A stretch of DNA of 61,065 bases, the filler included, from Sluysia triapertura (Eukaryota): NCBI GenBank assembly GCA_046118255.1. It is 4 parts of 4 records of this genome, joined end to end, with 100 filler letters (N's around TTAATTAATTAA, not from the genome) between each part and the next. Parts side by side here need not be neighbours in the genome. Positions count along the whole stretch, not along the records: positions 27,656 to 49,228 come from JBJNIA010251750.1; 3 more parts are not named here. One strand, written 5' to 3'. The translations under genes and the position numbers were made by a program. Below the pieces are notes generated by a model. That model did no database searches, was not told where the DNA came from, and saw only the letters and a list, made by a program, of their open reading frames with translations. The stretch's first letter is position 1; every line of letters starts with the position of its first letter. Below are positions 1 to 61,065 of the stretch, in pieces.

Positions 1-309
1 GAGCGCATTTGAAGTTTGAGCGGCGAAAAGTAAGGTATCCTATTCCTGTTGCATCTATGTAACGCTATTTGTCAAAAATTCAATAACATAATTAAATTAA
101 TTTTTTTTGAAAATCAGTTTGTAAACAGTTTGCAATATTATTTGGTATTATTAAAGAAAATAATTTATTGCTTGCTAAAAAAATTTATGTCTTATGAAAA
201 GCCCGGGCAGTGTCCGGCTTGCCCGTCTCTTTAAACGTTGTAATAATCAAACATTATATATAGAATGAATAATTTATTAAATTTTAAACTTGTCACTTGT
301 AATGTATAC

Positions 310-632
310 CGACCTTGATTACTCGATGATCCCCCTGTTTCGGTATCACTGGTCACACTTCCCGTACCTGCTCCATCTATATCACCCATAATACTGCTGC
401 TACTATCTCGAGAATGTTGCTGTTGTTGAAACAGTGCTGCAATTGGAGAATTTGGTGGACAATCTTGTAATACTTCATTAATAAGAGCTTGTCGTTCACT
501 ACGAGTAGCATGTGCAACAGCCTTTTCCACCACATTACTAGCAAATTTGTGGATACTCAATTCAACAATTCTACCCCGTAACAAATTCACTATTTTACTT
601 TTATCTTCTGTTTTACCATGTTCCAAGACATG
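310..632 (-). CDS. pum: Internal exon of Pumilio (end of PUF repeat 6, repeat 7, extended R7-R8 loop)
   Basis: Translates [55 protein letters not shown], with the repeat-7 signature [10 protein letters not shown]. Phase-0 acceptor tttttaag|CAT at 632. Donor CG|gtatac at 310, or G|gtcggt at 314. No other exons found in the window. Confidence 0.93.
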
Positions 633-1478
633 CTTAAAAATACACTACTATTAAAATCAATAACTCGTAGATAGCTCGAATGAAAAAATAAATATTGTTT
701 CAAGTTCGCATTTCGTAATTTTAAAAAATATAATTAACTAAATATAATTTCCCAATTGTTAATTATTTATCATAATTATGAAAAAATTAAAAATTACATT
801 ATCACACATTATTCTAAGCATTTCCAAACTATGTCAAATTTAACACATAACTACATATAAAGAGAAAATAATCTCCGATTTTATTTAATAAAATTTGTAA
901 TTTACATACCAATATTTTGTTAAAGTTTGGTTGAAAATAAAAATAGAATATAAGTTAACGATTAAAATCTTGACCTTTGAATTATCGATATATAAAAGGT
1001 ACTTTTAAATTTTCAATCAAATGTGCGAATGTGCTTAAAACGATGATTGTAAAGTAGATAGGGTTTTGTAATTTCAATTTTATGAAATTCAATATTTATA
1101 AAAAATTACTTTTTAATAATGTCTAATAATTTTTAATACTGCACAAATTAAATTATTTGCTTTAGTTATTCACAGTGTACAATTCGTAGATAGATCAAAT
1201 AAAAACAATTATTTTTTAATCCATACAAAATTTTATCTCCAATTGCGTTTAAGTTAATTTATCCAATTCATTGCATTATCTGATTTAGAAAGAACATCAA
1301 TAGAAAAAGAAACTAAATCACACTTTGTTAATTAATTGTTTTGTTTAATTGTCAAGCCGATCAGTTAGTATTAGTAAGTACACAAAATATACATATAAAT
1401 AGCTTTTTATTGTACTAATTTTTCATTGCACCTACTTTGTATATAGTAAGCGAAATTAATAATGAACATTAGATGATT

Positions 1479-1509
<31 letters not shown>

Positions 1510-2502
1510 TAATAATGTATCTTATTCTAGTTTTTTATCAAAAATTGTCAATTACATATATATGAATAAACTTAAATTATATAATAATTATTGTTATATT
1601 AAAATAATTTAATTAAAATGATATACACTAAAATCTCCAGCATTCACAATAACTTATTCGAAGCTTAAGAATTCAAAAATTAAGAAAAATACTTTTAATT
1701 TAAAAGAAAAATAAGCATAAAGAAAACAAACGAATTAAATTGATGTCACAATACTTAATTAACAAGTTATGGATNNNNNNNNNNNNNNNNNNNNNNNNNN
1801 NNNNNNNNNNNNNNNNNNNNNNNNNNNNNNNNNNNNNNNNNNNNNNNNNNNNNNNNNNNNNNNNNNNNNNNNNNNNNNNNNNNNNNNNNNNNNNNNNNNN
1901 NNNNNNNNNAAATTAAACATAATACTCATTCTTCATTTAAACTCATTATAATGCTTCATTTTAAAAATAATTAATAAGCTATAAACTTATTTTTAATATG
2001 TTAAGAATTATTAAGATTTAAGTTCGAACAGAAATAATAATTCTAATATTATTATTATGTTATTATTATTTCTATTATCATCATTACTATTCAGTTATAA
2101 CAAAGCCGAATTAATGTAAAACTCTATGTTATATACATGAATGCGAATAATATGTAATTAATTTAAATCATTAATAGTGGATTGAATTATTTAATTAATT
2201 TATATAACATTAGATTCACCTATTTATTTGGATTAATTTATTAGCTTTGAACTAAATTGATTTGGATTATTTATGGATTTATATGTTAATTATTGAATCA
2301 AAAACCTGTATAAGGAACAAAAAACAGCGCAAGATTCAAGCGAAATTTATCAAAATTTGTTGAACTTTATTAATTATTATTGTTCGAGAAATTATTCAGA
2401 CTGATCGCAGTTAGAACTTTTAATTACCGAGTTTTATCGAAATTTGTTGAACTTTATTAATACTACTAATACTACACTTGTAATACTTCAATTCAAACGT
2501 AT

Positions 2503-3060
2503 ACGGTGTCTCAAAAGTAACCGAACCGCAAACTTAAATAAAAATTAGACATCCGAAACGACAAATTTAATAGGTATATTTAGTATTTATAATTATTCAA
2601 AATGTCTACCTTGAACTTCAATACAAGCACATCTTTTGACAACACTGTGTCATACTTTCTGGCTAAAATCTCCTCTGAAATTTAGTTTCATTTGTGCTAA
2701 ATACTTTGTTTTAGTTGATCAATTGTCCTAGGATTTTAGCATAAACTACGTTCTGTACAACTGCCCATAGAAAAATCTAATCGTTTATCCGGGTATTCCT
2801 CATTTAGGACATGAAGATGAGGTCTGTGTGGTTTTAGACCAATGTCATGCAAGTTATTGTGGAGTGAGGTTCAAGGTTCAGCTCTTTCGATGCCTGTCGG
2901 ATAGATTTTTAGGACGACCTTCTTTAGGAGCATTTGACACATTTTCCACTTACTTCAAATTGAACATTGTCGGCACAGGTGTTCTGAAGTTTGCTTCTAT
3001 CTTTTTTCAGCATGTCCTTGCATAGTAATTCATAATAACGAAAATACGTTCGATTAAATC
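2503..3060 (-). mobile_element. Internally deleted mariner-like (maT/rosa-type) transposon relic
   Basis: TA followed by TIR-like CGGTGTCTCAAAAGTAA. The minus strand gives N-terminal ERIFVIMNYY..FEVSG/NVSNAPKEGRPK and C-terminal LDFFLWAVVQNVVYAK..RTIDQLKQSI..CIEVQGRHFE across frameshifts. Confidence 0.7.
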
Positions 3061-3519
3061 TAAAGTCCTTCGATGCAATTTTAAGAATGAGGGTCCAGAA
3101 GCGCACGCTGAACAAAAACAAACAATGCCGTCAAAACAAAATCAATAAGATCACGCGACAAGTCATTTCGCAGAAGGAAATGAATAGTAGCGAAGATCAC
3201 ATAAAATGGCATTAAAGAAACTACATTTGTCGTTTTTGATATATAATTATTATTTAGTAAAAATGGCAAAAACTACTTGCCAAATTATACAAAATAAAGA
3301 AAAACGCTATTACATTTTTATAATTAATTATAATTAACATTATTTTTACTACACCACGAAAATAATTAAAATATTAATGAAATAAAATGAACTAAAAATA
3401 GAAAACCAATAATCAAATTAGTATTTAAGATAAAATGATTTGTCATAAAAGTGTAACACGAAATTACTAACACAATATTACTTATTGTAGTATTGTTTCA
3501 ATTATTAATAACAAAGTGT

Positions 3520-3520
<1 letters not shown>

Positions 3521-3575
<55 letters not shown>
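3521..3575. repeat. (AAT)n microsatellite; others at ~1480, 11622, 12745, 13463, 23263, 24759
   Basis: Pure trinucleotide runs visible in the sequence. Confidence 0.95.
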
Positions 3576-3576
<1 letters not shown>

Positions 3577-4209
3577 TTAATGTTAAAAATCGATATACAA
3601 CTAAAAATGTTTATGTATATTTCATATTTAATAATGAAGACAAATACACATAATGTACGTGAATAATATAAATGTGGGTGTTTTAACTGCCGATTAGTAA
3701 TAAGAAATTGTGTGGTTCGCGTATTAAACTAAAAATGATATGATACATTTAAGTGATGAATATATCAATCTAAATCATTATTCAATCTACTTATTTAATT
3801 TTATAGTTTTATTCACTTTAGTCGTCTTGATATTAATCATACAATTATTTAGTTTATTATTAGCACAGTATATTGATTTTTGGAATTTATTTATTTTGTA
3901 ATGGTTCTATTATTTAAGTAAATTAATAACGTTCGTAATTAATATTGTTTCTTCTTCAGTTTGCTGATTACGTCATCAAAAATACTCAGTACTAAAGCAA
4001 TACTACCACTGCGTTCACAATGATTGTCTCATTTGAAACTTGTTGCTAACTTAACAACATATAAGATGACAATAGGAATCGTAAAATAATTCTTGGCAAG
4101 TAATTGTTCCTCAGTTTATAATAATTGTATAAATAACTAGCAATTTCTGAAATTTGTATACCAAAATAACCCGCTGCATTTTTCCTTTCAGTCCAAATAA
4201 CTTTAAATC

Positions 4210-4330
4210 ATGGAAATCAAACACGTTCTGGAGTAAAGTAAAGAAATTTAAGTGAAGAGATAAATGCGATCCTACAAACACTTCTCGTGCGATCTAACAA
4301 TAGGAAAGTGCCAAAAGGAACAATTAACAT
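4210..4330 (+). mobile_element. Possible N-terminal fragment of a DD39D (plant-mariner/Guest-like) transposase
   Basis: RNLSEE..NAILQTLLVRSNNRKVPKGTIN resembles, from memory, the LS.EER.AI.Q.LL..S..GKL..G start of DD39D transposases. Short, and no TIR seen. Confidence 0.35.
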
Positions 4331-4480
4331 GCAATTCGGAAGCAATTGAAACTGCTCACAATGTATTACGATATATATAATATAATATAATTTGTAATAA
4401 AATATTTTCTTAAATAAAAAAGTTGTCTAAAGCAAAATTGATGTTAATTTATATTGTATATAAAACTAACGAGGCAATTA

Positions 4481-4821
4481 TTAGGTTGGTGCATAAATTC
4501 GTGCGGTTTATTTGTTGCAAAGAAAAGACACCTACTTATTGTTTTAATTTATTTGGGTTGTATTCATGCAGCTGAATTATCTATTTAAATAATTTTAGAA
4601 TAACTTTCACTTTCGTTTCCCTCATTAAAATGGAGTATCAAGGTAAATAAAAATGAACATTTCCAGCATCTACTCCTTTTCTACTGTAATCAACATTTAA
4701 ACGCTGCAGAATATCTCACCGGTTGATTTAATAAATTCATTTTGTTATCTGGAATTTTTTGCATGGTTTTTATTCTTGATCAGTATGCATTTTTCATAAT
4801 TGCAAAAAACACACGAACTTT
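4481..4821 (+). mobile_element. Internally deleted mariner (DD34D), 5' part retained
   Basis: TA + TTAGGTTGGTGCATAAATTCGTGCGGTTT TIR. MEYQ/VNKNEHFQHLLL..NAAE transposase start. The 3' region matches the reverse complement of ~51555-51635. Partial right TIR. Confidence 0.8.
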
Positions 4822-5869
4822 AAATAGTATATAAATAATAAACATGAAATTAAGACTCTATGGCTACTTTTCAAATTACCAAAACAGTTTTTACATATCC
4901 CGATTTCCACTATCGCAATTTTTATAAATCATTAAAATTGATTTTGTGCAAACTTCTTTAAACTTACATTAAAAAAATAATTAATAAATTACGAAATATT
5001 AATTTTAACGTTATTTCCTTTGGATATGAAATTGTTAAAATTAGTGTAGTTTTTCTAAATAAAAATTGAGCATTTCAGTGAAATTTATTTTCATTTTGAT
5101 ATTTTGACATTTTTATAAGCACTATATATATATATATATATATATGAAGCATAACAGTACTTTTTATCACTTCTAATTCGAAATGCGTAAAATTTATGAA
5201 TGTGACCATCTGATTAAGTAGGCCATTTTTCTTAGTTGCACGAAAATTTAAAATGAAAACACGTTTACCTAAAGAAACCATTTACTCTTTCAGTTAAACA
5301 ATATCTACTGAAATTAAATTAGATCTAATTAGACATATTGGACGTTAACATAAAAAACCGAAAATTAAAGAAAGACATGTTTTGTGTATATTTCAGACTG
5401 ACCTCCACAGTCGATAACCAATCCAGTTTTTTATTGTCTAATTCTTAATTGGATGCGAAACGCAGAAGTTCTATCCAAAAACTAGTGAAATGATCATTGA
5501 TCTTTTTAGTTATTACATAATAGAAAGGATTATTATATTTATATTGAAAAAATTCCCATTTTCGATTAAATTAAAAATGTAATTTTAAATTGCTATACTT
5601 TTAATAAAATATTTTAAATACAAAGAAATTCAAAAATTTAACCTGGACCGAATAATAATAAAAACTTTATTATTCAAATTTCGAAAATATTATTATATTT
5701 CATTGAGTTGAAAATATGGTCAGCGAATTTAATATGTGGTACAAATACAAATACTTAAACTAAAAAGTACATAAAACTAGTAATCAAAATTTAACATCTT
5801 CAATGTACGTTTTGTCAATTTTAAATTTTATTGAACTTTATTATTATTATTATCATTATTATTATTATA

Positions 5870-6508
5870 TAGATTGTTATATTGATTCAAAAATGAACAT
5901 GGAAGAAAATATTAATTGTATTGTTAAAAAGTGTAAATATCAATTAAATAAAATATCACATATTCGAAAATTTATTAATAAAGAAACAGTTAAACTTATT
6001 GTTCATTGATAACTAGCAACATAGATTTAACAATGGTTTGTTGTACTCAATTTCATATAGAAAATTGAAAAAAATTACAATTAATAATTAAACAAGCAGC
6101 AAGACTAATTCTCCAAGTGGGAAGATCTCATGTAACACCTTATCTTAAGGAATTACATTGGTTAACAATAAAAGCAAGAATAGAATTCAAAATCGTGACA
6201 AATGCTTACATTACGGAAGTCTCGGATATATTTCAGAAATAATACGAAAATTGGAAACAAAGATGACTAATATTTCATTGAGACATAATAATCTATACAG
6301 AATCCAGTGATAATAAGAGCTAGGTGATAGGTTGTATACCGTTTCTGTTTCAAAAATAATCAACCAATTACCAGAGAATGTCAAATTACTGGAAGATTAT
6401 GAAATATTTTAGAAAAAGACAAAGTTCTTTCTGTTTCAGAAATTTTAAGCGCTTTTGAGTACTTATTTGGAAGTAAATATGATCGCAATATAAATCAATA
6501 TATTATTA

Positions 6509-6557
<49 letters not shown>
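5870..6557 (+). mobile_element. 5'-truncated L2/CR1-clade LINE (ORF2 C-terminus, 3' UTR, (ATT)n tail)
   Basis: IDSKMNMEENINCIVKKCKYQLNKISHIRKFI..KLQLII..AARLIL..HVTPYLKELHWLTIKARIEFKI..NQLPENVK, the typical L2 post-RT motifs (LHWL, NxLP), ending in a microsatellite tail. Confidence 0.88.
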
Positions 6558-6558
<1 letters not shown>

Positions 6559-7626
6559 TAGATAATTTCAGCTGTCTTCTTCAGTGTTTATTCTGCTCAG
6601 TTTCTGTATTTTCTATTGTATTTAAAATTTAATTATAATGTTTTAATTATTAATTTGTAGTTGTCACAAGCATCGGTTAATATAAAACAAGAATGATTCA
6701 AATCTTGAAAAATATTTACGTCATCCACAACCATCGAACCATTGTCATGGTGTATATGTTTAAACTTTTTTCAATGTTCAACTATAGAATACAAATGAAT
6801 GTAAATGTAATACAAATTCAAATATCATAAAATAAAAAATATTACAATCAATAAAATATATTTATATATTTATGGATCAATTGTGCTACCGATAATTGAC
6901 AACAACTGATGATAATATTATAAAATGTCACTTATCAGTTACAATGATGATGAAATACATATTAAATAAAAACGTTTTTATTATGTGAATTTTAAATTTA
7001 AGCAATAAAATGTCTTCTTTATTCTCGTTAATGAAATTATTGTATCAGATATCACAATATTTTTTGTGCAGTTAATTTTAAGTTAACATCAATAAATAAA
7101 ATATATGCTAATATTATCTACTTATTATTGAAAATAACTAAAACACAATCACATATTTAATATTTCGTTGTTACACAGTATAGTTGGACTCATTGTGACA
7201 AATAAATGCCATATCATTGTTTAAAAGTACATAAAATTGTTATTGTTATTTTGTAACAATATCATTTTATACTTATACAATTGGTTATATGGTAATTAAA
7301 ATGTTACTTTGTTTAGTGATGCTGTCTATAAATGTGATATTGTGTCAATATAACGTTTTAAAAGAAAATCAATTAATAAAATTAAAAAACTTAATTTGTA
7401 TTACAAAAGTGGGGGTAGTATTAAATGTAACAATACGAAAAAGGAATAATTATTCCAAAATTCCGCACTTATTGAATCACAAGACTTAATATTATTAACA
7501 TGCACTATTTCGTGATTGGTAGTTAATGTACTGTTAAAAGACATTAACAACAATTGAAATATGTTCTTCCGAAAAAATATTAAATAAAGAAACAAAGAAA
7601 ATGTTATTTAATTATTTTTAATGTAC

Positions 7627-8450
7627 ACCTTTTTTCAAAAGTATAGGACACATTATAAAAACTTTTTATTTAAGAGACTGTAGAACATATTGTACAAAAT
7701 TAGTATTTTATTGATACTAATACCTCTACACACCTTTTGTCATCGAATTAATCAATGCATTTACACTTTGTATTTCAATATTTTCCAATATTACATTTTT
7801 TAACTCAGATATATTGTTATACTGTTTTCCTTGACTGTCCACCTTAAAGGATAATAAATTTTCTATTGGATTGAGGTCAGGGGATCTTGCTGGCCACTCT
7901 AACACTTTTAGTCTATCTTCACTTAACTTATTAAGCGCAGTTTTAGATCCTACTGAAAGATGACATCGATATTTTCTGGAAGTTTGACATACGGAACTAC
8001 TACTTCTATTATCAAATCATAGTACTTATCACTATTAAGAATTGATGGAACCACACGTAAAGCTAGCTTTTTATCATAAATTATGGCATCCCATACCATA
8101 ACTGATCCTCCACCACAAATTCTCTTAGAAAATATTTCTTTTGAATCCTTTAGATCATAAGGACCATACAAATTAAATTTCTTCTCTTTTGAGAATATTA
8201 TCTTGGCCCAGTCAGTGTGGTTATTAATATGATTTGATGCAAAGTTAAATCTTGCCATTTTATGAGCATCGGTAAGTTTTAGTAAGGTTTAGCAAGCATC
8301 TTATTGAATTCGACCTCACCACTATTTTTTAATATTCTCCACGCAGTTTAGCTCTACATCTGACATTATGCGAGTTGTAGACATGTGTATTTTTTTCGCA
8401 TACCTTATTAAACTCATTTTCTGCCGATTAGCAAGTGTTATCCAAATAAT
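7627..8450 (-). mobile_element. Degenerate Tc1/Tc3-like (DD34E) transposon
   Basis: W.KIIFSKEKKFNLYGP (compare Tc3 FSDEKKFNLDGPD; first catalytic D is K), GGGSVMVW, IFQ*, EWPARSPDLNPIENL. Stops and deletions present. Confidence 0.92.
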
Positions 8451-8504
8451 TGGATATCGCAAATTTTGGTCTGTTTAATTTTTTTGGTAATATTTACATT
8501 TTTT

Positions 8505-8708
8505 GAGTTAAAAATGTAATATTGGATGCTTTGGAAAAAATTGAAATAAAAGGTGTAAATACATTGATTAATTCTATGACAAAAAGGTGCGTCGAGGTAT
8601 TGAAAAACTCGGGAACATCAATGAAATACTATTTTTGTACAATACGTTGTATGTTGTCTCTTCAATAAAATGTTTGTATAATGTGCCCTATTATACTTTT
8701 GAAAACAG
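8505..8708 (+). mobile_element. Inverted copy of the 3' end of the adjacent Tc3-like element
   Basis: Aligns with the reverse complement of ~7630-7807 (GAGTTAAAAATGTAATATTGGA..TTGATTAATTC.ATGACAAAA..TATACTTTTGAAAA). Confidence 0.8.
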
Positions 8709-9983
8709 TTCTTCTGAAGAGTCATTAAATAGTAAAAATAATATTTTATATTAAATGTTTCGTACATATTTAATAATAAACCAATACAAATGTAATTCGT
8801 TATTACTTAGTAACATTAAACAAATAATACAGTACAAGATCGAAGATACAATTTGCAATATTAAAAGATAAAATGTTTTAGTGTAATTTATATATATAAT
8901 TCTCGTACATTATTTTATGCCAATTGAAAAATTTTTTATATTATCATTGCAATAGTTGCTAAGTAATAAAAGAAATAAATATGCCAATGAAATATAAATA
9001 TTTGCTGTTTTTCCTCATCTTCATCAAACCACACCAGCACCATGTAAACTGTATTTTATNNNNNNNNNNNNNNNNNNNNNNNNNNNNNNNNNNNNNNNNN
9101 NNNNNNNNNNNNNNNNNNNNNNNNNNNNNNNNNNNNNNNNNNNNNNNNNNNNNNNNNNNNNNNNNNNNNNNNNNNNNNNNNNNNNNNNNNNNNNNNNNNN
9201 NNNNNNNNNNNNNNNNNNNNNNNNNNNNNNNNNNNNNNNNNNNNNNNNNNNNNNNNNNNNNNNNNNNNNNNAATATAATAATGATAATATAATAATGATA
9301 ATATAATAATAATAATGATAATATAATTATAATAATAATGTGAATTCACTCAGTTTAATTACACATTAAACAGCATTATCAATTAATAAAATGAAGCAAA
9401 ATTTATACAATGTGTTGCGAAAGAATAATTAATCAACTTGAAAATGAATTTCATACACATAATCATCATCATCATCATTATTTTCATTTCCATTTTCATT
9501 TAGATTAATTAAACATCATCTTGCCTCGCGACAGTGTAGCCAATAATAAATATCGATGTAAACGACAATAGTAATGTGTATTTGTTTTTCAAAAAATAGG
9601 TGGAGCAAAATCTATCTTTACAATTAATAATATTCTATAAATAAATTGATTATTTGAGAAGTACATAAGTAATATAGACTGAAATTTCTTACATTAGTTG
9701 CTTCATATAACAATTTGGAAATTGTTACTACTTTATGTTGTACTACTTAATTCGTTAATTCGTCGAATATGTCAGCAAAAAATGTCTTCAATGAGAAATT
9801 ATTCAGTCTATATTTCATTAAAATGTGACCTTGATGGCATTTTGAAAACAATTAAATAAATTATATGTACTTCTTCATTCTTCGTTCTTTGTATTGCATC
9901 TATATTTCTGTACTACCTTTGTTGTGAAAGGGATCTAACACCTAATAATAAATGATTTTGTTGAGCCACTACTAAATACACTA

Positions 9984-10340
9984 CAGTGGTGGCCAAATTT
10001 TTGTGATAAAATTCAACATTTTTCAAGGATACTATGAAACAGTTAATCAAATAAAAAGTGTTGGAAAATAACTACTTTCTCCAAAAAATTCTGGTGAAAG
10101 TAAAACACTGAGATCCAAAACGTACAGAAATTTTATTCAAGTAGAATGATAACACAGTTTACTACAAATCAAATACGTACTTCGTTTGCCCTCTTTTGTT
10201 ATCCAATAATTTCCACAGATGAGCTTGGGACACAAGTCTTTGATCTCGTCATCGTGATGCCATACTTTTATCAGGGTTTTGACAATCTCCCACAGATTTT
10301 CTATGGGATTCATATCTGGAGAGTTTCCAGGCTAGGGTAG
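9984..10340 (-). mobile_element. Tc1-family 3' fragment
   Basis: TA + CAGTGGTGGCCAAA TIR. The minus strand gives P*PGNSPDMNPIENLWEIVK..LIKVWHHDDEIK..GQTKY. Confidence 0.85.
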
Positions 10341-10842
10341 CAGAGAAAAACATATGTTTTAGTATAATAATTTGTCCACTAATGTATAAAAACAAAATTT
10401 TAATAATTTTAATAATAATAAATTTTAAGACATTGTTTATTAATTATTTTTAATTTTAATAAAGAAATTTTAAGACTTCGATTTTGTCTGGTTAACTTAA
10501 ATTGACCAATAATTAGACAAGTATTATTAATAGTATTATCAATCAAATTAGACCTGTCATAATTTTGTATTCTGCTCTTCTTCCCATTGATAATCAAGGT
10601 AATTCGGTAATCCTTTCAATACGATTTTTTTCTAAACAATACTTGCATCTACTTTTCAGTATAATAAGCACACTAATATACACACATAGATACAAGAAAT
10701 ATGTTCAGCATGTCATATTTTTAATTAATAATTGAGCGATTTCGTGGGATACATATATCTCGGTACAGTGTAAATTAAATAACGCTTTTCTTTGTTAGAA
10801 ATTTGGAAAGGAGTTACGATAAGAAATGTTTTTCAATGACTA

Positions 10843-11423
10843 AACATATTCCCCGAAAATAAGGTAGGAATCATATTACTTTTCACTCCAAAATATGACA
10901 CTAGGGCTTATTCTTTGGGGTTGTCCTATTTTCATCTATCGAAAAACAAAGTTAAAAAGTAGAGAATTATGATAGATAATATCTAACACATAGTCTAATT
11001 ATCTGTCGTGTTTTTCTGTTGGAACACAGATAATTTTTTGCAATCTTTAGTTGATTATTATGAATTTCATTTAAAATTCTGTCACAATGAACATTGTTAA
11101 TTTAACTGAATTTCATGGATATTTCTTTGATAATTGCTAATAAAATATTACTTGGAGGATTGTCTGAAACTGAATCACAATCAGAATCTTGTTGTAGTCA
11201 GACACACAATGACAGTGTCTCAGAATGTATTGTAATTTGAAGGTAATTGTGCTTTAAATGCAGAAGTTATGTGCTAAAGAATGCATTGAACACCATCTCA
11301 AACCATTCATCGACTTTTATTAGGTATCCTAATCGACTATAAACCAGAGCATATTTTAGGCGTAGGTATAAATTAAAATCATCCGGAAACATCACCCCAG
11401 GTGTTATTTTCGGAGAAACATGG
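10843..11423. mobile_element. Non-autonomous pogo/Tc2-like element
   Basis: Imperfect TIRs TTCCCCGAAAATAAG / TTATTTTCGGAGAAACATGG+TA, with a subterminal CTAGGGCTTATT motif like those I recall in Tc2/pogo-type elements. Confidence 0.6.
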
Positions 11424-11621
11424 TAGCTGTTATAATGACAAAATTTAATAAGATATTTATAATGAAATACAATAATTTATATATAGACCACACCAATATT
11501 TTAAACATATTTTTGTCATAAAATACATAATAACTGTGATTTGTTTTAATGCTTAAATTTCATCAGTTAGATGGTTCGAATTATTTTGAAAATAGAACTT
11601 ATTTTGGTTAATTTTGATCAA

Positions 11622-11699
<78 letters not shown>

Positions 11700-12246
11700 A
11701 CCATTGGACAATTTTGCAGAACTGCATTCTGGCGTGACATTTTCCTGTACACTACGTAGGATTGTGTATTGAATGTTTCAAAATATATCTTACTAAAACT
11801 ACTTATTGAGTAAATTTAGTGTAATTGTATTAATAAATGTAGTCAAATAAAAATAACAAAAGTGACATTTTTAAAACTCTTTTCTCAAACAAATCCGACT
11901 GTTGAGTCGTTAATTATTGGAGACAATTTTAAACGAAAAAGATCGACACAATAAGCTACAACATTTTCTAAACGTACATCCACGACAATTTATGTTCGTA
12001 AAGATTTTATTCGATTAAGTATCCAGGCCTTAACAATAAATAAACATTACTACCAAAATCGTACACGAATTTTAATTACTGCGACTAAAATGAAGAAAAT
12101 TATCAAAAAGATCTTAATTGAATTCATTTTGCATTGCTTTTGTGATATACAAGTACTTATAAATTGCATTTTAATGATAATCTACATGTAATTTCATTTA
12201 ATTTCCCAAAAAATAAAAAATTTGGGAACCAAGATGAATCATATAT

Positions 12247-12389
12247 ACAACCAGTACTACCAGAGAATGTCACATTACTGGAAGATTATGAAATATTTAA
12301 GAAAATGGCAGAGTTGTTTCTGTTTCAGAAATTTTAAGCGCTTTTGAATACTTATTTGGCAGTAAATATGATCGCAGTCAAAATCAATA

Positions 12390-12443
<54 letters not shown>
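12247..12443 (+). mobile_element. Second L2 3' end with (ATT)n tail
   Basis: Near-identical to 6361-6557 (TACCAGAGAATGTCA..AGCGCTTTTGA..TATGATCGCA..TCAATATATTATTATT). Confidence 0.88.
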
Positions 12444-12744
12444 CAGTGAAATAATGGTCCAATATTTTGAAATTTTCCAACTAAAATAAAATCTTCAAAA
12501 AAGCGTTATTTATTATTTTATACTGAGATTTAATCAATTTAATCTTTTTCAAAAGAAAACAAATCAATAAAAAATTAATACGATGATTAAGTCAAATTGA
12601 TTGATGGTTTTAATTTCTGATGCAAATCGAAACATATCAAATAGTACAACTTAGAGCGAAAGACAAAATCATAAATTTATCACAGTGTGCAACTTGATAT
12701 AGCTATTTAATTACATATTTTACAATATTAATATTAATAATAAT

Positions 12745-12791
<47 letters not shown>

Positions 12792-12882
12792 TAATATAAT
12801 TTATTAAAACACTAGGATTTAGAAAATTAAAATAATTTTAATTAATTTACGTGAAAATTATATTTAAAATAATAATCAGTAT

Positions 12883-12982
12883 NNNNNNNNNNNNNNNNNN
12901 NNNNNNNNNNNNNNNNNNNNNNNNNNTTAATTAATTAANNNNNNNNNNNNNNNNNNNNNNNNNNNNNNNNNNNNNNNNNNNN
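12883..12982. other. Artificial scaffold-joining spacer N44-TTAATTAATTAA-N44
   Basis: Exactly 100 bp; the 12-mer gives stops in all six frames. Identical spacers at 27556 and 49229. Confidence 0.97.
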
Positions 12983-12993
12983 AGTCAGTAAGA

Positions 12994-13062
12994 CCAATAC
13001 GTTGGTGGACTCACTTGACATTTTTAGTTTTATTCTTCGCATTACATACATTTCTTGCAATA
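12994..13062 (+). repeat. Dispersed repeat shared with ~27780-27842 (possible LTR sequence)
   Basis: CCAA(T/C)ACGTTGGTGGACTCACTT..TTTTATTC..CATTTCTTGCAATAT appears in both places. Confidence 0.6.
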
Positions 13063-13457
13063 TAATGCTTCTGAAATAACCAACAATATTGATGACGGTT
13101 GGCAGCACCATCAACCTGAAATATCAAAATATATAAAATAGCTAAATTTTTTTATGTTTAAGTAAAAAATTCGGCTTAATTAAGTTTTTTATTACTAAAT
13201 ACATGTAAGGAGTAATATTTACTTCTTCACGAAATTCTCTCAGTAAAATTTTTATAGAACAATTAAAAATCTTTTCTATTTTTTAAAGAAATACTGTTTC
13301 AAAAGTCAATTAAGTAAAAACATATATTGTTACTAATAATAGAAAATATAGTCATGTGGCAGAATGAAATTTATTGTTTATTTCAATATACATGAGATTT
13401 CTTTTTTTTAATGTTTTACTTCAAAATAATTTCCATAATTTTTTACATTACAAATAC

Positions 13458-13505
<48 letters not shown>

Positions 13506-14982
13506 TTACTTACTCACACAAAATTTTAATCCACCACAATACACTAAAATCACATTTTTACAATATCTAAACTATTCATTACATCAAAAATCATTAAAAT
13601 TATATTTAAAATATTAAAAATTTCTGTTAACCCCTTTAACGTTTATTATACTTTTTTTTACACTCCTTATAATTCTTTATAATCTTTCATTTTTATCCTT
13701 CCTTATCTTCTTTCACTAATAATGATCATGAAGAAAGGCTGGTTGATGAATTTATGTACATAAGTGCAAGCCTTTTGTATTGCGAAGAATTTGAAATTAT
13801 TTATTATTCGACACTAATGAAAATGCTGAAGATAGTTTTATCGATAGAAACAGAATTATCCAATGTCATTTTAAATGCTATAGTATGACTTATGTTAACG
13901 TTTCACAAGAAAGTTCCAAAAGAAATAAAGAATACTAATTCATTGTGTAAGAAGAAAAAGAAACAGAGAAAGCATTAGTTGAAATTAAGAAAGAGACTGA
14001 TAAGTCAGGATAAATGTAATACGTTTATTNNNNNNNNNNNNNNNNNNNNNNNNNNNNNNNNNNNNNNNNNNNNNNNNNNNNNNNNNNNNNNNNNNNNNNN
14101 NNNNNNNNNNNNNNNNNNNNNNNNNNNNNNNNNNNNNNNNNNNNNNNNNNNNNNNNNNTTACCATTAATATTATTACTATTTCATCATTTTATAAAAATT
14201 TTAATTATCCGAACTATCATATATGACAGTTTTTCATTTATATAATTCTGTATTATGGTAAAAAAAGTCATCATCTGACAGATTAATTTTTATTATGTTT
14301 AATTTCGTACATCAACAAAATTGGCTCCTAAAAATTTGTTCGGCAATCACTTGAAAATTTTATTGGTTGATTAGTTTAGTCAAAAAACACAATATTATAA
14401 TCAAAAAATACTTAGCATCTACAATTTTAAATTTATATCACGTTATTATGTTAAATGTTAAAAAACGTCAAAACTTAATTTTCAATGAATTTCTATGTGG
14501 AATTGAACCAGGATGTTTTGTGATAAATAATTTTTTACGGTAATCACGTTAATTTAAATGATGTAAATTTTCATACTAATCAATTATAAGATGTCAAAAT
14601 ATATTAATACAATCTATTATCAAATTAATATGAACGTGTATCGAATTACAGATATAACTTTGTCATGATTACATTATCTCTTTTATGGTTTGAATTAATT
14701 CAGAGTGTAGATTTAGATTTAACTCATGTTGTCCTTCAAATTAAATCCATTGTTAAAGTTAATTCAAAACCCTTAAATATTAAACAAGACGAAATCAGTC
14801 TTGGGTAATTTTTTTATTTATGGTATCAAATTTATTATCTAAGAAATCAAATTTGAAAATTAAATTTTATCTATCACATCCTGTAAATCATTAATATCAG
14901 TAACAGTTCATTTAGTTTACATAAGCTAATTTGCAAAGTGTTCATTTACATATAAGATTATGTAAAATTCAATAGTTAATAG

Positions 14983-15300
14983 ATGATAAAATTGACAATT
15001 TATGACTTACGTTTTTATTTTAATAAACAAATGGATGACTATTACAAACTGCTCAAAGTACAATTCGAGATAAGTAACGAAGTTCAATTATTCAAAGATG
15101 AACTCAATGATGAACAGAAGACATTATGTCAATTGTTAGTTATTGAGAACGATAATAAACTCTTAAAAATTAAAGTTTTTCATTCAGGTTATCATCAAGC
15201 TAGTGATGAAGTTTTCAAACGAGTCGAACCTTACGCAACAGTAAAGTTTTGTAATATCATAGATGATTTGAGACTTATTAATAAAGACGAAGTTATAAAA
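14983..15300 (+). pseudogene. Coding-like segment, possibly an OB-fold, downstream of a degenerate hairpin module
   Basis: Protein-like composition: LCQLLVIENDNKLLKIKVF..DEVFKRVEPYATVKFCNI, preceded by AG. The fold call is a guess. Confidence 0.3.
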
Positions 15301-15814
15301 ATTTTTTATTTAATATTAATAAAAAGGTATTGTATTCATTATATAAAAATGATAATATATAAAAGTCTTCTTTCCGTAATAATGAAAAGATTTCATCTTA
15401 AAGAATTTATTATAAGCACAAATAATTTGATTAAAAAAATTATTGTTATGATCGATAATATTTTAATAATGAAATTTTATCATGTAAACTTTACATTTTT
15501 AATATAAAGGCAGAATTATGTTAATAAGTGTTTTCATAATAATGTTATTTTAATCAATATTACAATTTATTTGAAATTTTTCATTTAATTTTAAATGTTT
15601 TCAACAAAAAAATTTATTTATCCATAAATCTTATATATCCCAGGAAGATTTTTACTAAGAATAATATTCTCACAATTTATATTATTATCGTTGTAATAAT
15701 TTAAAATTGTTTAATTTACAAAATATCTTTAATTTAGCTGAAATTGATTTCTATTAGAAGATTTAATTTTATTATTATAAAATTATTTTAATTTTGAGTT
15801 ATTTTTTATTGAAT

Positions 15815-16340
15815 TTAAGCAAAAAGATAAAATTTGAAATTTATAAATTGTAACTGAAGGTCTGTAGATATAAAATTTATTGAATCAAAAATAAAAGATT
15901 TAATGTTTATATTGTTTGTTCCGTATATGCTGTTTTCTGATGACCATGCATCACTATCTGAAAAATAATCCAAAGTCAAGTTATTTTTAATATAATCGTA
16001 AAAAATATTTATCATATCATTATAAACAGAACCAATATTGTCAAATATCTCTGGAGTTGGTACACCGATACTTACGAATAAGTTTGTGAGTCTAGAGAAA
16101 TGATCAGTTCGGAATGCATAGTTGACTTCATCATCCAGCAATTGATCCTAATTTTGTACACTCACCATCTTGGTAAGCTGTATATGGACAAAGTACAGGT
16201 TTACGACATACATCTGCATTTGCAACGAATTGAATTAAAAGTAGTCGGTTGGACGGGTATTAAATTCTTGAATATATTATTAGGTTTTTGTTCATTACGA
16301 GAATTAATATAATGACATACTGGACACTTATCCAAGCTGT
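15815..16340 (-). pseudogene. Relic ORF continuing the G/T-rich arm of the hairpin module (Cys-rich, then acidic/aromatic)
   Basis: HSLDKCPVCHY..SIRCKCRCMS*TCTLS, followed by ORF 15815-16141. Family unidentified. Confidence 0.3.
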
Positions 16341-16812
16341 GGTGGTCAGCCTTTCAAATTTTATAAAAATCCTTTTCACAATATTACAAAATCATATAAA
16401 CCCTCAAAATCTACAATTCATATTCAAAGTCAGTATAAAACCATATCAAACTAAACCAACACATTGTACATAAAACCATATCCTTTAACAATTTAACATT
16501 CTCACATGTATCTTCTCTGCATTCACCAAAACAATTTATCTACTAAAGTCAATTTATATCCACAGTCTCATAACGTATAAACCACAATAACATTCTAAAT
16601 CATTAAACTGCATTAAAAAGTTATCTAAAGTATTGTATCTCTTATCTCAAAACAACTCAAGCATAATAATATTCCAAAGTATTTAGGCCATAATCATTTA
16701 CATTTTAATAACACTTCAGCTAGAAATACTATCTTAACATTAGGATGAGGTATCATCAAAACTTATAAGTTAATCAGAAAATATCGTGTTCCTTCTTTAT
16801 CTCTAACTTTTA

Positions 16813-17160
16813 AATATGTTAAGAATATTAAGACATAACAGAAAGCTCGTGTACAGAACTTTTTTCAAAGAATTTATGTATTTTATTTTATTATTTTATT
16901 TTATTTAATATTGATAATAATAGTAATATTATTGTTATTATTAATATTACCATTTTACTAATTTACCAATATTTACGTTGAAAATAAGTAACTACCACCA
17001 TGAATGCTGACATTACTGATTAATGTATATAAATTCACGTATATATCTCTAAATCAATACACTCACTACTAACTATATTCTTTATTTTTTCTGGTCATCC
17101 AATCAGAGCAAAAATAACTGTAACTTCTATCTCAATGTCTCTGGTTGGATGACCAATCAA
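16813..17160 (+). repeat. Multi-hairpin module, copy 1
   Basis: Shared block ATATGTTAAGAA..ACAGAAAG..AAGAATTTATG, an AT-rich inverted repeat, and the IR TGGTCATCCAATCAGAG (17092-17108) / CTCTGGTTGGATGACCA (17139-17155). Confidence 0.75.
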
Positions 17161-17263
17161 TGGTCATGTTATGCAGACATGGTTTTTATTTCAAATATTT
17201 TACTAACTTACTACGGTTAAAAATAATTAAAAAAGAAATAAAGAAGACGAAGAAATTGTTGAT

Positions 17264-17593
17264 ATGACTTATTCAATAGATGACCGTAGACCTTTATGTT
17301 TACTGAAATTAAATGTAATTAGAAATGCTACTCTTAATGATGATAATGACTTAATTAAACGATCGAAAAGCTATTTCTCAGATGATAAAGATGATGATAA
17401 TGATCTAGCTAAACGATTGAAGAGTTATTTTATAAATCTTGAAGATGACTATAAGAGCAATGATGACACTGATCATGACGGTGATTATGATGATGAAAAT
17501 GGTGAAGAACACGAAGATTATTATCAAGAAAATTTTAAAGGCAATTTGGAAAACAATACGAATAATAATACTAGGAATCAATTCACACTATAA
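17264..17593 (+). CDS. Acidic low-complexity ORF of unknown function (module cargo)
   Basis: 109-aa ORF with an internal duplication DDNDL.KR.KSYF and a D/E-rich tract, directly downstream of module copy 1. Confidence 0.35.
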   Translation: MTYSIDDRRPLCLLKLNVIRNATLNDDNDLIKRSKSYFSDDKDDDNDLAKRLKSYFINLEDDYKSNDDTDHDGDYDDENGEEHEDYYQENFKGNLENNTNNNTRNQFTL

Positions 17594-19642
17594 AATTCCA
17601 TACAAAACACTTTGGTCGGTATACATCCAAATAACGTAATTTATGAACAAGACTCAGAACTAAATAATCAAACCAACAGTATCAGTAGTGTTAAAGTAAA
17701 ATTTTGTAAATTATACCATAAAACATCATTAGTTATATTTTTTTGTTTTAGATTTTAGAACTAATTCAATTGTAGTAAGGCATACTTTGGAAAAATTTGA
17801 TTCAATAAATGTAACGACATTTTTTAGTAATAAATTTAAAAAATGTGTTATTTTTATTATATTCTCTATTTCCCTCTACTAATATGTTATATAAATAATA
17901 AAAACATAATAATCAAACATGTTAATATTAAGTCTTTTTGTACAATGTTGTCGGATGCTCAACAACACAATTGCAAACCATATTGTCATTTTTAGGTCAT
18001 TTCTTATTTGTATATTTTAAGAATCACACGTTATTTTATTTTATCATGATACTTTGAGACTATATTTTATTAATTAATTTTACTATGATGTATCCTCTGT
18101 AAATTTTATGTTCTTAACGATGTTTATTTTGGTTTAACCCTCTATGATCAATGTAACTTTAAGCTCACAAGCTAGTACTCCTACATTTTACCAAATTATT
18201 TTATTTTGTATTGTTTTATTTTAATTTTATGTTTTAACAAGTTACAATACCACATTTAAATTCATTAATGTCTCAACAAAATGACAATTTTCCAAAATTT
18301 CACACTGGTGCTAATTTTAATTTAACGCTAGCGCATTTTGAGTTCTATAAAAAAAGAAAATTAGTATACAAAAAATTTATATCGACATAAAATTTTATCC
18401 TAAATTTAGATTTGGTCATGAAAAGGAAAATAGTTCCCATAAAACTAATAGTCTTAATTAATCTTCAAAGGTAAAAATATTCCTTTATCAGTAATTGTTT
18501 AAATTGGTAAAAAGAGAGAATTCAGAGTTTTGGTCAGTTCATAAGAAAATTATTCGACGAACTAAAAACATTCATGAACGTTTCTGGCACCCGACAGTCG
18601 GAGTTCAAGTAGAATGTAATTTCATGCAATCTGTTGAACTCAGTCTTCTAAACTATTTCAATTCATTTGCTACAAAAATAACAGTAGGAGATAAATTTAG
18701 TTTTTGTTTTGCCTTAATAGCTTTTAGAAGTAGTGTAATAGATAATGGTCTTTATTTTTATTGTGTTAATTCAGCAATAATGGACCTTAAGTCCTATTTT
18801 CGTTTAATTGTTAAAATTGATTATAATAATTTTAAATCTCAATATGAAATTTTGAATATTGAACGTTTTTTTACATTCTTAAATAAATATTTTAAATTAT
18901 TAAATGATAATATTAAGCTAAAGATAATATTAAATGATAATATTAAGCTAGACATAATTATCCAGTATTTATGTCTAATATTATCGGCGTTATTATTTTT
19001 GCTACAATTGCAACAATTCTTGATTTTATTCTTATCTGATTTCATTGACGTTTTTAATGTTTTTGAATTTATTTCCCATTTCTGTTAATGTAATGAGTAT
19101 TCTTATTTGGTTCATTAATTTCATCAATTGATTCTGCAGTTGTTTCAGTTATCTTTAATAAAGATAATATAATATAATTCATTTAAAATAAGAGTTAATA
19201 AGAATTTATATTATTTGGTCATTATTAAATGATGGTGTATTTATGGTATATTGCTCTATTCAATCGATGCAATTTTTCTTCCGTCAGCGTGATGTTATTT
19301 AATGAAAATTTGTTCGAGAACTATGTTAGATTAATATTGTTCATTGCGTTTAATCAATCTTTTGTTCTTTACTTGTTATTTTTCTAAAGGGTTAATTGCT
19401 CATTTAAATGTAGTTGATTTAATTTCACTAGGCCTACTTTAATATTTTCAAAATTAAAAATAGATATAAACAAAATTCTAAAAAAAGAGCTGAAGATAAA
19501 CAAAATACATTTGCAGGAGCAAAAATGATAAGAACAAAATTCTTGAATCATCATAGCATCCCTAAAACAAACGAAATTTTTTAGTAATTGCAAAAATAGG
19601 AAAATCCTTTCATTAAATTATGCACACTTGAAATGATCCATT

Positions 19643-19677
<35 letters not shown>

Positions 19678-19879
19678 ATTTGTAATCTAGTCAATACGTT
19701 CATTAAGCAGTGAGAAAGTTGATAAAAACTAAAAAATGTTGATTTTAGTGAAGGTACATAATTATACCTAGATTAAAAATATATATGGAAATATGCACTT
19801 CTCATGATAAAGTAATGATTTTATAGAAAAAAGCATACTATAAATGAACATAACGAACAATTTTAGAAACAATGATTCC

Positions 19880-19950
19880 ATTTAGAACTAATTGAATTAA
19901 AATATACACCATACAGTCCTGACTCGGCTCCTAGTGATTTTCATTGTTCA
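19880..19950 (+). mobile_element. Mariner transposase fragment
   Basis: ELIELKYTPYSPDSAPSDFH matches the YSPDLAPSD motif of DD34D mariners. Confidence 0.7.
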
Positions 19951-22900
19951 AACACTAAAAGCGATCATAAGTTTCTAAATTACTAATTATTATCATCAAA
20001 TATTTCTCAGGGAAACCAGAAGAAACATGAAATATCTTATAACCAGAACTAAATGTTGGAACGAATTACATCAGATTTTATTACAAAACCCACTCTAAAT
20101 TACATAATTCTTAAATATTTCACAGCCTTTCTTACATTATATATCTTAAAACTTTCACAACTTACAATGTCATTCAATCAAACATTTTAAACATCAGCCT
20201 ATAAATCATCCACATACTGAGGCAATTCAAATTGAATATCAATTGAATATCAAATTGAATCCACTTGTTGAATCCACTTCAGATTTTTCTAAAATACTGA
20301 ATAGCAACATTCTACAGTAGAAAGCTCACACTTTACAATACCAAATTAATTTTACAAACTCATCCTATAGATAATTATAGGTGCCCAATATTAAAATATT
20401 GCTGCAACATAATTCAGTAAATTCACTTCGTATCACATATTTAGCAAGCACCATATATGCTTGCAGCATTACTATGTCCGACATCAAGATCTGATAGACA
20501 GATACCAAATAATACGCGAATTTATGCAAAATCGTGTAAAAGAAGTTAAAACAAACTCAAATAAAAGATAGTTTTTTAAATATAATAATAATATCTGAAA
20601 AACAAACTTAGTTTATCGTTTGATTCTGAATCCAGAAGAGGCAGTTACTTTAACAAGCGATGTAATTTTATTCAACGCCTTTTTATACCTATGATAATTA
20701 CTTGGATATGTGCAATTTCTGTGACCTAGGGTAAATTTTCGTAATACAAAATCTTCTTATAATAATACCGACATTATATCAGAAATTGTTCAAGTTTGAA
20801 GTCACGTTCTTATGGATTAACTACAACAACCCTAACTACTCTAACAACAGTTAGTCACATTAATCCTAATCTAACACATAAAATAAATAAATTTCGAGTA
20901 CTTTAACACAAACAAACAGGAATACCACCAAAATACCACTCAGCAATAATATCTTGCAGAAATTATTCTTATTCATTAAGCTTTTCTAATAAAGCATTAT
21001 TGTATTTACAATTATTACAGCACCAACTGGCATTTAATAATCTATATCGTTTTATTTTATGCTTAAAACTTGCTTTATTTTAATGTTAAAAAAAATTTAT
21101 ACATTAAATTTTGTCTAATATTGTTTAAGTTTTGTAAAAAATTATATAAATAATTTTTGTAAAATATTATCTGTTATTCATGTATTATTTAATATTAAAT
21201 TACAATTCGTTAAATAAAAATTAGATTAGAAAATGTTATTATTATCTAATGTGAATTTTATTTGATCAAAAATTATTTACTGTCTCAAAAAGATTTTATT
21301 ATGGAAAAACAAGAGAAATAAAACAGTAATTTAAATTAAATATGTAAAGGACTATTTTTATAAACAGTGTGCAAAACAAAAAAACTATTCAGAAAATTAA
21401 TTTTAAAATGACTTTTTACGTATTTGAAAAAGGTACTTTTCTTGTTTGGATTTTTGGAAATAGTTTATCGGAGACAGTTTATCGTCAATTAATGCCGGTT
21501 CCAGTTACATCATAGTGATTATACAGTGAAGAAAAATTTAATAATTTATCAGCAGACTCGTATTATTCCATAGATTCATAAGTTTTGTTTGCGTAGGGTC
21601 AAGCTGTAATACTTTAAAATCTAGTAGCTTTAAAATCTACTCAAAATATAATCTTTTCGACTCCTCAAGTATTACACTATTTGAGAGGGTTATAAAAATT
21701 TTATCTATAATTTTCTTGAAATTTATAAATTATCTCAATTTTTGTTATTATTTTTGCTGTAGTTATATAAAAAATTAATTTCAAGTAATTAATTAACTTT
21801 TCAACTACTTTAAAATTTAAAATATTAGTTAATTCAACATTTAAAACATTAACAACAAACAAGTTGAACCTTTTTATTAAAGTCTATGAATAATATAAAA
21901 ACAAAAAACTTTTACATTGTCTAAGTGATAAGAATGAAACTGTCAGCACATTTTACTTCATCTTCATCAAGTTTGTATAATATAATTGGCGAAATTACAA
22001 CAAATAATATATTCATCTTAATATACTCTTTATGAATCTTTTCTTTTTTCAAAAAGAAATAAAATTATACACAACTAATGGATAAGTAAAACACGCTAAT
22101 GATAAAACCAAATCCGGAATTTACTGAATTTACTGTAATATTTCCATTCAGGTAAACATTTAAGCGAAGAAATTAATATAGTCATTACTGCAACATGATT
22201 CAGTGTTACATGAAATGTTTCAAATGATTTAAAGTTTAAATTTTCATAAAAGAATGTGTTATTTTCTTTCAAATCGTTATGAAGATTTTTGTGTAAAATT
22301 GTACTGTTCCAGCTTGTTATAAAAATTATTTTGTAAATTTGTCATTTGTTCCCTCCTTATATATAAATTTTACTGGCTTTGGTCAGATCATTCTTTAAAA
22401 TAAATTTTTAATTTAATAAAATAAAATGTATAATTTTAAAATTTTAATAAATATTGAAGATATTAAAAATAAAAATTTAATTAATATTTACAAAAGTTCC
22501 AAATTTAATATTTACAAGATAAAACATAAATAAAACATACTTTTAATAAAATAATTGTCCGAAATAAAATGTATAAAAATTTCTAATTAAAAATCAATAA
22601 TTATAAATATTAAAAGTTTTACATGTATGAGTACCAACACAAGTAATAAATCAATAAATCAATAAATCAAAGATCATGATTTACAATAAAATTAGTAGCA
22701 CGTAATTTTATAATTATAATTGGAAACTATTTTTCCATTAGTTTTGGAGAACTTGAAATAGTTTATGATATGATTATAAAGTAATTATTAAATTTATATT
22801 TACTTATTTATTAAGGGTGGTAATGATTATGAAATTGCGAATGATTCTAGTACTATTAGTTATTCAGTTTCAAGTCCAGAAGATACCAAACGAATATTAA

Positions 22901-23261
22901 AAGAAATGCTGAATATATAATTTAGAATATGATGTTACTGTTTCGGACATACGGCATTTTATTTACATAAAATAGTATAAAAAGTTATGAATTTTCTTTA
23001 AAACTTTCAAAATTTCTTAATAAATCCTTTTGGTATTAAATATTTTGTATAAGATGCTTCTTTAAGTTACAAATAATTCAATAATTAAAATTGCTTTATA
23101 CTTATATATAAATTTTGCTCTAACAATTGTGATATTTATAAATTTAGTTTTGAAAAATCGTTTTAAATCAGTATATATTGATTACTAACTGGATTTTAAA
23201 ATATTTATCGATTTTTTAAATTAATAATTGCAATATTTAAAGATAATCTTGGTAGATCTAT

Positions 23262-23337
<76 letters not shown>

Positions 23338-24662
23338 TATGTTTTAACCATGAATAAGAGTCAAAATGTATAAAATTTATTAATCCGCATACTTGTAAAA
23401 CAAGTAAACTCAATAATATATTGGCGATGTGTCGTGATGACAAGGTGACGAATCATAAACGGATGACATAAACGGATCATTCAACAATAAGTGAGCTGTA
23501 AATTACAATCCATACATTCAATAAAAAGAACCGATTTATTGATTCTCGAAAAATATAAAAGGCTAAACAATTTACTGGTAAATAATTTTTGTTATTTGAT
23601 TCTAGCCGGGATGAAAATTAAATTTTAATGTTGCCAATTATTTAGTTCAGTAATATTATAATATCTTTGTTACAAAATAAGCGCCACGAAACTAACTCTA
23701 AACTCTTTAAGTATTTTAAGCAATGTCGAAATCGCAATAATAACAATGTGAAAAAATTATGAGAGGATAATTTTTTCATTTATCACAACATTGGGCAAAA
23801 AGTTAAGGGTGAACAAGGAATGTGACAGCATTTCAATGAAATATGTGAATCAAATTTTGCTTTAAACGTTCAATTTTTACATAATGAAACAAGATTTAAC
23901 TCAAAACTTAAATAATTGCATGTTCAAGCAAAATGAAGCTTTGCTAAATTCATTATTGAATTATTTTGAAGACATTGGTGACAAAATAATAAGTCTTCGA
24001 ATGCCAATGGAACTGCTATGATGTCAGCAATATCTCTAGAAGGATTATTCAGTTTGGAGATTTATCGACACTTCTAAGAAATAACAAGCCATAAAAAAGT
24101 TAAAGTTAGAATAATATCATTCTGGACGTCCAGTTTAGAAAAAATGGTTTCAAATTACGCCACGTTTAATTATAATATACAAATCATATATCTATAATTT
24201 GTATATTAAGAATTAAACATACGACATTCGATTTTTTCTTTATTCTTGTTTTAATAATTTTATTTTCAATGTTTTGTCCGGGAATCCTTATCTTACTTAT
24301 AATTTTATGGATCTTAAATTTCCTGTATACCTCTACCTCATTATATTAAGACACTTTCTTTAATATGTAAAATTCATTTCTCAAAATCGGGTACCCTAAA
24401 TTTGTATTCTCATCGAGAAATCAAATTCTTGATTGACGATAAATGTTTACTAATTAAGACAACAAATCAGTAATTTTCTAGTTTTTTAAAGAATTGCAGA
24501 AATAAACATTTGTCATAGGTATCCTTAAAGCCAATAATCGCAATAATATTTCATAACGAAACATATATATAGAATGTAACAATTTTAATTTCTTATTTTT
24601 CATTATCCAATGATAAAAATTCGAGATAATAATAATAATCCGTTCACTGTAATAATATTCAG

Positions 24663-24756
24663 AAAAATCTATTCCGAAAACGAATTATGTGAAATTGGAA
24701 AAGGGTCTTTTGGGACTGTTTTTAAATGTGTCACTAACGAAGATGTTGCAGTAAAA
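24663..24756 (+). CDS. Protein kinase exon (subdomains I-II)
   Basis: ttcag|..KIYSENELCEIGKGSFGTVFKCVTNEDVAVK|gttatt, containing the Gly-rich loop and VAVK. Confidence 0.85.
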
Positions 24757-24826
<70 letters not shown>

Positions 24827-26020
24827 TACAAGCTATTTTATTCGAAAAACTAACTTACAAAAAGAAAAGCTCCTTAGAACGACATCTACAGGATTTAACG
24901 CAGGAAAGTTACGTATTAAACTTACAAGAAATTCGAAGGACTATTCTACTTCTGATAGTTTTATTACAAAGTCTATCTCTTTATCGTATTTATTCCTTAG
25001 ATTCGATTTCACTAAGTTGCTGATGTCATTCTGATTTGACTTATTACATTTAACCGACTTATGAAGAGTAATTGGCCTTTAAGTTAATTCGTAATCTTGA
25101 CCTTATTTTTAGAACAATTGCCCTATTTCATTTCTATACGATATGAAGGGTAATATTTCTGCTTGTTCTTTAAATCTAGGACTTTTCCTACTAATGAATG
25201 AACGTTAACTTTTTTTTACTTAAATCATACATAATGAATAAAGACGAAAACATATATTCAAAAAATATACACCGCCACAAATAGAACTATTGGAATACAC
25301 AACTGAAAATGAGTTATAGTACAAATGGTAATGATAATAATGATAAGTAATAATATTGTAATATTAACCTAATATCTCAATTTGTCTTATTTAAATATTT
25401 TAGAAATAATTTATCACTAACTTCAAATTAGCGCAAAAAAGTAGAAATTTTAAATAATAATTTATTTCTACAGTTAAAGAAAATCACGAAATCACAAGTA
25501 ATTAAGTTCAAATCGATATATTGATTGTGATGAATGTGTTTCTGTAGCTCCGGGCCGAGTTACTAATCTTTGTTAATTATTTGTGCTTGAATAATCATAA
25601 TGGTGTGGGTTCTTCAAGCAAAATGAATCTAGTCGGAGGATCCAAATAATATTATTCGTATTCTATAACAAAATTTGTTGTAGTTGATATCGTTATAATA
25701 ATTATCGCAACAGAGTGTAAGTAATCGGTGGATCATAAGTTGTTTAAAATTTTACTTTAATAATTTTTATTAGTTAATTCAAAATTTTATTTACTTTTTA
25801 TACTGCTACTCGTCACGCTTTATTAGTTTTTTATGATTTTTTATTACCACTTTAAAATTTTATCACAATTAAAAAGTTTTTTTACTATATAGTTTTCAAT
25901 ATAATCATTTTATATTATTATATGGAGCATAATTTTGACATTTTCTTGTGCAGAAATGATGGAAACAATCAAATATATTTATTTTAACAGGATGTTGCTT
26001 TACAATTAAAAATATTATGA

Positions 26021-26311
26021 CAAGTCCACAAATCGATCCTGGACACAATCTTCATCTATTATGAAAATGCTTATACTACCAGTGAGGTATAAACAAAAAA
26101 AAATATTCAATATTTTCACAAATTTGTTTTGATTGACCAGCAAGTCCTTCTTTTTCATTGGACTAAAACGTTACAGGGCACTTCTCAAAACTATGGATTT
26201 TATTCTTGTTGACCTTATGAAACATCAAATGTACAAAAAACAAAGTAATTCACTTGAAATGTTCGAGAGTGTATTTTTTCATTTTGTCCAGGATCAATTT
26301 GTGTGAACCTA
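26021..26311. mobile_element. MITE-like element in the kinase intron
   Basis: Imperfect terminal IRs CACAAATCGATCCTGGACACAAT / ATTTTGTCCAGGATCAATTTGTG. Confidence 0.55.
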
Positions 26312-26378
26312 CTAATTTTCCCGAAATACTCTTTAATAGTATAAAATTTATTAAGCAAATTTTATATTTTTAATTAAG

Positions 26379-26528
26379 ATATTTAATTCGCCTAAATTTT
26401 CTGTCGAAGAAATATCAATTCTCAATGAACTTCCACATCACGACAACATTGTTAAATATTACAATTGTTATTGTTTTGAAACATGTGGAAATTTCAAAGT
26501 TTGTATAGAATTGGAATTTATTGATGGA
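26379..26528 (+). CDS. Protein kinase exon (subdomains III-V)
   Basis: taag|IFNSPKFSVEEISILNELPHHDNIVKYYNCYCFETCGNFKVCIELEFIDG|gtatgt. 150 nt, phase 0, in frame with the previous exon. Confidence 0.88.
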
Positions 26529-27555
26529 GTATGTTTATTTTGTAATTATTTTCGATAAACTTTAGAAAAATAATCAAAATTTTATTTAAAAATTAATAAG
26601 TTACATAAATAGTAGTACAGATATGTTTATTGGATTATTCTACGTTGAGTTCTTTTAGTTATTCAGGTAATGTTGATAATGATTCACGAATACTAGCTTA
26701 TCTAACTTGTTTAAAATTTAACTTAATTCGAAATATTCATATGTAATGTGAATATTATATTTGTCTCGGTTGTTCGAAATAGAGGTGCTTAATAAACAAT
26801 TTATTTTATGAGTTTTCTTGATTTAAATTTCTAGTTGGATTTGGAAATCAATTGAACTTAATTTATAAAACGTATTCTTTATTTATTTATTTGATTAAGT
26901 TATGTAAAGCATATCTTTTAACACTATATATTATTTCGTAAGGTAGACTTCACAACAACTTTATTTTATCGTAGCAAATCTTAGAATAACTATGCTTTAT
27001 CTCAACAAATTGTCTTTAGCTTTAAAAACTTTAATTCCCTTTGTTAAAACTTTAATTTCTCAGTCCTTTATTAGACTTTATTCTATTCAGACTCTATCAG
27101 ACTTTCAAAACTTTACTATGCTTTATAAAAATTTTAATTAGCTTTATAAGAACTTTACTTAACTATATAGAAATTTTAATTCTAATTTTTATGATTTCAC
27201 TTTAATGTGAACTTTATGTAATTCTAAACTCTACTTTCAATCCCCTTATGTTAAATTTTTCTGTTCTAAAATAAAGGTTAAATCACGCAAACGAGAACTT
27301 TTATTTAAATAAAGCAATATTATATATAAATATAAATGTATAAATATTATGAAAAATTCAATTAAGTTAGGCCAAAAATAAATACTTACTCGCAGCACTT
27401 CAAATTAGTAAATATATCAATAGTCTTTGAATAATGCCAAGGATCCATGTCGAATTACTCTGATTAATGTCTTCTGGTTGTAGTGGTCAACCCCATAAGT
27501 TAAGATTGAAAATAACCTCATTAAAATAATTTCAATCACAATCATACTCTGTAAC

Positions 27556-27655
27556 NNNNNNNNNNNNNNNNNNNNNNNNNNNNNNNNNNNNNNNNNNNNT
27601 TAATTAATTAANNNNNNNNNNNNNNNNNNNNNNNNNNNNNNNNNNNNNNNNNNNN
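27556..27655. other. Artificial scaffold-joining spacer
   Basis: N44-TTAATTAATTAA-N44. Confidence 0.97.
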
Positions 27656-29154
27656 AATAATAAATTGTTTCGATAAAATAGAACCTTTTAACCGTAGAAG
27701 ATAAACCTCCTGATCAAATTAAGTAAAGCCTCGTAACCATTGAATATAAATCCAACGGTTGGCCATTAAGTTCGTAAGCCCAACACGTTGGTGGACTCAC
27801 TTATTTTAAAATCATTTTATTCACGCCATTTCTTGCAATATCATAAAAAGCAAACAAATCTTAGTAGATCACCGATTGATCTATATTATTTTATTTTGCC
27901 TTTTTCGACGTTCTCAACATTGACTTATACGCCTTATATAAGCTTCCATTCCTGTTTGACGTTATTAAGACTTGAACGTGTATCATCTTGTTTCTATCTA
28001 AATATTTTCAATATTATGCAGAAAACTTCGTTACTCCCAAACTTCCAAAATAACTTAAATAACACTAATTATCAATATTATTGTCTAAAAACATCTTTTA
28101 TAGAATCATTTAATAACTTAACACTAAAAAATTGGTGCACGGTGCCATTTCCCCTAAATTTTTAATATCATATTTTTCGATTTCATTGTAAGATTATTAT
28201 AATTACTTATACTAGGATTTTTTCTCTTTTATTTATCAAATTTTTATGAATAATTAAGGTCCACCTACTATGCACTGTTTAAACCTAAGGTGACGTACTC
28301 ATATATACAGCAATATAAGGTTCAAAGCTACCTCTTTTTATAACCTTTTCTAAAAAATATTATGCCTAAGGCTTCTTAATTATAGCTATGCGTATTTTAA
28401 CTTATGTCAAATAATCACTTAATCTTCGACAGTATCTCCTTCTGCATATTATATCTTCAGCAGCATCTCGAGTTTCTAAGGGTCGCTTCGCTAATTTATA
28501 ATTTAATTATTTTATTTAGAAACAACTATACTTATTTAATAATTACGTTATATATTTAGCGTCTCTTCTTTACTTACCTCAACAATTCAATTTAAGTTAA
28601 AAGATTAATTTAAATAAATTCAATTCTGAATTCCACAATGTAAATTTGATGAATATCAATCAACCTTAACAATTATATACCTTTTAAAAATATCAATCTT
28701 TATTAGATAAGATTATTACGATACAAATATTATCTTTATTATTCTGAATAATTTTGTTTTCATTTTGTAGATAATTTTCTTTTTGTTTTTATAAATAATC
28801 TTTTTACTTCTCAATTATAAAGTTCGTTCAATTTTTACGATTATTTTCTAATTATGTCTTTATAACTATTCTTTTTATCTTCTACACGATTTATAATTAA
28901 GGTTTAATATCTTATAAGTTATAAATGCATTTTCTAAAAAGTTCTATTAACTTTGTGAAGGATTATGGACTTAATGATTATTTTTTTCAATAACTACTGT
29001 TTTTAAAACTTGATTTTATTTTTAAATCTTTTAGTAAATAAAGAATTAAAACCAAAGGTCTCTTAAAAATTATTATTACAATGATGAATTATTAAATACA
29101 AAAAACAAATTTAATACAAACAAAAGCAAAATAATCAATTATTTTTAGAGTTAT

Positions 29155-29275
29155 TGTTAGACTTAGATCGAACCCGGGACCATCGCTGCTAAGTTCGATT
29201 GCACTACCGTCTGACGATTTTATTTTATTATAGTCAATTTTATCAAATGGCACCTTAGGCCTTTTTATCCCAACA
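29155..29275 (-). mobile_element. 121-bp TG..CA element with tRNA-like cassette, copy 1 (TSD TTAT)
   Basis: TTAT|TGTTAGACTT...TAGGCCTTTTTATCCCAACA|TTAT. The minus strand contains GGTAGTGCA..CTTAGCA..GGTCCCGGGTTCGATC. Confidence 0.8.
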
Positions 29276-29309
29276 TTATCATTAGAAGTAAATTTTTAAT
29301 TTTTAGAAC

Positions 29310-30500
29310 TGAAATTTTTTGGGACTGTCCAACTGTGGATTAGAGTGTGTGAAAAACACATGGAACTGATACAAATTGATGGATTGAACATTATAAATAT
29401 TGTCGGAATAAGAATCATGAAAGTAAAACATCTATAATAATGTAAATAGCTGAAGGATTCCTTAGAATTCCAAAGACCTATATAAGGTGTTGTAATGGAT
29501 TAAAAACTTTTGAAGGTATAAGAATACGTTTGAGCTTGTTAACCTTGAGATCATCTGAGACCTTATTAACCTTTAATTATTCTTGAAATATTGATAAACA
29601 TTTAAGATCTTCGAGTAATCTTATAATGTTTAAAATCTTTAAAATATTTGAAATAAAATCATTGTTCTTGGTATTAAAAATAAATCTAGTAACTTAATAA
29701 TTAACATGAAGAAGTAGAAAAATGAATCAAAGAGGTGAAGGTGAAAACATCTCAGAAAGCTTCTTGAATCCCTATAAACTCTTTAAAGATGAAATAAGAT
29801 TAAGTTTAAAAATAAATTATTTAATTAAAATCATAATTAACTTAATTAAGAAAATGTAGGTCTTTGTGAATAACTTTTGAATGTGGAGTGCTACATTAAA
29901 TTTGAATTTATGCATGTATTTGTTTTAGAAAGACCTTTGATGAAAGTATGGTTTTACCGAGTTTATGTAAAGAAAGCCTTAATATTGAGCAAAGTCTAAT
30001 TATAATTAATTCCTAATTAAGAAATGCTGAATTTTTTATATTTAGAATGATGCAAATATAATGAATTGAATATGAAATGATTGTTATGAAAGAGAATGAT
30101 CTATAAGCGAGTTCGAAATGTTGTAAAATGGTTTGTTTGAGAATAAGAACCTTAAAACATTTTTCATTAGAAAATATGGTGTGAAAAATTGAAAATCAAT
30201 GAAATTCTAAAAACTGAAATTAAATTCAGTTTTTTTATTTATGTCAACAAAATTGTTGATTGTTATTTTAATGTGAGAAGTAATTTAAGTAAAAATAGAT
30301 TGAGTAGAGTAAGCGAAAATGATGGTTGATAATAAGTCAATTTTTTGTGTTTTGTGCCTAATGAAGTTTGACAGAACGTACCATGTTCCACAAAGTTGCT
30401 ATTATCGGTCTAATTCTCAAAGAGGATTTGATGATTTGTGTTAGAAAGTGTTTGATTGTGAAATTTAGGATTGATTGGATGATGAGGAACAAAACGCACA
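29310..30500 (+). mobile_element. Highly degenerate LTR-retroelement internal region (gag-like start, possible integrase GPY/F-like end)
   Basis: VQLWIRVCEKHMELIQI is gag-like. KSIFCVLCLMKFDRTYHV is matched by KSIFCVLYLIKFDSPYHV in the homologous copy at 60620-61065. The repeat status is clear; the class is inferred. Confidence 0.45.
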
Positions 30501-30743
30501 ATACAAAAACAGAGCCACGACTCATACTGCACATTTCCACGCTCTAGATAATTTTTATTAATTTAATTTAATTTTATTTTAGTTTTATTTTGATTTATTT
30601 TTAATTTTATTGTAATTAATTTAATATAAGTTAACTTTGTGGAAGACACTTTGCCCAATTTATTTTTAAAATATTTGATTTTGATTTTGTTTTACGTTAT
30701 TTGAGAATAATATAAACAGTATTATTTGTCAAATCTTAATTTT

Positions 30744-31101
30744 TGTTGCGTGACCTCTGGTTTTCTTTTTGCACGGTTTATTGTGTACTTAACATTATTC
30801 AAAAATTATTGTTAACTTTCTTTAACTGTTTATTATTTTTAGTTGTCTCATTTACATTATTATTAAAGCGGAGATTTACTGTAGTAATTTTTATTTAATT
30901 TTTTTGTAAATATCATAATATTGAGTTTTGTTGTTAATTTGAATTAAAGAATCTTAATTTTGTTGTGGTTGAATAGTTACTGTTAATAGAATTTGAGACA
31001 ATTTAAATTTATTTTGATAAGTATTGAAAATATTAGGATTCCGTTTAAGTAAATTAAACTTATACTGACCTATTGTTATCGGTCATTTCAAAGACGCAAC
31101 A
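30744..31101 (+). mobile_element. 5' LTR of a Gypsy retrotransposon
   Basis: Perfect 8-bp inverted termini TGTTGCGT...ACGCAACA, followed by a PBS-like TGG, a T-rich leader and gag. Confidence 0.7.
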
Positions 31102-31107
31102 TAATTT

Positions 31108-31119
31108 TGGTGCTCCCAG
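31108..31119 (+). promoter_or_regulatory. Primer-binding site (possibly tRNA-Ile(UAU))
   Basis: TGGTGCTCCCAG lies 6 nt after the LTR end and resembles the complement of the metazoan tRNA-Ile(UAU) 3' end (TGGTGCTCCAGG). Confidence 0.55.
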
Positions 31120-32269
31120 TACTTTAATTTTGTAATAATTTTTAAATTATTTAATAACTTTTTTCATTTTGGTATCATTGATATTTGACTTTATATTTGG
31201 AGAGTGTATTTTAATAATTAAGCCTGTATTATTGATTATTTTATTTTAAATAAGTATAAAAATAAAATTGGCACATTTTGTAATTGAATTCTAGCTATCT
31301 TAACTGGGAATTTTAGATTAAGGTTTTCTCTAATATATTAATTAAAGGATTTTTTGTTGTGTTAAAAGCTTTACGTTATAATAAGAGAGAATTGAACTTT
31401 TAATTGCTAATTAAAGTTATTTTAAAAATAATTGTTATTTATAAATATATTTTGTATATAATTTCAGAGTTTATAATTAATATTTAGATTACGTTAGTTG
31501 TATTAATAATATTTAAACTTAATTAATAATATATAAAATTAAGTTTATTTAGCTTTTAGGTCAGTGCTTTTAATTTAATTTTTATTTATTTTGTTGTTTT
31601 GGGGGAAAGTAATTTGATATTTCACTAAACTATTTTTTGGGATTTAAGATGTAATAACACTTTTTAGCAGTGATTACTGCATCTTTATTTGATTAATAAG
31701 TACAATTTTAATTTTGTTTTGGGGTGTTTTCAGAGCAATTAATATTAAGTTTTGTTTTTCTACAAAATGGTCATTTTTAAGGATCATTCTTTTTATTACT
31801 AAAGGTCATAGTCTCAGGCCAATCTTACTTTTTTATAAAAAATGGATCAGCAAAATTAACAATGGACATTGCCTCGAGTAAGAGTGGTTACAAATGATAG
31901 CCCCGTACTTCCTTTGGGTTTTTATGATGGAAATCCGCATAGATTATCGCAGTTTATTAATCAATATCAGATTTATGGCTGGAATGAAGCAAAACAATGC
32001 GAGAAATTTCCATTGCACTTGCGAGGAAAAGTTGTAGATGCTTACTTAAATATATCTGAATAAAAATTTAAGGAATTGGCAGATTTAATCAAGGAATTTG
32101 AAAATCAGTTTGTTACAAAAGATACTCAATTTACAAATGAATCTGAACAACTGAATCTGCTACTCAGTACATTTTTGATATGAAACATGTAGCTTTAAAA
32201 GCATTTCCAAATTTTAGTCATGATCAAAGAAATGAACTGATAGTGCAGCAATTTTTGAATGTATGCAAG

Positions 32270-32393
32270 TATTAGACTTCGTAAAATGGATTGACCGGGG
32301 ATCGAACCCTGGACCATCGTCTGCGCAGTCAATGCTCTACTATTGAGCCATCAATTATACTACTTGACACTTTTTAGGCCTTTTACCCCAACA
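32270..32393 (-). mobile_element. 124-bp T(G/A)..CA element with tRNA-like cassette, copy 2 (TSD CAAG), inserted in gag
   Basis: CAAG|TATTAGACTT...TAGGCCTTTTACCCCAACA|CAAG. Removing the element and one TSD restores the gag frame FLNVCKESIRSEF. Confidence 0.88.
32287..32357 (-). tRNA. tRNA-like pseudogene (Ala/Cys-like arms, abnormal anticodon arm) inside the short element
   Basis: A-box TGGCTCAATAGTAGAGC with a GCTC/GAGC D-stem, B-box GGTTCGATCCC, acceptor ATTGA/TCAAT (5 of 7 pairs), followed directly by TTTT. Confidence 0.7.
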
Positions 32394-33231
32394 CAAGGAG
32401 TCGATTCGATCAGAATTTGTAATTTTTGACGTCACAACTTTAGAAGATATTCAATGAAAGGCCACCCACGAAAATGGAAGCTAGATTGTCAATTACTCCA
32501 CATAAAGCTAGTTTTATGGTTTCTGATATTGAAATAATAGAGTGACATTATATAAAAGCACCTAATTTAGTGACTGGTAATACTCATACACCAAAAAAAC
32601 GCCGTAGTAGAGATCAATTTGGTAGTGGTAACAGAAATTTTAATAATGAACGCAGAAGATCTTTAACACCATTTAGCAGAAGAATATCCATTACACCAAC
32701 GATAAAATTTAACTATATTTAATTTTACAATAAAATTAATAACTGCAGAGATAACTACATATCCCGCTTTGGTAATGGCAATAATTATCGTCCTAATAAA
32801 CTATCTAACTTCAGAAAAACTGTTCAATTTAAAAATGATATTATATGTTATTATTGTAATAGATTATTACTTAATAAAACGAATAACAGGCGAAATGATA
32901 CCAAATAATGCCAAGAGGATAAAATTACACCGTAAACCATCAAAAATATATCTTAAAACTAACCCAAAACATTTCATATCTTCAACCTTATCACATTTCA
33001 ACATCATACAATCACTTTTTGAACAAAATAAAACTTATTTTCTTTACATTCACCAAATTACACCCTTTTAACATATTAATAACTTATGACCTATCAACAT
33101 TTTCATTTAGAACATTAGGCTTAATTATTCAAAATTTACGTAAAACTAGAAAATAGCATTTAAGATGTATATTAAAAAGCCTTAACATCACAAATTCATA
33201 ATTCTTTAAGACTCAATTGCTTCTACAACTT

Positions 33232-33625
33232 TAATATGTTTAGAAAAATAAAAGAGTTACAAGTAAGATCATGTTCAAGTTACAAAATAGAAAGTTTATG
33301 CGTTTTTGGGATAATAATAATAATAATAATAATAGCATTTTGCTGTTATTATCATTATCACCATTAATAATTTTTATTAATTTTATTTTTAATTATGATT
33401 GTAAAATTTTATCCAGTAACTACCACTATCAGTGACTATTTCATAAAATATATTTCTGATCACTGACACCACTGATAGTAGTGCACTCATCAATTATAAA
33501 GCAACGTGTTTTGCTCTCATTGATTGGCACACCAATATTACAACTTTTGATCTCTATTATTGGTCATCCAACCAAATTACTTTCAACACTATTTTTATAC
33601 CTTTCTCTGGTTTGACGGCCAATCG
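33232..33625 (+). repeat. Multi-hairpin module, copy 2
   Basis: Shared block, (AAT) hairpin, ACCACTATCAGTG/CACTGATAGTAGT, and TTGGTCATCCAACCA/TGGTTTGACGGCCAA. Confidence 0.75.
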
Positions 33626-33769
33626 GGTCGATTTCTTTGCATCAAATTTTTGTTATAGCAAATCATTGAACACGCTAGTTCAAAAAATTTTTATTAGTGT
33701 TTAAAAGCAAAAATTGATCTTAAAAAATTACATAATTAACAAAAAATTCAGACAGTCAAAATTATTAAA

Positions 33770-34850
33770 AAAGATAAAACGAAAACTTTACATTTTTCAT
33801 AAATGAAAGAATACCTTGATTCAACACAAGATAATGCTAATTCAAAATTATTCCAAATTCAAAGGTCATGCCTATCAGTATATTGAAATGAAAATTCTAG
33901 AGACAGGTTAATACCTGATTTAATTACGATTCTATTAATCGACGTTGATTACGATGTAACTTTTTATGTGACTTCATTATTAATGACAAAGCCTTCTCAA
34001 TGGCCGAAATATAAATCACAGATGCTACTTGTTATCAAAACTAGACGAATTAATAGATATGCAAATTACACAAAAACTAACAATGTGATACACACTATAA
34101 CTCAAAGTATAATGCGTTTCAATAACGTTTGGCTAATAAACATGATATCAGTCTTATATGATTATTCTCAAAAGTCAAAGAGATTATTGTATGTAATATT
34201 GTATCTAAAATACTCGTCAAATGATGTCGGACAATTGATCTACCCACTGCTCACAAATACGAACTAATTGATCATGAACATTTGCACTAAATCAATGTTA
34301 TTATTGCAAAATATTAGTTGTCAAAGTCAGTTTTGATACATCAAATCAATATATCATTAATAACATCAATGAAATTGTTCAGCCGTCAACTAAATTTTCA
34401 GATCAATTTGTCTTTAAGCCTTCGTTAAATACAATTTCCGGTAACCGACTACCAATGATGCAATACTTCAGCCAACTGGATCGTTTTAGCAGATGTATAA
34501 TGTATGGAGCACGTTACTGTATTTTTATACAATGTACAAGATCCGTGACACTCCTGATTTTGAATTGAGTTAAAAAACTGGTGAATTCATTTAAGCATGG
34601 GGATCAACAATTACGTGGATAATTTCTCACCAATGCAGCGGACAGCATTTACAATTGTTCTAGTATTATTTATAATGTAATTTTATTTTTTTCTTTAAAC
34701 TTTCTAGATACAATTTATTATTTATCATTATTTTACAGGAATCTGCAACCTGCAAGTTCGGCAATGTGTCTGAAGTTAATAGCATCAATATATAACACGC
34801 AAAATACAAAATTATGTGTAATTAAATTTAATGTGTATAAAAATAGGACT
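33770..34850 (+). repeat. ~1.1-kb cargo segment duplicated at 48050-49070 (degenerate spliced gene)
   Basis: Collinear and highly similar to 48050-49070. Contains a GTAATT..TTTACAG intron-like segment near the 3' end. Confidence 0.85.
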
Positions 34851-36639
34851 TCATATTTTCTTGCTAGTCCCTTCATAATTATGTAGTTATCTACATAGTT
34901 AAAAGTTTAAATATAAATTTGTTCAAACGATTCAAATCCCATGAGTTTATAGGCACAATTTATGAATCAACGAATCTTACCCCCTTTTCAAAATTCTGAA
35001 ACCTAAAGAAGAATTGATTAAACGTGCTGCGAATTATATGATATATTTAAAATCTTATATAGTGCATTTGAATATACAAAACCTTTATTGATGGATGACA
35101 GAGCTGCTTTTTTGAAGACGTGTGCTGTATTGGGTGTACTCGGTTGTCATCAGAAACCTTTAATATTACATTATTTTATTTTATCTTCTTACAAAGAAAC
35201 TTCATTTCTTAAATAGAAACCATATTTTCTAAAAACGAACATTCCTTACTAAAAATAGAAAATAAGTTTGTAAAATGTTTTAGACATTCTCTAATTCTAC
35301 TCGCCTATGATTGGTTGTTTGCATAATTTTCCACAGATAATCATAAAGAAACACTAATTTTAGAGGCCATCTTAACAAGTTTTAAAGCAATTTCGCCACC
35401 TTCTAATCTATCTTGTTTCTTGGAAAGGTTTTCAAGTTAGCAGCTTCGCAATTTGGCTCACAGACAAGGCGCTGTTTAGTTACTTCTTTTTCAAGTTTTC
35501 CATGATATCAGTAAGTTGTTTTTGACAAGGACGATTTATCCCAGAGAAAATAAAAATTATATATTGCACTTGAAATATTTTGTAAACGAAATTTTTAAGC
35601 GCGACACAGTGGGGAGAATAATTTAAAATTAAAATTATTTATATAACAATTAAATGAAGATATTAATTGTGTTTTTCCTTTGTGTCTTATCTACTTTAAT
35701 TTCTATAATAAATATTTGGTATATTCAATTGTTTTCATTTCAATCTAAAGTTTGAATTAAACTAATACATAAGTCACATTTCAGTCATAAATATCTGAAC
35801 AAGACTAAAGATGAAAGACCCTCTTAACAAAATTATTAAGGTAACGTGAATAAAAATGAATTGCGTAATTAAATAGAAAATATTTAAAATTAGATATACA
35901 TTTCACGATTCATCCATCTGTAGATACAGACATACTATCTTTACGAGGGCCCTGCTCAACTTTAACAATTAAGAACACCGTATCAGTTAGTTATGAAATC
36001 AATCGGATTTTATAGTCGCGACTGTAATTTCTGTTTGGGTAAATTGTAGAGAGACAATACCATTATTAATTCATGAAGGTTAGTTCTATTGTTTGTACAT
36101 TACTCAATCCAAATCTTGGGTCAACTAAGAATTAATTATAAAATTGATCCTATATTGTTTTAACTGATCTTCATGAATACAAGTGTAGTGTTTGGGATTC
36201 TTGTCTCGTGCATATAGGCCACAAAGTTAAAGAACATTGTCATGACAGAAAAATGGAGATGATTTTAGTGGTGGAATTATGTATTTGAAGTTATTACAAA
36301 ACATGAATGGCATCAGATTGTAAACGTATATTATAAAATGTTCTTTTAGATTATGAAAAATTGTATTACAAAAGTGAAAATGACATAATATATATACTTT
36401 AACATAACATAACATATACTTTAAAATATCATAATAATATATTTTAGATTTATGAAAAAAGAACAATGAACAGAATAATAATCTATTTTTATTTATGTTA
36501 CACAAACTAAAATTTTTAAAACTTATGGTAATGATTCTTCGAATATGCCACCGAGTTCTTAGCTTTATATCACTAAATAAATAAACGCATGTCATTAATT
36601 TAATAGTAGAATAAAAATAAGTAAAATTTACTTTTATGT

Positions 36640-37700
36640 CGTTGGATGTCGGTTCCTCGGATTGTAGGATTTCGCAATCGTCTGGACGTGTTTTACCTTG
36701 ATTAATATCATCATCTTGTGTTGCAGAATTGTCCAGACTTGATGGAGGCTTTTCGATTTTATGAAATACGAAAGTAAGCACAGAAACTAATCTAATATCA
36801 TTTACAAATCATGTAGCGTTGCAGTAATAAGGATCCGTATTTTTTATATCATTGTGGTTGACGACTGAAACGATAACTTTGACATCCAATGCTTTACTGG
36901 AAAAATCATTAGTAAACATAACTTGTGTATCAGAACCATCATTAACAAAGGTCAAAACTTTAAGCATACATGTTTCATCAATATAATGCATCAATGCTTC
37001 GAATATTACTTTAAAATTAACTTTATTTTTAGTATAGTTCGACATAGTCCAAACATAAAGTTTCAACTGTGACGTTAATTTTTAATTTTTAATGTGACGT
37101 TAACAAATTGCAGCTCATAACACGAAATCCTAAATTTATTTTCAACTTCTCCATAAAATATTGCTGGATGAATTTGTACTTGTTTGAACATCTTGTTATT
37201 TATCTGTTTTTTATTACTTAATTTGGATGGTAATATGCATAAAACTCCTCCGGTCTCATCATGTAATTCATAACATATCATTTTATCTACTTTCTCAATT
37301 TCTAAATGTTGTATAGGATAAAAAATTTCTTTAATTTGATTTGTATGGCGAATATCTATAATATTAAGTACCGTTAGTTGATCGATAATATCTACATTAC
37401 TAGATGAACGCATTATTTTCAGACTTAATCCTTTACTCATTCTTATTAACTGAACGTACTTTCATATTGCTAATTCAACTGTGGGAATCAAAATCATTAC
37501 ATACGTCAATCGTTGATCGTGAACTACACACATTGTTGAATAAAAGGAATACCGTAGGGAAAAGTATTTCCACTGTTGGTTTCACACAAATTAATATCGT
37601 CTTTACGTTTTAGTAATAATGGCATAGCACGTTGTTGAATTTGAGTTGGCTTTGAATATTTGAATTATGAAATGTAATCTAAAATTCCGGATAATTTAGC
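36640..37700 (-). pseudogene. Chimeric pseudogene: DEAD-box helicase N-terminal fragment followed by an OB-fold-like region
   Basis: FKYSKPTQIQQRAMPLLL.RKDDINLCETNSGNT (Q motif, decayed motif I), MILIPTVELAI* (motif Ia), then in frame MSKGLSLKIM..ICYELHDETGGVLCIL. Two stops and a frameshift. Confidence 0.65.
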
Positions 37701-38004
37701 TACAGTTGTTATCATCGTAGAAGAATTGTATAGGCTTTTATCACTAATATAAGTTTTTCACTTTAATGATTATTTTTTTCAGTAAAAATCGTTAACTAAT
37801 AATAATTCCTTTTGTATCGATAAAAATGTTTTAACTGAAATTGTTACTGCATTAAAATGATTAAATTATCTTTTTAACTTTTAGTCAAAACATCATCACA
37901 AAAATTGTTTTTTAATAGTAAATTAAATTTTTTCTGGTCACTTTGTGTACCTTCTTCTTTTTATTTTTAAATTCTATATCTCAATCTTTAAACATCAATT
38001 TTTT

Positions 38005-38470
38005 ATTGGCTGTCCAATAAGTGATTGTTTTCTGTGTCATAAATAAATTGATATATTACATGATGATTGGACAGATGTATATACGAATTTTTATACACCA
38101 TGGAGCAAACATGAATAGTGAGATATGAAATGAATATGATTGGGCATCCAATTAAATGTGACTGAATGTAAAACAAAAATGTAATTAATTGAACGTCCCA
38201 TCATTTGAAACAAAAGACGCATGGTAACTGTCACCAGTTAACAGTTTGATACTTTATAATGAATTAGTTAAATGAGCTGTCAACTGGTGAAGATCGTTAA
38301 TCAATTAAAGATAATAATGATGATAGAAATGAATAATATTAATTACTACTTTAAAATAATAATAACATTTTATGAAAAACATAAATACAAAGAAAACGCA
38401 TAAATCTTTTCTTAAACATAAAACACGAACGTTCTGTTATTTTTTGATTTGCTTTCTTAACGTATTATCT
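38005..38470 (-). repeat. Multi-hairpin module, copy 3 (inverted)
   Basis: Reverse complement of the shared block at 38395-38470. Hairpins at 38231-38290 (TCACCAGTTAACAG/CTGTCAACTGGTGA), 38138-38203 and 38010-38074 (CTGTCCAAT/ATTGGACAG). Confidence 0.65.
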
Positions 38471-39880
38471 ATTTAAACAATACTTTATTTTTAAAAGTTT
38501 ATAATGGTAAATTTTGTGAGGTTATGAACTTATGCTGTTATAAATTAATGCTGCATTTTTTCTAGAAAATTTTAGAGTGTAATATTGATGTTGTAAGCTG
38601 TGAGTAAAAGTTTTGAATGGATGATTGAATATACATTAATGGTTTTGAATGTAATTATGTTTTGGATGTTACAGATTGTGAATTAAGATGTTTTGAGGTA
38701 GGAAAACTGATTTTAGTGGATCTAAAGGAAATAAAATATAAAAGGTTCAGATGAAAAATAGTTAAAGTGTCATGGAATGTGATTTCATGTGAAGTGCGTT
38801 GAATTAAATTTAAAATATTTCTATTAATTTTTTAAAGTAATTCTTTGATGATTTTCGATGATGGGTATGATTTGGATATAAAATTTCATGTTTAGAATGT
38901 TTGAAGGTATTACCAATTGTGAGATGTTCTGAAGTGTGATTTTGTTATATATTGTTAAAATAAAATTTTACAATATTGAGTTAGAAACCACAATGATCGT
39001 CATTTACGATGAATTTATATTATATTTTCATGTAGTAAGTATAATAATTTTCCTTTCATTAATATATTAAACATGACATAATTTAATGAATATAAAATGG
39101 CAGAATCTGTTGTTTATACCAAAAATGTTAATCTAAAACTTCTAGCACATTCATTGTTTAATTCATGGAATGAATTAATGGTAGAAAATTAAAAAATTCA
39201 ATTGTATCAGCTTGTTTTGGTTCAATAAACGAGAATAAGAATTTATCTAAACTTAATGCTTGCGAAAAAAATTTCGTGATGACTGATCCAATTCAAAGCA
39301 GGAAGTGCAATTAAATAATGATTCTATTCTTGATGAAAGTTATTTCGAAGATGTGGATTATCTGGAAGATAAATAAATATGTTATGTTTTTATTCGACAA
39401 ACTGAAAACACCAAATAATATTTTGTAATTTTTGGCCATACTATTCAAGTAGTTTGAAAAGTATATGGTTTAAGTTCAATATATTATAATGATGACACTT
39501 GCTATACATATATATATATTTAACAAATGCAGCAATATATTAATTTGTTAATAAGCAATTAGATATTTTAAATTTTTAATTCTCAATTTTAATTTAAGAT
39601 AACCAATATCTTAATATATCTGAAACGATGTAGTATAAATTCGAATAATCGAGTACTAAATATAAATTTCCTTAATAAATATAGGATGCAATTATTCTTC
39701 GTAGATAATTTGTAACAATATTTGCATTTGTTATATTAAATTATGAAAATTAATCTATGATAATAACGAATTTGTGTAAATATTTAATAAAATTTGCTTT
39801 ATAATAAATTTATTCGAAATTAATGTTTACTTTTAATTGTATATTATTTCGTAATTTTATTATTGTATTATATAATTCAG

Positions 39881-40174
39881 AATATATAAAATTACAAGTG
39901 AACAGTAATGATTTTGATACATTTTCAATAGTAACATGCTCTATTTTCAAGTCATATGATAACAAAATTGAATGGTATTACTTAATAAATGGTAAAAAAG
40001 TTAAAATAGACATTAATATTAGCAGTGTATATGACTATTTATCGTTTGTAAAGCCAGGTGAATTTATGTTGCAGTATAATGCTTCAATCAATGTGCATGT
40101 CTTTCAATGTAATGCAAGTAGTAATACGTATAATTTAGATGCATTGAAGAAGAATTATACTATTATTGATTACG
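39881..40174 (+). CDS. Ig-like domain exon A of a multi-Ig extracellular protein
   Basis: ttcag|..G|gtttgt, 294 nt, phase 1-1. IVTCSI..KIEWYY..FMLQ..VFQCNA shows the Ig C-W-C pattern. Confidence 0.75.
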
Positions 40175-41187
40175 GTTTGTTTTGAGATTTTAGTGGAAAT
40201 TATTGAAATATTACTTGGCTGAATAATCGTAATTATAATAGTGAATTCTAGCCTAGAATCCATGCAATATTTAAATTATAATTTTTTATATTATTTATTA
40301 TTAAAATAAACAAAGAATAAATAAAAGAAGTTTAGAAAAGAACAAACGAAAATGTTTCAGACGTAATAAATTTTATTGACCTTAATTTAAAGTTTATTCA
40401 AATTTTTATACAACACGTCATAAAAATCGTTGTCCAATTGTATGATCGCTTTTATACGACTATGTTTATAATTAAATGCAACTGTTCCAATTTAATAAAA
40501 TATTATAAAATTAAATATTAAATATCCTATTTAACAATTGATGTTTCCATATGTTTCGATGGACAATAACTACTAAATTTTCATCACATTAGATATTGTA
40601 ATCTCCGTTCTGCTAATTCAATATAATACTAATTAAATAATTTAATCATATGATAGTCCATATTCTTTGGATCTTATATTATGGCTGTATAACCATTTCT
40701 TCTACTTACTATTTAATTAGAGTACATATTTTAATGCAGCAATATTGGTAATTGTCACAATTATTTTGGCACAATGACTTAAAAATGAAAAATTTGACAA
40801 TATTATTATCAATCAATTTCTGAACATTAATTTTAAGAAGAATTTAACAAAGACAATTTAACAAATCTTTTCAATTAACACCAAAAAGCTTCTCAAGTTT
40901 TTTTAATGATTGAATTAAGTTGTCAAATAATCATCCTGAGATTTCATATTATATTATTCAGTGATATCTTAATTCTACATAATTGAAGAAGACTTTAACT
41001 TTGCGATTTAACAAACACAAGTAAAGTTGTTTTCAATATTGTGTAAGAAAGAAAATCTCTGTACAAAAAATTAATTATATTGAAAAATGTATGCTTTATC
41101 TATCGAATCAGATGTAACTGATTGATATAAAATGTTTAATATATTTACATATAATAATGTATATTTAAATAATTAATTTTTATTCAG

Positions 41188-41430
41188 TTGAGTATGAATT
41201 AGAGTTAAAATCAAACAGAAAATGGTTTTATAACTACGAAAGTATATCTGTACAGTTGAATAGTAAAACTGGAATTGTTTCGAATCTAGATTTGTGTTTA
41301 ATAAATATAACCAGTTTTAATAAAACAGATCAAATGTCTCTGATGTTTATAAAATCTTCTGGATATTATAAAATAATATGTAATAAAGATGATGAATTTT
41401 ATGTATATTCAAAACTTTATGTCAGTCCAA
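41188..41430 (+). CDS. Ig-like exon B of the same gene
   Basis: ttcag|..A|gttaga, 243 nt open, phase 1-1. EYELELKSNRKWFYNYESISVQL..SSGYYKIIC..SKLYVSP. Confidence 0.7.
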
Positions 41431-42502
41431 GTTAGAGTTATTTTATGAATTTTAACAATAATTTATTGGAAATAATAGTTAAAAGAAATAATTATCAAAT
41501 AAATATCGACAACAAAACTCGTAATGATAATGATAAATCAGTCAGTAAAATGTTTTTATTACTGTTAGCACGTTAATGACTAAAGTGTAAATTCTAATAA
41601 ATTTTCTTTCATTTTTTAAAGTTACATCTTTTATTATCATACGATATAAATATATATTGAATTTTTATGTGATGTTCTTTACATAACACGAATTCATGAA
41701 ACTAAGATGATAAATTTTGTGCAAATCTGTCTAATAGTGATTAAATGTTTAAGACATTTACATCTGTGATGTTCTTCTGCATTTCTTTATTAAGGCAGCA
41801 TGAAAAGGTTAAGTTTCTTTATCATGCAACAATGTACTCGAAATTTTGTTTATAAATAACATGTTTTAGCAGCTTTTACAAATAGTGGAATTCGCTGGTA
41901 AATATATATTAAATGAATTCTTCTATACGCACTTGATTGAGTAATAGTTATCGTTGGAATAGTACGCTGCACAGAATTGTAAAATTTAGATAAATAATTA
42001 TTAATGAGCATGTGAAATAAATATTTATAAAACACAATCATCTAATAGTGGATAAAGAAAGAAAATGTATTGGATCTTGTCTTGTACAGATTTAATGAAT
42101 TAGACGCACTTCATCACTTTAATGATTATCTAAGATTGTATAATTATAGTCGCTAATTGGATTCGATTCTCGTTATTCTTTAATTATATTTATCTGCATT
42201 AACATTTTCATATTATGCTAGATTTAATTGTGTGGTATAGCCGCACCATCATTACAATAGAAAATAATAGTAAACAATAGTAATGCAGAAAAAAAGTAAT
42301 TTAATTCAAAAAAACTATAGAGCGAAATCAATTATAGGATAGTAATTATAGAACGACATTAAAATCAACAATAAACGGAGAAAATAACAGAAAATTAGTT
42401 TTTACAAATTGCATTAAAGAATTGGTGAATTTTAAATGCAATTACAACTTAAAGTTTTTATTAAAATATTAGAAAGTTATTAATACACTGTTTGTATTTT
42501 AG

Positions 42503-42751
42503 ATACTTTATTCATTAATGTTGTTAAATATGATACAAAATATAATTTTATATGTTCAAAAAATACATTAAATATCAGTAGTATATTATTTACATGTTCA
42601 AGAAATGGGACAGAGATTAATTTACCATCTGAAAATTTATTAACACTGGAATTTTATTTTAATAATTCTGTGGGATTGTACTCTTGCAAATGCACGGGAT
42701 ATTATAACATAGTTGTAAAAATTACAATAATAATGAGTTTCTATTATCATA
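42503..42751 (+). CDS. Ig-like exon C of the same gene
   Basis: ttttag|..A|gttagt, 249 nt open, phase 1-1. NFICS..SRNGTEI..LLTLEF..SVGLYSCKC has the G-x-Y-x-C motif. Confidence 0.75.
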
Positions 42752-45700
42752 GTTAGTAATAATTGTTTTAATGTTTTATATGTAATGAAACCTTTAAATG
42801 GAAATAGAAATAATTTTATTTCTGTCTTAGAAAAAGCAAAAAATAACGTAATTTTATTTTATAATTGTTAATAATGTTAATAATTTATAAATTTAATTGC
42901 AACTGTAAATTTAATACTGCTATTAAATCATTAGAGAATTTATAAACAATTTACTAGTATTGAATTTTATAATTAGAATAGTTATAAATTTAACACTATG
43001 TAAGTTTAATTACGGTTAGAATAATTTGTAATATAAAATTGTTGTAACACAAAAATAATTTATAATTTCAATATTTATCATACAAATTTAATAAAAATGT
43101 AATATTTATTAAATTTATTAAAATAAACCATTTAAAATCGTCATTTTCTAAAAAGTAAACTTATTTTCTGATAAGGAAAACTTAGAACTAAAAATAGAAA
43201 AGTTTCTCGAATATTCTAGAACGTTCAACCTATTCTTATTGACTGATGACTAGTACATAAACTAGCATCAGTTTAATGATAAGCACTATTTTAATAAGCA
43301 TAATGTCCTAATTGTAATACAATAGGACCATTTGAAATCTTACGTAAAATATCATTTTATTTCCTAGACCGTAAAAAGGCTAGGTCAATTTGTAATTTTA
43401 AATTCTCAATTTCCTAAACACGTAAGCCTTAAGCTTAAGGTTAAAAAATCATTATTATTATATAATTTATATTTTGTTTGTAAAGGATTTATTTCTTGTG
43501 AATAATATAATTTAATGATGTTAAAATCTTATTATTAAAATCTTCAAAACTATTGATCAAACCTTAAAAAGGCTGTTTCAACTTATAAAATAATCTTTGT
43601 ACTGACAGACCGTACAAAGGCTGTCTTAACTTTCAAATTTTGTTAACTGATAATTATCCTAACATTTTTATTTCTAAGAAATTCTAATTAGACCGTCATC
43701 ATTTTTTGATATAAAACGTATCTAATAGCCGGACTCATCTTATCTATTTTGCTAAGTAGGTTTCTTTTAAGTTAAAACCATAGCAATATTTAAAGAGTTA
43801 AAAGATTATTAGTAGCACTTCTATCCTGAACAACAAGGACTAGTATATTAGCTCATACCACCAGTTAAGTCTAATTTAAAGTGATAACATTGATAGAAAA
43901 GTTCAGAATAATTATAAAAAGTTATAAAAGTAATTTGAATTAATAGTAGAGAGCAAGAGTTCGTATAAAATTTATAAAGTATAAAAGAGCAATGAGACAA
44001 AAGTTTAATAAAATAAAATTAAAACGCCTAAATATCTAAAAATTTAGAAGAAACAAAGAGAATTTTACATTAACTCATACATTAAAGCACATAATACATA
44101 ACTTTTTATGTAATATAATGATTTTACACACACACACACACACAGAAGTTTAGTATTTTTATGTAACGTAATATTATAAACTTTTCACAAAGATTTGTAA
44201 GGTTACAATATTATTGTACAATAATCGAGTTTAAATATCATAAGGCAAAAATTACTTATGATAAGACATTTGGCATAAATAAATGAACTCCAAAAATAAA
44301 CCTTTATCTAAACTAATTTCTTACATTTTATTAAGAGAACCTTTGAAATTTTATATATATAAAATTAATTGCACTTCCACCTCGAACAGCTGAGACGATT
44401 AAAAACTTCAAATTTCGGAATGGTGCCCTGATAAATTTAATTTTTAAGTAATTCTAATAATCATAGACGGACATTTTAGTGAAAAGATTTAAATACTAAA
44501 TGAAAGCAAAACAATAAAACAAATATTTAAGAGTACAATCTTAAAAAAGTTTAAAAAATTGAAAAAATATATTTCTTCTTAAATAAAATCTTTGAAACAG
44601 TTTTGACAATAATTAAATATTACAACTAAATGTTTCACTTTAATTAATGTAATGTATTATTTTATAAAAATTTCGACAAGTGTTTCTGAAAGTATGCAAT
44701 ATTNNNNNNNNNNNNNNNNNNNNNNNNNNNNNNNNNNNNNNNNNNNNNNNNNNNNNNNNNNNNNNNNNNNNNNNNNNNNNNNNNNNNNNNNNNNNNNNNN
44801 NNNNNNNNNNNNNNNNNNNNNNNNNNNNNNNNNNNNNNNNNNNNNNNNNNNNNNNNNNNNNNNNNNNNNNNNNNNNNNNNGTGTCTGTCATAATATTAAT
44901 TACTAATTATTATTAGTTACAGATTATACTAATAATTAGTAATATAATAATAATAATCTGTAAATAAATAATTTATGTGTGAATATGTATGTTGAATTAT
45001 ATACAACAATAAGAGTTTGAAAATTATAACTAAGAAATTGTTTATAATAATACAATATTAGATATTGCAATAGAATTGACTATAGAGAAAATTGATTGGA
45101 GAAATTATTACAGAATGAGCTGTTGTCCAAAATCTAGAGCAAGAAAAATACTACGTAAGATGTTTCTTCACTGTATAATTGCACTTGTTAACTAACTTAA
45201 TTATTTTGAATAACATGTATTGAAGTGAGGCGATTATTGATTGTGTTATTTAAATTAAATATTTATCACTTTATTGAGTTATTGCATTTGGACATAATTA
45301 TATTGAAAATTCTGATAAGTATGCACGGCTAATAATTTGTTTCGCGTCTTAAAATAAAATAAATAAATTTATAAAATTATAATTCACCAAAATTAAAAAC
45401 AATTTCGAAAGATTTTCCTTAATTACGAGTGGTTTGTTTTGGTTAAAGCTATTGTTTTATTTACAAGCGTATTTTGTTATCAATAAATTTTAACGAACCA
45501 GTAATTTGTTTCGTCTTGTGAAACTAAGAGAATTCGAATTTCCCTAACATTTTCTCTCTCTTACATCAGATAGAAGTAAAACTCTGATTTCCAGATATAA
45601 TTAATAAATAAATTGATGCTACAAAGTCAATATTTAACGCGAATGTTATTAAATTAAAGAAATTTTAAATACCGAATAATTTTGTCTAATAACTGCCCAA

Positions 45701-46565
45701 AGTTTAACAACTTATCATATTATAAATTTTGTAAGGCACACTTCAATAAAAATTTTATTATAGTAATGTTAAAAGTCCAAAAGCAACAAATGATGTGTAT
45801 AAGTTTATACTGTTTCAATGTCATGTGGAAGCATTAATGATAACTTTAAAAAGTCGTGAGGGCGATATTTGAGATTCGCCAGCTTAATTCTGCTTATGTG
45901 GAATAAAAAGACAACTTTATCTCTATGTTAATGCAATGAAATGTATGTATGAAAAGTAAAATAGACACATTAATATTCAATAAATTTTAAATTGATGTAT
46001 ATGTTTTTTGTTTTGGTTTTATCTTTCAGCCCTCACTAGCTATTACTTTTATTCGTAAACACGTAACAAAATGGTCTATTCGAGGATGAGTTCACCCATA
46101 GAGGCCAATTTATATTTATAGAAAAGTCCGTCTATTTTACTTAACTTTTCAAAGAAGAAAGGTTAATTTACAAAATTTAATAAAAAATATTAAATATTAA
46201 AATATATATATTAAACCCAATAGTTATCGTTGAAGCTGTAAACGACGGTTTGTCAATAAAATTATCTCTGAAATCTTTGATTATAGACCGAAATTATATA
46301 CCCCAACTGTGTGTATTCCCTTTTTTTGTGTCTATTTAGTATTATTATTAGTAGTATTATTAATAGTATTATTATTAATATTATTATTATTATTTTTCAA
46401 ACTATATAGTATCACATTGCCATTTACCCATTCAGTTTATATTAATACAAGTATTTGTATCATCCCATCCAATTTTAGAAGTGTATATACATATAAGATT
46501 TCTTCACCAATATATTTGCTTAAATTTAAAATAAGATTATTTAAAACACAAGTTTAAATTGAAAA

Positions 46566-46980
46566 ATGGGTACAAGAACTTTTACGATTGAATTCAAAAT
46601 GGAAGTGGTCGAATTCGTGTGAACACGAAAATCATGTTATACTGCAAAACAGTACTTTGAAGCTAAAAACAAAAATACATTTGATAAATCAGTGTTTCAT
46701 CAATGGTATAAAAACCAATATAAAATACAAAAACAATATTTCTTTTTGTTACGAGTAGCTAGTCATAGAAAAAATTAGTTGTGAAAGTATTGAACAAAGA
46801 TTACATGTGTAAATAATAGAGTTTAGAATACACAAAATGTGACACGATTTTTTATTCATGATAGGGTGATTTCTGTAGCAAATGAATGTGGAATTAAATT
46901 AAAAATAACAGTATTAGATTACAGGACTTATGAAATGGAATGGATTTACGCTTTGTCGCATTACAAATTTAACTATTTTG
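46566..46980 (+). mobile_element. pogo/Tigger-like transposase N-terminal relic
   Basis: MGTRTFTIEFKMEVVEFV*..TAKQYF..SVFHQWYKNQYKI fits a Brinker/psq-type HTH of pogo transposases. Confidence 0.6.
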
Positions 46981-47489
46981 TCTTATGAAGATGTGATGGC
47001 CAACCCAATACTTCAAAAACCTTATTTCATCAATATATAATAAGATCATTCTTCAGAATGTTCTCAATTGCTATTATCACCAAACATACACTTAAAAAAT
47101 TAAATTGAAACACTTAAAATTAATTCAGCATTTCACCCATAGCATTTCACCCATCTTTCTATCAAAACCTTTTTCATATTTTATTTCTTCAGATCCACTA
47201 GAACTATTCTCATTTTAATATATTTTAAGCTACAATTTGACACAAAATCACGTCCACATCCAAAACCACCAAAACACATTAAATTTTATTCAAAACATTC
47301 TAATCTACAATTTTATAATACCAGAATTACCAACTTACATCTTAAACTACCAAAAATACATCCTAAAACTAACCCAAAACATTTTAAATCTCCAACCTTA
47401 TAACATATCATTCACAACCACATTCGAAATTTATCAACAAACATCTTTCAAGCAATCCAAACATTCTAAATTCACAATTTCTTATAAAT

Positions 47490-47870
47490 GCTAGATATGT
47501 TAAGAAATGTAAAAGAAAGACAGAAAGATTATGTTGAATAAAGATAAAGAAGTTTATGTGTTTTGGGATGATAATAATAATAATAACATTTCGCTGTTAT
47601 TATTATTATCACGATTATTAATTTTTATTATTATTATTATTTTAATTATAATTATCACTATTATCATTTTGTCTTGCCAAGTTTGTATGTGCATAAAATA
47701 AATCACAACTACCACTATCAGTGTTGACATTTTAGTCGTCATACACAAATTTTCATCAACACTGATAGTGGCTTCAATCGATCAATAAATTACTGTTGCT
47801 GATTATTACTGGTTGTCCAACCAGAGTGATTTTCATCGTGATTCTTATTTACCTCTGGTTGGACAACTAA
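47490..47870 (+). repeat. Multi-hairpin module, copy 4 (best preserved)
   Basis: Hairpin 1 at 47570-47610. Perfect 16-bp IR CCACTATCAGTGTTGA (47712-47727 / 47756-47771). Perfect 15-bp IR GTTGTCCAACCAGAG (47812-47826 / 47853-47867). Confidence 0.8.
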
Positions 47871-48049
47871 TCAAAGTAGGCATCAATATACAAAATTTCG
47901 TGTTAACCAATTACGACTCAGCAATTAAAAATTTGTATCAGATAATGAAAAAGAGGTGTCTTGTCAAAATTTACGATTTGGAAATTAATTTTAAAAATTT
48001 TCAGCAACAATTAAAATTAATACAAAAGTTTGCCAAAAATTTTTAAACA

Positions 48050-49070
48050 AGATAAAACGAAAACTTTACGTATTTTATAAATGAACGAATACCTCGATTC
48101 AATACGAGATAAAGTTCAAAGGTCGTCTGTCACTATATTCAAATGAAAATTCTACAGAGAGGTTAATACCTGATTTAATTACGATTCTATTAATCGACGT
48201 CGATTACGATATAACTTTTTATGTGACTTCATTAATAATGACAAAGCCTTTTCAGTGGCCGAAATGTAAACTAGACCATTTCATAATTATATCTACGAAT
48301 TAATAGATATGCAAATTACACGAAAACTAACAAAAGTTGTCCACACTATAACTCAAAGTATAATAAAGTTTGGCTAATACACACGATATCAGTCTTATAT
48401 GATTATTTTCAAAAGTCAAAGTGATTATTGTATGTAATAATGTATCTAAAATACTTGTCAAGTGATATCGGACAATTGCTCACTAATACGAGTAAAATAT
48501 TAGTGCAAAATATTAGTTGTCAAAGTCAGTTTTGAAACATAAAATCAGTATATCAATAATAACATCAATGAAGTGGTTCAGCCTTCAAGTAAATTTCGAG
48601 ATCAATTTGCCTTTAAGCCTTCGTTGAATACAATTTTCGGTAACCGACTACCAATGGTGCAATACTCCAGCCAACTGGATCGTTTTAGCAGATGTATAAT
48701 GTATGGAGCACGTTTTTTTATAATGTATTTTCATACAATGTGCAAGATCCGTGACACTCGTGATTTTGAATTGAGATATATAATAGGAGTTAAAAAACTG
48801 GTGAATTCATTTAAACATGGGGATCAACAATTACGTGGACAATTTCACACCAATGCAGCGGACAGCATTTACAATTGTTCTAGTATTATTTATAATGTAA
48901 TTTTATTTTTTTTCTTTAAACTTTGTAGATACAAATTATTATTTATCATTATTTTACAGGAATCTGCAACCTGCAAGTTCAACAATGTGTCTGAAGTTAA
49001 TAGCATCAATATATAACATGCGAAATACAAAATTGTATGTAATTAAATTTAATGTCTATAAAAATAGGAG
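48050..49070 (+). repeat. Second copy of the cargo segment (includes ORF 48573-49016)
   Basis: Collinear with 33770-34850. Confidence 0.85.
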
Positions 49071-49228
49071 TATGGAGTAGCCAAATGTTTTTGTTAATGA
49101 TTTTATGTAGCAGAATATTACATTTGATTTTAATAATTTTAAAGGTAATGCGGGCTTTTCTTTATAAAATATATAACCACAATAATGCCTTGCAATTTCA
49201 AAGATATCATAAATGAATCTTGATAAGT

Positions 49229-49328
49229 NNNNNNNNNNNNNNNNNNNNNNNNNNNNNNNNNNNNNNNNNNNNTTAATTAATTAANNNNNNNNNNNNNNNN
49301 NNNNNNNNNNNNNNNNNNNNNNNNNNNN
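49229..49328. other. Artificial scaffold-joining spacer
   Basis: N44-TTAATTAATTAA-N44. Confidence 0.97.
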
Positions 49329-49401
49329 ATAATTATAATAATATGATATATTAATTTATATTGCGCTACTCTCTGCCGCAAAACAAGTACTCGTCCAACG
49401 T

Positions 49402-49435
<34 letters not shown>

Positions 49436-49840
49436 CGGCTGGAAAGCGGCTTTAGCACAATGTGATTTTTGACTATTGCCATGAATCTCAACTTGGTGAA
49501 CGACGAGAGTAACTCTGACTCTCTTTTAATTAGTAACGTGTTTGAATGAATTAACCTACTATTCAGCTAAACTACAGTCACGGGAACGGGTGTCACTTTC
49601 GAATAGCGGGGAAAGAAGACCCCGTTGAGATTGATTCTAGTACGACTTTGTGAAGAAAAATAGGAGGTATAGAATAGGTGGGATTGAAATATCACCACTC
49701 TTATCTTTTCGTTACTTACACGGTAAAGCAATAAATCTGGTTTCGGCTAGTATCTTGTGGACTTAAAAACATAATCTTCTGATGTGCTTGAACTGTTCTG
49801 AAAACAGTGTCGTGCGGCTGAGTTTGACTGGGAGAGGTAC
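49402..49840 (+). rRNA. 28S: Degenerate 28S rRNA pseudogene fragment (domain IV-V region)
   Basis: Conserved blocks in order: AATCCGACTGTCTAATTAAAACAAAGCATTG, GAGTAACT.TGACTCTCTT, AGCGGGGAAAGAAGACCC.GTTGAG, GAGTTTGACTGGG, with deletions between them. Confidence 0.93.
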
Positions 49841-50741
49841 TTTCAAAATGTGACAATGTTACGAAGCATGTCGAATCTGATAATGAAAAATTTAGTTATC
49901 TTAATTAGTTTTTATAATCTAAAATTAAATTTATTTATGCTGTGATGCTTAAGTATAATTAATGTATATGTTAAATTAACGCTCATGGAAATACCAACTC
50001 AAATACGTTATTGAAATCAATATGCGTCCCAAAACGTATTATAAAAGATTTCTATGAAAATCCATTTATTGTCTGATTAAATTTATTTTTATTTTAAGTT
50101 GATGAATTATTATAACAGTAAGCATTGATGCAATAGTTACATTAAATTTTGATTAGATTATGTTAATAATATCAATGGATTGTTTGTCACAAATCCCACT
50201 ATCTTTGGATAATTTCAGGAGACAATATGAAATTTAATTATTAAAATGCGTCGGCTTTTGCCTATCTAAAGAATGGACAGTTTATAAGTAAATATTTCCG
50301 CCTTTTCCAATTTTCAATCTCCTAAGCGATTACCAAACTGTTATATAAATAATCAGATTTCTGTAATAAAATCAGAATAAGGCAGCCGAACAAAAAGAAG
50401 AAAACTTTATAAAACTTTTGTGATAAACGCATTTATAATAAACATTGTGATTGAGAACTTATCTTTAGCAATTGATCAAATGTTAAAATAGTGGTTTTGT
50501 TTTTGTTAAGGTTAGCAAACCTACGTTCTTATTATTTTATTATTGTTAATATAGGAATCAACATTTATTGCGTTGTGTCACTCCTGGCTTTTTACAGATG
50601 CAGTGATTGATAATTTAGAATTTGTGTATCTTTACTAATATCTGTGGACAGATTGCAAACTGTATATTGTTTTGAAAAGTGATACATAACACATTCTATT
50701 TCTTACATTTCGTAAGCAAGTGCGGATTGGTTCAGTAATTT

Positions 50742-50894
50742 CTATAGTGCTTTATCAAGTCGTAATTTTGTAGAATCAGCAAAATTTGAAAATCCTTCTC
50801 GATCAACCTGACTAAAATCGAATTGATCAATTATTTGTTCGGAATTTTTACCAATGTTTGCAGCAAAATCATAAACTTCAACAATGTGGAACAT
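50742..50894 (-). pseudogene. Fragment resembling the RH1 N-terminus of RILP-like proteins
   Basis: IVEVYDFAANIGKNSEQIIDQF resembles RILPL-type V.DVYD.A..IG.EFE.IIDQ.G; the similarity is lost after this stretch. Confidence 0.45.
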
Positions 50895-51532
50895 TTTAGA
50901 CAGCGAAGATTTTGATCAGAATGGTAAATGAAGAATTTGATGAAATTAATAAAGAATTGATAATTTAGACTTAGATTGAATGTATGGATAATTACATAAT
51001 GATCTGTTATTTGATTACAAATTTTGTTGAGTGTTATATTGGTTAAAAGAAGTTTATGTTTCACTCTATAATCTTTCTGTATGTAGCATTTGGATTTTAA
51101 GTATAATCTTTTCCTTGTTTCTTTTTTAATTTCTTTCTACAAACTCTTTCTCATAAATAAACCATATTATTTCATATTTGAGTATCATATTTGAATGTCT
51201 GAAATGGGAAATGACAATGTTTAATGATGTTCTACTGACTAAAATACTTTGTTGAATCAGAATTTCCTGTAGATCTTTTTTAATACATTAATATAAATTT
51301 AATGCTGTTATGATTATTAAACTAGCCATATTAAAATCATCATTACAATAAGCATTAACGAGAAGTAATATTTAGATGGATTATGCATTGTCGTTTAAAA
51401 TATGTTTCGAGAATTCAAAAGTCGGGATAATTTTCGGTCTAAAACGATCAAAATATTACTTGATGAATCTAGACATCTCATGGCTGACAATTCCCCAATT
51501 ATAATTTTATATGCAAATAACTTGACATTATA

Positions 51533-51936
51533 TTGGGTTGGTGCATAATTGGTGCACAATTATGAAAAATGCATATTGATCAAGAATAAAAACCAAACAA
51601 AAATTCCAGATAACAAAAATGAATTTATTAAATCATTACAAAAACAAATATCTCAGTAACAATCGCTGAGATATCCTTTGCCACAATCAATCACTTCCTT
51701 ACACCGTTCTGATTGTTTGCCAATCCCACGTTTGGTGTTTTTGGTCGGAAAATTCTTCAATCCACGTTGTTATTTCTTCTTCGTTTTCAAATTTGAGACC
51801 AGAAATATGGTTTGACATGGGCTAAGTCTGGCGAATACGGTGGATGAAGAAGAACTTCTCAGGCAAGCTTTTCAATAAGCAACTTTCTAATGATTTAATA
51901 AATCCATAAACCGCACGAACTTATGCACCAACCCAA
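51533..51936 (-). mobile_element. Internally deleted mariner (DD34D) with both TIRs and TA TSD
   Basis: TA|TTGGGTTGGTGCATAA ... TTATGCACCAACCCAA|TA. The minus strand gives EVLLHPPYSPDLA..GLKFENEEEITTWIEEF. Same family as 4481-4821. Confidence 0.92.
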
Positions 51937-53906
51937 TACAATTGAAGATTATCAAATTAGTAATAATGTGAGAAATAATTCAATTTTAAAATCTTAATAT
52001 GGCAAGTTGGTAGGCCACTATTATGAATTATAAAATTAATCCACTTACTTCATCCATCTCTTTGGAAGCAAGGTCGAGAACTTGTAACGTGTCGAATTTA
52101 TTATTGTTAATGCTTTATTTATCACATTATATTTAACAAGTTAATTTTTAATTATAATATTCTTAATTTTTAATACATAAATGAAATTTTCTAAAATTAT
52201 TGAGCAATAAATCACTTTCTAAAATGTTTCCTAACTCGATGTAGAAGATATCAAATATAGGGTAATTATTAACTTCTAAATTTTGAATATTATTTCAAAG
52301 TACTGTCTTTGAGGAAATTTTCATTCCATGATAAATAATCTGGTACATTTCTATGAGCATAAACATAATTAACAAACGAGGACTTAAATTTAATTAATAA
52401 ATAAGATCAATATATAGCCATTGAATCCCCAAATAATTAATTGTGAGATTCGGAATTTTTCAAGCTTGCATGTAACATGATAAATAAATTCTTCGACCTA
52501 TTGATAGTTTTGAAGAGTGATTTTTATTAGTTTTGACAGGATTGAAACACGCATCATAACGACAGAAATACGTTTTCTTACGCGGATCAATTTGATTTTA
52601 CATGATCTAAATTTTTAAAAGTTATTTTTCTACTTATTTTCAATTTGCGATTCTTATTTCTGTTTGAATTTTGGTTCATTAATGAATACATACAAAATTG
52701 ATGTTAACAAATGTCAAAAATATTACATTAAATTAAAACAGTTAAAAATTGAACTTCGATAATCATGAATTTTCAAACTAAATTAATTAAACATTGCCTT
52801 CGAAAATTAGAAACATTTTGTATAAGACAATTTTTTAAAATCTTACCGTAAATAAATAGACAAAAGATTTAATTTTTAGGCTTCAGGAAAATTAAAATAT
52901 AAAATTTCGTTATTTTTATAAGGGCAATAAGGATTTTAATGATGATTATCTATAATTTTTGAACAAATTCATCAAAATTATTTATTAACTATTTATAAAT
53001 TCATATTTTCGAGGTTCTTTATCCAAAATATTTTGAAACATTTGATTGTCATTAAATTAATATTTAATACTTATTTTAATTTTGATTTTTAAGTTATTTA
53101 TAAATTGATTTTGGGAGGCTCTCAGCCTAAATTATTTTGAAACATTTGATTATCTTAAAATAAAATTATTTGGAAATATTCGATTACTTTTATAATTTTT
53201 ATTTCTAAGTTATTTCTAATAAAATCATTGAGAAATATTTCACTGACTGACTTTGAGTTTAAAATATTAAAATTGTAAATCCATTAATTGTAAATTTTAC
53301 AGAGTGTACAGATTTAATTTTTGTGTGGAGGTTGTTATTAGTTGTATCACCCTTGGTTTTCTTGTTAATATTATCATAAATTTATTGCTAATTACCTAGT
53401 GTCAATGTGAATTAAATACAATTAATAGACATTTTAGTTTTTCCGAAATTTAGGATATTTTTTTCAATTAATATTTATTGGTAATGAGAGATTAGTTGAA
53501 TTTATTTAGTTTAATAGTGTATATAAATGAGTTAAATCCTTTTGATTTTAATTTAATTCTAGATACAAATAAATTAATTAGTAATAAAGAATAATTAAGC
53601 AAATAACAAATTTATTTGTATTATTATTATAAGGGAAGAGATTGATATTAATAGCATGTATTAGATTTTAAATTTATTAAATTGGAAAATTAATTTCAAC
53701 GATATCTGGATTAAATTAACTTTAGAGCTTAAAAATGCAACAAATTAATAATATTTTGATACTTCTATTATTTCATTTCAAATAAGTCATGAAACTGAGT
53801 AAATAAAGTGATCTTCAATAAATTACAAATCGTTGCTGGTATTTTTAATGCTTCATTAATTTTTTATTTAATTAAAGTTTATTTCAATTCAGATGTTTTA
53901 CTCTAG

Positions 53907-54037
53907 GTCGATGTAAATCCATGTACTTCAGTAATAATTTGAAATTGTGTATTCTCAACCGTTATGTTGGATCTCAATTATCACTAACTTTATTTAAACG
54001 TACTACAGATTGGATATGGTACAAAGTGATATTTTAA
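53907..54037 (+). pseudogene. Possible PAN/apple-domain terminal exon
   Basis: ctctag|RCKSMYFSNNLKLCILN..DWIWYK fits C-x-S-x-x-F-x5-C-x-L. The upstream candidate exon has stops. Confidence 0.35.
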
Positions 54038-56509
54038 CTCAACTCACTTTATTAGTGACTCTTTCTTAGACGTTTTGCTTAACTTCACATTAATATTATA
54101 TATTTAAAACAAACTGCAATATTTATTGTTGTAATTAAATTTTAGATGTTTAAATTATGATATAATTTTGTGAAATAAACTTATTTTAAAATAAATTCCA
54201 TGAATGAGTTAATTAAGTATTCGACTTATGAATGAATGAAATATCAATGTTTCTACATTTAGTATTTAGCATTGATTGTTAAGTTAATATATTAAGTTAA
54301 TCAACTTATTTACATGACCATTATTCATTTTCCCCATTATTCATTACAATATATCCTCTTCCACCACTTCATGATTTGATTTAATGTATTATCAATAAAA
54401 AATCAATAACGTACTTATAAAGTTTAAAAATTATGGAATTATACTGAAATATGAAAACGAGTTTTAGAATGAGTTTTGTATGGTCAAATTTATTCATTTT
54501 TGATTATTTAAACAAAAATGGAAATTTGGAAATATTAATTGCCCAAAACGCGTACCTAAATAATTGTGTACTTGAAAGTAAATCGATAAAGATTTTCCAA
54601 CCTGATATTGCCTAGTATTATCGCAATTTAACACACAGTGAACATGGTAAAATGCTTTATTTCTATTTTGAACTTTTTACATTAAATAATATCCAAATTA
54701 CTGATAAACTCATAAATTTACTTTCGATATAATTCATGAGGTGACTAAGCTTAATCTTACGAGTAACTTTCGCTTTTTGTATAAGAAACCTATAAATGAA
54801 TTGAAAATTAAATGTTTCGGTTGTTCCGCTAGTAATTTTCCGATATATAATGGTGAAGAAAATCAGTATATTGTTAATAAAACAAGACTAACAAATGTAC
54901 TTTCTCATGGTTTTGAAGTGTTTCCAGAATCAACAAATGTGTTAAATTTAATAACCAATAAATATGTGAAGTGATGTTATGATTATCAATGCTGACATTT
55001 ATGTCCAAAATACTTAATGCTTTAATAATCTTCTTTTTCGGATCAGATGCTAATATATTAAACAATTTTATTATTTTATTTTTATTAAGTGTTATTTTCA
55101 AAATGTTTTTGACGTTATGTTTTTAGTTGTAGTTAAGTACAATAAAAGAAAGATTAATCTGAAAATTACTATTTCTCTGATAACCATGCCACTTGTTCTT
55201 GTGAATATTACAATGTTCAACAATATTAATAAAAGTTTTAAATATTATTGTTATTATACATTATTAAATAAATATAATTTAAGAAAATATAATCAATAAA
55301 AAATTTTAAAATTAAAAAAGATATTAATATTTAAAAATTAAAGAAAATATTTTAATAATAAAAGGAAATGTTTTTGTTTATATAATTAGTACTTGAGGAG
55401 GATAATTTTTGTTTAATTTACTATTTCGAGTAATTATTTTAAATAATTTAATATTTAATTTTAGGAAGTTTAATGTTTATCAAGTAAATTAAAATGGCGT
55501 AAGGCATTATTTAAACCTTAGAATTTTTTAGGGAACTCACAGAGAAAAGTTAGAATTCCGTAGGAAAATCAGAAACATTGGCAATATATAATTGGAGAAA
55601 TTTTTAGTGAAATTCACGAAGATCCATGCATTCAAAGTAACTATTTCCATTAATAAGTTTCCGTATTCACTGTATACCAGGAATACTAAAATACACTCAA
55701 AATATTAAACATTTTTGTACCAACACCTTAAAGAGAGTTGGGTAATTTTCAAATTAAATTTACTCATAGTCAACTAAGGTTGAATTATCAATTTGCATAT
55801 TTTTATTATATTTTTCGTGTACGAATTTTCTTCTAAACTATACGTTTTATACGAATTTTTTCTTGCAAGATACACGTTAATAAATTTTGTAGAGTTATTA
55901 GTTTATTTTACTTAAAATAATTCATTGCTTTCTAAACAACTTAATAAAAGGGTTATGAAATTTGTAAACTGAAAATCAAAGTTATTGTTGAAGTAAAAGT
56001 TTCCTAAATTGAATTATAAGTTATAAAAATCCTAATAAATCGTATCTATTAGGCGGACTGTGGTGACAAACCTATAATTTTTAACAAATTTCTGTAACGT
56101 TTTTTTAACACTAGGAAATCACATTTACCTTCAAAATTTACAATATACATTTTAAAACTCTTTAAAAACATTTCCTGTTCTTCCACATGGTTCAATACTA
56201 ACATAACCAAAATCTCACTCTTCAACATTACACAATTATTTTTTAGAATGTACCAAAACATAGGCTATATGTACCTTCTTCACTTTCACTAAACCACACT
56301 ATTTTCAATCCTTTTTTAAGTCACAACCTACTAACATCTAAACATTATTTTCATTCAGAATATCAATGTATATTTTAAAATTCACATAAAACATTTATAT
56401 ATTACCTCAAAACACTTAAGTCATAAGTTTCCAACACCAAAATTATTCTTTCATTTAAAACATTATAAACATTATAAACCTTTTAACATACATCTTAAAC
56501 AATTAAAAC

Positions 56510-56822
56510 ATTTTGAGAAAATTAAATAAATTTATTCAAGGAAGATCACGTTATAATTAAGATGAAATTTAAATGATAATAATAGTAATAATACCACAGT
56601 TGTTATTATTATCACCAATATTATTTTCATTATTCAATTTTATCAATTTACTAATTTTATTACTACTATCAATGGTGGCACTATGAGTTGCTAGGTATAA
56701 AGTGTTGTCATCATTGATAGTGGTCGACTTCTCAATATGATATAAATTTCAGTATATTATTGGCTGTCTAATCAGAGTAACTCGTTTCATTATTTTTATC
56801 ACCCTAGTTACACGGCCAATAA
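56510..56822 (+). repeat. Multi-hairpin module, copy 5
   Basis: (AAT) hairpin; ACTACTATCAATGGTGGCA/TGTCATCATTGATAGTGGT (56662-56724); ATTGGCTGT../..ACGGCCAAT. Confidence 0.75.
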
Positions 56823-56957
56823 GGATAGTTCAATAACACTGTACTAAAAATACTAGCAAGTATGTACAAATTTTTTCGTTAATTGTGCAGCCAATCAGTG
56901 CAGTACAGCGACTCAATAAACTAATCAGTGATATTTTGTCATAAATAGAAAACAATA

Positions 56958-57165
56958 TTGAACAAAGACGTTTATAATTACTGATAATAGTGTATTAATA
57001 AACAAACAATAAGCTGTTATTAAAAAACAATTCTGAGCAAAGACGTTCTCAATTACTGATAATGTTGCATTACTAAACGAATAATTATCATTAATTAAAA
57101 ACATTAGTGAACAAGAACGTTTTCAATTATTTATAATAACGTATTATCAAACAAATTAAGCTCAT
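56958..57165 (+). repeat. Three diverged ~75-bp tandem units
   Basis: GA(A/G)CAA..ACGTT...AATTA.T.ATAAT recurs at ~56960, ~57034 and ~57109. Confidence 0.65.
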
Positions 57166-60100
57166 TTTTCGATATATTGATGATTACATCAATAAAGTCA
57201 ATAGATTATCCAGATCTGATAAGAGACAAACGTTTCGTAAAACGATTCTCAAATAATCAAACATATAAATATAAATGTAATGACTCCTATGACAAAAATG
57301 TTAATTACCTATCCATCAAATGAAAATATATTGATAAATTTAGATAAAAATGATCAAGAACATGATATTAATGATTGTAGTACTGAAAATAAGAAGCAAC
57401 ATATAAATATTATCAATGATGAAGGGTGTAATTCCAAACATAGTTTGCGAATATCTTCTCAAAATAGAGACATTCATTGCTCGTTTTCTGATGAGGTGGT
57501 TAAGTATCTAAATATCAATCAGCTTAGTAATTGAAGAGACTCTATAAGTCGTTCCAAGAAAGGCAGTTTTGAATTAAAAATGAATGAGAAATGAAAAGAT
57601 AATGCTCCTATAGTATTAACAGGTTGTCTAATAATGCGCACAAATAATTGTAATAGATTTGTTTGTTGATAGTGTAACAACTAAACACATCTTCGAATAT
57701 TTGCCCAATTTACTTTACTATATCCAAGATGATTTTCAATGTAAGTGGATTAAAAGTGATAGACCAGCAACGATTATTACAATGTACTTATTTATTCGCA
57801 TATCTTCGATCATAGACTCTATGATAATGTTTTAAAGGAGATCACACCCAGAAAGCTAAGACAAGAAGCAATGTATTACAGAATGATACTAGATTCTGTG
57901 TAAGAATCAACTACTTATGATCAAAATAATGTTACAAGGAATTCTGAGAATGCGCAAGATAATAATTTAGCCCTGTAATCAACAAAGTTTACCCATGTTG
58001 TTAATATGTACCGAATATTCTGTTCTTCAGATCCAATCAGAATGGTCAATGCCTAAAATTCGGAAATACATGCATACTATCAGTCAACTTCAAGAACCTA
58101 CATTTATCAACAGCTTCCAAATATCACATCGAAACAGGTTGAAGCATTTATTATCCAGTATAACTACTCAATTTCTCACGACAGAAAAATTTCCGAACAC
58201 GAAATCAATGCAAGAAATCAATATTATCGAATCGAATAAAGTAATGATTTATATATTCCATAAGGAATTTTTATAATTTATGTATTTTAATTTATATTTT
58301 GAAACGTGTGACTTTACAAAATGGCATACTCTGGAAAATTTAACATTATTTAATATAGTTATGTTATTTATGAATAAAATTAGGAATTTTTGTGATTTTT
58401 TATTTACTTTCACTAATTTAAAAGTAATTTTCATTATATATCTTAATCGAAGAACTTTATATTTTAAAATTTCAACAAAATTTAATAAATTTAATAAGCT
58501 AGTATTCATAAAGTCATTACACAGACAGACTCATTTGATATTTTGTAAGTAAGAATAAGTTTTTAATAGAAACACATGCGATTTTATTGTTTAATATAAA
58601 CGTGTTCGTTTTAGATTTTTTAAATTGTTCACTCTAACTCTAATTAGTTTTGTTAAAGAATTTAAGCCTAAGTTAAATAAAATATTAAAATTTTGTATTA
58701 GATTAAATAATTTTAATGTTAAAAGGATAATAAAAAGTTCACTTTTAAAATAGTTAATAATCTAAATCTCTTGGAACCTACTATAATGATCATTACTGAT
58801 TTTCTCCAGATGTATTTTTGAGTATGGTATCATTGAATTGCTTATGATATTTTCCCTTCTTTGAGTACTAATTACATTCTGTAGTGAATAATAGTATCAC
58901 CTTGTGCTCTAAGTAATGTATCATATTTCATCTAACAAATCACATTTTGTCATGTAGCACGTATTAAAGATTCATCAGAAATTTCATATCTAGTAATATG
59001 TGTGTTACCAGTTATTGTGATAGCTGAAAATGTTTACATATTTATTTACTTCTGAGAGTCAATTTGTAGCTAATTTTCTTCTAGAACAAGCACTAAAGGA
59101 ATCCAGTTTTACTTAAACAAAGATAAACATAAAGCATATCACTAATTTTAAAATGTCGACAATATATATGTCTTAATACATACTCGAGATTTAATAAGTG
59201 ATTGTTTTACAAATTATCGGAAAGGCCATTCTTTTGATTTATCGAGCTATTGATGACCATTTCGTAAATATTGTCGAAGATTCCCGATATCCACAACTAC
59301 TTTTGATGATGATGATGAAAGATCCTTAAGTCACTGTTTTACATCAGATCGTACTAAGCAGAAAGTAGGTCAAGTAGATGATTTTCGATTGAGTAAAATC
59401 AAAAATAAATTACATAGCCATATTCGATATAGAATGAAACAAAAAACGGATAGAAGCATTTTCTTATCATACCCCTTGAAACAGATACTACAGGAAAAAA
59501 TGAACATCACAGACAATATACGCGAAATTATAAAAATAAACAAAATAATGAAAAAAATTGTTCAAAAAATTATCCATTTAAAAAATACTACGTTTATCTA
59601 TTCAAAATTTTAAATTAAATTTACTTATTATTAATGTGTCAAATTTTAAAAATAAATTAATCTTGACATTAAATTTAACGAGACATGGAGAAAACGATGT
59701 AACGTTTGAATTTGAAGATGTTTCTCTTACACATATTTTAAAAATTGCTTTCTATTGAAATTCTTTAATTGACCTTACAATCACTTTATCAATTTTAGAA
59801 TTATTATGATCAAAAAACAGTATCAAATTCAAATCTTAATACGATCATTATTTTTTACTATTATTAATACATCCTGTTATTAAAATTATACTTATTAAAT
59901 CTTCTCAATATAAAGTATTTTTACAATATTTAATTCTAGTGTCTACATTAATAATTATTATGTTTTTCACACTGCTTAATAATATTTCTCTATAATCCCA
60001 TTATTCCAAATTTATAGGTATTATTACACTTTATTAATAATCGCTTATTATATAATAATTAATTTTACTTTACTTATGTTGCAACTTTGAAAATTACCAA

Positions 60101-60619
60101 CTTTGATAACTCAATATTATTTTAATTAGCTTAAAAACGAATATCAATTATTTAAGTATTCAATATTCAAATATAAATTTTAAATAAATTTCTTACTTAA
60201 TGTCGATGATTATTTACTCCAAAAATTAAGCTCTTGGAAATCAAAGCAATAACACCAACACAACAATTTACTGGTTAAATAAAAATCAATTACAAATTAG
60301 TATTATTATAAATCTCTATTAAGCAGTATTAAAAATAATTAAAATGACGAGTTTAACAACGTTTATATTAGTTTCAGGGATATAACAATCTATCAAAAGA
60401 AACGAGATTAACTATTATTCACGATTATCAAATATAAAATTTTCAACACACACAAGAACAAAAACTATTTTTAATAAAATCCTCCAAAATATAATATTTT
60501 TAATTATAAAATAAATTAAAAATTACTTAAAGCATGGATCTTCTCATTTGCATTACTAATTGTTATTATTATTGTATTTTCGTTATAGTTGTTCTTGCGT
60601 TGTGTGTTAAAATTTTTAA

Positions 60620-61065
60620 GTTTTTCTTTTTATATTTTCTAATCATCCAATAATTTCCAATTTTGTGGTTAAACATTTTCTCACACATATCACTGCAACA
60701 TTCTTTGAGAATTAATCCGACAATAATAATTTTGACACTTACATGGTATGGACTGTCAAACTTTATTAGATACAGAACACAAAAAATTGATTTACGATTA
60801 CCTATTATTTTTCTTTACTCTACTTAATCTACTTTTACTTAAATTAATTCTCACATTAATATAACAATCATTATTATTGTTAACATACATAAAAATAAGT
60901 AATTTAATCGATTTCTGGTTTTTCACACCAAATTTTCTAATGACAAATGTTTTAAGGTTCTTATTCCCAAACAAATCACTCTGCAGACATTTCAAACTCA
61001 CTTCTAGATTCTCCTCTTTCATAGCAATCATCTCATATTCCATTCATTACATTTGCATCACTCTA
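60620..61065 (-). mobile_element. Copy of the degenerate retroelement-like region at 30040-30490
   Basis: Reverse complement aligns with 30042-30490 (TGATGCAAAT..GAATAAGAACCTTAAAACATTT..AATTTAAGTAAAA.TAGATT). Confidence 0.7.

Follow-up and report, generated by a model that had tools for sequence, protein, structure and literature searches.

Genes inside the U3 region of a long terminal repeat (LTR) are known from some retroviruses, as in the case of sag of MMTV and nef of HIV. In LTRs more generally, U3 is less conserved than R and U5 and commonly contains tandem repeats, and the poly(A) signal has a G/T-rich stretch downstream of it, as outlined in PMC3601003. The CsRN1 clade of Ty3/Gypsy elements is found in flatworms (PMC3601003, PMC2582038); its LTRs average ~330 bp and begin with the 5' integrase motif TGTGGYG by the account of PMC3601003 (Table 3), and its target repeats are given as 4 bp in PMC2582038. 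In planarian genomes, giant Gypsy elements predominate, and these carry many captured domains. For the Burro elements (PMC6431247, PMC11410931), which belong to these giants, RING, BIR, BCL2 and MATH domains and accessory ORFs have been described, and PMC6431247 presents the captured domains as part of the internal polyprotein or of an ORF upstream, and not of the LTR. The BEL/Pao Flow families of Schmidtea are also planarian LTR elements (PMC3118150), and both they and Burro are compared here by description only. In the crapaud element of Podospora, one conserved LTR half is combined with many U3 halves, giving recombinant LTRs and many solo copies; these U3 halves are shorter than 200 bp, and captured genes go unmentioned in the account of PMC10787394, as far as it extends. 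The Retand/Tat elements of plants bear accessory genes antisense to gag-pol near the 3' end, which PMC11963269 locates between pol and the 3' LTR, so that a solo LTR would not carry them, while Retrosat2 has long LTRs and an extra ORF outside them, according to PMC3485330. The literature searched, which leaves aside Repbase and the 2018 Schmidtea genome paper (it may describe such LTRs), contained no description of gene-bearing LTRs in flatworms.

We analysed a window of 61,065 nt from Sluysia triapertura (GCA_046118255.1), which consists of four joined parts, has a G+C content of ~25% and is divided by three N-TTAATTAATTAA-N spacers that presumably represent contig joins. Because a Pumilio exon at 231-644 (-), whose top matches are from Dugesia japonica and Polycelis, and a DEAD-box cargo fragment described below match planarian sequences best, the host of the repeats is, by sequence, most likely a triclad flatworm. 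A single sequencing run (X1) contains 0.59 of the words of the region, and no RNA runs were among the listed holders. Five copies of a repeat in this window are, on balance, best read as the LTRs of a diverged Gypsy- or BEL-type retrotransposon family, probably reading opposite to the direction originally assumed, in which R/U5 is conserved and U3 varies and carries genes.

The original prediction had described a triple-hairpin module dispersed over three pieces of the window in at least five copies. Each of the five was recovered by a profile built from the other four (leave-one-out 5/5, E values 2.4e-21 to 5.1e-40 in the window), confirming that the copies are homologous, and a profile search of the window detected no sixth copy. 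Pairwise identity among the five is 51-61%. The GC-skewed regions at 20 kb, 28 kb, 30 kb and 60 kb were considered as extra copies and ruled out by homology comparison. While the hairpins themselves were confirmed, the module is not free-standing: it forms the middle of a longer repeat, whose homology continues ~450-530 bp leftward through a C-rich arm, present and homologous in all five copies, to a common end, both of which had been overlooked. This end, TGTG(G/A)T, lies at the homologous position in four of the five copies, with unrelated flanks, and the fifth copy (33 kb) is truncated; the leave-one-out matches of three copies begin exactly at the TG-end base.

In the 47 kb copy, the left end TGTGATG and the C-rich arm occupy 46992..47494 (+). 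This stretch is G/T-rich on the - strand and would correspond to R/U5 if the element reads on that strand. The conserved block follows at 47495..47567 (+) and contains, on the - strand, CATAAA and then a T-rich run, an arrangement that is found on this strand in four of the five copies and may represent a TATA-like box or a poly(A) signal, judging from the motif. Next come the three hairpins: an (AAT)n/(ATT)n inverted repeat at 47569..47611, a perfect 16-bp inverted repeat with a 28-nt loop at 47712..47771, and, at 47810..47869, a hairpin with 17-bp arms, each of which is a degenerate ATTGG-N4-CCAAT double CCAAT box. The cargo, a decayed gene-like sequence taken as 47880..49071 (+), is common to the 33 kb copy. 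That copy (32911..34850, +) lacks about its first 50 bp and has hairpins at 33422-33482 and 33559-33623. The inverted 38 kb copy (taken as 36230..38992, -) has its TG end, TGTGGTT, at 38992, a hairpin at 38231-38290 and two CCAAT hairpins. The 56 kb copy (56059..58417, +) starts with TGTGGTG at 56059, has a hairpin at 56662-56724 and reaches at least 58417; three tandem repeats of 74-75 bp (56939..57166, +) directly follow its CCAAT hairpin.

The 16 kb copy looks complete by its ends and homology: 1830 bp long (16338..18167, +), it begins with TGTGGTG at 16338, contains the third hairpin at 17092-17155 and an acidic ORF at 17231-17593, and closes with CA at 18167, making it a candidate solo LTR of the TG...CA type. 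The CA is followed by CAAGC (18168..18172, +), the same 5 bp that precede the left end (16333..16337, +), a candidate target-site duplication. Taken by itself, this exact 5-bp repeat, seen in one of four copies, has a chance probability of 0.045, and at least one such repeat among four copies would arise by chance with a probability of 0.33. The 16 kb and 56 kb copies align over 17469-17883 with a score of 91, against a mean of 40 and a maximum of 68 in 100 null comparisons, which puts the end of the 16 kb copy beyond 17883, and within the next 500 nt past this point the chance of a 5-bp match is 16/1668, or ~0.01. When each flank is read on its own, the longest open frames (44 codons in one flank, 9 in the other) share the same register, for which the chance is 1 in 3. 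By eye, these flanks (15818-16337 and 18173-18380, -) also show a cysteine pattern like the end of a RING finger, along with other stops; a RING reading gave no Pfam or PDB match. Right-end candidates at 49112, 58521 and 36308 were not better than chance (probabilities 0.74, 0.28 and 0.99), and 58521, which has one mismatch, conflicts as the right end of the 56 kb copy with a weak alignment that continues to ~58670. No terminal sequence is common to the right ends. The shared TG end and the one 5-bp target-site repeat point, as sequence signatures, to insertion by an integrase-type enzyme.

To characterise the hairpins, both strands of the whole window were scanned for stems of at least 12 pairs with at least four G-C pairs and loops of up to 60 nt. 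All six distinct hairpins detected lie inside the copies, with loops of 25-35 nt, and the three hairpins of the 47 kb copy fold with z values of -4.6 to -6.5 on both strands. The arm pairs cited in the original prediction (GTCATCC/GGATGAC, GTTGTCC/GGACAAC, CAGTG/CACTG and CAATG/CATTG) were found in the sequence, and its remarks that some hairpins are not intact and that loops are unconserved agree with a decayed hairpin 2 in the copy at 16813 and with long loops lacking any common motif. The co-variation of the arms was also borne out: of the 15 pairs of the third hairpin, 7 have changed on both sides across six sequences (the five copies, one of which contributes a second unit). Only 4 of 500 shuffles matched these seven two-sided changes and 0 of 500 matched the covariation score, with a control that ignores relatedness and a structure derived from the alignment used for the test. 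On the other hand, the statement that most mismatches are G-T did not hold, as the 16 stems comprise 271 Watson-Crick pairs, 19 G-T, 16 A-C and 24 other mismatches (p 0.74, G-T against A-C). Since A-C on one strand is G-T on the other and the two counts are similar, neither strand is favoured. In a two-strand folding test, four of seven hairpins folded alike on both strands, and the stronger strand varied among the remainder. Neither the mismatch counts nor the two-strand folding thus provides the strand asymmetry that would support a structure maintained in single-stranded DNA or RNA.

Template switching, as reported in 10.1101/2021.04.15.439925, can both give rise to such stems and preserve them, with compensatory changes that span several bases. 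Given that it can yield compensatory changes, covariation alone is no proof of folded RNA; here we observe covariation that comes without strand bias, and co-varying arms in general need not mean that an RNA is folded. All seven matches to ATTGG-N4-CCAAT (up to one mismatch) lie within the copies; in 30 shuffles, the whole window contained 1.9 matches on average and at most 7. CCAAT boxes bind NF-Y. In Rfam, no window match reached the gathering score, and only sub-threshold miRNA matches were obtained. The hairpin module is likely to be the internal promoter region of the LTRs; the candidate promoter and poly(A) signal features in the sequence are the CCAAT pairs, the CATAAA with its T-rich run and, on the - strand, the G/T-rich arm.

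The cargo differs between the copies, as predicted, but falls into three types and not four, since the copies at 16813 and 56510 have ~400 bp in common, which stand behind different front parts. The cargo of the 33 kb and 47 kb copies has 1.1 kb in common (from 48040), 89-94% identical and frameshifted, in which silent changes are not clearly enriched in any frame. Near 48884-48960, the 47 kb copy has an intron-shaped GT..AG stretch on the cargo strand, the intron calls in this cargo type being pattern matches of a kind that also occurs on the opposite strand. The frame of the 47 kb cargo had no homologue in protein searches. As for the DEAD/OB chimera proposed for the 38 kb cargo, a decayed N-terminal fragment of a DEAD-box helicase was confirmed at 37480..37730 (-) (planarian DjVLGB, E 1.7e-06; Pfam DEAD, E 0.041). 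The OB fold is a weak lead: the 128-aa ORF after the DEAD fragment (37078..37461, -) is OB-fold-like, scoring 0.91 to RMI2 clusters at a recognition of 2156, which is below the usual level; searches found no sequence relatives of it, viral ones included, and its AlphaFold model (pLDDT 32.8) is unusable. The neighbouring frame at 36230-37081 found no match among 1.84 billion representatives, and searches including Pfam and PDB lent no support to the OTU-like cargo. In agreement with the original remark that no Rep/helicase or transposase for the module is visible, none of the 151 ORFs of at least 55 aa in the window hit reverse transcriptase, integrase, Rep or helicase families, and the sole transposase matches among them are DDE_3 fragments on another piece.

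The copies are also mosaics. In a tree of the five left arms, built from sequences at 48-64% identity, the 47 kb and 38 kb copies group together (support 99), as do the 56 kb and 33 kb copies (support 87), whereas the cargo groups 47 kb with 33 kb and 16 kb with 56 kb. The conflict between the two groupings indicates recombination. The overall pattern comprises a TG end, a conserved part of 0.8-1 kb next to cargo that varies, mosaicism and, in one copy, a TG...CA unit flanked by 5-bp repeats. These are the traits of LTRs, and we infer that the copies are likely LTRs of ~1.8-2.7 kb, mostly solo LTRs, of a triclad family. The LTR reading is a well-supported hypothesis, with one good target-site repeat; neither a full-length element nor a foreign relative was found. 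No paired LTRs and no pol were detected around the four intact ends within the window, and no primer-binding site or polypurine tract was evident there, an absence expected of solo LTRs. Motif scans yielded 5 and 34 viral-contig loci and 13 metagenome-contig loci, none of which (0/52) matched the five-copy profile at E 10, indicating that these were chance matches.

Compared with the systems described at the outset, the conserved R/U5 and the variable U3 are general LTR traits that are found here as well. Flatworm hosts are shared with CsRN1, whose 5' motif is matched exactly by two of the four ends and with one mismatch by the other two, unless the motif here is a reversed 3' end; the present copies, however, are at least 1.8 kb long and carry gene cargo, and the target repeat at the junction of the 16 kb copy is 5 bp or, in the other reading, 3 bp, instead of the 4 bp of CsRN1. 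Target repeats of 5 bp are typical of BEL/Pao. The host group and the captured sequence recall Burro, where the captured domains have another location, and the recombinant halves and many solo copies recall crapaud, where the variable halves are far more compact. The antisense accessory genes of Retand/Tat are comparable to the antisense cargo proposed below. With moderate confidence, the repeat behaves like an LTR whose variable half carries genes, and it is not assigned to any named family. It is likely to be an unusual variant of familiar mobile DNA and not a new replication system. From the original proposal, the mobile element that carries genes and may have a bidirectional promoter agrees with this picture, and the structure kept in single-stranded DNA or RNA is not supported by strand asymmetry.

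An unlikely alternative is a DNA transposon that has TG ends, is non-autonomous and depends for its movement on an integrase-like transposase of the Ginger or Maverick type, with a long terminal arm bearing an inward promoter and with gene capture of the Pack type. TGT ends also occur in Ginger, as PMC2836005 describes, the intron-shaped stretches of the cargo would need no special explanation, and the copies at 33 kb and 38 kb are oriented towards each other at a distance of ~6 kb. These two copies are, however, just 51% identical, and an inverted second arm was found for none of the four copies within the searched 1.3-6 kb, all scores lying inside the null; 12 bp at the 38 kb end match, in inverted orientation, a site at 36852 inside an open frame, and this match was set aside. 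Ginger elements have terminal inverted repeats of 40-270 bp and 4-bp CCGG/CCGT or AT-rich targets. Such repeats scored above the null in 0/4 copies, and the CCGG/CCGT target of Ginger1 is present at 0/4 left flanks; AT-rich 4-bp targets were not seen either.

It is also possible, if improbable, that the copies represent an undescribed element that lacks inverted arms, has TGTG...CACA ends and 3-bp target repeats, and encodes a replication or integration protein that recognises the hairpins. The junctions of the 16 kb and 56 kb copies both allow a TGTG...CACA reading in which the 3-bp repeat is exact, the covariation is real, and no relative turned up in any collection tried. But the TGTG...CACA pattern was recognised only post hoc, it occurs at two sites within 4 kb for the 56 kb copy and at no site for the 38 kb and 47 kb copies, and a mobilising protein was not found among the 151 ORFs.

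The proposed relationship to Helitrons or Helentrons, with hairpins marking a rolling-circle origin or end, is highly improbable. Helentrons/DINE-1 share hairpins, a microsatellite and possibly an OB cargo with the present copies, and they can carry RPA and OTU genes (PMC4067079, PMC6431247); Helitrons do capture gene fragments, and the OB-like ORF would be a weak lead in this direction. They differ by their subTIRs, a palindrome 8-35 bp from the 3' end, a TT target and the lack of a target repeat, as described in PMC4067079. Here, the hairpins sit mid-repeat, 450-900 bp from its end and not at a terminus; the first 60 bp of the copies have no inverted match of the subTIR kind; the four left flanks end in AAGC, AAGA, GGAC and TCAT and show neither T-richness nor a TT target; and one copy has a target repeat. 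The unsupported OTU and the mismatches without strand bias argue against this relationship as well; no Rep/helicase hit was obtained among the 151 ORFs, as would also be expected of non-autonomous copies.

Duplicated host promoters, spread by gene duplication and not by a mobile element, are very hard to credit: two-way host promoters typically have CCAAT boxes in both directions, but the sharp common TG end, the target repeat, the insertion into a coding frame and the decayed cargo do not fit such an origin. Scarcely credible, finally, are endogenous segments of a multipartite single-stranded DNA virus with a common stem-loop region; the shared region with different single genes resembles the common region and single genes of nanovirus segments, and a Rep-bearing element is known from a planarian, yet the loops are long and lack a common motif, the shared TG end is linear with unrelated flanks, the DEAD fragment is of host type, none of the 52 viral and metagenome loci is homologous, and the OB-like ORF has no viral relative.

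Returning to the LTR reading, several features bear on the direction of transcription. The - strand of the arm is G-rich, with a GC skew of +0.48 to +0.70, and so resembles the sense strand of a second LTR-like family in the window (29250-31850), which is G-rich after its TATA box and whose gag-like frame was recognised by eye and had no match in searches. The reverse direction is further favoured because the CATAAA and T-rich run read on the - strand in most copies, because the tandem repeats and the duplicated CCAAT hairpin sit on the cargo side, and because only an antisense orientation would let introns of the cargo persist when the element is reverse-transcribed. The forward direction is favoured by TGTGGTG, which equals the 5' motif of CsRN1. 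From these sequence features, the RNA of the element probably runs opposite to the direction first proposed.

In the mechanism that we propose for the LTR reading, the cargo would be U3 and the G/T-rich arm, ending in CACA, would be R/U5. The CCAAT hairpins and the CATAAA block would form a two-way promoter that would also transcribe, in antisense, the gene pieces captured in U3, so that their introns would not be lost when the element is reverse-transcribed. Where RNAs of different subfamilies are packaged together, strand transfer between them could swap U3 cargo against R/U5, and LTR-LTR recombination would leave solo copies. The arms would likely co-vary as symmetric binding sites that are matched by template switching, with selection for folding being optional. 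Tentatively, and with some doubt, we suggest that the LTR serves as a portable gene cassette, in which a symmetric hairpin promoter may drive the retroelement one way and a captured, intron-bearing U3 gene of host origin the other; subfamilies might swap genes at strand transfer, and each solo LTR might drop an expression-ready gene, with promoter and poly(A) site, at a new place. If whole small genes do reside inside the LTR, then their capture, doubling with each replication cycle, swapping between subfamilies and dispersal by solo LTRs would follow from ordinary retrotransposition.

Several other repeats and gene fragments were observed in the window. The second LTR-like family is present at 27656-32900 (+) and 60074-61065 (-), with ~1 kb in common (score 696), and both copies end in GCAACA (31101; 60077). 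The first copy has a TATA box near 29479, a GC skew that changes sign near 29250, a primer-site-like TGG motif at 31108, which we take to resemble the end of tRNA-Met, and a decayed gag-like frame at ~31850-32900, seen by eye only, for which a gag search gave no Pfam or PDB support. Short tRNA-like stretches at 32290-32355 and 29165-29200, possibly SINEs, were noted by eye, and ARAGORN called none. At 39808-42756 (+), cysteine-containing open frames resemble, by eye, exons of host surface proteins and had no Pfam match. A decayed 28S rRNA fragment lies at 49343-50100 (+) (Rfam LSU, E 4.2e-36). The DDE_3 (Tc1-like) transposase fragments are located at 7605-8731 and 10140-10331, with a 200-bp inverted repeat at 7605-7807/8504-8731. 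Another short repeat has ends common to 4479-4802 and 51557-51938 (94% identical), and a 208-bp repeat at 6361-6566/12248-12455 (91% identity) carries a terminal (ATT)n run.
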